Source: an uncultured virus (IMG/VR IMGVR_UViG_3300042485_000220) (taxonomy: Duplodnaviria > Heunggongvirae > Uroviricota > Caudoviricetes > Crassvirales). From it: 64,000 nucleotides of DNA. The position numbers and the translations under genes were made by a program. The notes beneath the pieces were generated by a model that worked only from the letters and a program-made list of their open reading frames with translations, was not told the DNA's origin and did not search any database. Positions 1-64,000 of this stretch are shown one piece after another. The stretch lies in the IMG/VR virus record IMGVR_UViG_3300042485_000220; one strand, given 5' to 3'. Numbering within the stretch: the first letter of the stretch is position 1; every line of letters starts with the position of its first letter.

Positions 1-1
1 A

Positions 2-385
2 GGTGCTATTATTGACTACATTGCACAAGCAGGAGAAGCATTTACACTTATGCAACAGCAAAGAGAGTCTATGAAGCAAATAGAAATCACTAAGCGTACC
101 AAAGCTGAGTTAGTTGGTAGAATGATGCTAGAAGAGCAGTTCATTACATCTACACAGTTAAACATCATCAGTAGAGAGTTAAAAGCTCCTACACATGATT
201 ATAATGCTAAAGATAGCTTATGGGAGTTGTACAACTATACAACATTTGCTATGAAAGAATCTCATCCAGGATTATGGATGGATAGTCATATCAAAGCACA
301 TAAGTTCTTTAATGATTATACATATAATCAATCAGCACCATGGGAAGCTCAAGAAGCAGCATTTAGTCAATTAGAAATATTTTAA
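2..385 (+). CDS. 5'-truncated phage protein, possibly DUF932-like C-terminal part
   Basis: Frame is open from position 2. The 'SLWELYNYTT' motif resembles the C-terminus of DUF932-family proteins. Confidence 0.45.
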   Translation, partial: GAIIDYIAQAGEAFTLMQQQRESMKQIEITKRTKAELVGRMMLEEQFITSTQLNIISRELKAPTHDYNAKDSLWELYNYTTFAMKESHPGLWMDSHIKAHKFFNDYTYNQSAPWEAQEAAFSQLEIF

Positions 386-386
386 C

Positions 387-1103
387 ATGAATTGGGAGAA
401 ATTTAAAGATCAGTTTCATCCTTCTTGGCATAGGTTTATGCAACCTTTCATTGAAAGTGAAGCGTGTGATAACATCTATAAATATCTCAAATCTGAAAGT
501 CAGAGGGGCAAGAAGATTGCTCCTCTCTCTCAGAATGTTTATAGGTGTTTCTATGAGACACCATATGATGAGCTGAAGGTGATTATGATAGGCATGTGTC
601 CTTATCATTCTATAAAGAATGGAGAATATGTAGCAGATGGTCTTCTAATGAGTTGCTCTACAACAGGTATATTACAACCTTCTCTAATAAAGTTTTATGA
701 TGCTATAGAGAAAGAGTTTTATAGTGGTTTGTGTGTAACATGTGAAAGATCACCAGATATGTCATTCCTAGCTAAGCAGGGTGTGTTAATGTATAACGCA
801 GCTTTGACTACAGAAATTAATAAAGCAGGCTCTCACATTGATCTGTGGGAACCCTTTACTAAATATTTGTTAGAAGAGGTCTTAGCAACAACAGGAGCAC
901 CTGTAATCTTCCTAGGTAAGGACGCAGCTAAATATCAAAAGTATATTGCCCCATTCACATGGAGCTTTACACTAAGTCATCCAGCCAGTGCTTCTTACAA
1001 GCAGACTGATTGGGACACAGAAGGAGTATTTACAAAGGTAAATACAATATTAAAAGACAACAACAATCTATCAATAGATTGGTTATTAGACACACCATTT
1101 TAA
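387..1103 (+). CDS. ung: Uracil-DNA glycosylase, family 1-like, with variant motifs
   Basis: LKVIMIGMCPYH (cf. GQDPYH), ADGL, QGVLMYNAALT, GSH..LWE.FT, FLGKDA and SHPAS (cf. HPSP). Confidence 0.85.
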   Translation: MNWEKFKDQFHPSWHRFMQPFIESEACDNIYKYLKSESQRGKKIAPLSQNVYRCFYETPYDELKVIMIGMCPYHSIKNGEYVADGLLMSCSTTGILQPSLIKFYDAIEKEFYSGLCVTCERSPDMSFLAKQGVLMYNAALTTEINKAGSHIDLWEPFTKYLLEEVLATTGAPVIFLGKDAAKYQKYIAPFTWSFTLSHPASASYKQTDWDTEGVFTKVNTILKDNNNLSIDWLLDTPF

Positions 1104-1113
1104 AAACACAATT

Positions 1114-1473
1114 ATGTACACAGTATTACATGGTGGAGACATCCACAAAGGAGATTTAATAGCAGTAAGTAATGGTAATGATTTCAGTATAGGTATCTAC
1201 TTTGGTAGAGGTTCAGGTGGTACAGTTCAGTATTATGGAACTTCTACTGCTGGATATTGTAAAAAACGTTATGAAGATAGAGTAAAAACTCAAGGTGCTG
1301 ATAAAGCATTACCATTTAAACTTAATCAGTTATGGAAATCATTTATAAACACACCAAGAGATACCAGAATTCTTAAATTAAACAGAGACAATATTACAGA
1401 TCAAAAGACAATAGAAGAAATACTAGAATCAAAAGAAATACTAAAAGAATTCAACATAGAAGTAAATTACTAG
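1114..1473 (+). CDS. Hypothetical protein
   Basis: 119-aa ORF in operon context with an A-rich leader. Confidence 0.7.
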   Translation: MYTVLHGGDIHKGDLIAVSNGNDFSIGIYFGRGSGGTVQYYGTSTAGYCKKRYEDRVKTQGADKALPFKLNQLWKSFINTPRDTRILKLNRDNITDQKTIEEILESKEILKEFNIEVNY

Positions 1474-1477
1474 ACAC

Positions 1478-3829
1478 ATGATACTCGAAAAACAAACAGA
1501 ATCACACATCCTTCAAGAAGGAACTACACAGGAAACTGTGAAAATGTCACTAGACTTAGATTCTGCTCAGGTCCTGATGCAGATGTTAAGTAAGAATCTT
1601 TATTCAGATTCAATAGGCTCTACTATCAGAGAATGTGCATCCAATGCACTAGATAGTCACAGAAGAGCTGGAAGTGACAAGCCTATTATTGTTTCCTTTA
1701 AGAGAAACAATCAGGCAGATACGTATGAATTTGCTGTTGAAGACTTTGGTATTGGCTTAGATGCAGATGATGTAGTAAATATCATCAGTAAGTATGGTAA
1801 GTCAACTAAACGTAACAGCAACACAGAACTAGGTATGATGGGTCTTGGTTTCAAGGCTCCATTGGCATACAGTTCTAGCTTCTACTTTGTAGCTAGAAAA
1901 GATGGTATGGAACGCAAGTACATGATGTACGAAGGAGAGGATACAAACAGTATTGACTTGTTGTACGAAAGGGCAACAGACGAACCAAATGGTGTAAAGG
2001 TAATTGTTCCAGTTAACTATTCTGATAGATACAATTTTGTTAACAAAATCAAAGAGCAATTAGCTTATTTTGAGAATGTCTATTTTGATGTAGAACCAAT
2101 GGGCAGTTATTCTGTTACCAATGACTTCACAATACACAGAGCTGAACATTTCCAATATTCTAGCTTAGCTACTAATAGTGACATGCATCTTTGCTTGGAC
2201 AATGTTAGTTATCCTATTGATTGGGATAAGCTTGGCATTGAGAGAATACGTATCAAAATGGCTTTGAGATTCAGTCTTAGTGATGGATTATTCCCTACAC
2301 CAAACAGAGAAGCTCTTAGATATACACAAGAAGCTAAGCAAGTTATTCTTAACAAGATAGCTGCAGTGGCTGATGTATTCATGAACAAGTTTAATGAAGC
2401 CATCACTACACAAAGTGATATCAAAGCTATTATGCAATTCTATGGTCAAAACAACAAATATATTAAGTCTTGGTACAAGGGTACAGATGATGATGTTTGT
2501 ATAGATGATCTTTTGGTACATTCTTCTATACCTGTAGCACAGCCTAAACTAGACAATATAAAGTTATTGAACTTAGAAAGACTTGCTGTAAAATCAAAGG
2601 AGTATATGCTTGCTGAATACAAGTTTAAATATAGATTTACCAGTGGTAAGTTTCAGAACATGAAAAACTATTACCATGAGTATCTAAGAATGTCAGACTT
2701 TACAAGTTATCACTTTGGTGGTGTGTATATTTATGAAGATGATTTTACTAAAAGTAAACAAGACTATCTAAGAACTATCCTGCCAGATAATAAACAGATA
2801 TACTTTGTTAAGAAGTCACCATTTAAACTTAAAAGTAAAACTGGTCAATCAGATTATGCTAAGTATTATCATTCTGTATTAGGTCTTAATATGTATCCAA
2901 AATCTCAATGGAGAGAAGTTATTAAAGAGTTCCAATATGTAGTGGGGCTGTATGCTAAAGACTTTATAGATGTAGATACTATTGAGATTCCACAATCATT
3001 TAAGGATGCTCAGAAAGCTAAGAGACTAAAGGTAACAGTTGCAGCTGTAAAGGGCCCTAAGAAGGTTAGAATGAAAGGTGAATTCTCTGGTAAGGTGGGC
3101 ACAAGAATGGATATTAATCTATCTGATCAATATTGTAAGTTTGTTCCTATGACATTTAAGATGGAAGACATTCATAAATTACCTAAGTTACATGTGTATG
3201 CTAAAGAAGCAGACAAGAAGCAAATGGATAAACTATGGTCACGTGGTGGTCATTTAGCAAACTTTGTACTTGTAGCCCAAGCAACCTATGATAACTTACA
3301 GAAAGCTGATTTACATAACTGGATAACATTAGATAAATTTATGGAAGGTAAGAACAAACCATTTAAGACAATAGCTACAGAGATTTTAATCAATGAGCTT
3401 GTAGACAAACAAGATGCTACATTTAGAAGACTTGAAATAGTTAGTGAGATATCTACAGATCTTGCAGATAAGTTACACGAACTAAAAACTTATAATAGTA
3501 AAAACTATAGAAGCTATGCTGACAGAGATGTTGCAAAAGCTATAATAGAACACGCTACAGCAAATAAGTTATTTGATGAGCCCATCTATACAACCTATAG
3601 ACAGGTGAATGAAGTGTTTACAAAGTTGCCTTTCTTAAATGTATTGCTAGATAAAATGGCCTATAGTTCAACTGCAAGTAATACTCCTATGGTATCAGCT
3701 ATTATTGATCTGTTTAAATATTATAAACATAGAGTTAATCTTGAGCACTACAAGCTTGTATTAACAGAAGATGCTCCTTTAGAGGAGACATTGACACAAG
3801 ACACAATTGAAGAATTACAAACAATTTAA
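1478..3829 (+). CDS. rIIA: rIIA-like protein with N-terminal GHKL/Hsp90-type ATPase domain
   Basis: LYSD..IRECASNALDSH, EDFGIGL, YGKSTK and GMMGLGFKAPLAY motifs; followed by an rIIB-like gene. Confidence 0.85.
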   Translation: MILEKQTESHILQEGTTQETVKMSLDLDSAQVLMQMLSKNLYSDSIGSTIRECASNALDSHRRAGSDKPIIVSFKRNNQADTYEFAVEDFGIGLDADDVVNIISKYGKSTKRNSNTELGMMGLGFKAPLAYSSSFYFVARKDGMERKYMMYEGEDTNSIDLLYERATDEPNGVKVIVPVNYSDRYNFVNKIKEQLAYFENVYFDVEPMGSYSVTNDFTIHRAEHFQYSSLATNSDMHLCLDNVSYPIDWDKLGIERIRIKMALRFSLSDGLFPTPNREALRYTQEAKQVILNKIAAVADVFMNKFNEAITTQSDIKAIMQFYGQNNKYIKSWYKGTDDDVCIDDLLVHSSIPVAQPKLDNIKLLNLERLAVKSKEYMLAEYKFKYRFTSGKFQNMKNYYHEYLRMSDFTSYHFGGVYIYEDDFTKSKQDYLRTILPDNKQIYFVKKSPFKLKSKTGQSDYAKYYHSVLGLNMYPKSQWREVIKEFQYVVGLYAKDFIDVDTIEIPQSFKDAQKAKRLKVTVAAVKGPKKVRMKGEFSGKVGTRMDINLSDQYCKFVPMTFKMEDIHKLPKLHVYAKEADKKQMDKLWSRGGHLANFVLVAQATYDNLQKADLHNWITLDKFMEGKNKPFKTIATEILINELVDKQDATFRRLEIVSEISTDLADKLHELKTYNSKNYRSYADRDVAKAIIEHATANKLFDEPIYTTYRQVNEVFTKLPFLNVLLDKMAYSSTASNTPMVSAIIDLFKYYKHRVNLEHYKLVLTEDAPLEETLTQDTIEELQTI

Positions 3830-3840
3830 AAAAGCAAAAC

Positions 3841-5307
3841 ATGTTAAGCTTAAAATGGTTTAAGAGTGCTATTGAACGCACAATCGAAAAGGTAGTAGAA
3901 AACAAAATTGAGCAAGCTTTTAATGAATTGGATAATGAGGAGGGGCAAGTAGCCCCTTCTTATAATCCTTCTCAAAAGCCCTATCTAAACATTAAAATGG
4001 TTAATGATACATTGACTATTGTAATGAATGATGGCAACATCATTACTAAATCTCCAGCAACAGCAGATGATTTCAATGCTGCTAGAGACTGTAGAACAGA
4101 GGCTTGTCTAATTAATCTTGTAAGTTCACAAGAGGTTAGAGATGATAAAAGAAAAGCTGAAGTTGCATATGAAAAAGCAGCTGCTGTAAAGAGAGGTGCT
4201 GAGTATTTGGCTACCCTTGATCAGTTTGAAATGAAGAACAATGCTTTGTATCTAAGAGGCATTAACAGAAGCTTACCTCCATTACTAGTGGAAGAGTTCT
4301 TAGAAGTGGTTGGTAGACATGGTGGCACAGACAATGATGAATTCAATGCTTTGCATAGATTCTTTATGTGGTGTTGCTTGAACCCTAGAGCTGAAGTGGC
4401 AGACAAGTTATTTAACTTCTTGAAGAAGAATAGCTTTAGTATCACTAAGCAAGGCTTCTTTGTAGCTTTGAGAAATGTAGTGACATTACATGGAGGTACA
4501 GAACTTGTAGACTTTGTGTCCAATGCATATAATAAAGTGAAGGCTGTATGGAAGAAGAAGCCTGATGATTATTTAGTGTTCTTACAAAATGGTGAATACA
4601 AAATGGTTACTAAATCTATATTTGATGAGCTAGAGACATGTACAGGCTGTGATGGTTCTGGAACTATTCCTTGTGAAGATGATGATTATGATGACAGTGA
4701 AGACTGTTGGGAATGTAATGGTACTGGTACACAGACAAAATATCATGAATCTGACTATGGTGAGAACATTGGTAACTTAACTGAGTTATATCTTGATTTG
4801 CCTAATAGAGCAGAGAATAGATATACAGATGCTCACACAAGAACATTTGACATCAGAATTGGTAGACCAGTAGATATGCCTATGGAATCATGTCGTTGGA
4901 ATACTGACGATTGTGGTGCTGAAGGATTACACTTCACTAGTGATGAGATTCATTATGTGGGCTGTGGTGACACAAGCGTGCTTGTACTTATCAACCCTAT
5001 GAAGGTTGTAGGTATTGGTGAGTCTAAGGGTAGATGCTATGAGTATTTACCAATTATGACTGTGCCACGTGAGGAAGCAACAGAAATCTTACATGACCTA
5101 GACTTTGACACTCTTGAGTTAGATGAGTCTTATGCTGTGCGTGAGTTGGATAACTTGGCTGAGAAGGCTAAGCAAGGATTCACTGCAGAAGCTAAGAAGT
5201 ATGATTTCAACTTACCTGCTTTGTCTGCTGTAGAAGTTTATACAATTGTTAAAAGTCTTGATGAAATAAAGCAAGAAATATCTAAGAGAATTGTAAAAAT
5301 TGATTAA
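3841..5307 (+). CDS. rIIB: rIIB-like protein with inserted zinc finger
   Basis: LNPRAEVADKLFNFL, ITKQGFFVALRNV, YTDAHT, CGAEGLH, LVLINPMKVV and GRCYEY motifs; lies directly downstream of rIIA. Confidence 0.8.
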   Translation: MLSLKWFKSAIERTIEKVVENKIEQAFNELDNEEGQVAPSYNPSQKPYLNIKMVNDTLTIVMNDGNIITKSPATADDFNAARDCRTEACLINLVSSQEVRDDKRKAEVAYEKAAAVKRGAEYLATLDQFEMKNNALYLRGINRSLPPLLVEEFLEVVGRHGGTDNDEFNALHRFFMWCCLNPRAEVADKLFNFLKKNSFSITKQGFFVALRNVVTLHGGTELVDFVSNAYNKVKAVWKKKPDDYLVFLQNGEYKMVTKSIFDELETCTGCDGSGTIPCEDDDYDDSEDCWECNGTGTQTKYHESDYGENIGNLTELYLDLPNRAENRYTDAHTRTFDIRIGRPVDMPMESCRWNTDDCGAEGLHFTSDEIHYVGCGDTSVLVLINPMKVVGIGESKGRCYEYLPIMTVPREEATEILHDLDFDTLELDESYAVRELDNLAEKAKQGFTAEAKKYDFNLPALSAVEVYTIVKSLDEIKQEISKRIVKID

Positions 5308-5340
5308 ATTTGTAGTCCAGGGGTGTAATGCTCCTGGACT
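5305..5340 (+). promoter_or_regulatory. Bacteroidota-type -7 element (TAAATTTG) followed by a hairpin
   Basis: TAAATTTG at 5305-5312; stem AGTCCAGGGG/CTCCTGGACT at 5314-5340. Confidence 0.5.
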
Positions 5341-5352
5341 TAATTTAACATT

Positions 5353-5778
5353 ATGAAAAAGAACGCAACAAAAAGAATCTCTAAGATACCTAGAAAAGTG
5401 GCTGTTAAACCAAGATGTCATGGAACTATGACAGAATCAGCATTCTGGAGCTTTATACGTAGTGCTCTTAGACAAAAGTCTAGATTTTGGAAACCTATTA
5501 CAGAAGCTAAGCTTCAGGCACGCAGATTGTACAAGGGAACAAATAAGAGACAAAAGTATGAGTATCAATGCAATGTATGTAAAAACTGGTTCATAGAGAG
5601 AAAGATAAACGTTGATCACATCACTCCTGCAGGAAGCCTAAACTCTTCAAAAGATCTACCAGGATTTGTAGATAGATTATTTTGTGAGATGACTGGATTA
5701 CAGGTGTTGTGTGAGAAATGCCATGACAAGAAAACAAAAACAGACAAATATGAAAAGAACAATTCTAAAGCTTCATAA
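5353..5778 (+). CDS. HNH endonuclease
   Basis: CNVC...VDHITP...LQVLCEKCHDKKT. Confidence 0.85.
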   Translation: MKKNATKRISKIPRKVAVKPRCHGTMTESAFWSFIRSALRQKSRFWKPITEAKLQARRLYKGTNKRQKYEYQCNVCKNWFIERKINVDHITPAGSLNSSKDLPGFVDRLFCEMTGLQVLCEKCHDKKTKTDKYEKNNSKAS

Positions 5779-6013
5779 CAAGAAGTACGCTGATCTAATT
5801 GATCACAAGGTAAGAGAATGCATTCAAAAGAATGAAAACTTTGAAGTTGAGTACAGAGGTAAAGTGATGACACTCACACCAGAAGATCTCAAGACAAAGT
5901 GTCTAAGCAGACAGTACATTGAGAAACCAAAGTATGGTGAAGAGCCATATCACTTACTGTCTTATTTATGGGAACCTACTAAAACTACAAAAGATGAGAA
6001 AGGAACTGACTAA
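5750..6013 (+). CDS. Hypothetical protein
   Basis: ATG at 5750 (MKRTIL), overlapping the end of the HNH gene. Confidence 0.65.
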   Translation: MKRTILKLHNKKYADLIDHKVRECIQKNENFEVEYRGKVMTLTPEDLKTKCLSRQYIEKPKYGEEPYHLLSYLWEPTKTTKDEKGTD

Positions 6014-6269
6014 CGTATTTGTAAGTGGAAAGCCTGCATTTACAGAAGTGTGGTATGAAGGCTACATAGAAGAAGGAGACATCAAGCACCAGTTTTGGTT
6101 AATTGATCCTCAGGGCGAAGACCAGTATGGTAATGAGTATGAGATGGAAATAAGGTGGTTCTTTAAGAACGTCCCTGCCAAGATTAGAGCAGCTCATGAC
6201 CAAATTTTACAACAGTATAAATACAAGAAGAATGATACAAGGGGAAACGAAAACAGAAGCTCAATATAG
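5994..6269 (+). CDS. Hypothetical protein
   Basis: ATG at 5994 (MRKELT) in a chain of overlapping genes. Confidence 0.65.
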   Translation: MRKELTNVFVSGKPAFTEVWYEGYIEEGDIKHQFWLIDPQGEDQYGNEYEMEIRWFFKNVPAKIRAAHDQILQQYKYKKNDTRGNENRSSI

Positions 6270-7275
6270 AGCAATTTATCTAGACAGCAGTTCTAGTTTA
6301 AAGGACTTTTCCATGGATAGGAAAAAGTACCATAAGAAATATATACTTAACCAAGTGGTTGAGGACGAAGAAAGTAAAGCAGCCACTACAGGTAGACTTG
6401 TAGAAACATTGTTAATGGAGCCCCATCTATTTGATGAGAAGTTCCACATATCTACATGTATGTCTACACCAACAGCTATGATGTTGGATTTTGTAGAGGC
6501 TTTATACAAATATACAGTGGAAGCTACAGCTGAAGATGGTACAGTGACTAGAAGCTTTGAAGACATGTGTAAGGATGCTTATGCAGATGCAGGCTTCAAG
6601 ATTACATTAGATGCTGTTCTTAAGAAGTTTATAGGATCTGAAGCTGAGATATATTACAAAGAGATTAGAGAAGTTAGATCTAAGAAGCTTACAGTGGTAA
6701 CCACTAAAGAAATAGAAAACGCTGAGAAAGTAGTTAATGAGTTAAGAACAAATACTGTCACAGCAGATATTGTAAACTTAGTTAATGATACACAGTATTC
6801 TGTATTTAATCAGCTACAAGTGGAAGGCTATGAAGTATTTGGTCACATGTTTAAGTCTATGATGGACAAGGTGATTGTAGATCATAAAGCAAAGACAGTA
6901 CAAGTGTATGACTTAAAGTGTACATGGTCTGTAGAGAACTTCTATAGTGAGTATTATCTTTATAGAAGAGCTTACATCCAAGGATATTTGTATTGGATAG
7001 CTGCAGCCTCTTGGGCTAGTGAGTGTGGCTATGGAGATTATGAAATTCTTTTACCTAAGTTTATTGTTTGTGACAGCACAAACTATATGAATCCATTAGT
7101 ATATTCAATGACTAAAGAATCTATGGCTAAAGCTATAGCTGGTTTTGAATACAAAGGAAGAGAATATCCAGGTGTTGAACAACTCATTGGAGACCTTAAG
7201 TGGACTTTAGAGAACGATGTGTGGAATATTTCAAGAGAGAATCATATTAACAATGGCATTGTAAACCTAGACTAA
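6232..7275 (+). CDS. PD-(D/E)XK exonuclease (RecE/DUF3799/Cas4-like)
   Basis: SSSSLKDF, G.LVETLLMEP, KSMMDKVIVD..VYDLKCT and Y.Q...Y motifs. Confidence 0.75.
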   Translation: MIQGETKTEAQYRAIYLDSSSSLKDFSMDRKKYHKKYILNQVVEDEESKAATTGRLVETLLMEPHLFDEKFHISTCMSTPTAMMLDFVEALYKYTVEATAEDGTVTRSFEDMCKDAYADAGFKITLDAVLKKFIGSEAEIYYKEIREVRSKKLTVVTTKEIENAEKVVNELRTNTVTADIVNLVNDTQYSVFNQLQVEGYEVFGHMFKSMMDKVIVDHKAKTVQVYDLKCTWSVENFYSEYYLYRRAYIQGYLYWIAAASWASECGYGDYEILLPKFIVCDSTNYMNPLVYSMTKESMAKAIAGFEYKGREYPGVEQLIGDLKWTLENDVWNISRENHINNGIVNLD

Positions 7276-7827
7276 ATGGAGAGAAAACACACAATCACTA
7301 GCATTTTTATTGTCCCAACTCTTAGCATTGGCAAAGATAGATTGAATGACAATGGATTTGTAAATGGATATATAAAAGATGGTATGAGAGATACACAGTA
7401 TGAAAATGCTGTGTATATTCTCTTTAAACCAGAGAACCTAGACAAATTTAGAGTTTTTCTAGTTGGAGAGTATGAGAGAACAAAGTCCATTATAGATGAC
7501 TATGACTATGAAGATGGTTATGTAGTGGTTGTTTATGAGATCAATCCTAAATTAAAAAATGATATAGAATTGATAAAACAGGGCAAATATTCTAAAACTT
7601 CTCCTGCTTTTCAAGGAATATTTCCTAAAGTTGTACAGATTAAGAAGAAGGGATTGCGTAGAGATGAGATATCTTTGCAATATAGAGTCTTTAATAAGAC
7701 AGATGATCTTGTACAGTTTTGGGAAGACAAACTAGGAATGCAACTTCCAGAAGATTTAGAAGTTTGGCATGGTTTCTTTGAGGAATTTGAAACATTAGAC
7801 CTTAATAAAATTAAAGAGTATGTATAA
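7276..7827 (+). CDS. Conserved hypothetical phage protein
   Basis: 183-aa ORF abutting the exonuclease gene; GKYSK motif. Confidence 0.7.
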   Translation: MERKHTITSIFIVPTLSIGKDRLNDNGFVNGYIKDGMRDTQYENAVYILFKPENLDKFRVFLVGEYERTKSIIDDYDYEDGYVVVVYEINPKLKNDIELIKQGKYSKTSPAFQGIFPKVVQIKKKGLRRDEISLQYRVFNKTDDLVQFWEDKLGMQLPEDLEVWHGFFEEFETLDLNKIKEYV

Positions 7828-8026
7828 CAGTGATATACTAGACCATCTAATCAAGAAATATGGTATAGATGATGTAATTAAATTCTGTGATATGGAGCGT
7901 GAAAAGAACGCTCTCTTAGCAGACTCAGTAGATGAAGACAAGCAGCACCATCCAGAACCTAACGAATGGAGATTCGAGAGAGACTGGTGGGCTGAGAGTG
8001 GTAAACAATTAAAACAAAGAATATGA
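7820..8026 (+). CDS. Hypothetical protein
   Basis: Short ORF with start/stop overlaps at both ends. Confidence 0.65.
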   Translation: MYNSDILDHLIKKYGIDDVIKFCDMEREKNALLADSVDEDKQHHPEPNEWRFERDWWAESGKQLKQRI

Positions 8027-8400
8027 CAGGAGCAGAACTATTAGAAACCTATCCTAAGGCAGCAGCTGCTATTAAGGAGTTTTACTATGGAAAGATGATT
8101 GAGTCTTTAGAAGAAGACAATGACATCCCACAAGAGTTCAAAGATATGGTCCAAGCACAACAGTTTGATAGTGAATATGTTGCAACATTTATTGACACTA
8201 ATCCTAGATTTCTGTTTGATATATTTGATAGTAATAATATTAATATTGTTATACACGTATATACTGAAGAACCTCCTACAGAGTTTGCATTTAGTATCCC
8301 TCAAGATAACTTAGATTACGACCAGTTATACCCTACCAGAAAAGAAGCAGAAGCTGCAGCTATAGAACAAGCATTTAAAATCTTAAATGAGAAGTTATGA
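8023..8400 (+). CDS. Hypothetical protein
   Basis: ATGA overlaps at both ends. Confidence 0.7.
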   Translation: MTGAELLETYPKAAAAIKEFYYGKMIESLEEDNDIPQEFKDMVQAQQFDSEYVATFIDTNPRFLFDIFDSNNINIVIHVYTEEPPTEFAFSIPQDNLDYDQLYPTRKEAEAAAIEQAFKILNEKL

Positions 8401-8648
8401 GTGATCAAATAGTATTAGAAGTCATAGAGAAGTATGCTCAGCGTAGTGAGATAGGAATTAACAAGTATGGAACTACACTTGAACAGAACAATCATGACAA
8501 CTATCTAAAGCATTTACAGGAAGAATTGATGGATGCAACACTATACATCCAAAAGCTTATTTCTCAGAATAAAGAAATAACTAAATTAGTTAAAGATTAT
8601 TCAAATGATGCAGAACTTGGTTACAAAATAAGAAATTTAGTTAGATAG
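8397..8648 (+). CDS. Small phage protein, possibly all-alpha NTP-pyrophosphatase-like
   Basis: KYGTTL...HLQEELMDATLY motif. Confidence 0.5.
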   Translation: MSDQIVLEVIEKYAQRSEIGINKYGTTLEQNNHDNYLKHLQEELMDATLYIQKLISQNKEITKLVKDYSNDAELGYKIRNLVR

Positions 8649-8674
8649 AATTTTGTAATTCTCTTGGTTTATAA

Positions 8675-8710
8675 GAAGGGTTGCAGTAAATTTGCGACCC
8701 TTCATTTTTT
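8675..8710 (+). terminator. Intrinsic terminator-like hairpin containing a TAAATTTG promoter element
   Basis: Stem GAAGGGTTGCA/TGCGACCCTTC followed by ATTTTTT; TAAATTTG at 8687-8694. Confidence 0.6.
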
Positions 8711-8731
8711 AACTAAAAAACACAAATTAAC

Positions 8732-10769
<2,038 letters not shown>

Positions 10770-10834
10770 AATAGTTTGCGTTTATATGCGTGTATATACG
10801 TATGTTTGCATCTCTGTTTTTCGTTAATTGTGTC

Positions 10835-10871
10835 AGCCCCTGGTATTTCTATACTGGGGGCTAATTTTTTT
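10835..10871 (+). terminator. Rho-independent terminator
   Basis: AGCCCCTGGTAT-TTCT-ATACTGGGGGCT followed by a T run. Confidence 0.75.
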
Positions 10872-10906
10872 AATGAAAAAAAGATGGAAATATGCACAAA
10901 AAGTTT

Positions 10907-10914
10907 TAAATTTG
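10907..10914 (+). promoter_or_regulatory. Bacteroidota sigma-A -7 element upstream of recA
   Basis: TAAATTTG about 20 nt before the ATG. Confidence 0.55.
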
Positions 10915-10933
10915 TATCACAAAATTAACAATT

Positions 10934-11968
10934 ATGGCGAAAGCAGTAAAACCAACAGACAGTGGTGTCTCTAAACTCCAAGACGCTTTGGATAAATTAA
11001 ACAAAGCATATGGTACAGGTACAGTTCTTGCACTTGATTCCAAAACAGATGGTCATTATGATGTAATCAGTACAGGTTCAATTGGATTTGATTGGATCAC
11101 ATTAGGTACTGGTGGATTTGTAAAAGGTAAGTTGTATGAACTTATGGGATGGGAAGGCTCAGGTAAGTCTACCATCTGTGGTCATGCTGTTGCTGAATGT
11201 CAGAAGGCAGGAGGTAAAGTGGTTTACATTGATGGCGAACATGCTGTTGATAAAAATTACTTTGAAGCAATTGGTGTTGATACATCAGAAATGTTAATTG
11301 CTCAACCATCATGTGGTGAAGAAGGATTTAACGTTGCATTAGAAATGATCAAGACTGGTGAAGTTGATTTACTAATTATTGACTCAGACTCATCATTAAT
11401 TCCTAAGAAAGTATTGGATGGTGAAGTGGGTGATTCATCAATTGGCTTAAAGGCTAGATTGAATAGCAGTGTCTATTCTAAATTAAAGTCTGCCATGTCT
11501 ATCAATAACACATGCGTTATTGTCATTTCTCAATACAGAGAGAAGATTGGTGTGATGTTTGGTAATCCTACTACTACACAAGGTGGTCATGCATTGAAGT
11601 TTGCATCAGATGCTCGTATAGAAGTCTCTAAGTCAGCTGCTAAAGATGGTGATGTAACTTATGGTAACATTACTAAAGTGAAGTGTGCTAAGAACAGAAT
11701 GAGTCCTCCATTTAGAATGACTAGTTTTGAGATTGTATATGGTGTAGGTATTGATAAAGTAAAGGAGATTATGGACTTGTTAAATGAGTATGAGCTTGGT
11801 AGAAAGTATGGTCAGACAATGACATTTAATGAAATCAAGTATAACCTTGAAGAATTCAAACGCATGTTGTTAGACAATGAAGAATTCTATACTGAAATCA
11901 AACAAAGTATCATAAACAAGATTAAACAAATTGAACCTAAAATTGAATTAGCAGATGTTGAAGATTAA
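10934..11968 (+). CDS. recA: RecA recombinase
   Basis: ISTGSIGFD, GWEGSGKST (Walker A), YIDGEHA, IIDS, GGHALKF and KNR motifs. Confidence 0.95.
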   Translation: MAKAVKPTDSGVSKLQDALDKLNKAYGTGTVLALDSKTDGHYDVISTGSIGFDWITLGTGGFVKGKLYELMGWEGSGKSTICGHAVAECQKAGGKVVYIDGEHAVDKNYFEAIGVDTSEMLIAQPSCGEEGFNVALEMIKTGEVDLLIIDSDSSLIPKKVLDGEVGDSSIGLKARLNSSVYSKLKSAMSINNTCVIVISQYREKIGVMFGNPTTTQGGHALKFASDARIEVSKSAAKDGDVTYGNITKVKCAKNRMSPPFRMTSFEIVYGVGIDKVKEIMDLLNEYELGRKYGQTMTFNEIKYNLEEFKRMLLDNEEFYTEIKQSIINKIKQIEPKIELADVED

Positions 11969-12401
11969 ACTACAAAAAGTTACAGAAGATGCTCGCATGC
12001 CCATCAAGGGTAGCGAGCATGCTGCTTGCTATGATGTATATGCACATAGCATAACAGGAGCAAATAGTAAAAGATATGTAGGTCTTGGATTCAAGACTGA
12101 AATCCCTAAAGGATACAAGGGTATCATTGTGCCACGTAGTAACTTAACCAAATTTAATTGGATGTTAAATAACTCCTTTGGAGTTATTGACTCTGATTAT
12201 AGAGGTGAATGGATAGCTGTGTTCACAGCAATACCAGGACAAGAGTTTGCTGATGACTATCAAGAGTTTCCATATGGTGTAGGAGATAGAGTGGCACAAA
12301 TTTACTTTGAAGAAGTCTTGCCTATATCTTTTGATGTTGTGCCTGAGCTAGAGCAAACAGAAAGAGGTGAAGGAGGCTTTGGCTCAACAGGTTTGAAATG
12401 A
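11955..12401 (+). CDS. dut: Trimeric dUTPase
   Basis: PRSN, GVIDSDYRGE, GDRVAQ and RGEGGFGSTG motifs. Confidence 0.95.
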   Translation: MLKIKLQKVTEDARMPIKGSEHAACYDVYAHSITGANSKRYVGLGFKTEIPKGYKGIIVPRSNLTKFNWMLNNSFGVIDSDYRGEWIAVFTAIPGQEFADDYQEFPYGVGDRVAQIYFEEVLPISFDVVPELEQTERGEGGFGSTGLK

Positions 12402-12793
12402 ATGGGTGTAAGAAATGTGGCAAAAAGTGTGTGGGAGAATACTGCTTTTTGCACAAACCTAGAAAACCTTTGGCATCAAACAAGGGGTTCAAAGTGAAAG
12501 TACCTGAGAAACATCCTATTAATGACTTCAAACCAATGCAAGAATTCTTCTTAAAGATATGGAAGAAGAAGCTGCATTACTCAGAAGTTAGTATGGATTA
12601 TCTAGGTAAAGAACCTTTGACAGTATTCTTTCATCACATCCTACCAAAAAATAAATATCCTCAGGCAGCGTTTGATGAGGAAAACATCATACTTTTGACA
12701 TGGGAAGAACATGACCAGGTAGAGATGGACCCTACAAGGTATGAAGAAGTAAATAAAAGACGTGAACAATTAAAACAGAAGTACAATGTATAA
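12398..12793 (+). CDS. HNH-like/NinG-like nuclease
   Basis: N-terminal Cys cluster; FHHILPK...NIILLT..EH. Confidence 0.55.
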   Translation: MNGCKKCGKKCVGEYCFLHKPRKPLASNKGFKVKVPEKHPINDFKPMQEFFLKIWKKKLHYSEVSMDYLGKEPLTVFFHHILPKNKYPQAAFDEENIILLTWEEHDQVEMDPTRYEEVNKRREQLKQKYNV

Positions 12794-13232
12794 ATTATTA
12801 ATGGCTACGTTTGTTGTACTAATAGTGGGTATAACTTTATACTCAACTTGCACACCTAAAACAGGGGCTTTTTCACAGTCTAAGATAGTTTTTATAACAG
12901 GCTCTACCTTTGATATGGATGTCATAGTCTTAGTTACAGAAGATACAGCTTATGCTGCACAATATGTACGTGATAATTTAGACTCCACTGTGACTGGTAG
13001 AGACTTTGATGCAAGAGCTGTTACGTTTGGTCCTCAGGATGGTAAACCTATTATTATATGGTTGTCTGATGCAGAAGACAAAGGTGTAGTGGCACATGAA
13101 TTCTTTCATGCTACATTATACAAAATGTATTGGGCAGGTATGCAGCTTCATTCTGAAACAGAAGAAGCATTTGCATATGAATTACAATATTTAACAAATC
13201 AATTTTATAACCAAGTAAACAAAATACAATGA
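12786..13232 (+). CDS. Membrane-anchored or secreted zincin-like protein
   Basis: Hydrophobic N-terminus; AHEFFH...EEAFAY. Confidence 0.55.
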   Translation: MYKLLMATFVVLIVGITLYSTCTPKTGAFSQSKIVFITGSTFDMDVIVLVTEDTAYAAQYVRDNLDSTVTGRDFDARAVTFGPQDGKPIIIWLSDAEDKGVVAHEFFHATLYKMYWAGMQLHSETEEAFAYELQYLTNQFYNQVNKIQ

Positions 13233-13495
13233 GTTTATTCTTTTACACAAGAGAAGTAGATGGAAAGATCTACACAGACAGTTTCAATCTAAACAAAGTA
13301 ATTAGATCTATGCAAGTAGATGATAATAAAGTTATTCTTGTATTAGATGATCTTCATGAGCGTTCAGAAGATGCTCCAGACGTTGACCCTAAGACAGGTA
13401 AAGTGAGAGGACAAAAAAGACAACGTAATAGTTACCAAACAGAAATTACGTTACTTGATGAAAACGCAATTAAATTTAACAATTTAAACAAATAA
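13229..13495 (+). CDS. Hypothetical protein
   Basis: ATGA-coupled ORF. Confidence 0.65.
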   Translation: MSLFFYTREVDGKIYTDSFNLNKVIRSMQVDDNKVILVLDDLHERSEDAPDVDPKTGKVRGQKRQRNSYQTEITLLDENAIKFNNLNK

Positions 13496-13497
13496 TC

Positions 13498-13788
13498 ATG
13501 CCAAAGTTATTAGGAAACAGAATCTACTTAGAAATGCCTAAGGAAGATGAAGAAAGTAAATTAATTGTAGACGAGAACACTAAAGAAGCATTACAAAGAG
13601 AATTGCTTAATAAGATGTCTAGGTTAAAAGTGTTACAAGTGGGCACTGTTGTTACAGAAATTAAAGTGGGAGATTGGGTGTTAGTAGATCCAGCAGCTTT
13701 AAACAAAGCTACATTAGTTCCTATCTCTGAAGATGGTGAAGAACGTGTAATACTAGTATCACCATTTGATGTAATTCAAATCTGGTAA
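13498..13788 (+). CDS. GroES-like co-chaperonin
   Basis: 96 aa; LLGNRIYLE...KVLQVG...EIKVGDWVLV matches the Cpn10 pattern. Confidence 0.65.
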   Translation: MPKLLGNRIYLEMPKEDEESKLIVDENTKEALQRELLNKMSRLKVLQVGTVVTEIKVGDWVLVDPAALNKATLVPISEDGEERVILVSPFDVIQIW

Positions 13789-13789
13789 T

Positions 13790-14545
13790 ATGGACTATCC
13801 ATTTATATCATGCAAATGCATAACATATGGAAGAGTAGCCACGCTTGAGGAGAGCGTTGAGTCTTTCCTCAAGCAGGACTATCCTGCAGATAAATGTGAA
13901 CTCATCATAGTTAATGACTACCCTTTACAAACTCTTATATTTGAGCATCCTCGAATTAAGATAGTTAATTTGTTTGAGACATTCATTACCATAGGAGAGA
14001 AGGAAAACTATGCTACAGAATTGTGCCAAGGAGAAATTATATGTCAATGGGACGATGATGATGTAGCCCTACCAAACCATTTAAAAAATGTAGCTAAGTA
14101 TATGACAGAAGAAGTTAACATTCTCCATTGGGAGACAGGAGTCTTATGTCATGTCACAGGTATTGAAAATGTTGGTTGGATAGGTAACTCTGGTATTGTC
14201 TTTAGAAAATCAGCTTGGAAAGCTATAGGAGGACATCCTCTTGAAAATGCTGGATATGATATGACGTTTATAGAAACATTACATAAGCATGGAGGCAGAC
14301 TATTTGCCAAACCACCTAGAGAAGAAGCTAGCTGGTTCTATATGTGGGGAGGAAGAGGATATCACATGAGTGGACAAGGTCATGATAAACCTGGAAAACT
14401 CAATGCCATCCAAAGACATAGTGCCCATATTGAAACAGAAAGAGTTATGGGAAGAATTCCCACAGGGAATGTTCATCTTATTCCTTATTGGGAAAAGGAT
14501 TATATTAAAATGTTAAAAGACTTCTGTAATGAAAACAATACATAG
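13790..14545 (+). CDS. Glycosyltransferase family 2
   Basis: ISCKCITYGR, SFLKQDYP, ELIIVND and WDDDD motifs. Confidence 0.85.
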   Translation: MDYPFISCKCITYGRVATLEESVESFLKQDYPADKCELIIVNDYPLQTLIFEHPRIKIVNLFETFITIGEKENYATELCQGEIICQWDDDDVALPNHLKNVAKYMTEEVNILHWETGVLCHVTGIENVGWIGNSGIVFRKSAWKAIGGHPLENAGYDMTFIETLHKHGGRLFAKPPREEASWFYMWGGRGYHMSGQGHDKPGKLNAIQRHSAHIETERVMGRIPTGNVHLIPYWEKDYIKMLKDFCNENNT

Positions 14546-15023
14546 TACAGCTGTTATTGGCAATAATGTTACAATAGAGGACGATGTATACATAGGTCCT
14601 CATTGTATTATAGGAATGCCACCTGAATGGAAAGGAAAAGAGAATGAGAATAAAGGTGTTCTGATTAAAAGTGGTACTAGACTCACTGGAATGATTACTG
14701 TTGATTCAGGAGCAGAAAGACAAACTGTAATTGGTGAAAACTGTTATCTTATGAAACATGCTTATGTAGCTCATGATTGTATTCTTGGATCTAATGTAAC
14801 CATGAGTGCTGGTTCTAAATTAGCTGGATTTTGTACTGTAGGAGATAAAGTGAATCTTGGTATGGGAGCAGCTGTTCATCAAAAAACAACATTACCAGAA
14901 GGAATCATGGTTGGTATGAATAGTACAATTACTAAAAAAAGCAAACTTGAATCTTATCAAAAATATGCAGGGTCACCTGTAAAACACATAGGAAGCAATG
15001 ATGCAGCCAAGAATAACAATTAG
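14529..15023 (+). CDS. Hexapeptide-repeat acyltransferase (LpxA-like)
   Basis: IHSTAVIGNNVTIEDDVYIGPHCIIG, HAYVAHDC and AGSP motifs. Confidence 0.85.
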   Translation: MKTIHSTAVIGNNVTIEDDVYIGPHCIIGMPPEWKGKENENKGVLIKSGTRLTGMITVDSGAERQTVIGENCYLMKHAYVAHDCILGSNVTMSAGSKLAGFCTVGDKVNLGMGAAVHQKTTLPEGIMVGMNSTITKKSKLESYQKYAGSPVKHIGSNDAAKNNN

Positions 15024-15633
15024 TATGGCTTGTTATGGTAGACCTGAGAGAACCAAACGATCTATACAATGTATATTAGACCAAGATACTAATAATTGGG
15101 AAGCCTTTATAATGGGAGATTGTTGTCCAGATTTTCAAAAACTTATTGATAGTGGGTATTTACAATCTATTAAAGAGGAACAAGAGAAAAAAGGAAACAT
15201 CATTCACTTCTTCAATGCTGAAAAAAATGGAGGAGGGTGTGGATATAAATTAATTAACCATGCAATACAAAATGCTACAGGTAAATACTTTATATTCTAT
15301 GCAAACGATGATGTTATACTTAGTAATCATTTTAGTAATTACCTAGAAATAGAAAATACTGATTTAGATTATATGTTCTTTAATTCATGGATAGACCCTA
15401 TTGATAAAACTAGAGTGCCAAAGCTTGTTATTTGTGAAATAGGTCATAGTGAGATAATATTAACTACAGAACTAGCAAAACAATTACCAGAACATTCACC
15501 AATATATGGACACGATTGGGAATTTATAAACGCTATGTCAAAACAAGGAAAAGGTGAAAAATCAAAAAACAACATTTTATCTTATAGAGTTATGCATGTA
15601 CCAATGTTTGGTACAAATGATATAATAGACTAA
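14998..15633 (+). CDS. Glycosyltransferase family 2
   Basis: ITISMACYGR, Q...NWEAFIMGD, YANDDVI and GHDWEF motifs. Confidence 0.8.
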   Translation: MMQPRITISMACYGRPERTKRSIQCILDQDTNNWEAFIMGDCCPDFQKLIDSGYLQSIKEEQEKKGNIIHFFNAEKNGGGCGYKLINHAIQNATGKYFIFYANDDVILSNHFSNYLEIENTDLDYMFFNSWIDPIDKTRVPKLVICEIGHSEIILTTELAKQLPEHSPIYGHDWEFINAMSKQGKGEKSKNNILSYRVMHVPMFGTNDIID

Positions 15634-15634
15634 T

Positions 15635-15668
15635 AAAAAAAGCCTCCATTTCTGGGGGCTTTTCTTTT
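15635..15668. terminator. Bidirectional intrinsic terminator between convergent modules
   Basis: AAAAAAAGCCTCCA-TTTC-TGGGGGCTTTTCTTTT. Confidence 0.85.
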
Positions 15669-15876
15669 ATTTTGATAGTCTCTTTTGTTTAAGAGGCCAC
15701 ATTTTACTTCTCAATCTAAGCTTTGTATCAGCTTCCTTCATATAATTACCATCAACTGGTTTAGGAGGAGCCACCTTAGGTGCAGGTCTTGGTTTACCTG
15801 ATCCTTTAGCTTTACCTGCAGTCATTGGCTTTACTGACTTTGCTTGTTTAACGCTTACTTTAGATTTCATTAGCAA
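15667..15876 (-). CDS. Small Lys/Pro-rich basic protein
   Basis: Last gene of the basic-protein cluster; the true start is probably the internal ATG near 15870. Confidence 0.65.
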   Translation of the reverse strand: MLMKSKVSVKQAKSVKPMTAGKAKGSGKPRPAPKVAPPKPVDGNYMKEADTKLRLRSKMWPLKQKRLSK

Positions 15877-16382
15877 CCATTTTTACACTTACCACCCATC
15901 TTCATCACAGATTTGCCATACTTAGCTTTAGTTAAACCTACAGCTTTTGTATTTTTACCTTTGTAGTTTTTACCAATTATATCTTTGTAAGAACCTAATT
16001 GCATAGATAAGCCATCTTTCTTAGGAGCAGATAATATACCACCATTTTTCATCATCTTCTTAGGTGCTTTACCAGCTTTCTTCATAGCAATTGCAATAGC
16101 AGCTTGCTTAGCAGCTTTCTTGCCACCATTTTTCATCATTTCCATACCAGACATAGCTTTTTTCTTAGCACCTGCAATTCTATCTGCTTGTGTAGGGTTA
16201 GGGTTTTTGTCAATGCCAGCTTTCACTGATAACATACCAAATTCTCCACCAGATTTAGCTTTTTTAGTTTTTAATTTAGGTAATGAATCAAAACTTTTCT
16301 TATCAAAATTCATACCTTTTTTCATTGCTTCTTTAGGATCTTTTTTAGCCATTTTAGCCATACCATTTTGAGCTTTCTTCAT
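15870..16382 (-). CDS. Lys-rich basic protein with repeated (A/M)KxGG motifs
   Basis: KAQNG, KAKSGG, MKNGG (twice), KAKYG and MKMGG. Confidence 0.75.
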   Translation of the reverse strand: MKKAQNGMAKMAKKDPKEAMKKGMNFDKKSFDSLPKLKTKKAKSGGEFGMLSVKAGIDKNPNPTQADRIAGAKKKAMSGMEMMKNGGKKAAKQAAIAIAMKKAGKAPKKMMKNGGILSAPKKDGLSMQLGSYKDIIGKNYKGKNTKAVGLTKAKYGKSVMKMGGKCKNGC

Positions 16383-16400
16383 TTTTTATAATTTAATATT

Positions 16401-16946
16401 TTAACAATTCCATTTACGAAGTGATTTATTAATTCTGCTATTAGGATCATTAGCTGTCTTAGCAGATGTAAGTTTCTTTTTCATACCTGACATTCTAGAA
16501 CAGAAAGACTTACGTCTACTTGCTGCTTTAGAACCAGCTTTGAGCTTTGATGGTTTAGTTGTAACAGCTGTCTTTAGTTTGCTGCCTGGGTTAGCTCTTC
16601 TATAAGAAGCAACACCTTTAGCATTAAGACCTCCAGCTTCTGACTTACCTTCTTTGCGTTGCCATGCTGGTGTAGAACCACCAGATTTGTATTTGTTTAC
16701 CTTGTTCTTAGCTTCTAATTTTTTAGCAATAACTGAACCTCTTGATTTTGATTCAGGCATGTCAAACTCATCAAAAAAAGAAGGTCTTGATGTAGGCTTA
16801 GTTCTTTTCTCAATTGCTTTTGTCAAAGCTTTTTTAGCTTGCTGTTGTTCAACAGTTTTTACAGCAGATTTTTCTGCTTTCTTAACACCACTTTTAACTA
16901 CAGCTTTTACCAAACTTCCAAGTTGAGCTTTCTTAATTGTAGCCAT
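16401..16946 (-). CDS. Basic protein with DUF6321-like C-terminal domain
   Basis: AWQRKEGK..GGLN.KG..SYRRANPGSKL...RRKSFCSRM...RINKSLRKWNC. Confidence 0.7.
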   Translation of the reverse strand: MATIKKAQLGSLVKAVVKSGVKKAEKSAVKTVEQQQAKKALTKAIEKRTKPTSRPSFFDEFDMPESKSRGSVIAKKLEAKNKVNKYKSGGSTPAWQRKEGKSEAGGLNAKGVASYRRANPGSKLKTAVTTKPSKLKAGSKAASRRKSFCSRMSGMKKKLTSAKTANDPNSRINKSLRKWNC

Positions 16947-16948
16947 CT

Positions 16949-17461
16949 TTATTTCTTTTTACCTTTGTATTTGTAATCAGGATTATCTTTGTGCCATTTC
17001 TTTGTAGAAGCTACACCCTGTTTAATAGTCTTGGCTCTTCCAATCTTTGTAAGATCTATTGTGTCCCACTTGCCTTTGTCTTTAGTAGGATGGTTAACCA
17101 TAATGTTACCCTTCTTACCTTTTCCAATACCTGTAGGACTAGTCTTTTTATATACAACATGTTTCTCTCCACCAGCCATTACTTTTACCTTCCCTCCATC
17201 TTCCATGGTTTTTTTAACACAGTTGTTAACTGTTCTACCACCTTTCTTCTTTGTACCCTTCTTTACATAACCTGTCCAACATTTTATCTTACCACCATTC
17301 TTTAATGCTGTACCATCTTTTTTAATTAGATGACCATTAGGAACAGGGGTAATAGAACCTTTGATAGAAGTTAGAGTGTCCCCATTTCTAAGAACTCTTT
17401 TACCTACATAAGCTTCTGCTTTCTGTGGGTTGTAAACTTTTGTCTTAGGTATTCTAGCCAT
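16949..17461 (-). CDS. Lys-rich basic protein
   Basis: CWTGY..KG.KKKGGRTV.NCVK module; KNGG and EDGG motifs. Confidence 0.7.
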   Translation of the reverse strand: MARIPKTKVYNPQKAEAYVGKRVLRNGDTLTSIKGSITPVPNGHLIKKDGTALKNGGKIKCWTGYVKKGTKKKGGRTVNNCVKKTMEDGGKVKVMAGGEKHVVYKKTSPTGIGKGKKGNIMVNHPTKDKGKWDTIDLTKIGRAKTIKQGVASTKKWHKDNPDYKYKGKKK

Positions 17462-17463
17462 GA

Positions 17464-17877
17464 CTATTTAGCTTTACGCTTAGCAGCAATCTTTTTGAAT
17501 GTCTTCGCTAATGCTTTGGCACGTCCTGTACAACCAGGCTTAGTGATAGGAGTGCATTTGCCTTCTGTACCTCTAGCCTTAATAGACTTAGATACTTTCT
17601 GCATCCACTTACCATCTTTAGCCTTACCACCATTTTTCATTCCAGCCAACTTCTTTAAGTCTATAGGATCAATGTCCTTAGCTCTTACAGAATCTGCAGG
17701 ATTGTTTTTAATATTAAACAAGTTTCTATTTCTTGCTGCACTTTCAACAGGACCAGTAGTTTTATAGTATCTAGGACCATCTTTTGTATTAGTCTTAGTA
17801 ACTACATTATAGCCTTTAGCATCTTTGTAGACACTTTCACCATACTGAGCTTTCTTAGTTTTCTTAACTGTTGGCAT
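17464..17877 (-). CDS. Lys-rich basic protein
   Basis: KAQYG, MKNGG and KWMQ...RAKALAKTFKK. Confidence 0.7.
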   Translation of the reverse strand: MPTVKKTKKAQYGESVYKDAKGYNVVTKTNTKDGPRYYKTTGPVESAARNRNLFNIKNNPADSVRAKDIDPIDLKKLAGMKNGGKAKDGKWMQKVSKSIKARGTEGKCTPITKPGCTGRAKALAKTFKKIAAKRKAK

Positions 17878-17878
17878 G

Positions 17879-18217
17879 TTATTTCTTTTTACCCATCTTT
17901 AACTTAGGAGCCATTTCACCACTACGTTTTTCTATTAATTCAGATTCACGCTTTAACGCTGCATTTCTGAATGTAGCTGGATTCATTTCTTTGTAAGCTG
18001 GAGTCTTCTTATCAAGACCATAAGACTTTTCAGAACGTCCCATACTAGTAGCACCAAGTTCTTTATCTCTAGTTAACTTAGCTTTGCTTCTAGCACCTGC
18101 TAGGGTAGCCTCTTGAACTTTAGTCCAAGCACCATTAGGATCTACAGGACCTACACGCTTATCAGAAGCTTTCAATCCTGACATACTACCCATTGAGTCT
18201 TTTTTTACCTTTGCCAT
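17879..18217 (-). CDS. Basic hypothetical protein
   Basis: Tightly packed within the cluster. Confidence 0.7.
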   Translation of the reverse strand: MAKVKKDSMGSMSGLKASDKRVGPVDPNGAWTKVQEATLAGARSKAKLTRDKELGATSMGRSEKSYGLDKKTPAYKEMNPATFRNAALKRESELIEKRSGEMAPKLKMGKKK

Positions 18218-18366
18218 TATTTTTTTGTTTTAGCTTTTATTTTCTTTTCTTGTTTCAACATAGCAGCTGTAGGCTTCTTTCCAGATCCTTTAGCAGCTCT
18301 AATGTTATCCCAAAGACCACGCTGTGAAACAGAGCCATCTTTACGTTTAATCATTTCCTTTGCCAT
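18217..18366 (-). CDS. 49-aa basic protein not in the ORF track
   Basis: MAKEMIKRKDGSVSQRGLWDNIRAAKGSGKKPTAAMLKQEKKIKAKTKK; TAATG coupling at both ends. Confidence 0.75.
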   Translation of the reverse strand: MAKEMIKRKDGSVSQRGLWDNIRAAKGSGKKPTAAMLKQEKKIKAKTKK

Positions 18367-18632
18367 TATAAACTAGATTTATTTTCTGGAAGCTCTACCA
18401 CTACACCAGCTTCAACTGCAGCAGCCAATGTCTCTTCAAGAACATCTCCTGCTTGTTTAGCTAATAAAATAGTTTGTGCTTCCTTTGTATTAATAACTGC
18501 ACGCATTGCGTTTAATAACATTCCAAAGTCACCACCATCTAATACAAACTGAGCGTTCATGTCCCATGTGTACTTTTTGTTTGGATCAAACTTAGGACCT
18601 TGTTGTTGTTGTAAATCAATAATCTCTGCCAT
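18366..18632 (-). CDS. Hypothetical protein
   Basis: 88 aa; lies downstream of a promoter motif. Confidence 0.7.
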   Translation of the reverse strand: MAEIIDLQQQQGPKFDPNKKYTWDMNAQFVLDGGDFGMLLNAMRAVINTKEAQTILLAKQAGDVLEETLAAAVEAGVVVELPENKSSL

Positions 18633-18656
18633 ATAATTATATTTTTGGTTTAGTCA

Positions 18657-18689
18657 CAAAGATATGGAAAAAATTACACATTTTCCAAA
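18657..18689 (-). promoter_or_regulatory. Bacteroidota sigma-A promoter
   Basis: TTTG (18689-18686), 21-nt spacer, TATCTTTG (18664-18657). Confidence 0.7.
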
Positions 18690-18964
18690 TTTATTTCAAA
18701 TGTTATAGTTGCTGAACTTTTAATGCTTTTAGACAGATTCAGTCTAATCTTGAACATATTATGAAACTTTAAGATTTCTTCTAGCAATAATTCATTGTAC
18801 ATAGGTAATGAAGGTGCCAATCTAAAGTGATACGAATTAGGATTCTTAGTAATCTCTAACGTAGATAGTTCATCAACTGAGGATATAATTCCCTCAAGGT
18901 GTGCAAAATAAGCAAGTTCATTATCTTGCATCACCTGAGGAAAAAATTTCTTGTTAATTTGCAT
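18674..18964 (-). CDS. Hypothetical protein
   Basis: Coupled to the Dps-like gene by TAATG. Confidence 0.65.
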   Translation of the reverse strand: MQINKKFFPQVMQDNELAYFAHLEGIISSVDELSTLEITKNPNSYHFRLAPSLPMYNELLLEEILKFHNMFKIRLNLSKSIKSSATITFEINLENV

Positions 18965-19368
18965 TAAGACAAGGTTAATAAGTATTTAGTTTTTGCTGCT
19001 TCACCACTTAGGGCATCAGCTAAATTGGCTATATCATGATAGCTGTTTGATTCAGCATATCTCTTTAAGTTACTAGCAAAGTCCATTAGTGCTGTGACAA
19101 CTGCATTAGGATCTGTAGCTGTTAATTGTTCTAGTTTAATTGCACCAGGACGTTTACCTGTATAACCCATAAGCTTCTCAACAACACCATCTTTAAAATC
19201 TTGAACATATTCATATATCTTTCCAAGAGCTTTATGTTGAGCATAACTCTTTGTTTGCCAATGCAATAGATGTAGTTGCTCATGAAAATATGTAAGCTTC
19301 CCAGCTATTGTTTCCAAGTTTAATTCTCCTGATTTCATCATCTCATCAGGGAATAGTGATTTTGCCAT
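18964..19368 (-). CDS. Ferritin/Dps-like protein (DUF5856-like)
   Basis: QLHLLHWQTKSYAQHKALGKIYE..D..VE...KYLLTL. Confidence 0.75.
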   Translation of the reverse strand: MAKSLFPDEMMKSGELNLETIAGKLTYFHEQLHLLHWQTKSYAQHKALGKIYEYVQDFKDGVVEKLMGYTGKRPGAIKLEQLTATDPNAVVTALMDFASNLKRYAESNSYHDIANLADALSGEAAKTKYLLTLS

Positions 19369-19383
19369 TGTAGTTGGTTTTTA

Positions 19384-19614
19384 TTATCCAGGACTAGTTG
19401 TTGTTGTAGTTGTGGTACTAGTGCTAGTGCTAGTGCTAGTAGATGATGTAGTCGTAGTAGTTGTTGGAACATAGTTACAACACTCGTTTGCATCAATCTC
19501 TTGCCAGTTACCCACCTTTGGTTTGAATCTTTGTAGTATTAAACTACCTGCTATGACACGTCCTGTACCATCGTAACGTACATAGGCTTTTAATCTATTG
19601 TTGCTATTTGCCAT
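19384..19614 (-). CDS. Small protein with Thr/Ser-rich tail (paralog 1)
   Basis: LKAYVRYDGTGR..SLIL...PKVG.W.EI...ECCNYVP followed by a poly-T/S tail. Confidence 0.8.
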   Translation of the reverse strand: MANSNNRLKAYVRYDGTGRVIAGSLILQRFKPKVGNWQEIDANECCNYVPTTTTTTSSTSTSTSTSTTTTTTTSPG

Positions 19615-19626
19615 GTTTATTTAAGT

Positions 19627-19812
19627 TTAAGTAGGTTGAGTAGTAGTTGTAGTTGTAGTAGGAACGTAATTGCAGCATTCATAAGCTGGGATTTCTACCC
19701 ACTTACCCACTTTTGGTTTCTTCCTTCTTAGAATTAGGCTACTTGGAACGATTCTTCCAGTACCATCAAAGCGTACATAAGCTTTGAGAGGGCGATTAGT
19801 ATTCTGGGCCAT
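19627..19812 (-). CDS. Small protein with Thr-rich tail (paralog 2)
   Basis: Same head domain as 19384-19614. Confidence 0.8.
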   Translation of the reverse strand: MAQNTNRPLKAYVRFDGTGRIVPSSLILRRKKPKVGKWVEIPAYECCNYVPTTTTTTTQPT

Positions 19813-19814
19813 AA

Positions 19815-20831
19815 TTAATAATTTATATTATATTTGTTTTTTATTTCTATTAGTTGTTGAGTGTAGTAATGATTAGCATGTTTTTTAGTAGTCTCATCAC
19901 TAAGCACTTTTAGTATGTGTGTATCTAGAAAAGGATCTTTACCAGTGTGATATGCTCCTTTATAGAAAGCAGGGTAACCCATTGTGTTCTGTCCTGTAAT
20001 ACCTGCGTTATGTAATATAGTTGTTCTATCTAGTTTCTCTATAGGATCTGAAGACCAACAGAATTCCATCTCAGGAATGTTCTTTGTCTCTTGTTCTCTA
20101 AGCCAAATGTTCCATAACACAGCCCACATATCTGCACACCAGCTTTGGAAACCTTTGTCTTCATTTTTGAAGAACTCTTTGTTTATGTTCTGAAGGTATA
20201 CACGAATCAAAACACAATCATTCATAACCTTCTTCCAGAAGTTAGCATCTATGTTCTTAAGGAAGTATTGAGCTCCTCCTGAGTGATCATTGTTAGCTTC
20301 AGCTATCTCTCTTGTTATACCCACTAAGCTTGTAAGCTCAGCTAAGACGTCTCTAGTTTGGTATTCTTCCACCTTATCAAATAAGACATCTTTTAATTTA
20401 CTATCAAAATATGAAGCATTGATGTAGCTGTTTGTGTCAGATAGATAGTTTATATCATCATCTTTAAACTTGTCAACATCAAATTTATCTGTAAAGATTA
20501 CGTCACAATCACAGTAAAACACTGCTTTGGTAACCATATCAGGATTGTCTTGGAAATATCTCATCAAGCAGTAAGGACGTAGAATAGGAATATAAACTCC
20601 TAAATACTGACTTACGTCTCCTGAATCCTTGTAGAAAGCAAACTTTGCTTCAGGATACAGTTCCATGATCTTCTCCCACTTTCCATTGTATTCTCTAAAA
20701 CTAGGTGTATACACTAAGACAATTGCCTTGTCTGAGTGTCCAAGCTTCTTTAAGCTTTCCAACCATAGATGTACCTGCCATGTGTAGTAGACATCATCTG
20801 GCTGTGCACAGATAAATTTAAGATCCTTCAT
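19815..20831 (-). CDS. GT-A glycosyltransferase resembling the HPAT / peptidyl-serine galactosyltransferase fold
   Basis: YYTWQ..LW..S, LRPY, DCD (DxD), GGAQY, WCADMWA and HNAG motifs. Confidence 0.6.
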   Translation of the reverse strand: MKDLKFICAQPDDVYYTWQVHLWLESLKKLGHSDKAIVLVYTPSFREYNGKWEKIMELYPEAKFAFYKDSGDVSQYLGVYIPILRPYCLMRYFQDNPDMVTKAVFYCDCDVIFTDKFDVDKFKDDDINYLSDTNSYINASYFDSKLKDVLFDKVEEYQTRDVLAELTSLVGITREIAEANNDHSGGAQYFLKNIDANFWKKVMNDCVLIRVYLQNINKEFFKNEDKGFQSWCADMWAVLWNIWLREQETKNIPEMEFCWSSDPIEKLDRTTILHNAGITGQNTMGYPAFYKGAYHTGKDPFLDTHILKVLSDETTKKHANHYYTQQLIEIKNKYNINY

Positions 20832-20857
20832 ATATGTAGTTTGTTGGTTTCTCTTTG

Positions 20858-20995
20858 TTAAGGAGCAGGTGTGGTAGTTGTAGTAGTAGTCCCACCTTTA
20901 TATAATATACCTGTAAGGTATTCCAATTGCTTAGATATTTGCCAAAGCAATTTAGATTTTTGACTCCAGCCTATTTGTTGTGAAGGTATTGCCAT
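20858..20995 (-). CDS. 45-aa Thr-tailed protein not in the ORF track
   Basis: [45 protein letters not shown]; paralogous to the N-terminus of 20997-21845. Confidence 0.8.
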   Translation of the reverse strand: MAIPSQQIGWSQKSKLLWQISKQLEYLTGILYKGGTTTTTTTPAP

Positions 20996-20996
20996 T

Positions 20997-21845
20997 TTAG
21001 TAAACTTTATTTAATGTAAAGTATTCAGAATAAATTGAATTTAGAGCATCTGCTGCTCCCCATTCAACTGTAACATCTAATATATTACTAGAAGTGGTAT
21101 CAAACGTTGTATTATTTATTATAGAAGAATCATCTCCTTCAAATGCATTAGATGCATCTTTTGAATAAGTAAATACTATTCCTGTTATAATAGATGCCAC
21201 TCCTGCAGCTCCAAGTGTTCTAACTGTAAAGTTCAAATCAATAGTAAAATGCTTAGAGGTAGTTTGAGGCATAGTAATTAAACCAGTATCTCCTAAAATA
21301 GCAGTTCCTGATTTAACCTTTATTCTGATTGTATCATTGTTTCTAGAAGAAATATGTCCAATTATTCTACCCAAAAAAGAATCTCCAATACTAAATCCAT
21401 TTGATGGAACAGATAAAGTACCTACTCCAGTTCCTACAATACTAGTTTCTGTAGTAGTATTTGTAACTGTTGAGCCATTACTTGTTTGTGAAAATAATCC
21501 ATACACTAAAGGATATGGAAAAGATGGAGAAGTTCCACTAGTTCCAGCAGTTCCTGCAGCACCAGCTGTACCACTAGATGCAGACGTTCCTGCTGTTCCA
21601 GCTATACCACTTGTACCATTTACTCCTGATGTACCATTTGCTCCAGAAGTACCAGATGTACCTACAACACCACTAGTTCCTGATGTTCCTGATAAACCAG
21701 CAGCACCACTTGTACCAGAGGTACCAGTACCACCACCACCACCTGCGTTATATGCAACACCATTTATAGCTTCTAATTGCTTAGAAATTTGCCATAAAAG
21801 GTTTTCTTCTGTTCCCCATCCTATCTGTCTGCTTGGTATAGCCAT
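20997..21845 (-). CDS. Putative virion fibre/decoration protein with G-T-S repeats
   Basis: [10 protein letters not shown] head, a (GTS/GTA)n stretch and a beta-rich C-terminal domain. Confidence 0.7.
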
Positions 21846-21864
21846 GATTGAAAAAATTAATGCC

Positions 21865-21895
21865 CAAAGGTATGTTACTTTTTACTATTAACAAT
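21865..21895 (-). promoter_or_regulatory. Bacteroidota sigma-A promoter
   Basis: TTG at about 21894, 19-nt spacer, TACCTTTG (21872-21865). Confidence 0.6.
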
Positions 21896-21953
21896 GACTG
21901 TCAATAATTTACAATAACAATTTTAGTTATAAGTGTTTTAACTTTTTTAGTTA

Positions 21954-22082
21954 TTATCTGCCCTGTCTGTTGTAAGGCTTAGTTGCTTTGTCCTTAGGAC
22001 CTTTGAACTTTTGTGCCTTACCACCTTTGCGTTTTCCAAAGGTAATTTTCTTAGCATTTGATGCTCCTTTTGCTTTTGCCAT
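21954..22082 (-). CDS. 42-aa basic peptide not in the ORF track
   Basis: MAKAKGASNAKKITFGKRKGGKAQKFKGPKDKATKPYNRQGR; fills the intergenic gap. Confidence 0.6.
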   Translation of the reverse strand: MAKAKGASNAKKITFGKRKGGKAQKFKGPKDKATKPYNRQGR

Positions 22083-22087
22083 GTTGG

Positions 22088-22504
22088 TTATTTATGTAAT
22101 GATGAAATTGTACCAAATTGTATAAGAACAATTAATATTAATAGCCCTTTAGATATTTCATGTAACCTATCTCTACCACGTTGATCTTTCTCTTGACTCA
22201 AGAATATCTCCTTATTTGCTTCATACTTCCATTTGTATTGCATAGCTTCATACATTAGTCTTCCAAGACTATCATATTTTCTTTGCAAGGAGTCAATCTT
22301 TACTCTATTCAATTGAGTATCAACCTTTAAGAGATCTATCTGATCTCTATAACTTTTATACAAAGTGTTGATTTGATTTCCCTGTTCTACAGTCATAATG
22401 ACTACAGAATCTTTACCTATCTTTCTTGTCTTTGGGTATTGGCAGTAAGATGAAACTGACACCAGTGTCAGAACTAACACTATCAAGAGCTGCTTTAGCT
22501 TCAT
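22088..22504 (-). CDS. Signal-peptide coiled-coil protein, spanin-like
   Basis: N-terminal signal peptide, coiled coil and C-terminal TM segment; lies in the lysis cassette. Confidence 0.5.
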   Translation of the reverse strand: MKLKQLLIVLVLTLVSVSSYCQYPKTRKIGKDSVVIMTVEQGNQINTLYKSYRDQIDLLKVDTQLNRVKIDSLQRKYDSLGRLMYEAMQYKWKYEANKEIFLSQEKDQRGRDRLHEISKGLLILIVLIQFGTISSLHK

Positions 22505-22754
22505 TTAATTCTATTTTAAGAGTGGTAACCTCTTCTTTAAGGTTGGTTATGTTTTGAACTGTTTCTTTTACAATCTTCTTTTGTGTCTCAGTAGCCTTGG
22601 CTTGAACCTGTAAGCTTATTTTAGTATTTGTTTCAACTTCGTTAAGAAGTTGTTCAAACTTCCTGTCTTCTTCAACAGAGCTATCAATTTTTTGAGCAGT
22701 TGTATTTTGGCACCCATAGATGAATGGTATTAATATGATTAATAAGTATTTCAT
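22413..22754 (-). CDS. Lipoprotein, o-spanin-like
   Basis: MKYLLIILIPFIYGC lipobox followed by a coiled coil; overlaps its neighbour. Confidence 0.55.
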   Translation of the reverse strand: MKYLLIILIPFIYGCQNTTAQKIDSSVEEDRKFEQLLNEVETNTKISLQVQAKATETQKKIVKETVQNITNLKEEVTTLKIELNEAKAALDSVSSDTGVSFILLPIPKDKKDR

Positions 22755-23056
22755 TAGTTAAGCTTTTTAATTGCTCCAAGCTGTTGCAAGGTTTGCAACT
22801 GAGTGCTAGTTACAGCTTTAGCTGAATCACTCACTCTAAGTGCTTCCTGCACTCTATCCAATCTAGTTTCCACCTTATCAATACGTACGTTCTGAGAAGT
22901 TGCCTGCTCTTTGAATGTTGTACGAACATCTATGTACAGGTATGAAATAGCAATGAGCACCAAGAAAAGGGTGCCCACTATTGGGTTTTTAGCAAACTCT
23001 TTAAACGATATAGGTAAAGGGTTTGCTGATATGTTTGTTTCTTTTTTCGCTGCCAT
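22754..23056 (-). CDS. Single-TM coiled-coil lysis protein (holin or i-spanin-like)
   Basis: TM segment IVGTLFLVLIAISYLYI; directly downstream of the endolysin. Confidence 0.5.
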   Translation of the reverse strand: MAAKKETNISANPLPISFKEFAKNPIVGTLFLVLIAISYLYIDVRTTFKEQATSQNVRIDKVETRLDRVQEALRVSDSAKAVTSTQLQTLQQLGAIKKLN

Positions 23057-23661
23057 TATATACTGCCTTTTAATAAGTTATTATATTCATTGAAGTGTTT
23101 GATACGATCAGCAAGACCAATTGTACCACCATTTACACGCTTAGTCACCTTGGTTACCACAGCATCTGTAGCTCCCTCATCAGCAATCTTGTGCAATCCA
23201 TTCTTATGGAAGAACCAAGCAGCAGATAAAAGTGGGTACTTTGTAGCTACAAGGTCTGGGCTAGCTAGGATGTCATCCTCTACCACCTTGTCAAAAGCAG
23301 TGTAGTTATCCTTGCCTGTTAACTGAATGTAACCACGACCTCTAAACTTAAATCCTTCTCCACTTGCTTGAGGACCATTACCCATGCGATTAGCATAAAC
23401 AATGTTAGCAATCTTTTCAGGCTTACGTTCAAACTCCTTAGCACTCTCAGGTGTAAAGTATTTTTTAAAGATGCTCTGTAAACCAGCAGCACCATAGTTT
23501 AAGTTTTCTGTAACAGCTTTGAATCCACCTGACTCATGTCCTGTTTGTGCTAGGAAATGAGCTAAACGTAAAGGTGTATTAAGTTCAAACTTCTCCTGCA
23601 CAGCAGGGATCTGAGCAATCACTCCATCAGGAATGTGTCCTTTTAATTTTTCTAAGTTCAT
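23056..23661 (-). CDS. Glycoside hydrolase family 19 endolysin
   Basis: HFLAQTGHESGGF, ENLNY, YANRMGNG, FRGRGYIQLTGKDNY and VNGG..GLADR motifs. Confidence 0.92.
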   Translation of the reverse strand: MNLEKLKGHIPDGVIAQIPAVQEKFELNTPLRLAHFLAQTGHESGGFKAVTENLNYGAAGLQSIFKKYFTPESAKEFERKPEKIANIVYANRMGNGPQASGEGFKFRGRGYIQLTGKDNYTAFDKVVEDDILASPDLVATKYPLLSAAWFFHKNGLHKIADEGATDAVVTKVTKRVNGGTIGLADRIKHFNEYNNLLKGSI

Positions 23662-23663
23662 AA

Positions 23664-24257
23664 TTATTTAATTTTCCAATAAGATTGAAGGCCATATACA
23701 ATCTGACTATTGCCATTTATACCAAGGTTTAATCCAAAAACTTTATCTTTTTTAGATTTGTATAAGAACCCTCCTTGTAACAATTCTACACCATTTTTGT
23801 TACCTGCAATCCCCCCACCCATAAATAAAGCCCCCTTAGCAGGAGCATACTTAGTAATGGTGTTTGTCACAGTAACTGTAGGAATCTTGTAGTTGTATTT
23901 GTAAGATCTACTATGTATCTCATTCTTATAAACTGTATCAGCTACAGCTACATAACCTAAGGTGTCTAGCTTCACTGTATCAGCATAGATGTTCTTTGCC
24001 AAGTAGGCAACAACTAATGCATCATATTGTGCTTTAAGAGTTGGGTAGTTTGTATCTGCTATATATTCAGGAGGAAGGGTGTCATGAATCACCTCTTTGA
24101 TCTTTAACTTCTTGATAATCAATGAGTCATGTACTTGCCAAGTTGTATCATGTAATGTTACAGTGTCAGCTTTTATTTCAGGAGAGTTACATCCACTCTT
24201 TTCAAAAGACAAAACCATCAATAGTATAACTATGATGGCAGCTAGTATTTTATTCAT
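23664..24257 (-). CDS. Membrane-anchored protein of the lysis region
   Basis: N-terminal TM segment, DT-rich region and beta-rich C-terminus. Confidence 0.6.
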   Translation of the reverse strand: MNKILAAIIVILLMVLSFEKSGCNSPEIKADTVTLHDTTWQVHDSLIIKKLKIKEVIHDTLPPEYIADTNYPTLKAQYDALVVAYLAKNIYADTVKLDTLGYVAVADTVYKNEIHSRSYKYNYKIPTVTVTNTITKYAPAKGALFMGGGIAGNKNGVELLQGGFLYKSKKDKVFGLNLGINGNSQIVYGLQSYWKIK

Positions 24258-24504
24258 TATCTTCAGGTGTTTGGTTTCTCTTATTGATAAACTTATCTAC
24301 AGAGGCTATGCCAAAGCAAGCGATGGTTAGTATTTTGAATGAGTCAAATATAAACTCATTAACTAACAATGGTTGGTTCATAGCTCCTGTAACAATGTCT
24401 GCTATAGCAAAAATGATCATCATAACAAAAGCTGCAAATCCAATTACAGCCTTTTCATTGATTGAATTATTGTCATCAAATAGATCAGAGAAAAACTTTT
24501 TCAT
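24250..24504 (-). CDS. Putative holin (2 TM)
   Basis: 84 aa with two hydrophobic helices, upstream of the endolysin. Confidence 0.55.
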   Translation of the reverse strand: MKKFFSDLFDDNNSINEKAVIGFAAFVMMIIFAIADIVTGAMNQPLLVNEFIFDSFKILTIACFGIASVDKFINKRNQTPEDNE

Positions 24505-24787
24505 GTTTCTGTTTTTTTAATAGGTCTTTATTAGGCAATATTGCATAATGTGAGGTGAATAGAGACTCCTTAACTGGAAGATCAGAATAAGGAAAACTAG
24601 TTGTAGTTTTATATAGCTGTCTTTCTAGGTTGTCAATACGTGTCTTGTCTACATTAGATTGAGCCATTAGGGCTTTGACATCAGACTTGATTTCGTTTAC
24701 ATCATTCCAAATTAGCAGGGCCATTGCTGACGCTAGACTTGGAAATATCCATACTTTGAATGCATTAATTGCAGGGGTTTCTCTCAT
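24485..24787 (-). CDS. Single-TM coiled-coil protein
   Basis: ATG at 24787 (MRETP), then a TM segment and a coiled coil. Confidence 0.6.
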   Translation of the reverse strand: MRETPAINAFKVWIFPSLASAMALLIWNDVNEIKSDVKALMAQSNVDKTRIDNLERQLYKTTTSFPYSDLPVKESLFTSHYAILPNKDLLKKQKHEKVFL

Positions 24788-24796
24788 GACTATAAA

Positions 24797-24820
24797 TAAA
24801 AATGCACCCAAGTTGGGTGT
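24797..24820 (-). terminator. Probable intrinsic terminator
   Basis: On the minus strand, ACACCCA-ACT-TGGGTGC followed by ATTTTT. Confidence 0.5.
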
Positions 24821-24844
24821 AGTGTTTAAAATATTTAGATTTAA

Positions 24845-25051
24845 TTACTTTTTTAGACCATACTTGATCCACTTGTACCAGGTACGTTCATGAATGAAGT
24901 ATAAAAAAGGTTTGAATATGAGCTCACCAGCTCCAAAAGCAGCTCCCATAGAAAGGGAACCTGTCACCCACCACATTAGGAGAAAGCCAATTAGAGTACT
25001 TATTATCCTATAACTTATAGTTTTGGCAATATGTCTCTTTACCAGTGGCAT
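24845..25051 (-). CDS. DUF2061-like small membrane protein
   Basis: RHIAKTISYRIIST...K..LYFIHER.W motif. Confidence 0.75.
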   Translation of the reverse strand: MPLVKRHIAKTISYRIISTLIGFLLMWWVTGSLSMGAAFGAGELIFKPFLYFIHERTWYKWIKYGLKK

Positions 25052-25059
25052 TTCTGGGG

Positions 25060-25091
25060 CAAAACTAAGTAAAAAAGTTGAAACTACCAAA
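25060..25091 (-). promoter_or_regulatory. Bacteroidota sigma-A promoter, near-leaderless transcript
   Basis: TTTG (25091-25088), 20-nt spacer, TAGTTTTG (25067-25060); ATG at 25051. Confidence 0.7.
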
Positions 25092-25098
25092 TATTTTT

Positions 25099-25467
25099 TT
25101 AGTAGGGCTGGTAGGATTTCTCCTCTACAAAGTCAGAGCCATACTTAATATTAATTTCTTTTTTAATATGTGCTCGCTTGTCATTGATTTTGTAAACACT
25201 TCTGGCTAAGTCAACAAACTCTTCTCCAAAACTATTGGCTCTTTCAAAGTCTCTTAGAAGATCTTCTACCTTCCAAAGAGATTGATTCACTGCAAGTAAT
25301 GTATCTGTCAAAGGGTCATGTAAGATTTCAGGATCTATGACACCATTTAGATAATTTCTTTCTTTAAAAACATTAACTAGTTTGTCTTTGTCTGTAATGT
25401 TTAGAGCTTTGATAGAAAGTATAGTCCACTTGTCTACAACTTCTCCAATAGAAACTTCAATTTTCAT
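25099..25467 (-). CDS. DUF6165-like protein
   Basis: IEVSIGEVVDKWTILSIK...LWKVED..R...LARSVY..ND.RA.IK..IN..YGS..VEEKSY. Confidence 0.75.
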   Translation of the reverse strand: MKIEVSIGEVVDKWTILSIKALNITDKDKLVNVFKERNYLNGVIDPEILHDPLTDTLLAVNQSLWKVEDLLRDFERANSFGEEFVDLARSVYKINDKRAHIKKEINIKYGSDFVEEKSYQPY

Positions 25468-25476
25468 AGTAAATTG

Positions 25477-25521
25477 TTTGTTATTTCAAACAAAAGTAGT
25501 ACATTTGTTGCAAATATCCAA
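25477..25521. promoter_or_regulatory. Overlapping divergent sigma-A promoters
   Basis: Plus strand: TTTG 25477-25480, 19-nt spacer, TACATTTG 25500-25507. Minus strand: TACTTTTG 25498-25491. Confidence 0.7.
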
Positions 25522-25524
25522 CAC

Positions 25525-25962
25525 ATGATCTTAGTTATTTTTGGACAGCCTGGGTCAGGTAAAACCACCCTAGCCAAAAAGTTTTTTGCAGAAGGATTCC
25601 ACCATATAGATGGGGACACATTAAGAGACGTTTTCAAGAACAAAGATTACAGTAGGGAGGGCAGGATTGCAAACTTGAAAACTGCCAGTGACATAGCACA
25701 TTATCTAAACAAAGTTAAGGAGGGTAATGTAGTCTTATCATTAGTCTATCCTTATGAAGAAGCTAGACAGTATCTAAACAAACTAACTAGAGATGTCAAA
25801 TGGATCTATTTAACTTATGACGATGACAGAGAGAAAGATCAATTCAAAGTGGCAGACTTTGAGATCCCACATATGGATGACTTAGATGGAATGATTAATA
25901 CGTCTGTTCTTTCTATCACAAGTAGCATAACCAAAATTAAAAACATATGCAAAATATTTTAG
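25525..25962 (+). CDS. cysC: Adenylyl-sulfate (APS) kinase-like protein
   Basis: GQPGSGKTT, IDGD.LR, DYSREGRIAN, SLVYPY...R and DFEIP motifs. Confidence 0.75.
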   Translation: MILVIFGQPGSGKTTLAKKFFAEGFHHIDGDTLRDVFKNKDYSREGRIANLKTASDIAHYLNKVKEGNVVLSLVYPYEEARQYLNKLTRDVKWIYLTYDDDREKDQFKVADFEIPHMDDLDGMINTSVLSITSSITKIKNICKIF

Positions 25963-26339
25963 TACAAGGCAATAGAAAAACAGATGGTTGGGCTATGTTC
26001 ATAGGAAGATGGCAACCATGGCACACTGGCCATAGATGGTTAATTGATCAACAACTAAACCAAGGTAAGAAGATATTGCTATGTGTAAGAGATGTTAAAG
26101 AGGATGAAAACAATCCTTGGTCTGCTTGGCAAATTATGATGAATTTATCAGAAGAGTTAATGGATCTTATAGAAGATAATAAAGTTAGAGTGATGATGAT
26201 TCCAGACATTGAGTCTGTTAACTTTGGACGTGGTGTAGGATATGATGTAATAGAACATGTACCTCCAGAAGATATAGCTGATATTTCTGCTACTAAGATA
26301 AGAGAACAAATGCGTAAGGATGAAGAAAGTATTTTATAA
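25947..26339 (+). CDS. HIGH-family nucleotidyltransferase (cytidyltransferase-like)
   Basis: FIGRWQPWHTGH, NP and ISATKIRE motifs. Confidence 0.8.
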   Translation: MQNILVQGNRKTDGWAMFIGRWQPWHTGHRWLIDQQLNQGKKILLCVRDVKEDENNPWSAWQIMMNLSEELMDLIEDNKVRVMMIPDIESVNFGRGVGYDVIEHVPPEDIADISATKIREQMRKDEESIL

Positions 26340-27135
26340 TGCATCACTGCCACGATCAGGATCAACGCTATTACAAAATGTACTAGCACAAAATCCAAAT
26401 ATATATGCCACACCTACCAGTGCATTGTATGAACTAATACAAACAAGTAAGGAAGTGTATACAAATAGACCAGAGTTTGCTGCACAAGATCCTGAGATAA
26501 TGGATAGAGCATTTGGTAGATATTGTAAAGGGGCTATAGATGGTTTTTGTAGTGGGCTATCAGAAGATGGATATGTTATAGACAAAAGCTTTAACTGGGC
26601 TAGTCAATTTAAACTGCTAGAAAAGATATATGGAGAGAAGCCAAAGATGATAATCATGGTGAGAGATCTACGTGAGATATTTGCATCAATGGAAGATGGC
26701 TATAGAAATTCTGTATTTAAAAGCAATGCAAATGTTAACTGGGCTACATTACAGAACACTACATTGAAGAAGAGAGCAGAAGACTGGGCAGTTAGCTTTC
26801 CATTAGGGTCTTCATTGGATAGACTTAGAGAGTTAATCAACTGGAAGAATGACAAGGATGTGTTCTTTATGAAGTATGAACACTTCTGTGCATATCCACA
26901 ACCTGTCATGGATGGATTGTATAACTACTTGGGACTAGAAGTATACAAACATGACTTTGATAATGTAGAACAAGTGACAGATCAGAACGATTCCTATTAT
27001 ACATTTAGTCACAAGATAAGAAGAAAAATAGAACCTCTAAAGCCTAAGGCACTCGATGTGTTAGGTGAAGGATTATGTGAGTCTATCTATCAAGAGTACG
27101 AATGGTACTTTAAATATTTTAATTATGCCTTATAG
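26320..27135 (+). CDS. Sulfotransferase
   Basis: PAPS-binding motifs SLPRSGSTLL and MVRDLRE..AS; KYE motif. Confidence 0.85.
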   Translation: MKKVFYNASLPRSGSTLLQNVLAQNPNIYATPTSALYELIQTSKEVYTNRPEFAAQDPEIMDRAFGRYCKGAIDGFCSGLSEDGYVIDKSFNWASQFKLLEKIYGEKPKMIIMVRDLREIFASMEDGYRNSVFKSNANVNWATLQNTTLKKRAEDWAVSFPLGSSLDRLRELINWKNDKDVFFMKYEHFCAYPQPVMDGLYNYLGLEVYKHDFDNVEQVTDQNDSYYTFSHKIRRKIEPLKPKALDVLGEGLCESIYQEYEWYFKYFNYAL

Positions 27136-27622
27136 TTCAGAAGCCTTTAAAGATGAAATAAAACGACACATATTTAGCACTAACAACGTTGGTACTAAGA
27201 TGTTAGATGTAGGAGTTGGTGCAGGTAGATATGGTAGAATGCTAGGTGATTTCTTTCATATTGATGCTGTAGAAATATATGCACCATACATAGAAAGATT
27301 TAATCTACATGAGCTGTACAAAAATGTATACAATGTAAACATCCTAGCATTTGATTTCTCCCCATATGACTATATCATCATGGGAGATATACTAGAGCAC
27401 ATACCTAAGTATGAAGCTATGAATCTTGTGGGTAAGATTAACTCTGCAGGTAAAAAGTTATTAGTAGCTGTACCTTATATGTATGAGCAGGGAGAGTCTG
27501 AAGGTAATGTACATGAGATACATCACCAAGCAGATCTTACACATGAGATATTCCTAGAGAGGTATCCATGTATGAAGTTGTTGTATAAAGATGATGGATA
27601 TGGATACTATATAAACTATTAA
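27125..27622 (+). CDS. SAM-dependent methyltransferase
   Basis: MLDVGVGAGRYG, DAVEI and GDILEH motifs. Confidence 0.85.
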   Translation: MPYSSEAFKDEIKRHIFSTNNVGTKMLDVGVGAGRYGRMLGDFFHIDAVEIYAPYIERFNLHELYKNVYNVNILAFDFSPYDYIIMGDILEHIPKYEAMNLVGKINSAGKKLLVAVPYMYEQGESEGNVHEIHHQADLTHEIFLERYPCMKLLYKDDGYGYYINY

Positions 27623-27623
27623 T

Positions 27624-28550
27624 ATGAAACCAGTTTGCTTAAACTTAGAAGAGTGTAATGGATTGGGTGACCTTATATGTGCCACCCCCACTATCAAGAA
27701 GTTACATGATGCCTATCAAAGAAAGATTACAGTTATTTCTAAGATGCCTGAGTTGTTTAAGAACAATCCACATGTAGAGAAGAGCTATAAAGCTAGCTCT
27801 ATGGACATGATGTACATACAAAGTAATTACATTGTACACAATTCATTCTATCTGGTAGGTAAGAAAGACGAGCGTGGTGTAGAGATGAAACATAACATGA
27901 TGGACATCAGACAGTTCCATGCTATACACCTAGGCTTTATGCTTGGAGAAGGTGAGTTGGAATGTTATTATAGACCAATAGAACCTAAGAAGAATTTTAT
28001 ACATGAGAAGTATGCTGTGATACATCCTGTTAACAGCTGGCCCAACAGAACTTGGTCACAAGATAACTGGTTAAACTTGTGTGAAGAGTTAATCAAATGG
28101 GGCTACACTGTAGTGGCTGTGGGTAAGGATAGCAGTGAGACAGGCTTCTTTAATGTACAGAAACCTGTACATGAGATGGGTAACAACATTATCAACTTAA
28201 TGAATCAAACGTCTATCTCTGAGACCTGGCACTTAATCAACGATGCTGCAGTTGTAATTACAATGGACTCTGGTATCCTGCATTTAGCAGGTACAACTAG
28301 TACAGATATTGTTGAATTAGGATCTCCTATTAATCCAGAGTTTAGAAGACCACGTAGAAAAGAAGGTAAACATATATACGTAAGAGGAGGATGTGGATTA
28401 CATTGTTCATCTAACATGAAGTATGCTCTTGAGTATTGGGACACTATAGACTCTGTACAACCATTGATAGGCTGCCTAGAGAAGAAAGAAACATTTGAAT
28501 GTCATCCATCTGTAGCACAAGTGATTCATGCAATTAACAATAACATATGA
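27624..28550 (+). CDS. Glycosyltransferase family 9 (heptosyltransferase-like)
   Basis: GLGDLICATP, IHP...NRTW and DSGILHLAG motifs; Cys-rich C-terminus. Confidence 0.85.
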   Translation: MKPVCLNLEECNGLGDLICATPTIKKLHDAYQRKITVISKMPELFKNNPHVEKSYKASSMDMMYIQSNYIVHNSFYLVGKKDERGVEMKHNMMDIRQFHAIHLGFMLGEGELECYYRPIEPKKNFIHEKYAVIHPVNSWPNRTWSQDNWLNLCEELIKWGYTVVAVGKDSSETGFFNVQKPVHEMGNNIINLMNQTSISETWHLINDAAVVITMDSGILHLAGTTSTDIVELGSPINPEFRRPRRKEGKHIYVRGGCGLHCSSNMKYALEYWDTIDSVQPLIGCLEKKETFECHPSVAQVIHAINNNI

Positions 28551-31210
28551 AAAAACTATTAATAATCACTCCTCACCTTTCGACAGGAGGAGCACCACAA
28601 GTAACAGTTAATAAAGTAGAGTTACTAAGAGATCACTTTGAAATCAAGGTGATAGAACATGCGTTCCTAGCATGGCAGTTTGTTGTGCAAAGAAACAAGA
28701 TCATTGACATGCTTGGTGAAGGAGTTAACTTCCATTCATTAGGAGATAATAAATACAATGAACTTGTTAAAATCTGTGAAGACTTTCAACCAGATATCAT
28801 ATCAATGGAAGAGTTTCCAGAGATGTTTATGAACAAAGAATGTGCTGACTATTTATATGATGCAGAAAGACCATGGAAGGTTGTAGAAACTACACATGAT
28901 AGTTCATTCAATCCTAAAAACAAATACTATCTGCCTGACAAGTTTATATTTGTCAGCTCTTATAACTCATTCCAATACATTACATTAAATGTACCTACAG
29001 AAGTAATTGAGTATCCTATAGATAAGAAGGTTAGAAACAAAATTGAAAGACAAGAAGAGTATGGCTTAGATCCTGAGTACAAACACTTTGTCACTGTAGG
29101 ATTATTTACACCTAGAAAGAATCAAGCATATGCATTCCAACTAGCAGAAAGATTGAAGAACCACAAGGTTAAGTTTCATTTCTTAGGTAACCAAGCTGGT
29201 AACTTTGCTAACTATTGGCAACCATTGATGGCTAACAAACCAGACAACTGTGTTGTGTGGGGAGAGCGTAATGATGTAAGTGAATTCTTAGAAGCATGCG
29301 ATGTGTTCTTCTTCCCATCTAAAGGTGACAGAGGTAACAAGGAGTTAAATCCTATTGCTATCAAAGAAGCTATGGAATATGATGACTTGATCAAAGTGAT
29401 GTACAACCTAGATGTATATTGTAATAAGTACAACGATGCTGAGAATATGGTTTATTTAACTGGAGATATTGGTAGTGATGCTGCCAATATTGTAAAAGTT
29501 TTAAACTTAGATGTACTAGATGAGGAGTGTATCATCTTGGGTACCTATCCAAACATTAAGGACAGAGCACAGTGGACCAAGGATACAATCAATAGTCTAA
29601 AGCCATTGGGTAGAAAAATCATATTGTTGTCTCACTATCCTGTAGACCAGGAGATACAACGTATGGTGGATTACTATATCTATGATAAGCATAATCCTTT
29701 GACTCATCATAGTTACTATACTAGATTCTACAATGACAGACCAGACTACTTTGCTGAGATCAACATCAATGGATTAAAGCACAGCAACCAGTCTTTGACT
29801 GTATTAACTAATATGTTTAATGGTGCTAAGGTTGCCAAAGAGTTAGGATTCAAGAGATTCTTCTACACTACATACGATGTTGTGTTAGATCCTAAAGACA
29901 TACCTGCAGTGAATGAAGCATTCAAGACAGATAAGAAGTTATATGCTGCTACACTTCCTACACCACAGGGTAAGGGAATTCAGACTAATGGTATTGTGTT
30001 TGACACAGAGTTTTTCTTAAAAGAATTTGATGATGTGCGTACACCAGAAGAATGGAACGAAGTGTGTAAGAGAAGAAGGTGTGAGAACTATCTAGAAGAC
30101 TATTTGTCAAAGGTTATCTTTAGCTTCAATCCTAATGATGTGCAAGTGATTACTAATGACAAACATACGTTCTTGATTAACAGTGGATTAGGTGTTGCAT
30201 CTAATAGTGAGTATTATTCTATCATCCCTGTTGTTGGAAAACCAAACACTTATGTGTTCTATTTCTTTACATATAATAGAGACCATAGAAACATTTATGT
30301 ATCTATTGCAGATTACATGTGGAAGAGAATCATACCAGCTAAGAACCATGAACTTGTTTATCAGTTTGAATTCAAAGGAGAACCTATTGATGTGAGAATG
30401 GATTTCTATGATGGAGATGTGTGCTACAAGATAGAAGAGTTTAAACTAACTAAGGATAACTTACAGATGTACGAAAACACAGGTAAGTTTGAATGGAAGA
30501 AAAAGGACAGACCAAAGATCAAATTAGTTCACATACAAACTACATTAAATGATGAAAGAGAACAAGCAAGTAGAGCATCCCTTGAAAGAGTCAAAGACCA
30601 TGGGTGGGAATATATCCTACACACTAACGAGCCCTATAGATCTTTACCACCAGCTCACAACTGTATGCGACCACTATGCGTTTCAATGGAACTCTTCAAT
30701 GAACAGCAAGTTCAAGAGTATGGCACTGCACTTACCCCAGCACATTATGGATGCTACGAAGCGTTCAAGAATGCCATCTTAATGGAGTTCCATGACTGTG
30801 ACTATCTGATTGTATGTGAAGGGGATTGTATCATTGAGACAGACATACACTTTTTCGTACAAAAAGTTGAGGAATGTGCACACTTATTGGGACCAAACAA
30901 CATAGACATTATGTCTTTTGGAGACAAAGATACATTAGAACATGGCTGGCCTCAGTCTCCTGTAAGGAAAGAAGTGAATGAAACAATGTACGTCACTGAT
31001 CATATCATTGGTTTACAATGTATTATGTTCCCTATTAACACTGCTCCATGGTTAAAAGATGTGCTTAGAAAGCACAAGTGGGATGCAGCTGATATATACT
31101 TTAACAATATCTTTATGGGACATCCTATGGGTATTGTACATAACAGACTTACTACCCAAGCAGATGGTTTCTCCTTAATTGATAACACACATAAAACATT
31201 TAGAAAATGA
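28547..31210 (+). CDS. Multidomain glycosyltransferase (GT4 + central domain + GT25-like)
   Basis: HLSTGGAP, VGLFTPRKNQ and FPS...ELNPIAIKEA; C-terminal GCYEAF..A...IVCEGDC. Confidence 0.8.
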   Translation: MKKLLIITPHLSTGGAPQVTVNKVELLRDHFEIKVIEHAFLAWQFVVQRNKIIDMLGEGVNFHSLGDNKYNELVKICEDFQPDIISMEEFPEMFMNKECADYLYDAERPWKVVETTHDSSFNPKNKYYLPDKFIFVSSYNSFQYITLNVPTEVIEYPIDKKVRNKIERQEEYGLDPEYKHFVTVGLFTPRKNQAYAFQLAERLKNHKVKFHFLGNQAGNFANYWQPLMANKPDNCVVWGERNDVSEFLEACDVFFFPSKGDRGNKELNPIAIKEAMEYDDLIKVMYNLDVYCNKYNDAENMVYLTGDIGSDAANIVKVLNLDVLDEECIILGTYPNIKDRAQWTKDTINSLKPLGRKIILLSHYPVDQEIQRMVDYYIYDKHNPLTHHSYYTRFYNDRPDYFAEININGLKHSNQSLTVLTNMFNGAKVAKELGFKRFFYTTYDVVLDPKDIPAVNEAFKTDKKLYAATLPTPQGKGIQTNGIVFDTEFFLKEFDDVRTPEEWNEVCKRRRCENYLEDYLSKVIFSFNPNDVQVITNDKHTFLINSGLGVASNSEYYSIIPVVGKPNTYVFYFFTYNRDHRNIYVSIADYMWKRIIPAKNHELVYQFEFKGEPIDVRMDFYDGDVCYKIEEFKLTKDNLQMYENTGKFEWKKKDRPKIKLVHIQTTLNDEREQASRASLERVKDHGWEYILHTNEPYRSLPPAHNCMRPLCVSMELFNEQQVQEYGTALTPAHYGCYEAFKNAILMEFHDCDYLIVCEGDCIIETDIHFFVQKVEECAHLLGPNNIDIMSFGDKDTLEHGWPQSPVRKEVNETMYVTDHIIGLQCIMFPINTAPWLKDVLRKHKWDAADIYFNNIFMGHPMGIVHNRLTTQADGFSLIDNTHKTFRK

Positions 31211-32220
31211 GAGTAGTACACGTAGCTACAGGACTAATTACCATACCACCAAATGGATGGGGTGCTGTAGAAAGACTTATATGGGAATACAAACAAGGAC
31301 TTGAGAAACTAGGAGATACTGTAGAGATCAAATACATGAATGAGTTAGAGAAGTGGCCTGATACAATTGTACATGCACACCTTGCTAACCAGGCTATCCA
31401 CTGTAGAGACAAAGGTATACCTTATGTATACTCTCTACATGATCATCATACAGAATGGTATGGTAAAGATAGTTGGGTGTTTAAGCAAAACCTAGAGGCT
31501 ATGAAAGGATCTATTGTATCTTTCACGCATGCTGAATATCTAATAGACTATTTTAATGAGACTGATAAGTTGTTCTATCTAAGACATGGGGCTAACACAG
31601 AATTCTTTAGTCACGATCCTGCTCCTAGACCACATGCATTATTGATGATAGCTAACAATGGATTAGCAGGTGACTCAGGCTTTGATAGAAAAGGATTTAG
31701 ATATGGTATCGAAGCAGCTAGAGAGTTAGGACTTCCTATTACAATAGCTGGTCATCCTAATAATGAGAAGTTCTTTGAGGTGCATAAAGATCTATTAGAG
31801 TATGAGAAGTTAACTTTAAAGTTAACAAATCCTACAGATGAAGAGACTAGAGAACTGTATCAAACACACACTATATTCTTACATCCATCTATGCTAGAAG
31901 CAGGACATCCCAACCTTACATTATGTGAAGCAGCTAGTGCATGTCTTCCTATTGTAGGAACGTATAGAGGAGCAAGACACTTCCCTGGTATGTGGGTGTT
32001 GCCTTCTATCAGTGTAAAAGAAGTGACCAGAGGCATTGTAGAAACAATTAATACGTATGAACATAGAAGACAAGAGATGATAGCTGTACGTGATTTCTAT
32101 AGTTGGGATCTTGTAGCTAAGACATTACATAAATACTATGAGAATGTATTGAAGATCAATGAAGGATATACATCAGACAGAACAAAACAATTATACATAA
32201 ACGCATACAATAACTTATGA
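31207..32220 (+). CDS. Glycosyltransferase family 4
   Basis: IPPNGWGAVE, RKG and HPSMLEAGHPNLTLCEA..CLP motifs. Confidence 0.85.
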   Translation: MRVVHVATGLITIPPNGWGAVERLIWEYKQGLEKLGDTVEIKYMNELEKWPDTIVHAHLANQAIHCRDKGIPYVYSLHDHHTEWYGKDSWVFKQNLEAMKGSIVSFTHAEYLIDYFNETDKLFYLRHGANTEFFSHDPAPRPHALLMIANNGLAGDSGFDRKGFRYGIEAARELGLPITIAGHPNNEKFFEVHKDLLEYEKLTLKLTNPTDEETRELYQTHTIFLHPSMLEAGHPNLTLCEAASACLPIVGTYRGARHFPGMWVLPSISVKEVTRGIVETINTYEHRRQEMIAVRDFYSWDLVAKTLHKYYENVLKINEGYTSDRTKQLYINAYNNL

Positions 32221-32795
32221 GAGTAGAAATGTTATCAATAGCAGACTTCTATAACAACCCAGATGAGGTGAGAGCTTTTGCTTTGAGTCAAGAATTTAGT
32301 GAGACAGGTAACTATCCTGGTAAAAGAACTATCCCTTTCTTTAATGACAGCATCAAAGAAACTATACAGAATGTAATCAGACCTTTTGCAGGTGAAGTAA
32401 CTTGGTGGGGAGATATTAATTCTGGAGCTTTCCAATACACAACATCAGCAGATAGATCTTGGATACATAGTGATGGCACAACACATTGGGCTGGTGTATG
32501 TTATCTTACTCCTGACGCTCCTTTGTCTGCAGGCACAGGTATCTTTAGACATAAGCCTACAGGTCTTAAGAATTGGATATATGAAGAACACACTGATGAA
32601 GAAAACAAAGAAATGCATCTCAAAGTAGATAATCTAGATATCACTAAATGGGATATGGTAGATAGAATTGGTAATGTATATAATAGATTAATTATGTACA
32701 GAGGTGATTTATTTCACGTATCTTTGGACTACTTTGGTAGAGGTCTAGAAGATGGTAGACTATTTCAAACATTCTTTTTTAACACAGAGAAATGA
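32217..32795 (+). CDS. DUF6445-like 2OG-Fe(II) oxygenase-fold protein
   Basis: DFYNNPD.VR, YPGKRT, WIHSD, YL.P...GT, YNRL..Y...FH and RL.Q.FF motifs. Confidence 0.7.
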   Translation: MRVEMLSIADFYNNPDEVRAFALSQEFSETGNYPGKRTIPFFNDSIKETIQNVIRPFAGEVTWWGDINSGAFQYTTSADRSWIHSDGTTHWAGVCYLTPDAPLSAGTGIFRHKPTGLKNWIYEEHTDEENKEMHLKVDNLDITKWDMVDRIGNVYNRLIMYRGDLFHVSLDYFGRGLEDGRLFQTFFFNTEK

Positions 32796-33853
32796 TAAAT
32801 TATAAATTACAACATGTAAATGGTTTGTTCTTTGAACTATTAAGTGACGATGGTAAGAACAGAGAATACGATGTAACTTTTGTAGATAGAAAAGATAACA
32901 AGATTATCTATAATATAAAACTAAAACCAGGAACTTGGGTGAGACTTAACAGAAAGTACTTATCTGATATAGCTGTGTTTGTTAGATATGAAGGACGTGT
33001 AGTGAAGCAGATAAATCTATTAGATGAACTAAAAGACAAAAGAGTCTTTATAGTATTTGAATCTAAAAGTCTTGGTGATAGCATAGCTTGGATACCATAC
33101 TGTTTAGAGTTTCAAGAGAAATATAAGTGTAAGGTGATTGTATCTACATTTAAAAATGATCTGTTTGAATCTGTGTATCCTGAGTTAGAGTTTGTAGGCA
33201 GAGGTGTAACAGTAGATAACATCCAAGCCATGGTAGAATTTGGTTGGTTTTGGGATGAACATAAAGAACCTACACATCCTGCAACCATCCCATTGCAACA
33301 AGCAGCTAGTAATATATTAGCACTAGAATACGAAGAGATACATCCACGCATTGCTTTTGATCGAGGAGAAAGACCTGTAGTTGATAAGTATGTTTGTATA
33401 TCTACACGTTCTACAGCACAATGTAAACATTGGTACTATTGGAAAGAGTTAATAGAAGCATTAAAAACAAAAGGATATAGAGTGTTTGAGCTGTCACAGG
33501 AAGCAGATGACTTAGGTGCAGAAACATTAGAAGATAAATCATTACAGAACGCAATGCGTTACTTGTATCACGCAGATCATTACATTGGTCTTTCTAGTGG
33601 TATCAGCTGGTTAAACTGGGCTGTAGGTAAACATACTATAATGATCTCTAACTTTACAGAAGCTGGTCATGAGTTTATATCTAACTGCACACGTATAATT
33701 AATCCTAATGTATGTAACAGCTGTTGGAATAATCCTCTGTTTAAGTTTAACAAAGGTGATTGGAACTGGTGTCCTGAGCATGAAGATACTCCTAGACATT
33801 TTGAATGTCACAAATCAATAAAAGTAGAATCAATTTTAAACCTAATAAAATAA
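32792..33853 (+). CDS. Aah/TibC-like protein O-heptosyltransferase (GT9 fold)
   Basis: SKSLGDSIAW.PY...F..K, ST.QCK.W, IGLSSG.SWL.WA.G, ISNFT...EF and VCNSCWN...WCP.H...FEC.KSI. Confidence 0.75.
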   Translation: MINYKLQHVNGLFFELLSDDGKNREYDVTFVDRKDNKIIYNIKLKPGTWVRLNRKYLSDIAVFVRYEGRVVKQINLLDELKDKRVFIVFESKSLGDSIAWIPYCLEFQEKYKCKVIVSTFKNDLFESVYPELEFVGRGVTVDNIQAMVEFGWFWDEHKEPTHPATIPLQQAASNILALEYEEIHPRIAFDRGERPVVDKYVCISTRSTAQCKHWYYWKELIEALKTKGYRVFELSQEADDLGAETLEDKSLQNAMRYLYHADHYIGLSSGISWLNWAVGKHTIMISNFTEAGHEFISNCTRIINPNVCNSCWNNPLFKFNKGDWNWCPEHEDTPRHFECHKSIKVESILNLIK

Positions 33854-33858
33854 ATCAT

Positions 33859-34506
33859 ATGCAGTTAAACGTCTTTGAACTATTTCCTACCCCTGTTTTA
33901 AAGTTTAACATTGGTAGAAACTTTACAAAAGAAGAAATAGATCATATTGTTAAAAAAGAGGCAGAAGTAGCACAACCTCCATTTCTATTGTTTATTGGAA
34001 ACAATACCACTGTTAATAAAAAAATACTTGAACATCCAGAAATGATTCATTTAAAAGCAATAGTTGAATCATGTTTGAAAGAATGGTGTGATAAAGTTTA
34101 TAATCCTATGTATGGAGATAAGTTTAGACTAAAAATAACTCAATCATGGCTTAACTATACCAAGCCTGGAGAACAACATAAACTACACTATCATCCAAAC
34201 AGTATAGTTAGTGGAGTAATTTATATAAGTGCTAATATTGAAAATGATATGATTAATTTTTTAAGTGACAGAAAAATGACATCATTTATTGAACCACTTG
34301 GTTTAAATAAATTTAACTCAGTAAGTATTAGTATACACGTAAATCAAGGAGATATTATTTTATTTCCATCTGATTTAAGTCACAGTGTTCCTGTAAATAA
34401 TGAAGACTATACAAGAGTTAGCTTAGCATTTAATTCATACTTTGAAGGAATACTAGGTGATTCAGATGATGACCCAAACTATATTGAAATTAAACTCGCA
34501 CAATAA
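33859..34506 (+). CDS. 2OG-Fe(II) oxygenase (TIGR02466-like)
   Basis: LFPTPV, QSWLN, H..HYHPNS.VSGV.Y, FPS.L.H.V and RVSLAFN motifs. Confidence 0.8.
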   Translation: MQLNVFELFPTPVLKFNIGRNFTKEEIDHIVKKEAEVAQPPFLLFIGNNTTVNKKILEHPEMIHLKAIVESCLKEWCDKVYNPMYGDKFRLKITQSWLNYTKPGEQHKLHYHPNSIVSGVIYISANIENDMINFLSDRKMTSFIEPLGLNKFNSVSISIHVNQGDIILFPSDLSHSVPVNNEDYTRVSLAFNSYFEGILGDSDDDPNYIEIKLAQ

Positions 34507-34517
34507 AATTAAAACAT

Positions 34518-35120
34518 ATGCAAAACGCAATAATATTTCCCCCTAAGTTAGTTGATATTCAAAACTATTATTATTTTAAAGAAGGTTTTTCTAAAGAAGA
34601 GCTAGATAAAATATATGCAGACGTTGCATTTCTTCCATTCAAAGCAGGAGAAACAGGAGCTTCTAATGAATACAATGATCTTACAGTTAGATCTTCTCAA
34701 ATCAAATGGATATATCCTTCCCAACAATGGGATTGGTTATATGATAAGTTGATGAATATGATTATGGAAGCCAATGATAATCTTTGGAATTTCAATTTGA
34801 CTGGAGTATTGGACGCTGTACAATATACAGAGTATCATGCCACTGAGAATGGGCATTATGGATGGCACCAAGACTTTGGGCCAGGTATGTTATCAACGAG
34901 AAAAATATCTGTAACAGTTCAGTTATCAGATCCTTCAGAATATGAAGGTGGTGATCTTGAATATTTTATAGGAGGAGATCCTAATAATGCATTAAAGGTG
35001 CAAAGAGATAAAGGATTGGTGTTTATCTTTCCATCATTTATGATGCATAGAGTGACACCTGTTACAAAAGGTATTAGAAGATCTTTTGTATTATGGGTAG
35101 GAGGAGAACACTACAAGTAG
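34518..35120 (+). CDS. 2OG-Fe(II) oxygenase (prolyl-hydroxylase/PKHD-like)
   Basis: QYTEY...GHYGWHQD, RKIS, YEGGDL and FPSF..HRVTPVTKG.RRS.V.W motifs. Confidence 0.85.
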   Translation: MQNAIIFPPKLVDIQNYYYFKEGFSKEELDKIYADVAFLPFKAGETGASNEYNDLTVRSSQIKWIYPSQQWDWLYDKLMNMIMEANDNLWNFNLTGVLDAVQYTEYHATENGHYGWHQDFGPGMLSTRKISVTVQLSDPSEYEGGDLEYFIGGDPNNALKVQRDKGLVFIFPSFMMHRVTPVTKGIRRSFVLWVGGEHYK

Positions 35121-36413
35121 TTATTTGTAGTGTTCTTCTTTTATTTTTAATTTAGCATCTAGTTCTTGAATGGCTTTCATCAATACACCCATTGTAGAAT
35201 TATAGTCCATCTTATCATGTGTCTTTGTAGATAGTTCTTCAGGAGTATCTTCTGCTATAAATCCAATTCTTGTTGAGTCTTCTTGACCATCAAGTTCATA
35301 ATTGTATGTAACAATTTCAGTAGAGTCTATGATGTCTAAAGCAGAAGCTACAAAAGGTTGAATGTTTTTTTTCATTTCCTTTGTAGAAGGATTAAAGAAA
35401 TATACAGAACCTATAGAAGTAAATGTATACCATCCTGGACCATAGCCAGTGAATCTTGGAGAAGGTCCAACTAAACCTCTAGTTGGTCCACAATAAAATC
35501 TATAGTTACAATACCATTCTCCTGTACTAACACTATTAAATGTTGCTGAAGCACTGACATTAAGATTTTGGTTATTACTATTTGCTGGTCCCTGAGGTCC
35601 TGTTGGACCTGTAGCTCCTGGAGCACCTGTTCCACCTGGACCACCTGCAGGACCAGTTGCACCTTGTGGTCCTTGAAATCCTTGTGGACCTTGTGGACCA
35701 GTACCTCCTGCAGGACCAGTACCACCTGTAGGACCATTTACACCTGATGATCCTGTTGCACCTTGTGGACCTGTACCACCTGGTGCACCAGTAGGACCAG
35801 TGCCTCCATTAACACCACTCACTCCAGAAGAACCAGAGGTTCCACCTGTTCCTGTGCTAGCTGAGCTTCCTGATGTGCCACTAGAACCAGACGTACCAGC
35901 TGTAGCTGAACTACCTGAAGTTCCACTAGAGCCTGAAGTTCCACTCTCAGCAGATGTACCAGAGCTTGCACTTGTGCCTGCAGTGGCTGATGTTCCACTT
36001 TCTGCAGATGTTCCTGCTGTACCACTTGTTCCTGTTGGTTGTGATTCTCCAGAAGTAGCTGATGAACCAGAAGTTCCTGTTGTTCCAGAAGTACCTGAGC
36101 TATCACTTTCTCCTGCTGTACCAGCTGTAGCAGCTGTGCCAGATGTACCAGCAGTACCAGAAGAATCTGAAATACTTGATGTACCTGCTGTACCAGCAGT
36201 TCCATTATATCCAGTTAAAGATACTGTCCAAGTATTATAAGTACCAGACCCTTTAAAATCTAAAGGGGTAATTACTAATGCACCAGTGCCAGAGTTATAA
36301 GATACAACTCTACCCACTATGTAATTGTCAGCATCATGGCTTACTTGGATGAAGTCATTGACAACAAAGGCAAGTCCTGTACTGACAGCGAATGTCATAT
36401 TAGAGTATGGCAT
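35121..36413 (-). CDS. Collagen-like fibre A with C-terminal S74 intramolecular chaperone
   Basis: Shared N-terminal domain, GTS repeats, GPT/GPQ collagen and STKEMK...IGFIAED...MKAIQEL. Confidence 0.8.
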   Translation of the reverse strand: MPYSNMTFAVSTGLAFVVNDFIQVSHDADNYIVGRVVSYNSGTGALVITPLDFKGSGTYNTWTVSLTGYNGTAGTAGTSSISDSSGTAGTSGTAATAGTAGESDSSGTSGTTGTSGSSATSGESQPTGTSGTAGTSAESGTSATAGTSASSGTSAESGTSGSSGTSGSSATAGTSGSSGTSGSSASTGTGGTSGSSGVSGVNGGTGPTGAPGGTGPQGATGSSGVNGPTGGTGPAGGTGPQGPQGFQGPQGATGPAGGPGGTGAPGATGPTGPQGPANSNNQNLNVSASATFNSVSTGEWYCNYRFYCGPTRGLVGPSPRFTGYGPGWYTFTSIGSVYFFNPSTKEMKKNIQPFVASALDIIDSTEIVTYNYELDGQEDSTRIGFIAEDTPEELSTKTHDKMDYNSTMGVLMKAIQELDAKLKIKEEHYK

Positions 36414-36420
36414 AGTTTAT

Positions 36421-36783
36421 TTATTGTTGTTGCTCCCAAAAAGGTTTTACAATTTTTGCAATTGCTGGATTAATTTTTTCATCAAGTCTTTTTTCTATGA
36501 TGTTTGCTTTGAGCCAATCAATGTTTCTTTGTTTTCTGTTTTCAATTTCATAAACCCAATTCTGAATTATTTCAGGAGTTAGTTCATTGGCTGGGATAAA
36601 TGGAACAGTGCCATCTAATTTAATAGTGGTTGTTTGAGGATGGTCATACACATGTGTATTTCCATTAGCATCAACTGTTGTTCCAATTAAAGACCAGTTT
36701 ACTTTTTCAATGACATTATCTAACCCATTTATATGTGGGATTAAATGCCAGTCAGAAACTTTAAAAGTATAGTTAACGATCAT
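36421..36783 (-). CDS. Small fibre-associated (assembly-like) protein
   Basis: Lies between fibre genes; FIP..ELT.E.I..WV and a C-terminal PFW motif. Confidence 0.55.
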   Translation of the reverse strand: MIVNYTFKVSDWHLIPHINGLDNVIEKVNWSLIGTTVDANGNTHVYDHPQTTTIKLDGTVPFIPANELTPEIIQNWVYEIENRKQRNIDWLKANIIEKRLDEKINPAIAKIVKPFWEQQQ

Positions 36784-36794
36784 AATGTAATGTT

Positions 36795-38078
36795 TTATAA
36801 ATTATCAATTCTAGTGTTAAGTTCTTGTACTGCTTTAAGTAAAAGACCAAGAGCATTTGCTGTGTCTAGTTTATCTTGTGTTTCAGTAGACAATTCTACA
36901 GGAGCATCTTCAGCAATAAATCCTACTTTTGTATGTTCATAGTCAATATAATTAAAAGAAACTATATCAACATCTTTTATAATCTCCACAGCACAAGGAG
37001 CATAAGCTTGAATGTTTGTTTTATATATTCTTGAAGATGTACCAAAGAAGTTTGTAGATCCACATGCTAGTTGAGTTTGCCAGTTTCCATACCCAAACCA
37101 TGGACCTCCATCATTTTGAGTGTTTTTCATACCAGTACCAAATGCTATAGCAAAGTCAGAACCTGTATACACTTCTCCTCCAGTTGCTATATTAGAAAAA
37201 CTTACATCACTGTTTGTATTTAATCCTTGATTATATATTGTCTGTGGACCTTGTCCTCCTGGAGGACCTGTAGGTCCTGTATTACCTGTTGGTCCTGTTG
37301 GACCTTGTGGACCACCACCCCCTTGAGGACCAGTGCCACCTTGTGGGCCTCTTGGACCTTGTGCCCCTGTTGGACCTGGTGCACCAGTAGGACCTTGTGC
37401 ACCACTTGTTCCACCAGCACCTGTAGGACCTTGTGCTCCTATTGGACCCTGTGCACCCTGTGGTCCAGTTGCTCCATTTGCTCCTGATTTACCACTTGAT
37501 CCTGAAGAACCACTTGCTCCTGATTTACCACTAGAACCTGCTGTTCCACTATTTCCACTAGTTCCAGAATTACCACTGTTTCCAGACCCACCTGATTTAC
37601 CACTAGATGCAGCAGCTCCAGAAGAACCAGACTTACCACTGTTTCCTGATTTACCATTTTCTCCTCCCTTTCCAGAAGAACCTGCTTGACCATGTGTACC
37701 TGCAGTTCCTGCAGTTCCTGCAGTGCCTGATGTAGCAGCAGTACCAGCAGATCCAGACTTACCAGCTTTACCAGAACTACCAGATTGACCAGGAGCTCCA
37801 TCTTTACCAGAGCTTCCACTCTTTCCAGCTTTTCCAGAAGAGCCAGCAGATCCTGCTGTACCTGAGGAACCTACAACACCAGTTAAACTAACAGTCCATG
37901 TACTAAATGTACCAGTACCTCTTGATAAAGTTGGAGCAATTACTAATACTCCTGTGCCTTTATCATATGATACAACAGTACCAATGACATAGTTATCAAC
38001 ATCATGGCTAAGTTGTACATTATCTCCAGGGAGATATGCTAGTCCAGGATTTATATTAAAAGTCATATTAGATGGCAT
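36795..38078 (-). CDS. Collagen-like fibre B (Lys-rich GKS repeats) with S74 chaperone
   Basis: GKA/GKS/GNS triplets, GPQ/GPT collagen and SSRIYK...VGFIAED...LKAVQEL. Confidence 0.8.
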   Translation of the reverse strand: MPSNMTFNINPGLAYLPGDNVQLSHDVDNYVIGTVVSYDKGTGVLVIAPTLSRGTGTFSTWTVSLTGVVGSSGTAGSAGSSGKAGKSGSSGKDGAPGQSGSSGKAGKSGSAGTAATSGTAGTAGTAGTHGQAGSSGKGGENGKSGNSGKSGSSGAAASSGKSGGSGNSGNSGTSGNSGTAGSSGKSGASGSSGSSGKSGANGATGPQGAQGPIGAQGPTGAGGTSGAQGPTGAPGPTGAQGPRGPQGGTGPQGGGGPQGPTGPTGNTGPTGPPGGQGPQTIYNQGLNTNSDVSFSNIATGGEVYTGSDFAIAFGTGMKNTQNDGGPWFGYGNWQTQLACGSTNFFGTSSRIYKTNIQAYAPCAVEIIKDVDIVSFNYIDYEHTKVGFIAEDAPVELSTETQDKLDTANALGLLLKAVQELNTRIDNL

Positions 38079-39381
38079 TGTTCTTCTTGTTTTCTAGGTT
38101 GGTTATTCTTTTATCTATCTCTTGAACAGACTTCATAACTAATCCAATTACACTCACTGTATCCATTCTATCATGATCATTGCCAGATAGAATAGTTGGA
38201 GTATCTTCTGCTATGAAACCTATCCTTGTATCTTCATCATTTTGTTCCACTTCATAGTTGTATGAAACTATATCCACTTCATTTAAAATATCAACTGCTG
38301 AAGGAGCAAATGGTTGAATGTTTTCTTTTGCATCTCTAGATGAAGTATTAAAAAAACTTGCAGCACCTAACGCACCATTAGTCCACCAAGCATCACTACG
38401 TCCAAGCCAAGGCACACCTTGATTAGCACTAGAATACAATCCTTGAAAACCAGGAACCTTCATGAAGTTTGATGTATAAATGTTTGCAGGAGTTGCAACA
38501 GGACCAAATGTAGGATAACTATATGTATACAAACCTTGGTTATATGAAGCAGATGTACCTGTTGGTCCTTGTCCTCCTTGACCACCTGTTGGTCCTTGAG
38601 GTCCTGGAGGGCCAGTTGGACCTTGTGGTCCTGGTGCACCTATTGGACCTGTTCCTCCTGGTGCCCCTGTTGGGCCTGTACCACCTTGAGGTCCTGTACC
38701 ACCATTTACACCTGATGGACCTTTACCACCTTGTGCACCTTGAGGTCCTTGAGGACCTGTTGGTCCTTGTGGTCCAGTTGCTCCATTTGATCCAGAAGTT
38801 CCACTTACTCCACTAGCACCAGAGTTTCCAGAACTGCCAGAGTTTCCAGAACTGCCACTAGTACCTATTGCACCAGTTGTACCAGAAGAACCAGTACTTC
38901 CTGATGTACCATTTGTACCTGAACTTGCAGAAGATCCATCTGATCCTGCTGTTCCTGCTGTTCCAGCTGTACCAGAAGAGGCTGAAGTTCCTGAGGAACC
39001 ACTGTCTCCACTTGTAGCAGAAGAACCTGCATCACCAGAACTACCAGAAGTAGCAGAGCTACCATCTGTTCCTGTTGTTGCTGCAGTACCTGCTGTACCA
39101 GAAGTACCAGAGGACCCATCAGTACCTGTTGTTCCTGATGTACCAGATGAACCAGAAGTTCCAGCTGAACCATTGAATCCTGTTAAGGAAACGTTCCAGC
39201 TGCTGTAAGTACCACTACCTACAACTTCATAAGGTTCAACAACCAATGCACCAGTGGAAGGATTGTAAGATACAACCCTTCCTGTGATATAGTTATTCCC
39301 ATCATGAGCAACTTTGACAAAGTCATTAGTTTTGAACTCTTTATTCAGGGAAATATTAAAAGTTAAATTACTGTAAGGCAT
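38068..39381 (-). CDS. Collagen-like fibre C with S74 chaperone
   Basis: GTS/GTD triplets, collagen and SSRDAK...IGFIAED...MKSVQEI. Confidence 0.8.
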   Translation of the reverse strand: MPYSNLTFNISLNKEFKTNDFVKVAHDGNNYITGRVVSYNPSTGALVVEPYEVVGSGTYSSWNVSLTGFNGSAGTSGSSGTSGTTGTDGSSGTSGTAGTAATTGTDGSSATSGSSGDAGSSATSGDSGSSGTSASSGTAGTAGTAGSDGSSASSGTNGTSGSTGSSGTTGAIGTSGSSGNSGSSGNSGASGVSGTSGSNGATGPQGPTGPQGPQGAQGGKGPSGVNGGTGPQGGTGPTGAPGGTGPIGAPGPQGPTGPPGPQGPTGGQGGQGPTGTSASYNQGLYTYSYPTFGPVATPANIYTSNFMKVPGFQGLYSSANQGVPWLGRSDAWWTNGALGAASFFNTSSRDAKENIQPFAPSAVDILNEVDIVSYNYEVEQNDEDTRIGFIAEDTPTILSGNDHDRMDTVSVIGLVMKSVQEIDKRITNLENKKNNAI

Positions 39382-39390
39382 ATTTATTTA

Positions 39391-42300
39391 TTAAGCAGGA
39401 GGTAAGGTTTCTGTTGTTCCACTTGTTCCTGAATACACTGTTGTTTCACCTGATGTTGCTGCAGTTCCAGAAGATGCTGCAGTTCCAGAAGTACCAGATG
39501 TTCCAGCTGTACCACTTGAACCAGAGCTTGCAGAAGTACCAGAAGATGCACTTGTACCTGATGATCCACTAGTTCCAGATGAACCAGAGGTTCCACTAGT
39601 TCCAGAGCTACCATCAGTACCTGAAGTTGCGTCTCTACCACTTGTACCTGCAGATGCACTTGTTCCAGCAGTTCCAGAAGATCCACTTACACCAATAATA
39701 TTAAAGTAAAATACATCATTAACATCTGGATCAGGACCTGCAGAAGCAATCTGTGAAACATTGTATTGCTCATAACCAGCCTCAAATGGAGCAGTAGATG
39801 TAATTAATAATATTTTATATGTATTCTTGTCATCATTCTTAACAATCTTGATTACAGTGTTAGGTTGTAAGTAGTCAAGATATGCTGAGAAGTTAATTGC
39901 TGGGTCATAAGATACGTTGTCAATAGCAATACTTGTTGTAGTTGTACCCCAAGTCAAGCCACTGCTTAGAGCAAAGAAACCACTGCCTGGATCTGTTCCT
40001 GTGTTTGTAGAACTTGATAATCTCCAAGTAGATAAGTTACCATCCAAGCCTTGTAAACCAGAAGTACCTGAGGTACCATCACCTCCAGCAGCACCACCTA
40101 AGTTTACTTGCCATGCTGTATATGTACCAGAACCAGAAGTAGCAGTTACATCTACAGACATAGCACCTGTGCCAGCATTGTAAGATATAATATCACCACC
40201 CATGCTATTACTACCATCAAAAGCAATAACAACTACCTGACCTACAGTATATGCAAGTCCTGTATCAACAGTAAGATTTTTTGTACCAGTTCCTATTGCT
40301 AAACTACTACTAGATGTTGTTTTATATAAGTCTCCAGAAAGACCTGCTGTACCAGAAGAGCCACTTGTTCCAGAAAGACCAGAGGTTCCAGCAGAAGCAC
40401 TTGTACCTGAAGTACCTGAACTTCCATCAGTACCTGAAGAACCATCTGTACCACTTGAACCATTTGTTCCACTTGAGCCTGAAGTTCCATTAGAACCATC
40501 AGTACCACTTGTTCCACTTGTTCCAGCAGTACCTGATGAACCATCAGTTCCTGTTGTACCACTTGTTCCAGATGAGCCATCTGTACCACTAGTGCCTGAA
40601 GAACCATCTGTGCCAGATGAACCATCTGTTCCAGAAGATCCACTAGATCCACTTGTCGCACTTGTACCACTTGTACCTGTAGTGCCACTTGTACCTGAGC
40701 TACCATCTGTTCCACTAGATCCATCAGTACCACTTGATCCATCTGTACCAGTAGTTCCAGAAGTACCTGTTGTACCTGAGGTGCCTGTTGTACCAGAAGA
40801 ACCAGAAGTGCCAGAGCTAGCTGATGTACCTGAACTTGCTGATGTACCACTTGAGCCATCAGTTCCAGAAGTACCATCTATTCCAGAGGTGCCACTGCTT
40901 CCATCTGTACCAGCTGTTCCTGAGCTACCATCTGTTCCAGAAGAACCTGATGATGCAGAAGATCCAGAGGTTCCACTTGATCCAGAAGTACCAGAAGAGC
41001 CATCAGTTCCTGAGCTTCCATCAGTACCAGTTGTACCTGATGTACCAGCAGTAGCTGATGTGCCACTTGATCCAGAAGATGCTGAAGTTCCACTTGATCC
41101 AGATGTAGCACTTGTACCTGCAGTTCCACTAGAACCATCTGTTCCAGCAGTAGCTGAAGTTCCAGAAGAGCCAGAAGTACCAGCTGTACCATCTGCAGCA
41201 CTTGTACCAGAAGATCCAGATGTTCCTGCAGTACCTGAAGTACCACTCACTGCTACACCAATTTGTTTAGCGTAAACAATAACTGATGGAGCAAAAGGAG
41301 AATCATATGGATTGCCAGGAGCCACTGTTGCTGGGATAGCCTTAAGTCTAACTGTTGTATCAGAAGAAGCAAATACCCATTCTACATAATCACCTGCATT
41401 TAAGTCTAAGAAATATCCTACATATGGAAGTTGTTCTTCTTCTTGACCATTTAATTCTAAAGAAGATTTACTATTAGGTTCATCTACACCATTTACTCTT
41501 AGCCATATAAATACTGTAGCTAAACCAGGAGTTTGTTTGTCAATCTGTGCTGAGAACGCAAACTCATATTGTCCAGGGTATGCCACTTCAAGTCTTGTAC
41601 CTGAAACTAATGTAATACCATATGCTAAATCTGTAAAAGTATAAGACCAAACTGTTGGTGTGTTCGCAGCAATTACATCTTGTGTAGTTGCTGAATGCCA
41701 TTGACCATACCAGTTAGCAATTGCTGCTCCAGTAGAACCATCTTTACCAGATGTTCCACTAGTTCCTACAGTACCAGAAGATGCTGATGTACCACTGCTT
41801 CCACTTGTTCCAGTTGTACCACTCGTTCCAGTTGTACCTGTTGTACCACTTGTTCCAGCAGAACCTGATGTACCAGTAGAACCAGAGGTTCCTGCTGTTG
41901 CAGAACTACCAGAACTACCAGAACTTCCTGATGTACCTGCAGTTGCAGATGTTCCAGAAGATCCATCAGTTCCAGAACTACCATTTGTACCAGAGCTACC
42001 AGAAGATGCTGACGTACCTGAAGACCCAGAAGTACCAACTGAACCTGAGGTTCCAGCACTACCACTAGTACCACTTGATCCATCACCACCTGCTGCTCCA
42101 GCTAGGTTTACTGTCCATACTGAGTATGTTCCAGAACCAACAACATCTGTAGGAGCTAAAAATGTTAAAACACCTGTTGAAGGATTATAAGAACTAATTT
42201 CAGAAGTTTGAAAGTTATTTGGATCATATGCTATTAAAACATTCTGTGCTGTTGTATAAGCTAAACCTAGTCCAACAACAATAGATCCTGCACTACCTAA

Positions 42301-42834
42301 TGTAAACGTGCTACTAGATATTGTTGCATATCTATCACCTGAGATACCAGAGGAACCTGAACTACCTGAAGAACCAGAAGTTGCAGAAGATCCTGAGCTA
42401 CCAGATGAACCTGATGAACCAGAACTGCCACCAGTACCACTAGTTGCAGCTGTACCAGAAGTACCTGCTTTACCACTAGATCCAGAACTTCCAGAAGAAC
42501 CTGAAGTGCCTGATGAACCATTGTTACCAGACGAACCTGAGGTACCATTTGTACCAGATGTTCCTGTTTTACCAGAGGTACCAGAAGAACCTGTTAATCC
42601 TGATGTACCAGAAGACCCAGAGACACCACTAGATCCATTAGTACCAGATGCACCACTGGTACCAGAAGTACCATATAGTCCTGAGCCACAGATGGCATCA
42701 TTAAGTTTTTCAATTATGGTTTCAAGATTGTCATTGGTATTAATACCAGAGCATATTAGATTAGGACCTTCATAGAATACGCAGGTCGAATCCAATATTA
42801 CAGGACAAGTTTGTGCTGAGCAAGTAACGTTCAT
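39391..42834 (-). CDS. Long Gly-Ser/Thr-repeat fibre with Cys-rich N-terminus and C1q/BclA-like domain
   Basis: CVFYEGPNL.C head, several (GTS/GSS/GTD)n blocks, two copies of the fibre N-domain, and a PGQYEFAFSAQI..IWLRVNG..LNAGDYVE domain. Confidence 0.75.
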   Translation of the reverse strand: MNVTCSAQTCPVILDSTCVFYEGPNLICSGINTNDNLETIIEKLNDAICGSGLYGTSGTSGASGTNGSSGVSGSSGTSGLTGSSGTSGKTGTSGTNGTSGSSGNNGSSGTSGSSGSSGSSGKAGTSGTAATSGTGGSSGSSGSSGSSGSSATSGSSGSSGSSGISGDRYATISSSTFTLGSAGSIVVGLGLAYTTAQNVLIAYDPNNFQTSEISSYNPSTGVLTFLAPTDVVGSGTYSVWTVNLAGAAGGDGSSGTSGSAGTSGSVGTSGSSGTSASSGSSGTNGSSGTDGSSGTSATAGTSGSSGSSGSSATAGTSGSTGTSGSAGTSGTTGTTGTSGTTGTSGSSGTSASSGTVGTSGTSGKDGSTGAAIANWYGQWHSATTQDVIAANTPTVWSYTFTDLAYGITLVSGTRLEVAYPGQYEFAFSAQIDKQTPGLATVFIWLRVNGVDEPNSKSSLELNGQEEEQLPYVGYFLDLNAGDYVEWVFASSDTTVRLKAIPATVAPGNPYDSPFAPSVIVYAKQIGVAVSGTSGTAGTSGSSGTSAADGTAGTSGSSGTSATAGTDGSSGTAGTSATSGSSGTSASSGSSGTSATAGTSGTTGTDGSSGTDGSSGTSGSSGTSGSSASSGSSGTDGSSGTAGTDGSSGTSGIDGTSGTDGSSGTSASSGTSASSGTSGSSGTTGTSGTTGTSGTTGTDGSSGTDGSSGTDGSSGTSGTTGTSGTSATSGSSGSSGTDGSSGTDGSSGTSGTDGSSGTSGTTGTDGSSGTAGTSGTSGTDGSNGTSGSSGTNGSSGTDGSSGTDGSSGTSGTSASAGTSGLSGTSGSSGTAGLSGDLYKTTSSSSLAIGTGTKNLTVDTGLAYTVGQVVVIAFDGSNSMGGDIISYNAGTGAMSVDVTATSGSGTYTAWQVNLGGAAGGDGTSGTSGLQGLDGNLSTWRLSSSTNTGTDPGSGFFALSSGLTWGTTTTSIAIDNVSYDPAINFSAYLDYLQPNTVIKIVKNDDKNTYKILLITSTAPFEAGYEQYNVSQIASAGPDPDVNDVFYFNIIGVSGSSGTAGTSASAGTSGRDATSGTDGSSGTSGTSGSSGTSGSSGTSASSGTSASSGSSGTAGTSGTSGTAASSGTAATSGETTVYSGTSGTTETLPPA
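40340..41248 (-). repeat. Largest Gly-X-Y (GTS/GSS/GTD) coding repeat block
   Basis: About 900 bp of degenerate 9-nt periodic repeats. Confidence 0.85.
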
Positions 42835-42890
42835 GTTTTTAGATTGTGATGTTATAACAATTTTTTGCTATACATATGTGTATGATATAC

Positions 42891-42961
42891 AATAAGGTGC
42901 ACAACTAGATATAGCATGTGCACCCTTATTAGCAAAAGTAATGAATTTAATTTATTTTCAA
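42891..42961 (-). promoter_or_regulatory. Promoter (TACTTTTG 42940-42933) followed by a long 5' hairpin
   Basis: Stem AATAAGGTGCACA...TGTGCACCCTTATT at 42891-42930. Confidence 0.6.
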
Positions 42962-42999
42962 TGAGTTAGGAAAATTATTCCTACATAATATAGCAATAA

Positions 43000-45900
43000 C
43001 TATCTATTTTGTTTCTGTATAGTTATGTCAAACTCTGTAGCAAATTCAGGGCTAAAGATAGCTCCATAAGTTAAGAAAGATTTAGTTACAGGAGCTGCTT
43101 TCATTAAGTATTTAATAGGTCTTGCTTTCTTTCTAGCTTCTTCGTCTGTTGTGCTTGGATCAAAGTCCATGCCTGTTGTTTCTATAAAGAAGTGTCTTGT
43201 AAATTTAGTTACATCATCTAATAGACCAATTGCTGGGAAGATGCTACCACTAGCTAGCTTTTGTACCTCAGCAGGATTGTAGAAGAATGAAAGCTCACCT
43301 ACAAATCTATCAACTACCTTTTGACTATATCTATGGAAGTTTCTAGAAGCTCTATCTCCTTCATCATCATCTGGGGCCATTACACCAAGAGCAAGCATTG
43401 CTCCAAACAAAGATAACAAGATAGTTAATTCCTTAAGCTGGTTACGTAAGTTGTTTCTAACCATATCTATAAAGTCATCCTTAGACATAGTCATTTCTTC
43501 ACCAGTTCTTTTCTTGAACTCCTGAGCGTATTCAAAGAACATTCTATCAAGCTCTGCAATACCAGCATCGTTCATAGCAAGAATGTCCTTGATATAATTA
43601 CTACGTTCCATTATAGATCTTCCTAATACAGAACCTAGTAGACGAAGCCTACCAATATCATAACTTTCTCCTTCTATACCTTCTTCTCCAAACTCTACAG
43701 AGAAGTCATTTGATACCTTTCTAAATTCAGAGAAACGTGTATCAGCAAGTTTAGGAATCCATCTTTTAAATACCATCATACTAGCTGTCCAAATAGACAT
43801 GCCCATTCTGTTCATGTTTTCCTTACTAGTATTACCAGTTGCTGCTTCAGATAGACGTCTACTTAATAACCCCAGTCTTTGTAACTCTTTCTTGTTGCTT
43901 AGATCCAAACCAGGGATGACTAACTTGCCATCTTCCATCTTTGATGTAACAGCAATAGATTTGTCTTTCTTTAACTCCTCTATCTCCTTCTCTATCAAAG
44001 GTTTAGTTTCTCTATATTTAGCTTGACTAGAGTTACGATCTTTATATTTGTTTTTTACATATTTAGGAATACTCACAATCTTACCATCTACTACCATTGT
44101 GTTTTCTAATAATGTAAAGAAGGTTGCCTTTTCTGCATGTTGTTCAGGATACTTCATAAAGATCATCAACATGTCTCCTAGATTGTTCTGAGTTAATGTA
44201 GTTAAACCTGCTTTCTTAAATAGCTCATAAGAAGGGTCTTCTGAAAGAGGTAAGAATGTATTAAGTAGTTGAACAAACTTTTCTTTATCACCTACATTTT
44301 GTAATAAAAGCTTTGCTTCATTCTTAGCAAACTCTCTAGCTTTGAAGTATTCTCCTGCTTGGGCAGCCATCTGAATGTTTGTACCAAATGCATTGACAGC
44401 ACCTGATAAAAACTCAAGACCAAGAGTCTTTATTTGGAATCCTCTATTCATAGCATCCATGGTTTTAATCATAGATGTTGCTGATACTTCTTCATTTGGT
44501 TTAAATACTTCTCTTCCAGCTATAGAATTAACTACACCTTTCATACCATTTACCACCTTGCCAAAGTACAAAGGAGTGTCTGTATCAGATAGTACATACT
44601 TTTGTTCATAGAAGACAGCTCTTGTAAACTCATCTAAGGTCTTCATGTTTTCAGCATTACCTGTCATCACCTTAGGTTCACCATCATCATCCAATACAAT
44701 ATTACTCACTCTATCCACAGCAAGGTGAGCGTTCTTAAATTCTTCAATTGTACTTAAGAACTTAACTTGTTCTTCTACCTCTGTTAGATATTTGTATTTA
44801 TTAATCTGTTGGATGTACAAAATCATGTTCTTAAATAAGTCTTCACTCACCTCAGAATAATCATTTACACCATCTGTATTTGTAAAGTCATATGTATAAT
44901 ACTTAGGTATAGAGTTTTCCATCTTACCTGTAATCTCATCAAACTTACCATATCCTACATCATCAGGATTAATCTTTAAGCTTTGATAGAAGTTTTCCAT
45001 TACAGATAACTTACCATCCCAAACAAGACTCTCTGCCATTGTCTTTCTAACAAATGGTAAGAAGAAAGAAGATATAGAGTTTTGAATAAATCCTTCATCT
45101 TTAGCTTTTTTATTAGTCTTGCTAATAAAGTTATACAACGCAAATAGATCTGGATCATTCTTAATGTCCTTATACTCAGCTGATTCCCACTTACTTAAAG
45201 GATGGTTTTTAATGATGTAGTTGTTCCAACCATTAAAATCCTTTCTAGTTATATCATACTTACGACTCTCTTGAATAATTGCTTTCTCTCTTTTCTCTAC
45301 AATCTCTGGACTGTTACCAGGGAAGTCATCATTGATACGCTTAAGATTCTTTTCTAATACAGCATCAGCTTCTTTCTTATATGCTTCTATGTCAATGTTA
45401 TTTTTAAGCCAAGTTATATCTCCTCCTGCTGCAGCTTTGGCATCAACTTCACTACGAAACTTTTCATCATACTTGTAGATCAGTCTGTTTATCCATTGTC
45501 CCTTCTCATCCTTTTGATATACCTTCTTGATAGTTTGTCTGATATCACCACCTCTTTTAACAAACCTCTCTCTGATCTCCATTAGCTCTTTAATCTCTTC
45601 TAAGGAATCAGCATTAGCATTGCTTCTAGCTTGTCTATTTAATTTAGCAAGTACATTCAAAGATCTTTGTCCAAGGTCTTCTACACCTCTAAAGTTAGCA
45701 GCCAATCCTTTTGTAACAACCTCAGGCTTGGTTAATCCTGTTGTTAAGTTTCTTTGACCTATATGTTTATCTGCAAACTTAAAAGCAATGTCAATAAGCT
45801 CTTGCTTAGACTTGTAGATGTTCTTAGCTTCCTTTTCAAGGTTAGCTCTTAATTCTCTTAACTCAGTAAGTAACTTTTTATCTTCATCAGTCTTAGCGTC

Positions 45901-48234
45901 TATTTCCATCTCAGGACTATATATAAGATCACCAATCTCAGCATCAACTCTATCAAAGATTTCAGCAGTCTCTATATAGTTTCTTAACTCTCCTGCAAAC
46001 TCAGACAGTTCTTCATTAGTAGAGTCTTCAGAAGAAGCATCTCTATCTTTGAATATAGTGTCATATGTATTGATGATTTGCTCTCCCTTAGCTCTAGTTG
46101 TTAGAATTACATTGATTAATTCAGCAATGTTTCCTGTTCCTTGTGCAAGACGAATAGCTCTCTTAAGTTCTCTCATACGAGCATACTTAAATTGACGCTC
46201 TTCCTCTTCAGCTTTCTGACCAGAGATACGCTCGTATAGAGTATTTAACTTTGCCAAATACTTATCAAGTTTTTCATAACCAGTAGACTCTGTCTTTTCA
46301 GATACAGGAAGTAATCTTAAGTCTGTAATCTCTTTTGCATTTACAGAACCTATTGCTATACCTTTTATAACATTCTCAGATGTACCATCTGGTTTGTTCT
46401 GTGTTTCCATCTTCATCATTATAGGAATAGCTCTAGTCATACCAAAGCTCTTAACTCCATAATAGTTACGTAAGATGTCTTTGTAAGTTCCTAACTGTAT
46501 ATCATATGCCCCTTGTTTAAAGAACGCTACATCTTCTGAACCTTCTGCAAACTGCAAGAACTTCCAGTCTAGTATATGCGTTTTACCATCTGGCTCAATT
46601 GCTAAGAAGTCAATTGTACCAGCTTCTTTATCTTTAGGATTGTATATAATAACCTCAGCTCTAATGATTGTACCCTCTGGGAAACTATCAATTAATTTTA
46701 CATAATAGTTTTCAAGAAGTTGATACATCTGTTTAGTCTCTAAGTTAAATGTGCTTGGAGCATCTACAGGTTTTACTCTTCTTGTACCATCTTCATTATA
46801 GTATCTATGATGGATATCCTCAAGATCTTGGTGTCCTTTAACACCAAACTTTCTTTTTAGTTCATTGAACTCTTTCTCTTGTTTAGTAAACACCTTACCA
46901 GGAAACTTCTTTTTATACCAAGCCTTTACTCTGTCAGTAACTCTCTTGAGTACTTTTTCAGTTGTACCATCAGGTTTCTGAGCTTGATAAAAGTTACTTG
47001 CTTCTTCTGAATCTAATAGAATAGGATCTACCTTTTCTTGATCTTCATAAACCTTAGTTATAGTATTCTTAGTTTGATCTAAGCTATCTGTAATTTTTTT
47101 CTGAGCATCAGACAATTGGAAGAATATACCTCCTTGTTTGATGTCAGCTATATCACCACTGATATCTCCTGATCCTATCTGAGAAGCTACCTCTGTAAAT
47201 ATATCAATGTTTGCTTTTCTATACATTCCATTAATGAAATCAAGAATAGCATTCCATAGGTTTCTTACAAAAGATTGATTAATTTCTTCTCTTAACTCAG
47301 GGAACTGATCTGTGTTCTCCATTTGGTTAACAATCAGTTCAGTTATTAACTTATCTACAGCCTCCTTCTTTATCTTACGAATGTCAGGTTTGCCATTAGG
47401 AAGTGTATAAGTGTCTTTATATGCATCATATGTTTCCTTGTAGATTTTAAATCTATCTATCTTAGAAATCATTTGAGTGATTAATCCAGGATTAGTTTGT
47501 TCTATCATAGCTGTAGCTATGTGTACCATCTCCTCTGTTAATGCTTGTCCTTCTTGTTGATTAGCTATGGCTATGACACCTCTAGTAAGGTCAGCTAATG
47601 CTGTCTTACCTTTTACATCAATGTCTGTGTTTTTTGCATATTCATATAAGTCTTCTATGCTAACACCCATTTTAGCAAGCACTTCTTTTATCTTAGCCAC
47701 AGTCTGTGGAGAAGCAATAGAACTTGCCATGTTCTTATCTTGGAAATAAATATTAGTAGGATCAAAGCTATACTTAATCCCTCCTTCAACAAACTGTACA
47801 TTGAATGCACCAAGTGATTCAAGTTCTTGTCTTCTTGCTGTCTTACGTGCTACCACCCCTTCTCCACTAGGGATAGCTTCAGTTCTCACTTGTGTATTAT
47901 CATATCCACCTTTGTCAATAGCAAATGATCCTTCATTAAGTACAGACTTAAATTGATTAGGTCCAGGTGTTACTATATCTGATTGAAATTTATCACCATT
48001 TACTATTAATGGTTCACCATTTTCATCAACTACTTTAGAACCTTGCTTTCTTTCCCAATCACCAAACCAGTTCTTAAATGAACCAGTGTACACCTGTGCC
48101 CATAGACGTAAGGCTTGCTCCTTGTCTTTTACAAGATCTTGCAGAGTTTTATATAGAGTAGAAGGCTGCCCATTAGGAGCTTCTACTCTTTCAATTACAC
48201 CATCATCATTTCTAAATACTTGACATTCAGCCAT
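43000..48234 (-). CDS. Large virion/ejection polyvalent protein with PD-(D/E)XK nuclease domain
   Basis: AGTIDFLAIEPDGKTHILDWK; N-terminal FKNWFGDW..SKVVDENGEP; hydrophobic segment near the C-terminus; adjacent to the vRNAP gene. Confidence 0.7.
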   Translation of the reverse strand: MAECQVFRNDDGVIERVEAPNGQPSTLYKTLQDLVKDKEQALRLWAQVYTGSFKNWFGDWERKQGSKVVDENGEPLIVNGDKFQSDIVTPGPNQFKSVLNEGSFAIDKGGYDNTQVRTEAIPSGEGVVARKTARRQELESLGAFNVQFVEGGIKYSFDPTNIYFQDKNMASSIASPQTVAKIKEVLAKMGVSIEDLYEYAKNTDIDVKGKTALADLTRGVIAIANQQEGQALTEEMVHIATAMIEQTNPGLITQMISKIDRFKIYKETYDAYKDTYTLPNGKPDIRKIKKEAVDKLITELIVNQMENTDQFPELREEINQSFVRNLWNAILDFINGMYRKANIDIFTEVASQIGSGDISGDIADIKQGGIFFQLSDAQKKITDSLDQTKNTITKVYEDQEKVDPILLDSEEASNFYQAQKPDGTTEKVLKRVTDRVKAWYKKKFPGKVFTKQEKEFNELKRKFGVKGHQDLEDIHHRYYNEDGTRRVKPVDAPSTFNLETKQMYQLLENYYVKLIDSFPEGTIIRAEVIIYNPKDKEAGTIDFLAIEPDGKTHILDWKFLQFAEGSEDVAFFKQGAYDIQLGTYKDILRNYYGVKSFGMTRAIPIMMKMETQNKPDGTSENVIKGIAIGSVNAKEITDLRLLPVSEKTESTGYEKLDKYLAKLNTLYERISGQKAEEEERQFKYARMRELKRAIRLAQGTGNIAELINVILTTRAKGEQIINTYDTIFKDRDASSEDSTNEELSEFAGELRNYIETAEIFDRVDAEIGDLIYSPEMEIDAKTDEDKKLLTELRELRANLEKEAKNIYKSKQELIDIAFKFADKHIGQRNLTTGLTKPEVVTKGLAANFRGVEDLGQRSLNVLAKLNRQARSNANADSLEEIKELMEIRERFVKRGGDIRQTIKKVYQKDEKGQWINRLIYKYDEKFRSEVDAKAAAGGDITWLKNNIDIEAYKKEADAVLEKNLKRINDDFPGNSPEIVEKREKAIIQESRKYDITRKDFNGWNNYIIKNHPLSKWESAEYKDIKNDPDLFALYNFISKTNKKAKDEGFIQNSISSFFLPFVRKTMAESLVWDGKLSVMENFYQSLKINPDDVGYGKFDEITGKMENSIPKYYTYDFTNTDGVNDYSEVSEDLFKNMILYIQQINKYKYLTEVEEQVKFLSTIEEFKNAHLAVDRVSNIVLDDDGEPKVMTGNAENMKTLDEFTRAVFYEQKYVLSDTDTPLYFGKVVNGMKGVVNSIAGREVFKPNEEVSATSMIKTMDAMNRGFQIKTLGLEFLSGAVNAFGTNIQMAAQAGEYFKAREFAKNEAKLLLQNVGDKEKFVQLLNTFLPLSEDPSYELFKKAGLTTLTQNNLGDMLMIFMKYPEQHAEKATFFTLLENTMVVDGKIVSIPKYVKNKYKDRNSSQAKYRETKPLIEKEIEELKKDKSIAVTSKMEDGKLVIPGLDLSNKKELQRLGLLSRRLSEAATGNTSKENMNRMGMSIWTASMMVFKRWIPKLADTRFSEFRKVSNDFSVEFGEEGIEGESYDIGRLRLLGSVLGRSIMERSNYIKDILAMNDAGIAELDRMFFEYAQEFKKRTGEEMTMSKDDFIDMVRNNLRNQLKELTILLSLFGAMLALGVMAPDDDEGDRASRNFHRYSQKVVDRFVGELSFFYNPAEVQKLASGSIFPAIGLLDDVTKFTRHFFIETTGMDFDPSTTDEEARKKARPIKYLMKAAPVTKSFLTYGAIFSPEFATEFDITIQKQNR

Positions 48235-48248
48235 TTGGATTGATTTTA

Positions 48249-51200
48249 TTATTTTTTACAGCCTTTATCTTTCTTATTTAATACGTCATCTATTTCTGAA
48301 GCTTCAACAGGAGGAGTTTTTTGACCACCTATGAATACTGATTTAATAGTATCATCACTAACCTCATCTACCTTTATGAACCCATTATCAATCTTAGACT
48401 TGTTAGCAAAGTCATAGAACTCATTAGCTCTAAAACTATCACCCCAAGCATTGATTGCTTTGTAGACAATGAATGTATATCCTGATCTATTATATGTAAT
48501 TAAAGGATCAACACCATCATCTATTACCTTCTTAAATAACCCTTTCTTAATGAAAGAGAAATCTGATGCTTTGACCATCTCTGCTCTTGTCTTTCCTTGA
48601 GGTATTTCTTCCCAACTATATACAATAATATCCTTAGTGCTCTCTCTAGACAACGTTGATATCTTAATCAATTGAGGAATCTTCTTATCTCTCATTGCAA
48701 TATTTGCACCAGTGTTTAAGATAGTCAATGCATTATTATCATATCTAGTCTTTAACTTACCATCTTTTTGCTTCTCTGTTTTCCATTGTGCTTTCTTGTG
48801 AGGAACAATTTCATCATCATTCCAGTTGTTTCTTTCAAAAACATTCAATGTAGCAAAGTCAGCTAAGTTAGGTAAAGTTTCTAACTTGGACAAAATATCA
48901 TTGTATTCTTCTACAAAGTCATCATAAGGAATAAGAGAAGTAAAAGATATAGCAGATGTAGATAAACCAGATTGTAATATAGAAAGCTTTACTAACTTCT
49001 TATACAAAGGAAGATCACCTGTAGACTCCATATAGTTTCTCAACTCTTCAAAGCCATATATAACTTTGTTTTGATCATATACTTTGTTATCCTTACCTGG
49101 CATGTAAAGATTATTAGGACGCTCTTCTTCTGTTCCTGCAAACTTAGGAGCTAAAGAGTTTACAATAACATTGTTATGTAAAACGTGCTCAGGATCATTT
49201 TTAATATCATTAAAATAATCTGTAATCTGTTTTGCTGTACCATCTTTAGATAGTAGGTCTCTCTCCATATTGATCTTAAATGTAGGATTGATTTGCACAG
49301 CCCAGTCAAAAAGATCATTAACAGCTTTTCTAGCCACCTTAACAAACTGTCTATCGTTCAAGTTAACGTAAGGTCTTAGTACGCTTTGAAGCACACCTCT
49401 TACCCTTCTTGTATCAGAAGTCAAAGCTGTCTGACCAATAGCATTTCTACTATCACGTAATCCTATTCTAACTCTACCTATGAAAGATTTATTTAATAAG
49501 TTATCTACAGAAGATATAATAGTTTCTCTAGCTTGAGATAACTGCTCTTCTTTCTTAAAGATTAACATTGGGTCATTGAACGCTGTTGTATCAAAGTTAG
49601 ATCCTTGTACCACTTTAAACAATTGATTAGCCATCATGCCATACTTCAAGAACTCATTTAATATGAATTGTTGTTCAGCTTTTCCAGCAACATCAAAAGA
49701 CTTCTTACCTATGTTCTTCTCAAGAGCAGCAACGTTAGGAATACTATTCAATCCTTGTACTTTGCTTGGGTCCACCTTATATTTCTCAGAGTCTTTAATA
49801 GCAGCTACAGTTGAGTCATTAAATAACCAAGTGTATCCACTGTTTTCTAACTCACGTACATAATCACGAATGATTGGCTGGTTCATAAAGTAGGCCACCT
49901 CTTTAATTGGAACTCCAATCTTAACTAAGAACAACCATGTAGGAGCTACGTTAGGACTTGCACCTAACTCCATAATCCAAGGTCCCTTAGCAATATCCAC
50001 ATATCCATCAATAAACTGACCAATGATATCAGATATGTCATATTTATTGTTAGCATCTTTAATACCAGAAAGACTAGGCACTGTTCTACCACCAACCCTC
50101 ACTGTATTATATTTGCTAAAGTTAACATTAGCATCTCCTAACCACTTCTGATCAGACTTGCTTAATTTGTACATCATTGATTTATCAACATACATATTAG
50201 AACGTTGGTTCTGAGCATGGTTAGTTTGAGCTACAGCAGCAAGACCAATTGCATATTTACCACGTACAAACGCTTGTCTAAGTCTAGACATGAATATTTG
50301 ATTCAACATATTGTCAGTGGAAGAATAATCAAATGAACCAAGACCTAACTTGTCTGTAATATCAATTGACATGTCTTTTAATAACTTAGCATTGTTTGGT
50401 GTAACCAATCTAGTGTAGTTAGCCTCACTTCCAATAATGTTTTCTAAAGACTGAATGTATTGATTCTCAATAGACTTCTTGTATAATAGATTGATTATTT
50501 GATCTTTAGCTTTGATACCTCTAGTAAATTCTTGTGTTAATTCATCTTCATTAATAAGACCATTTAAGTTTCCAACTATTGCTGTAATTAACTTACTTGC
50601 ATTAGACTTCTCTTCAATCAAGTCTTCCAACATGATTTGTTCTTCTGCTATGTATCTGTCAAGCTCTTGTAATTGTTCTTTAGTTAAGAACTCTCCTTTG
50701 TCAAACATTTCTTCAAACTTCTTGATAGCATCCTTACCCATTCCAAAGTATGGAATCAACTTAGGCTTACCATCTTTTCCTTTGTAGATGTTCTTGAAAT
50801 ACATAGATAACTTATCTATGTCAAAGTCAGATCCAACCTTCTGAACTAATGCAGCTGGTACAACAACAGAGTCTCCAAACTCTTTAGGAAGGAACTTAGC
50901 TATCTTAATTACATCCACAGAGTTTTGCTTCTGTGTAGGAATACGAAACGCAACACCTTTCAATAGTGCCTGACCTTCCTTAGTCTCATTCAAATATTCT
51001 AACAAAGCTTCATCAGACATGTCGCTATCAAACCATCTTCCTACCATCACCTCAGCTACACGCTCTCCACCTTTCTCATAAAACTTTAATACATCTGACT
51101 CAAACAATCCATTCTTTCCTACAGGTCTTACTGATTCAAATCCTGTAGAAGGAATCTGTACTTTTAATCCACCATTAATCTTTGGACGTACAATGTTCTT

Positions 51201-54200
51201 ATCCACTATAGAATAAAGAATGTTTCTCACTTGACTGTACATAGGGCTAGCTTCAATCAAAACTTGACCTTTCTCAAAGCCCACAAGTGCAGCAACTATA
51301 TTACGATTCACTTCTCTTTTGAATAACTCAGAACGTAATGTTTGAGCAATCTTCTCAGGATCTACAATCTCAAATCCTGCTTTGGTTTGTTTAATACCTA
51401 ATCTATCAAGAAGGTTTTTATAACCAATGTCAGTCATTTCCTCTAGTAAGTCTTGGTTCTCCAATATCTCTTTGAAGAATGGAGATGCATTAGCCATAGC
51501 TGTTTCATCTTCTAAATTTTCCCAAGCTTCTAAACGCTTGTTAAAATCCTTCTCATCAGACATGAAGTCAAAAGGCACACCAGCTTGTAAGAAGTCTAAT
51601 GTTACCAACTTAGTAATCTGAGAACCTCTTGTTACAAAAGCCTCATCTTTAGAAGGCACCTCAGACTGTACACTTATAATACTAAATGGTATATTAATCT
51701 TATCTGTATCTGCAATAGGAGCATCATTAAAGTTACCCTTGCTATCATATAATTTAACCAATACATCAGCTCCCACCTTTCTACCACTGTCAAATACAGC
51801 GTAGTCAATGTTATTCTCTTGCATCTTGTTGTATAACTTGATAGCATTTGAATCCTTATTGATTTCATGTAACACTCTGTAACTCAATGGATAAAGAGCA
51901 AACTTATCTAATACAACATCATTGTAAGATTGTTTACTCATCTTAGCCCCAGCTACAATAGGTTTCAATGGAGTGTATGCACTTTTAACTTGAGGATTGC
52001 CTGCTTCTAATAAATTTGATTCATTAGGAGAAAGATCTTGACCCTTGTCTCTTTTCTCAAAAGCAACATCATATCTGTATTGTCTTTCCTCATTAGGGTT
52101 CCAGTTTGAAGCACGTATTCTAAAGTTGCGATATGCTTGCATACTAATCATACCACCACCATCTGTTTCAGTGAATGATGAATACTCTTTAGCAAATCCT
52201 TCTACATCTGCTACACCTTTGACATCCTCTAATGTGATGGTTTTGAAATAGTCAGCTGTGAAGTCAGTGTATCCAAGATCATCAATATCTGTATAGTCAT
52301 CATTATATACATTATTCATTACAGCATTTAAACCTGCTGAACCATATATGATAGCCTGACGTGGAGATAAGAAACTCTTAATACGCTTCAATTCATCTTT
52401 GTAGAAATATGGATCTGAGTATACAAGCTTATGTAACTCTATGTTATTAATCATATAGTTAACAGATAAGTACTTGATATTCACATCAACATCATTCTCA
52501 CTTAAAGATCTTTTCTTTTCAAATTCCACTCCATTAAAGTTAAAACCATTCTCATCTTCAGAAAGAATATTGTAATTAGAATACACAGCTTTTCTTCTCT
52601 CAATATCCTTCTTAACAAATGCGTCTATAGCAGTGTTTATTCTTGATTCAAAGTGTGTGTAAACATCCTCAAGAGATTTCTCTTTGCTTGGATCATATGA
52701 TACAATATCTTCATGTAATGATGGTCCTAATATATTCTTGAAGAAACGTAGGTCTGTAGACTTTCTAGTCTCGTTTTCATCTTGTACAATCTTACGACCT
52801 TCTCTAGAAACAGCTAACTCTGACAAGAAGTATCCTTTAAATACTTTATGTATTGAGCTATTGTCTTTCTTTAAACTATTTAATGTAACTGTATTACCTA
52901 CATAGTTTGCCCAGTCCAAAGAGGCATCTCCTGGAACAAGGTTCATATAGTATCCTGCTAGGTTAAGATTTAACTCTTCCTTCAAACGCTCACTAGGTGT
53001 AAGACTAGCTGGGTCTTTTCTTTTGCCAAGGCCCTCATCAATCATACCACCTGCATACGCTGTGCTTAATATCTCATCACCCTTAGGTAATTTGTTTCCT
53101 GAATCTTTATCAAATATCTTGTCCATGAATACAGAACCAGTGTTAGCAAAGTTATCTGTAAGTAAGTATTCATATCTAGAGCCAACTAATTGTTTCTTAT
53201 TGCTTATCTTAGTTAAGAAATCACGTAAGCTACTAATAGCATTACCACCTATGAAAGACTGTACTCTATCACCTTCAAGGTTAAAATAGGTACTTTCAAA
53301 GTCAGGATTTTGAATCTTAGCAAGCATGTCAGCAATCTCCTTAACTCTACCTGCAGTGTTAATTGTCTTACTAGAAATAAACTTAATCTGCTCAGCTTCT
53401 AATAAGTTCTTCTTTATACCAGCAACAGCTTTGTTAAAGTCAGATTCAAAGCCAAGTCTTCTAATCATTCTAATAGGAACATCCACTCCTAAAGACTTCA
53501 TAAATAATACACTTCTTTCTAATGATCCTAACTGTTGATTCTCAATGTTCTTCTTAATAGCTACGTACATTTTGTTAGGAGCATCATATCTATAGTACTT
53601 TCCTAAGTTCTTTTGTATAGAGCTAATGATACTGTTTTCCATATCAATAGCAATTTGCTTAGATGCTGTGCCTACAGACATATCAGTTGTCACTACAGTT
53701 CCATCAGGAGCTGTGTACACTGTAACCACGTCAGGAGCTTGTCCCTTCATTACATTGTAGAAAGAAGTAACCAGTTGAAGATCTGCATCAGTTTTTATAT
53801 TAGCATAAGGATTCAACTTCTCAGAAGAAGGTTGTCCTGTAAGTCTTTGGTATATTACACCATATTCAGGTTTTTGAGACTCTACAAACTCACGTAGTTT
53901 TTCCATCATATCATCTACTGTATCTGAGTTGTATAAAGCATTCTTAAGGTCTATATACACCTTGCTCATTGGTATTAATCTAACACCATTGATTGAAGAA
54001 AGTGTTCTTTTACCTCTTGCATTTCTGTATGGAATGGTAGCTAACAATAATTTAATAGCAGCGTTAGCCTTCTTAAACTTGTCTATTTTCTCTGACTCTT
54101 GATAGTCTCCTCTACCTGTATTATTCTCATTTGTTGTTTGAGTACTATCGTTCTCATCAAATTCAATAGAATAAGATAACAATTGTTCTTCAAAGATTTG

Positions 54201-57200
54201 AGTTATCTCATCCCAGTTTTTATCTATGATTGCAAACAACTGCTCAGCTTTTGCTACCTCAGGAGCTACATCTTCTTTTGTAGCAATACCTTCTTTCATT
54301 AGTTTAGCAGCAATGTTCTTAATCTTATCTACAACTGTATACTTAAGATTATCTTTAGCTTCTTTATATATTACAGCTCTGTTCTTAGCAGGGATATCAA
54401 ATAGGCTTTGATTAGTAGCAATAAGATTTGTAAGAGTAGAATAGGTCATTTGTTGAATAGTATCATGTACTTGTTCTCCTGTAAGACCATTAGCAATTAA
54501 ACTATACTCACTAGTTGGGTCACCTATAGCATCTTCAACATCAATAATACCAGGCTTAGCTAATGCTAACTTAGATTGATATGGAGATGCGTTCTTATAA
54601 TAACCTTCTCCTATTCTCTTAAATAACTCTTCTGTGTTTCTTGCAGCTTGAGGACCTAAGAAATATTCTTTAATAAAGTTTGCTAAATCAGTAAATAACT
54701 TAATGATGTAAGGTCTACCATCAGCAGGCTTAGGTGGAACTTTCTTATCTAATACATATTCTCTAAACTCTTCTGCTAGTTGTTCCTTGATTTGACCAGG
54801 AGTTGCTTCTGAGTATTTAACTTCTTGTCCTGTAACTCTATCTACAAAGCTGCCCTTTCTATTCTTGAATTCATTTACAATAGCCTTGCGTTCCTTAGGG
54901 TCAGAGAACATATTCCAGATAGCATGAAACACTTCATGATATGCTGTCCCAGCCTCTGCATTAGTGTATACATAGATAGCACCATTCTTATACATACCCC
55001 AAGCCTTTCTTCCTCCTGTAGCTTTGATGACATTCTTCACTCTATATACAGGAACATTAGGTAGGTTAGTTCTTAACCATTGTTCTAACTTCTTCCAGTT
55101 TTCAGATTTGAATGTCTTTATTTCATTCTCTAATATCTCACGTAAGTCTCCATCTTCATCTTCTAATAATGCTTCTTTTATAGCACCACTTCTTACACTA
55201 GGGCCCTTTGTTGTAATTTGTGCTGGTGCCTTTTCTTCAATCTCTATTACTACATCATCTGCATCTGCTTCATCAGGTATTGCAAAAGCTTCTTCATCTT
55301 CTTCTACAGCAGTTGCCTTCTGTACAGGTACATTTAAGAAGTTAGCAATAGGAGCTTTTAAAGCTCTTCCCATATCTTCCTTCTTAATATTTGCAGCAAT
55401 TAAAGCTTCCTCAGCTTTAGCTAAGTCTTCTCCTTTTAATATCTTAATACCATTATCAATATCTCCTTTAGCCAATAAATTACGATTAGCTGTGAAAGCT
55501 ATTCTAGTTCCCTTTGGAGTAATAAATATATTCTTAGTCTTACCATCTAATACAAACTTTGAACCAGTCTTAGTTTCTATTGGAGCTTCTTGTGTTTCTC
55601 CTACAGTAAATGTTTCTTCTTCTTCTGCAGAAACAGGTGTTGCAGCTGTAGGCTTAATGCCACCAGGAACAACAGTCTTAGGCACAGTTCTAACTATCTC
55701 TGTAATAGTAAAGTTGTCAGCAGCATCGCTAAGTGTAAAGTATACACCCTCTCTATTAGTATCTTCAGGAGATTCTAACGCAGTAATATCAGTAAACAAA
55801 GGAATCTCATCAGCTGTTCTTCCCTCATCTGATAACAAATATGTTTGATAGTTTTGCCATTCTTTTGTTTGTGGAATACCATTCTCACCAATACCTATGA
55901 TTTCTTCATATGTTAAATTATATTCATCTGTGTTTTGTACCTTTCTAGCATTAACATTATTGTACATGTTTTGTAGAAGAGTGACAATTGCATCTTTCTG
56001 AGTTTCCATTGCTTGTGGTGTAAAAGAAAGACTCTCTCCTTTACCAGAGAAGAACAATCTTAATTCACCATCTGCTCTCTCAAACCATATACTATTATAA
56101 CCAGGGTCTTTGCCTTCTTTAGGTTTGCCCCAGAATGTAACACTTCTTAACCAGTCAATTAAATATTCACTTCTAGCTTCTACACCACCATCATCAAACA
56201 CATTGTTAGATAATTGATTAAGAACCTCATAGATAGTTTCAGCTTCTTTAGTATTGAACAGTCTGTTCTTTAACTTAACATAAGCATTATCTAATACTAA
56301 GAATATTCTACCAAGCACATCTGTAAACTCTGTGCTTCCTTTACTAATATCTTTTGCAACAGTAGGCACTTCAATTAACTGCTTTTCAACTAAGTCTTTG
56401 TCTTCAATTAATCCAGCAGCCTTTACAGACACAGCAGCACTTGGATCAGTAACCTTCTTACCATCAGGTAATGTAATACTAACTCTAGTAGGTCTTCCAA
56501 AAGAAGGAGTGATTGATTGTAATCTAACAGCAGGGTCTTTTAATGTTTCATTTCTGAAAGCAATATATTGATCTTTTAACTCCTTTCTAGTTTGCTCAGG
56601 TGTGTTGCTTCTGAACATTGTTTCATTACCAAAGTCAGGACCCCATTGTAAACTCTCGTCAGGCATTACTTGGAACACAGCATTCTCTAACTTATCTTGA
56701 CCTTCTGCAAGAGGTTGCCCATCTTGACCTACCAATACAAAGTTACCATTACCTTGATCTTCAACCATTACTAATGCAATAGTCTTTGTTGGATCTATGT
56801 CTGTATTGTTGTTCTGTAAATATGAAGTAAGTCCTGGTATAATGTTGTCTTCATTTGCAGAAGTAACTAAGACACCAAATATATTATTCTTATTAGGGAA
56901 TGAGTTGAACTTATTACCAAAGTAATTTGCACGTGCATAGCCTAATATATTCTTACTAGCAACAGTAGATGTAACTAATATCTTTGGACCTTTCTTAGAA
57001 GTAGGTTCGTACTTAACACTATATGGAGTATTGTCTAATTGTTCCTTACTTAATGTACCAATAACTGCATTAATAAGTTTACCATCACTCTTTAACTTTT
57101 TCTCTTGTTCTTTCTGTAACTTATAAGCTTTAGCAACATCTTGAAATCTAGTTAAAATTGCTTCTCTAGCTTTTAAGTCTTGTTCATATTCCTTTAACTG

Positions 57201-60200
57201 ATCTTGTAAACCTTGTAACTCTTCTCTTAATTCAGCAACACTGCGTTCATTAGGAGTTACATCTAACTCATCAATATTGGCAAGATCTCTTTCAAACTCA
57301 ATTAAGTCTGACATTAATTCAGGGTTAGTTCTTCTAACTTCTGGATTAGCATTCAAATATTCTTGTAAAGCTAATGGAGTGTAAGGTAAGTTTGGATATT
57401 TAGCTTCAAACTTCTTAATCAGATCTAATGCCAAATCTACAGCAGTATCTAAAGCTTTCTCAACATTAGTTAAGAGCTTAGACAAAGCATTAATATTTTT
57501 ACCAGTATCTAATATTAAATCTTCAACAAGAGACTTTTGTTCTTTTAATTCATTGATAAAGTCTTCACTTTCTGCAGGAAGCTCACCTATATTCTGAACC
57601 ATGTCAGCAATGTAAGCTTGTGTAAACTCAAGTTCTTCTTGTTGAGATTCTAATTCTCTAATCTCATCAATTAACTTATCTCTTAGTTTAGATAATTTAC
57701 TTGCAGCTCTAAGTGCGTTGGCTGTGGTTTTTTTGAACGCATTCTTCTTAGTCATCTCACCAGCCTTAAGCTTGGTTTCAACATTAGTAAGATCGCCTGT
57801 TATCTTCTCAAGTTCATTGTATTTTTGTTCTAATAACTTTTGTGTAGACATTAGCTTTGATGATGTTTCATCAAACATGTCATTTAGTATTTTTAATCTA
57901 GCTTCTCTTTTAGCAGAAAATTTTGATTCTTTTAAACTAACAAATTCATCTAATGCTTGTTTTTGAATTGGTGTAAGTTCACCAACAGCCATAATCATAG
58001 GAACATCATATCCTTCTTGAGCTACAAATTGACTACCTGTAACCTCAATAGATTTAATCTTTCCTTTAGTGTCTCTGTACACAAAGTTTAATACTCCATC
58101 TTTAGGGGAGTATTCTAATCTACCTTTAACTTTCTTACCTTTACCAAAGTTAAATTGAAACACAGTGTTACTATGTTCCATATAGTATTTGGCTTTTTTA
58201 TTATTTAAAGTGTCTGACACTTTGCCTAATTTATAGCCAGCTAATTCTTCTTTAGAGATGTCTCTTACAACACCATTAGAATCCTTAATCTTAATAGTAC
58301 CATCTTCATTTTCTCCAAGGATAGTTAATCTTGGAAATCCATAAACCTCATTACCATCTTTGTCATACTTAACAGTTCTACCTAAGTAGTATTCTGTATC
58401 TACTTCAATATCTTCTTCACCATCCTTAGTCTTAACTTTTACAGTTTCTTTCTTTGGAGCATCTTTATCCATAGTTTCTGCAGTGTCATACTTACTAGGA
58501 TTGTTCTTTATATCATTATATTCAAACAAGAAGTTGTCTCTACGCAAAGCAAGCTCTGCAACATCTTCTAATGTCTGCATTAATTCATCTTCATTAATAG
58601 ACTTTGATGCCTTAATTTTTTCAACAGCTGCTATGTAAGAATCACTGTCTCCATTAGTTAAGTCATTAACAACAGTAGTAGTATCAATACCTACAGCATC
58701 TAACACTGTCATTAATTGAGGAAGTCTTTCATCATAGTCTGCCACCTTAGTTGCAGCATATATCATCTGATCCATCACCTTTGGTGAATAGACAGGCTTA
58801 CCATCAGCATTTACTAACCCACCATAGCGTACATCTAATGATTGATATAATGATTTAATGTTCTGAGCAGTAACTTCTAAGTTAGCTAATCTTTGTAGAT
58901 ATGCTTCTTTAGTATCTGTATCTAATGCCTTACCTTCTGATTGTAACTGTGCAAATCCCTCATCAGTCATTGCTAGAGTTTTATACTGAGCAATGTCGCT
59001 TTGAACAAGATCAAATCTACCATACTTAATACGAGGAGTTAGATAGTTGATTATGTAATCACGCTCTAAGTCTTTGCTCTCTAGAATATCACCTCTTCTT
59101 ATTGTTGTTTCTCTTTCCTCTTGTATAATTGTACCTCTATTAACAGATCCTTTAACTTCTTTAGAGAAGTCAGACAAGATAGCATTATTAAATTCTGTAA
59201 TAGCAGCTTGTGTATTCTTTGACTTTTCTTTTGCTTCACCAAACTTACCAGCACCTAACATTAATGCTCCAGACAATCCACCAATAAGTATGTTCTCCAT
59301 ACCCTCATTAGTAGTTAATGTTTCACTAATTCCTGCAGCAACACCATCTAACCAATTAGTTGGTTCGTTGTTATATTTCTTATTGTAATAGTTTTCTGTA
59401 GATTTGCCAATTGCGTATTGTGCACCTTCCTCAAATGCTTCTGAAGCAGAGAAGGTATATGGTCTCACCTTATTTAATGTAGATAAGATTTTTCCAAATC
59501 TATTAGGAGCTGCTATATATTTACCAGTAGCGTCTGTTGTAATTTCACCAATTTCTTTTGTAAGAGAATTAACAATCCCTTTCTCCCCTTTGTATGTAGC
59601 TCCTAGTATTTTAGGAAACTGAATATAGTTAGTAGCAGTTAATAAACCAACGTTTGCAAAGTAAGAAGAATTACCCACTTCTTCAGAAAGTTGATTAATC
59701 TTTAACAGATCTTCTCCCATAGGAGCTTGACCACCATTTGCTTCTTTATATTCTTCAATCTTTTTATTTCTAAAATCATTAAGCGTATGGTATGCTTCAA
59801 AGCCAGCCTCACCCACTGTACCTAAAGCTGCAACAGTAATTCTACCTCCTTGACCTAATGAGCTATAAGATGATAAAAACTTATCAGAAAGTCCTTTAAG
59901 TTTACCATAAGTAGAAGCTGCTTTATCTGCAGCAAGCAATGCTTCTTCTGAAGCAGCTAAAGCTTGAGCACCCTTACCCACTGAGAACAGTCTAGCTGTA
60001 AGAGGGATTGATTTTAGAGCAGCAGCATATGCTCCTCCTGACAATGCAGCACCTGCAGCAAAGCCTAAGTTTTTAACAACTCCATCCCAAATAAAGTTAG
60101 CACTAAATAACTTACTTGGAGAATACCAATCTTGTTCTCTTTCTCCTGCTTTATAATAGTTAGGCATTATGTTTTCAGAAGCCTTTACAACTTCCTCATC

Positions 60201-60686
60201 TAAAAACCTATTCATGTCATTATCATAAATATCTGCAAATCTTCCAGAGTTTGCAAAGTTAGCTAGACCATTTACTAGTCCTACAGTAGATTGTAAGAAA
60301 GTAGTTCCTGTAAGAACTAAACCTTTACCTACACCATTAACCATTTTACTAGCCCAACTTTGACTTTGAGCATAAGCATCTTCATTATTATAATCACCAG
60401 GCATGAAGCTCTTATATCTATCACTACTTACCTCTGTTAAAGTTCTATCAATGCCACCTGCCATCTTCTTACCATCATTTCTACCTGCAGTTAATACAGC
60501 ATTCTCAAGAGCACTTAATGCAGTAGGAGTAGGTTCTCCATCCATCATAGGAATACCAGTTCCTTCGTATTGACTTCGCAAGCTTTGATAAGGAACACTT
60601 GCAGGTCTTTCAGGAAGTTCAGTAGGTGTATAATCATTCAATGATGAATCTAATAATGCCCTGTCTATTAAAGGAGTATCTGCCAT
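48249..60686 (-). CDS. Giant virion-packaged RNA polymerase (crAss-like) with zincin-like domain
   Basis: RIPTQ (about 50931-50945), GSDFDIDK (50811-50834) and HEVFH...EQLAEEF (about 54930); 4145 aa. Confidence 0.88.
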   Translation of the reverse strand: MADTPLIDRALLDSSLNDYTPTELPERPASVPYQSLRSQYEGTGIPMMDGEPTPTALSALENAVLTAGRNDGKKMAGGIDRTLTEVSSDRYKSFMPGDYNNEDAYAQSQSWASKMVNGVGKGLVLTGTTFLQSTVGLVNGLANFANSGRFADIYDNDMNRFLDEEVVKASENIMPNYYKAGEREQDWYSPSKLFSANFIWDGVVKNLGFAAGAALSGGAYAAALKSIPLTARLFSVGKGAQALAASEEALLAADKAASTYGKLKGLSDKFLSSYSSLGQGGRITVAALGTVGEAGFEAYHTLNDFRNKKIEEYKEANGGQAPMGEDLLKINQLSEEVGNSSYFANVGLLTATNYIQFPKILGATYKGEKGIVNSLTKEIGEITTDATGKYIAAPNRFGKILSTLNKVRPYTFSASEAFEEGAQYAIGKSTENYYNKKYNNEPTNWLDGVAAGISETLTTNEGMENILIGGLSGALMLGAGKFGEAKEKSKNTQAAITEFNNAILSDFSKEVKGSVNRGTIIQEERETTIRRGDILESKDLERDYIINYLTPRIKYGRFDLVQSDIAQYKTLAMTDEGFAQLQSEGKALDTDTKEAYLQRLANLEVTAQNIKSLYQSLDVRYGGLVNADGKPVYSPKVMDQMIYAATKVADYDERLPQLMTVLDAVGIDTTTVVNDLTNGDSDSYIAAVEKIKASKSINEDELMQTLEDVAELALRRDNFLFEYNDIKNNPSKYDTAETMDKDAPKKETVKVKTKDGEEDIEVDTEYYLGRTVKYDKDGNEVYGFPRLTILGENEDGTIKIKDSNGVVRDISKEELAGYKLGKVSDTLNNKKAKYYMEHSNTVFQFNFGKGKKVKGRLEYSPKDGVLNFVYRDTKGKIKSIEVTGSQFVAQEGYDVPMIMAVGELTPIQKQALDEFVSLKESKFSAKREARLKILNDMFDETSSKLMSTQKLLEQKYNELEKITGDLTNVETKLKAGEMTKKNAFKKTTANALRAASKLSKLRDKLIDEIRELESQQEELEFTQAYIADMVQNIGELPAESEDFINELKEQKSLVEDLILDTGKNINALSKLLTNVEKALDTAVDLALDLIKKFEAKYPNLPYTPLALQEYLNANPEVRRTNPELMSDLIEFERDLANIDELDVTPNERSVAELREELQGLQDQLKEYEQDLKAREAILTRFQDVAKAYKLQKEQEKKLKSDGKLINAVIGTLSKEQLDNTPYSVKYEPTSKKGPKILVTSTVASKNILGYARANYFGNKFNSFPNKNNIFGVLVTSANEDNIIPGLTSYLQNNNTDIDPTKTIALVMVEDQGNGNFVLVGQDGQPLAEGQDKLENAVFQVMPDESLQWGPDFGNETMFRSNTPEQTRKELKDQYIAFRNETLKDPAVRLQSITPSFGRPTRVSITLPDGKKVTDPSAAVSVKAAGLIEDKDLVEKQLIEVPTVAKDISKGSTEFTDVLGRIFLVLDNAYVKLKNRLFNTKEAETIYEVLNQLSNNVFDDGGVEARSEYLIDWLRSVTFWGKPKEGKDPGYNSIWFERADGELRLFFSGKGESLSFTPQAMETQKDAIVTLLQNMYNNVNARKVQNTDEYNLTYEEIIGIGENGIPQTKEWQNYQTYLLSDEGRTADEIPLFTDITALESPEDTNREGVYFTLSDAADNFTITEIVRTVPKTVVPGGIKPTAATPVSAEEEETFTVGETQEAPIETKTGSKFVLDGKTKNIFITPKGTRIAFTANRNLLAKGDIDNGIKILKGEDLAKAEEALIAANIKKEDMGRALKAPIANFLNVPVQKATAVEEDEEAFAIPDEADADDVVIEIEEKAPAQITTKGPSVRSGAIKEALLEDEDGDLREILENEIKTFKSENWKKLEQWLRTNLPNVPVYRVKNVIKATGGRKAWGMYKNGAIYVYTNAEAGTAYHEVFHAIWNMFSDPKERKAIVNEFKNRKGSFVDRVTGQEVKYSEATPGQIKEQLAEEFREYVLDKKVPPKPADGRPYIIKLFTDLANFIKEYFLGPQAARNTEELFKRIGEGYYKNASPYQSKLALAKPGIIDVEDAIGDPTSEYSLIANGLTGEQVHDTIQQMTYSTLTNLIATNQSLFDIPAKNRAVIYKEAKDNLKYTVVDKIKNIAAKLMKEGIATKEDVAPEVAKAEQLFAIIDKNWDEITQIFEEQLLSYSIEFDENDSTQTTNENNTGRGDYQESEKIDKFKKANAAIKLLLATIPYRNARGKRTLSSINGVRLIPMSKVYIDLKNALYNSDTVDDMMEKLREFVESQKPEYGVIYQRLTGQPSSEKLNPYANIKTDADLQLVTSFYNVMKGQAPDVVTVYTAPDGTVVTTDMSVGTASKQIAIDMENSIISSIQKNLGKYYRYDAPNKMYVAIKKNIENQQLGSLERSVLFMKSLGVDVPIRMIRRLGFESDFNKAVAGIKKNLLEAEQIKFISSKTINTAGRVKEIADMLAKIQNPDFESTYFNLEGDRVQSFIGGNAISSLRDFLTKISNKKQLVGSRYEYLLTDNFANTGSVFMDKIFDKDSGNKLPKGDEILSTAYAGGMIDEGLGKRKDPASLTPSERLKEELNLNLAGYYMNLVPGDASLDWANYVGNTVTLNSLKKDNSSIHKVFKGYFLSELAVSREGRKIVQDENETRKSTDLRFFKNILGPSLHEDIVSYDPSKEKSLEDVYTHFESRINTAIDAFVKKDIERRKAVYSNYNILSEDENGFNFNGVEFEKKRSLSENDVDVNIKYLSVNYMINNIELHKLVYSDPYFYKDELKRIKSFLSPRQAIIYGSAGLNAVMNNVYNDDYTDIDDLGYTDFTADYFKTITLEDVKGVADVEGFAKEYSSFTETDGGGMISMQAYRNFRIRASNWNPNEERQYRYDVAFEKRDKGQDLSPNESNLLEAGNPQVKSAYTPLKPIVAGAKMSKQSYNDVVLDKFALYPLSYRVLHEINKDSNAIKLYNKMQENNIDYAVFDSGRKVGADVLVKLYDSKGNFNDAPIADTDKINIPFSIISVQSEVPSKDEAFVTRGSQITKLVTLDFLQAGVPFDFMSDEKDFNKRLEAWENLEDETAMANASPFFKEILENQDLLEEMTDIGYKNLLDRLGIKQTKAGFEIVDPEKIAQTLRSELFKREVNRNIVAALVGFEKGQVLIEASPMYSQVRNILYSIVDKNIVRPKINGGLKVQIPSTGFESVRPVGKNGLFESDVLKFYEKGGERVAEVMVGRWFDSDMSDEALLEYLNETKEGQALLKGVAFRIPTQKQNSVDVIKIAKFLPKEFGDSVVVPAALVQKVGSDFDIDKLSMYFKNIYKGKDGKPKLIPYFGMGKDAIKKFEEMFDKGEFLTKEQLQELDRYIAEEQIMLEDLIEEKSNASKLITAIVGNLNGLINEDELTQEFTRGIKAKDQIINLLYKKSIENQYIQSLENIIGSEANYTRLVTPNNAKLLKDMSIDITDKLGLGSFDYSSTDNMLNQIFMSRLRQAFVRGKYAIGLAAVAQTNHAQNQRSNMYVDKSMMYKLSKSDQKWLGDANVNFSKYNTVRVGGRTVPSLSGIKDANNKYDISDIIGQFIDGYVDIAKGPWIMELGASPNVAPTWLFLVKIGVPIKEVAYFMNQPIIRDYVRELENSGYTWLFNDSTVAAIKDSEKYKVDPSKVQGLNSIPNVAALEKNIGKKSFDVAGKAEQQFILNEFLKYGMMANQLFKVVQGSNFDTTAFNDPMLIFKKEEQLSQARETIISSVDNLLNKSFIGRVRIGLRDSRNAIGQTALTSDTRRVRGVLQSVLRPYVNLNDRQFVKVARKAVNDLFDWAVQINPTFKINMERDLLSKDGTAKQITDYFNDIKNDPEHVLHNNVIVNSLAPKFAGTEEERPNNLYMPGKDNKVYDQNKVIYGFEELRNYMESTGDLPLYKKLVKLSILQSGLSTSAISFTSLIPYDDFVEEYNDILSKLETLPNLADFATLNVFERNNWNDDEIVPHKKAQWKTEKQKDGKLKTRYDNNALTILNTGANIAMRDKKIPQLIKISTLSRESTKDIIVYSWEEIPQGKTRAEMVKASDFSFIKKGLFKKVIDDGVDPLITYNRSGYTFIVYKAINAWGDSFRANEFYDFANKSKIDNGFIKVDEVSDDTIKSVFIGGQKTPPVEASEIDDVLNKKDKGCKK

Positions 60687-63286
60687 TATAAAGGTTTTTG
60701 AGAAGCTTTTTGTATTTTTTGTAAGTCACCAGCTGTTGCTGGTCTTTCATTTATCAATCTAAATATCTCACTATCATTCATATTTTTTATAGCCATATTA
60801 AGCCCTTCCTTAGTCATACTTCCTACACTTGGATAATACATCTCATCAACAGTCCATCCTCTTTTCTTAGGGTCAGGATTATAGGCTTTGATTGCTAATG
60901 TATAATTACCTGGACTAAGTTGTATGATATTTGCTTTCACACCATAGGTTTTTACATTTTCAAAATCAAGATTACCTAAGAAAGCATTGCTAACAGTTGT
61001 CCTGGCACTACCATCTTTGGCAGTGGTCATTCCTCCTGTTTTATTTATTTGATCTAAATATGGTCTTAGTTGTTGTGATGCTACATCATCAAATTGAGTA
61101 CCAAAGCCTCCTATTTTTTGTTCTGGAGTTAATCTAAAACTAGTTGCTTTTCCTCCTGGACCAACAGCTGTAACTTTATAATAAGGTTCTTGGAATTCAG
61201 TGCCTTCAGCAACATCTATTGAAAAGTTTGGATTTTCTGATCCTGCAATTTCTCTAGCAGTCTCAACATTAAAATCAGGAGAGCCTGCAAGTTTACCACC
61301 ACTCTTCTCAGCAGCAGCAGCAGCAGCAATTAAAAAGCTTTTTAAACTTCCTTTTTGAGCAGGAGTTATTGAAGGGATGTTATATCCAGCAGCTTGACTT
61401 ACAGAAATCCTATTTTTAAAAGTATCTTCCATAGTCTTATCAATCTTTTGTAAGGTTTCTTTATAAGGCTTATTTACAGTCTTTGCATAATTGTCTAGTT
61501 GAGCTAATATAACCTTGTCAGAATCATATCTCTTGGCTGGCATCTTACTCCAAATCTTATACAAGTTATACATCTTAGGACTTAACTCTTGTCTAGCTTT
61601 AGCATCTGCTGAAGCTACAGGAGTTCCTGCCATACCAACAACAGATCCTCCACCTGGAGCTGTACCACCACCAGTACCTCTATATTTATATGCTACTGTA
61701 TTAAAGTCTACAAAGTCTTTAGCTGTATATTGATATACTTCATTACCTTTTTTATAAGTAACAGTAGGAGCATTTTTAGGAATAAGCTTATCTATTGTAC
61801 CATGTTCAGCTTCTGCCTTTCTTCTAACATCTAATATTAATTCTTGATTAGCTTCAGCTTGTCTTCTTTCTTTTTCTGTAGTATTAAAATAGTTAGCTAC
61901 AACAGGACTAACCCCTGTAGGTCTTGTTTCCCACGCAGCTCTTTGTTGTTCAAACCATTCTTTAGTTTTACCTTGAGACTTTAAAAAAGCTTCATCTCTA
62001 TCTTTAATTTTACCTAACTCTATATCTGTTGTTCTTGTAAGTTCACCAACAGTTAATTTAGGAAGAGTATCCTGATCTACAGGAGCTGCAAAAGCACCAT
62101 ATCCTTCTGCTGTTTTCTTTGCTATTTTATTAGCCTCTTCTGCAGCTTTGACTTCTCTACTTTTCCAATACATATTATCTTTATGTATCATCCAAGCTTG
62201 ATTTTTTGTTTCCCTTTGCATTTGCATTTGAGCTGCAGGACTATCTTCTTTTGTGATCTCAACTTCTGTATGAGAGAAAGGTTTAGCAAAGTTGTTAATA
62301 GAGTTAAGAGTAAATAAGTTTGCCTTAGCTCTTTCCAAATCTCCTCTATCAACAAGACCTAATATACTATCTCTTTCTTTATTAAGTTTGTTAATTGTAG
62401 AATCAAGACCATTTATCTTATCTTGAATCATTTGTTTCTGAACATTTGAATTTGTAGAACTTAAAGAATTTTGAAGAAGTTCTTTTTGTTTAGTGAAGTA
62501 TTCAGACTTATCTAAGTATTCACTATTAACATTCTCTTTAAATAAATTAGGATCAGTAACATTACTATATGTATATACACCATCTATCTCTAACTGTCTC
62601 CAGTCAGCAGGTGTTAAACCTACAGATAGTGCTTGTTTGATTTGGTCAGGAGACACACCTGCAAGTTTTGTTCTTGTAACAGCATCTGCTAAGACCACTT
62701 GAGGTTTCCCATCTTTACCAACAACTGTTGTAAAATCTTCTTCTGTAATAGTTGAATCTCCAGTGAGATCCTTTATAATATCTAATGCATTTTTTCTCCA
62801 GTTTGTGTATGGATCATACCCTCCACTAAATGTTTCTTTTACATCTCCATTCATCCACTTGTTAGTTTTTTGTTGAAACAACCAGTCATTTGATGGAGAA
62901 GTCTTGCCATCTTTTAGATATTCTTCTCTTTCCTTAACAGCTTTTTTATATTGTTGCGTAGATGATACAGCGTTTATGATGTTTTCATCTTTAATAATTT
63001 GACCTGTCATACCAGCAACTGAGTTAACTAGTTGTTGATTAGAGAAGTCTCCTGCTGCCACAGTCTTTAATCTACTACCTAACTCATTGAGTTTAGATTG
63101 TAATACCTGTTTGTCTTGGGGTCTGTATAATTCTATACCACCAACTCGATCAATTTCATTCTGAATTTTTTGCACACCTTGATCATACTGGGCTTGCTTT
63201 TGCATGCCCACTTGCACCATGGCCTCCACAGGGAGCTCTTGGATGTAAGGGTTGAATTGTAAGGATTTATCAGTAAACGATGCCAT
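60686..63286 (-). CDS. Putative ejection/cargo protein
   Basis: 866 aa; N-terminal PY...LP...M..VGM.KQAQYD; coupled to the vRNAP gene by TAATG. Confidence 0.65.
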   Translation of the reverse strand: MASFTDKSLQFNPYIQELPVEAMVQVGMQKQAQYDQGVQKIQNEIDRVGGIELYRPQDKQVLQSKLNELGSRLKTVAAGDFSNQQLVNSVAGMTGQIIKDENIINAVSSTQQYKKAVKEREEYLKDGKTSPSNDWLFQQKTNKWMNGDVKETFSGGYDPYTNWRKNALDIIKDLTGDSTITEEDFTTVVGKDGKPQVVLADAVTRTKLAGVSPDQIKQALSVGLTPADWRQLEIDGVYTYSNVTDPNLFKENVNSEYLDKSEYFTKQKELLQNSLSSTNSNVQKQMIQDKINGLDSTINKLNKERDSILGLVDRGDLERAKANLFTLNSINNFAKPFSHTEVEITKEDSPAAQMQMQRETKNQAWMIHKDNMYWKSREVKAAEEANKIAKKTAEGYGAFAAPVDQDTLPKLTVGELTRTTDIELGKIKDRDEAFLKSQGKTKEWFEQQRAAWETRPTGVSPVVANYFNTTEKERRQAEANQELILDVRRKAEAEHGTIDKLIPKNAPTVTYKKGNEVYQYTAKDFVDFNTVAYKYRGTGGGTAPGGGSVVGMAGTPVASADAKARQELSPKMYNLYKIWSKMPAKRYDSDKVILAQLDNYAKTVNKPYKETLQKIDKTMEDTFKNRISVSQAAGYNIPSITPAQKGSLKSFLIAAAAAAEKSGGKLAGSPDFNVETAREIAGSENPNFSIDVAEGTEFQEPYYKVTAVGPGGKATSFRLTPEQKIGGFGTQFDDVASQQLRPYLDQINKTGGMTTAKDGSARTTVSNAFLGNLDFENVKTYGVKANIIQLSPGNYTLAIKAYNPDPKKRGWTVDEMYYPSVGSMTKEGLNMAIKNMNDSEIFRLINERPATAGDLQKIQKASQKPL

Positions 63287-63290
63287 AATA

Positions 63291-63322
63291 CAAAATTAAT
63301 TTAAAATATTAGAATTACCAAG
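63291..63322 (-). promoter_or_regulatory. Sigma-A-like promoter, near-leaderless
   Basis: TTG at about 63321, 20-nt spacer, TAATTTTG (63298-63291); ATG at 63286. Confidence 0.55.
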
Positions 63323-63362
63323 AGCTATAACAAATTTTAGTAATTCACTATAACTTAATTAG

Positions 63363-63998
63363 TTAGAGATTTTTTAAAGCTTTTACAAGTGAACCATGTC
63401 TAGCTTCTTTGACTTTATATCCTGTAATGTCTCCTTTCTTATTATAGATAGGAAGAAGATCATTTCCTTTTGCATCTGTAGATTTTTGAGACCCTCCTGC
63501 TCCAGGAATATTAAACTGAGCAGGAGCATTCATATTAATTGCTCTACCACTTGGAGTGAATCTAAAGTTGTACATGTTCTCCATAACAGCAAGTTGTCTA
63601 TTAGCAGCTCTTTGTTGTGCTGTCTTAGCAGCTATAGAACTTAAGGCATTGAATGCTTGTTCTCTAGTATTAGATCTAGCCTTAGCTTGGTTAACGTATT
63701 GATTATCAAGGATTTGTAAATTTTTAAGCTGAGCATCATTTAACATTGCTCTATTCTTATCATAGGTCTGCATCTTGTTTGCAGCATTGATTCTTGTTTG
63801 TTCTCCTAAGACTTTGTTCTTAGCTTCTAAGCTTTGAGCCATAATCATTGCTTGGGCAGCTGGATTTTGACCTGCTGCTCTGATAGCTGCTCTAGATTGA
63901 GAATCAATAGCATTAAGCTGATCATTCAAAGAAATGTCCATAGGAGTATCTAACATTGGCTGGAACGTCTGAGCCTGTACAGGTTCTAACTGATTGGT
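63363..63998 (-). CDS. 5'-truncated putative ejection/cargo protein
   Basis: Frame is open to the window end; Q/N/A-rich helical sequence; C-terminal EARHGSLVKA. Confidence 0.65.
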   Translation of the reverse strand, partial: TNQLEPVQAQTFQPMLDTPMDISLNDQLNAIDSQSRAAIRAAGQNPAAQAMIMAQSLEAKNKVLGEQTRINAANKMQTYDKNRAMLNDAQLKNLQILDNQYVNQAKARSNTREQAFNALSSIAAKTAQQRAANRQLAVMENMYNFRFTPSGRAINMNAPAQFNIPGAGGSQKSTDAKGNDLLPIYNKKGDITGYKVKEARHGSLVKALKNL

Positions 63999-64000
63999 AG

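Follow-up and report, generated by a model that had tools for sequence, protein, structure and literature searches.

Complement C1q is built from A, B and C chains that are encoded by clustered paralogous genes, have collagen regions of equal length and a C-terminal domain, and assemble into a heterotrimer. Designed ABC collagens contain many axial pairs, with Lys at position Y and Asp at position X of the next triplet. To our knowledge, mixed three-chain collagen has so far been described only for animals. The K1F endosialidase, which has an S74 chaperone, is reportedly a homotrimer. T5 pb1, another fibre with an S74 chaperone, is also a homotrimer, according to the excerpted text of its source (PMC4690869). 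The collagen-like proteins of prokaryotes and viruses are regarded as homotrimers, and for natural collagens the choice of chain by a non-collagenous domain is given as the rule (both from excerpts of PMC8968730).

The window analysed here is a stretch of 64,000 nucleotides from an uncultured virus of the Crassvirales (IMG/VR IMGVR_UViG_3300042485_000220). It encodes three collagen-like fibre proteins, A, B and C, whose occurrence in relatives as a three-gene set with matched rods suggests, as far as sequence comparison can, a single mixed three-chain fibre. The genes lie in a tightly packed block, listed here in the order of transcription of the trio, with the convergent neighbour last.

39391..42834, minus strand: upstream collagen-like protein, 1147 aa (ORF; Pfam Collagen, E 2.1e-66)
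38068..39381, minus strand: fibre C, 437 aa, first gene of the trio (ORF, Pfam Collagen and Peptidase_S74)
Parts of fibre C: N-domain 39178-39381; rod of 70 triplets 38545-39180; tip 38344-38544; S74 chaperone from Ser347 38071-38343
36795..38078, minus strand: fibre B, 427 aa, Lys-rich (ORF, Pfam and triplet parse)
Parts of fibre B: N-domain 37878-38078; rod of 71 triplets 37236-37880; tip 37038-37235; S74 chaperone from Ser348 36798-37037
36421..36783, minus strand: small DUF7936 ORF between B and A, 120 aa (Pfam PF25590, E 2.4e-9)
35121..36413, minus strand: fibre A, 430 aa, Glu/Asp-bearing, 12 Gly-less triplets (ORF, Pfam and triplet parse)
Parts of fibre A: N-domain 36210-36413; rod of 70 triplets 35577-36212; tip 35388-35576; S74 chaperone from Ser343 35124-35387
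34518..35120, plus strand: 2OG-Fe(II) oxygenase (PF13640), 200 aa, convergent with fibre A (Pfam)

All three fibres have one layout, in which a 68-aa beta N-domain is followed by a Gly-X-Y rod, a tip of roughly 60 aa and a Peptidase_S74 chaperone. Pfam Collagen (PF01391) is present in each (E 4.7e-15, 4.4e-24 and 1.9e-22), as is Peptidase_S74 (PF13884; 31.3, 23.0 and 35.9 bits, cut-off 22). Identity to A is 47-51%, and the three-protein alignment is nearly gap-free. Starting from 'SLTG', with which the N-domain closes, the triplet frame stays intact for 70 triplets in A, 71 in B and 70 in C; about 44 Gly-Ser/Thr triplets come first and about 26 Gly-Pro triplets follow. Gly is absent from 12 triplets of A, 2 of B and 5 of C, its place being taken by Ala, Ser, Asp or Gln. 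The first-pass annotation had described a shared architecture, and ORFs, Pfam, alignment and triplet parse bear this out.

The start of fibre B overlaps the end of fibre C by 11 nt. Profile matches and the structural block, in which large structural ORFs flank the trio, mark the three proteins as predicted tail fibres; the PHROG matches (phrog_5073, phrog_6320, phrog_366 and phrog_8745, all 'tail fiber protein', E 1e-14 to 1e-29) are mostly due to the collagen part. The 1147-aa protein probably represents a longer fibre belonging to this apparatus. It lacks an S74 domain and has the beta-domain of the trio twice internally (residues 187-246 and 855-914, by domain HMM). B and A are separated by a DUF7936 homolog at each of the 25 loci where three genes were parsed. 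Atlas neighbours of the ORF are viral DUF7936 clusters of no known function, and our search for literature on DUF7936 found none. A PF13640 gene immediately follows fibre A in each of the 8 relatives tested, and the oxygenase of the window is a candidate collagen-modifying enzyme. The Pro-free Gly-Ser/Thr block may depend for stability on modification by the adjoining oxygenase and glycosyltransferase genes.

The PF13884 domain and its Ser/Lys pair liken the trio to the S74 fibres T5 pb1, K1F endosialidase and the GA-1/phi29 appendages. The solved examples among these, however, are single-gene homotrimers with beta-helical shafts, whereas the trio has collagen-like rods and is a fixed set of three length-matched paralogs. 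In the latter respect it resembles C1q and collagen types I, IV and VIII, with three clustered paralogs, equal rods and a C-terminal non-collagenous domain that could select chains. As in C1q-type collagens, interruptions share a level while their form varies from chain to chain, as seen in the B and A insertions and in the Gly-less triplets of C in the relative L026. The sequence relation to C1q is limited to the Gly-X-Y repeat, and the terminal domain is an S74 chaperone, not gC1q or a C-propeptide; the heterotrimer is established for C1q, and for the phage trio we infer it. Like Scl1/2, BclA (one of the rod's matches in the PDB) and the E. coli prophage collagens, the fibres combine Gly-X-Y rods that lack hydroxyproline codes with trimerising globular flanks, but those proteins are described as homotrimers and do not come in conserved length-matched trios.

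The three-gene set, whose persistence in relatives the first-pass annotation had proposed as a check, is retained. In 25/25 loci with three parsed genes the paralogs number exactly three and follow the order C, B, DUF7936, A; these loci represent 21 non-identical trios and 18 clusters at 95% identity. On a tree of the chaperone domain the A, B and C labels require three changes (the minimum is two), compared with a mean of 10.4 for shuffled labels, and none of 200 shuffles was as low; by this tree, the types predate the phage lineages. One locus, L082, apparently has more than three genes: B comes first, followed by DUF7936, by a gene that joins an A-type N-domain to a C-type tip, and by a second B. 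A mis-join within the repetitive A and C rods of this 3.6-kb metagenome contig would give this order; either way, the locus was left out of the trio counts.

The collagen regions of the trio are equal in triplet number, as an ABC collagen needs, and the offsets between chains are constant over five length classes. The C rod has 134, 188, 212, 215 or 230 residues; B exceeds C by two or three residues and A differs from C by 0 or -1, each in 18/18 trios. Where the rods lengthen by one triplet, from 212/215/212 to 215/218/215 (L088), all three genes have done so, and in L105, where two genes are visible, both have gone from 134/136 to 137/139. In one short contig, L118, C is four triplets below B. 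The start of the Gly-Pro block and a Ser-rich island, internal landmarks called by a noisy heuristic, agree among paralogs to within 1-4 triplets where they can be called. Five triplets ahead of the rod end, B carries two additional residues in the 134 and 188 classes; this insertion is missing from C and occurs in A in some phages only. Gene conversion was considered as the source of equal lengths and rejected, because paralog DNA identity in the window reaches at best about 74% over 121 nt with no long stretch, so that recent conversion fails to explain the matching, and because the indels lie at different positions in each paralog.

Triplets lacking Gly tend to be placed at different levels in the three chains of a phage. 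Permutation tests, which here and for charge ignore shared ancestry, gave 24 coincident Gly-less triplets over all 18 trios against 45.7 expected, with 0/5000 shuffles as low, and 21 against 30.4 (P 0.021) with one trio per clade (10 trios). A further comparison used trios made by re-pairing chains across phages within a length class. By this measure there were 8 coincidences against 12.2 in the long class (P 0.014) and 10 against 20.0 in the 134 class (0/20000; 9 against 15.5, P 0.0008, after thinning).

The rods also differ in charge. A carries six acidic residues and no basic ones (GES, AES and DSS, each twice, the Asp of DSS occupying the Gly position), B has 12 basic and two acidic residues (11 Lys at X, with GPR, GKD and GEN), and C has five acidic and one basic (GTD twice, GSD, GDA and GDS, with GGK). 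The triplets that the first-pass annotation quoted for a Glu/Asp-bearing A, a Lys-rich B and an Asp-bearing C are all present. Charge sign depends on chain (chi-square p 3.7e-4 in the window and 2.1e-3 in L120), and net charges of -4/+10/-6 (C/B/A) sum to 0 in the window. Compared with re-paired trios, the sum of absolute net charges is 7 against 25.3 in the long class (P 0.003) and 30 against 40.3 in the 134 class (P 0.024). The basic chain is B in the clade of the window and A in the L120/L108 clade, so this arrangement arose in two clades.

The combination of one basic chain with two acidic ones, and a net charge close to zero, recalls designed ABC heterotrimers (Hartgerink-type peptides); collagen-peptide matches in the PDB were 2klw, (PKG)10, and 9llp/9llr. 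The proposal that Lys-Asp/Glu pairs specify the heterotrimer was not supported. Unlike the designed peptides, the window yielded 0 canonical pairs of Lys/Arg at Y with Asp/Glu at X' in the register test, and four reverse contacts, which pair C with B and leave A uninvolved, a score equalled or bettered by 88/2000 shuffles; the relatives L017, L020 and L120 scored at chance level. According to the excerpted preprint (10.1101/2024.05.21.595195), reverse lateral pairs of the C-B kind do form genuine salt bridges in designed heterotrimers. The charge pattern is moreover absent from most relatives, with rods almost uncharged in, for example, L080, L088, L005 and L036, and charge therefore cannot be a general chain selector.

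The chaperone has a Ser followed five residues on by Lys (Ser343/Lys348 in A, Ser348/Lys353 in B, Ser347/Lys352 in C), invariant in 21 sequences and among 16 A-type, 17 B-type and 13 C-type orthologs. The counterpart pair in T5 pb1 is Ser1264/Lys1269, with equal spacing (PMC4690869, excerpt). An AlphaFold2 monomer of tip plus chaperone shows a mixed alpha/beta chaperone with a long C-terminal helix and leaves the tip unmodelled (pLDDT <50 for residues 1-70). In the alignment of that helix, complementary chain-specific residues were looked for by eye and none were seen. The sole PDB sequence match was the chaperone part of 8jov, a 439-aa putative tail fibre, and a literature search on 8JOV found nothing related. 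Junction motif, tip type and C-terminal tail are each type's own across lineages. Between the window and L017 the tips are 53% (C), 57% (B) and 76% (A) identical, against 87-88% for whole B and C orthologs. Shuffling of tip modules among paralog types, which would favour independent homotrimers, was rejected: tip identity peaks between orthologs, at 53-78%, and does not exceed 41% across types, which is weak for 60-residue segments.

We tentatively favour the reading that A, B and C form one ABC heterotrimeric collagen-like fibre in which the terminal domains choose the chains. Co-assembly had been proposed in the first-pass annotation on the ground of charge pairs; that ground has fallen away, and what stands is comparative data that point to coupling of the chains, in the set (25/25), in rod length (18/18), in the avoidance of shared Gly-less levels and in charge compensation. 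We infer that this coupling reflects one shared triple helix. The tightly packed block would allow the three genes to be expressed together, and the S74 chaperones and tips would gather one chain of each type and fix the register. Zipping would then proceed toward the N-terminus, through the Gly-Pro block and next the Gly-Ser/Thr block, and the three N-terminal beta-domains would close the other end. By analogy with T5 pb1 and K1F endosialidase, each chaperone would cleave itself at the conserved Ser. With both rod ends fixed, every chain would need the same number of triplets, and gain or loss of a triplet in one gene would thus be tolerated only with a match in the other two. A Gly-less triplet would be best tolerated where both other chains keep Gly. 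The Lys-rich B and acidic A and C would be a secondary addition of this lineage rather than a pairwise assembly code, and the overall electrostatic compensation would disfavour BBB, AAA and CCC.

Nearly as likely, and a serious possibility in its own right, is that A, B and C are three homotrimers, each with its own S74 chaperone and tip and probably its own N-domain docking site, equalised in length by some property of the virion, for example a fixed distance between two points of attachment or a requirement for equal reach. This is the known behaviour of S74 fibres (PMC4690869) and prokaryotic collagen-like proteins (PMC8968730), both as excerpted, and the type-specific junction motif, tip and C-terminal tail, along with the faster divergence of the tips, are as for separate receptor-binding fibres. 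The unmatched insertion of B poses no problem for homotrimers, whereas one shared helix would need a bulge or local break. Gly is absent from 22/211 parsed triplets of the single-gene 1147-aa fibre, so a homotrimer can carry Gly-less triplets; an AAA rod, however, would hold 12 Gly-free levels among its first 44. Homotrimers predict random coincidence of Gly-less triplets and no charge compensation among paralogs, and the data depart from both. They also leave without a reason the matching to one triplet (0.86 nm in a flexible rod of 40-66 nm) in 18/18 trios, the 2-3 residue excess of B over C in every class, and the presence of exactly three genes in 25/25 loci.

Homotrimers could instead be packed side by side as a composite fibre or tied at both ends, with cationic BBB lying against anionic AAA and CCC, so that lengths must match. 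Such a bundle would account for rods of matched length, for a set whose net charge is near zero and for the missing canonical pairs within the helix, and its S74 domains would stay homotrimeric. We consider it improbable: rod charge is almost absent in most relatives, avoidance of Gly-less triplets at the same level is not predicted, exactly three gene types are not required, and we know of no such homotrimer bundle among phage fibres. Inter-helix charge pairs are under study as drivers of collagen peptide bundling (10.1101/2025.02.15.637692, excerpt).

The ABC heterotrimer, if that is what the trio forms, would be the first case of a natural mixed collagen from a non-animal source. With the same reserve, we suggest that its S74 domain may act like a procollagen C-propeptide, in that it would choose the chains, set their register and afterwards be removed, with defects and charges spread so that each level can fold. 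No phage collagen heterotrimer was among the literature matches listed. The S74 domain would gain a chain-choosing role, and the trio could serve as a small recombinant system for heterotrimer composition and register with no hydroxyproline machinery known as required; collagen design is still limited by the choice of composition and register (PMC8968730; 10.1101/2024.05.21.595195; both excerpts). Even if the fibres are separate, length matching to a single triplet across lineages is an unexplained constraint on phage fibre architecture.

In a Foldseek search no PDB structure matched the N-domain model at E 0.001 or better. The best matches were to the N-terminal beta-barrel of V/F-ATPase subunits (E 0.1, TM 0.58), a likeness that we treat as that of a generic small barrel. 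A 'split N-domain' was considered as a group I intron or homing-endonuclease insertion and rejected, with no Rfam match in L098 or L017 and 0/5 upstream ORFs matching an endonuclease family. One of these five scanned ORFs carries a Laminin_G_3 lectin-like domain.

The three neighbouring collagen-like fibre paralogs A, B and C lie on the minus strand, and the ORFs of C and B overlap by 11 nt. The fibre locus comprises the following features.

26320-35120, plus strand: candidate modification enzyme block adjoining the fibre genes, directly downstream
35121-36413, minus strand: fibre A, ORF of 430 aa
36421-36783, minus strand: small ORF of 120 aa between B and A, with a Pfam match to DUF7936
36795-38078, minus strand: fibre B, ORF of 427 aa
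38068-39381, minus strand: fibre C, ORF of 437 aa
39391-42834, minus strand: collagen-like protein of 1147 aa with a Cys-containing N-terminus, directly upstream of the trio

Each fibre matches Pfam Collagen and Peptidase_S74, both above cut-off, as well as tail fibre families in PHROGs, mostly via the collagen part. Alignment to A shows 47-51% identity and hardly any gaps. Each N-domain spans 67-68 aa, and its last Gly opens a triplet frame that runs uninterrupted through 70 triplets in A and in C and 71 in B. Some 44 of these belong to the Gly-Ser/Thr block and roughly 26 to the Gly-Pro block that follows; a tip of about 60 aa and the chaperone domain complete each chain. The ORFs, Pfam matches, alignment and triplet parse thus confirm the shared architecture described in the first-pass annotation, and every charged triplet quoted there was found in the window rods.

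Relatives were gathered by a scan of viral contigs (74 loci) and a scan of metagenome contigs with a tip-plus-chaperone alignment (64 loci). Three short fibre genes could be parsed in 25 loci, representing 21 non-identical trios and 18 clusters at 95% identity; all are metagenome contigs, some of them short, and their repetitive rods are prone to assembly errors. In all 25 parsed loci the gene order is C, B, small ORF, A, and the ORF between B and A is DUF7936-like, a small protein that is viral-only. The rod-tip junction marks the type everywhere (TSASYNQ in C, PQT[IV]YNQ in B, NSNNQ or NTNGQ in A), and the C-terminal tails are likewise type-specific across relatives. When mapped on a chaperone-domain tree, the A/B/C types require three changes (minimum two; shuffled mean 10.4, 0 of 200 shuffles as low), indicating that the triplication arose before these phages diverged. 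In L082 (1-3614), a short contig, B and DUF7936 are followed by a gene that combines the N-domain of type A with the tip and tail of type C, and then by a second B. Either the duplication is real and one gene a chimera, or the repetitive rods were mis-assembled; because the order is what a mis-join inside the rods would produce, we count it for neither side.

Rod length, taken as the distance between the final N-domain Gly and the YNQ/NNQ motif, is closely coordinated within each trio.

Rod lengths of the fibre trios (C/B/A)
212/215/212: window, L017/L079, L020, L075 and others
215/218/215: L088
230/233/230: L080
188/190/187: L026
134/136/133-134: eleven distinct trios
137/139 (C/B): L105, in which A is cut off

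The C rod itself spans 134 to 230 among the 18 clusters, yet in all 18 B exceeds C by 2 or 3 and A either equals C or falls 1 short of it. The length changes fall within the Gly-Pro block, at sites that differ between paralogs, and no long DNA identity between paralogs was found within the window. Together with the constant offsets, this indicates several parallel length changes in the three genes, some as small as one triplet. The sole exception is a 3.5-kb contig (L118) in which C is shorter than B by four triplets and B reads through into the DUF7936 ORF, through either a fusion or a sequencing error.

The Gly-Ser/Thr block contains 12 (A), 2 (B) and 5 (C) Gly-less triplets, none sharing an index in the window. 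Over all 18 trios, 24 coincident Gly-less triplets were observed against 45.7 expected by random placement (0 of 5000 shuffles as low), and 21 against 30.4 with one trio per clade (n = 10, P 0.021), P values that are too optimistic because related trios are treated as independent. The same optimism attaches to the control for positional preference, in which trios re-paired from different phages gave 12.2 coincidences against 8 observed in the long class (P 0.014), 20.0 against 10 in the 134 class (0 of 20000) and 15.5 against 9 in a thinned set (P 0.0008). Shared paralog ancestry would predict an excess of coincidences, and independent homotrimers the random number. The deficit instead fits three chains sharing each helix level.

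Charge was the basis on which the first-pass annotation proposed an ABC heterotrimer, specified by Lys-Asp/Glu pairs between chains. Rod charge, counted as basic/acidic residues, is 0/6 for A, 12/2 for B and 1/5 for C, with a sign that depends on the chain (chi-square p 3.7e-4). In a register test, rods were aligned by triplet index and the Y residue (third triplet position) of one chain was compared with the X residue (second position) of the next in all six chain orders. Contacts follow the geometry of collagen peptides: same or next triplet, and one further for the trailing-to-leading pair. The window rods gave zero basic(Y)-to-acidic(X) pairs. The best chain order gave four reverse contacts, each between Asp(Y) of C and Lys(X) of B, a number reached by 88 of 2000 shuffles; fibre A makes none because its Glu sit at X and its two Asp at the Gly position. 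Both axial and lateral geometries are described for collagen peptides, and reverse lateral pairs form salt bridges (10.1101/2024.05.21.595195). Two contacts each were found in L017 (559 of 2000 shuffles), L020 (295 of 2000) and L120 (1416 of 2000). The charge pattern is missing from most relatives: a Lys-rich B is limited to the window clade, with 9-12 basic residues in the window, L017, L020, L075 and L078; L080 and L088 have 1-2, and most trios of the 134 class have almost no rod charge. Given the lack of canonical pairs, the few reverse contacts and the charge-poor relatives, a pairwise charge code for the trimer is unsupported.

The distribution of rod charge is nonetheless non-random. Across 18 trios, the number of basic residues in the chain richest in them correlates with the number of acidic residues in its two partners (Spearman 0.85, ancestry uncorrected), and net charge per trio stays between -2 and +4, with 0 in the window. 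Re-pairing chains between phages raises the sum of absolute net charges from 7 to 25.3 in the long class (P 0.003) and from 30 to 40.3 in the 134 class (P 0.024). In a second clade (L120, L108, L114, L104, L110) the basic chain is A, with 5-9 Arg mostly at Y, and C has 1-5 Glu/Asp at X. In this clade, Glu/Asp at X of C triplet i is accompanied by Arg or His at Y of A triplet i+1 (pairs 6/7, 9/10, 11/12 and 13/14); the 13/14 pair has both sides in L120 and neither in L108. This offset is at odds with the contact geometry used here at zero register shift.

Taken together, the comparative data lead us to suggest that A, B and C may wind into a single ABC helix, a reading to which we give just under an even chance. 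One mixed helix would account for the matched lengths, the fixed paralog number, the defect avoidance and the charge compensation, and for why there are three genes. Independent homotrimers are the standard expectation for S74 fibres (PMC4690869) and prokaryotic collagens (PMC8968730). On that model triplet numbers should drift, the paralog count should vary, Gly-less triplets should coincide at random and charge should go uncompensated; none of the four holds, since lengths are matched, three genes occur in 25 of 25 loci where three could be parsed, coincidences are in deficit and compensation is seen. Homotrimers held to one length by the virion are a serious possibility, which we rate nearly as likely as the single helix: they explain the matched lengths, but defect avoidance is left unexplained. 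The same gap weakens the proposal that homotrimers are bundled side by side, which explains both lengths and charge and which we regard as improbable.

The single ABC helix has its own costs, as it must accept an unmatched insertion in B and a novel, putative chain-selection role for the S74 domains. In trios of the 134 and 188 classes, this insertion adds two residues to B at a distance of five triplets from the end of the rod; a two-residue insertion near the rod end occurs in A in some phages and never in C, and C of L026 has two Gly-less triplets at the level of B's insertion. In the chaperone, neither the Ser nor the Lys five residues on varies among 21 sequences or within any of the ortholog sets; the spacing is that of Ser1264/Lys1269 in T5 pb1, whose chaperone is described as a trimer released once folded (PMC4690869). 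No chain-specific complementary residues were seen by eye in the chaperone C-terminal helix. AlphaFold2 monomer models reach pLDDT 71-85 in the chaperone part and leave the tip unmodelled.

The N-domain is modelled as a five-strand beta-domain (81 sequences, pLDDT 76), with no significant match in the PDB. Many relatives have one or two fibres per trio that are missing about 24 residues from the beginning of this domain, covering strand 1 and most of strand 2; the missing residues instead open a separate ORF of 124-307 aa that lies upstream in a different frame (L017:10001-11861; L098:4463-6405 and 7838-9651; L005:7160-8544; L036:6113-8172; L123:397-3229). One of five scanned upstream ORFs has a Laminin_G_3 lectin-like domain, and no Rfam intron match was found in L098 or L017. 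The beta-domain looks to be divided between two polypeptides, possibly rejoined by strand complementation.

The enzyme block encodes PF13640 and PF13759 2OG-Fe(II) oxygenases, DUF6445, two GT9 and two GT1 glycosyltransferases and a sulfotransferase. In all 8 relatives tested, the gene immediately after fibre A encodes a PF13640 oxygenase, and it often shares the strand of fibre A. The adjoining block suggests that the Ser/Thr-rich rods are hydroxylated and glycosylated or sulfated. In two relatives the block lies at L098:9677-11582 and L092:8922-10821.

The window looks like part of a large phage, with rIIA/rIIB-like, RecA and endolysin genes, a structural protein with faint similarity to one from Cellulophaga phages, and no tRNA genes found. 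Megablast against a phage isolate collection gave no match, and no isolate there has the trio. Searching the phage collection with fibre C (tblastn) gave chaperone-domain matches only, none of the 53 records reaching 80% query coverage; a search with the N-domain alone hit three records, from an Aphanizomenon phage and from two uncultured phages (735 kb).

The 1147-aa protein has no S74 domain and carries two internal copies of the fibre N-domain set between collagen stretches (1-5 copies in relatives); Gly is absent from 22 of its 211 parsed triplets. Further upstream on the minus strand are giant ORFs of 1744 aa (43000-48234; neither Pfam nor PHROG match) and 4145 aa (48249-60686; no Pfam match). 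Away from the fibre block, another small collagen-like protein of 282 aa is encoded at 20997-21845 on the minus strand (Pfam Collagen, E 2.1e-9).
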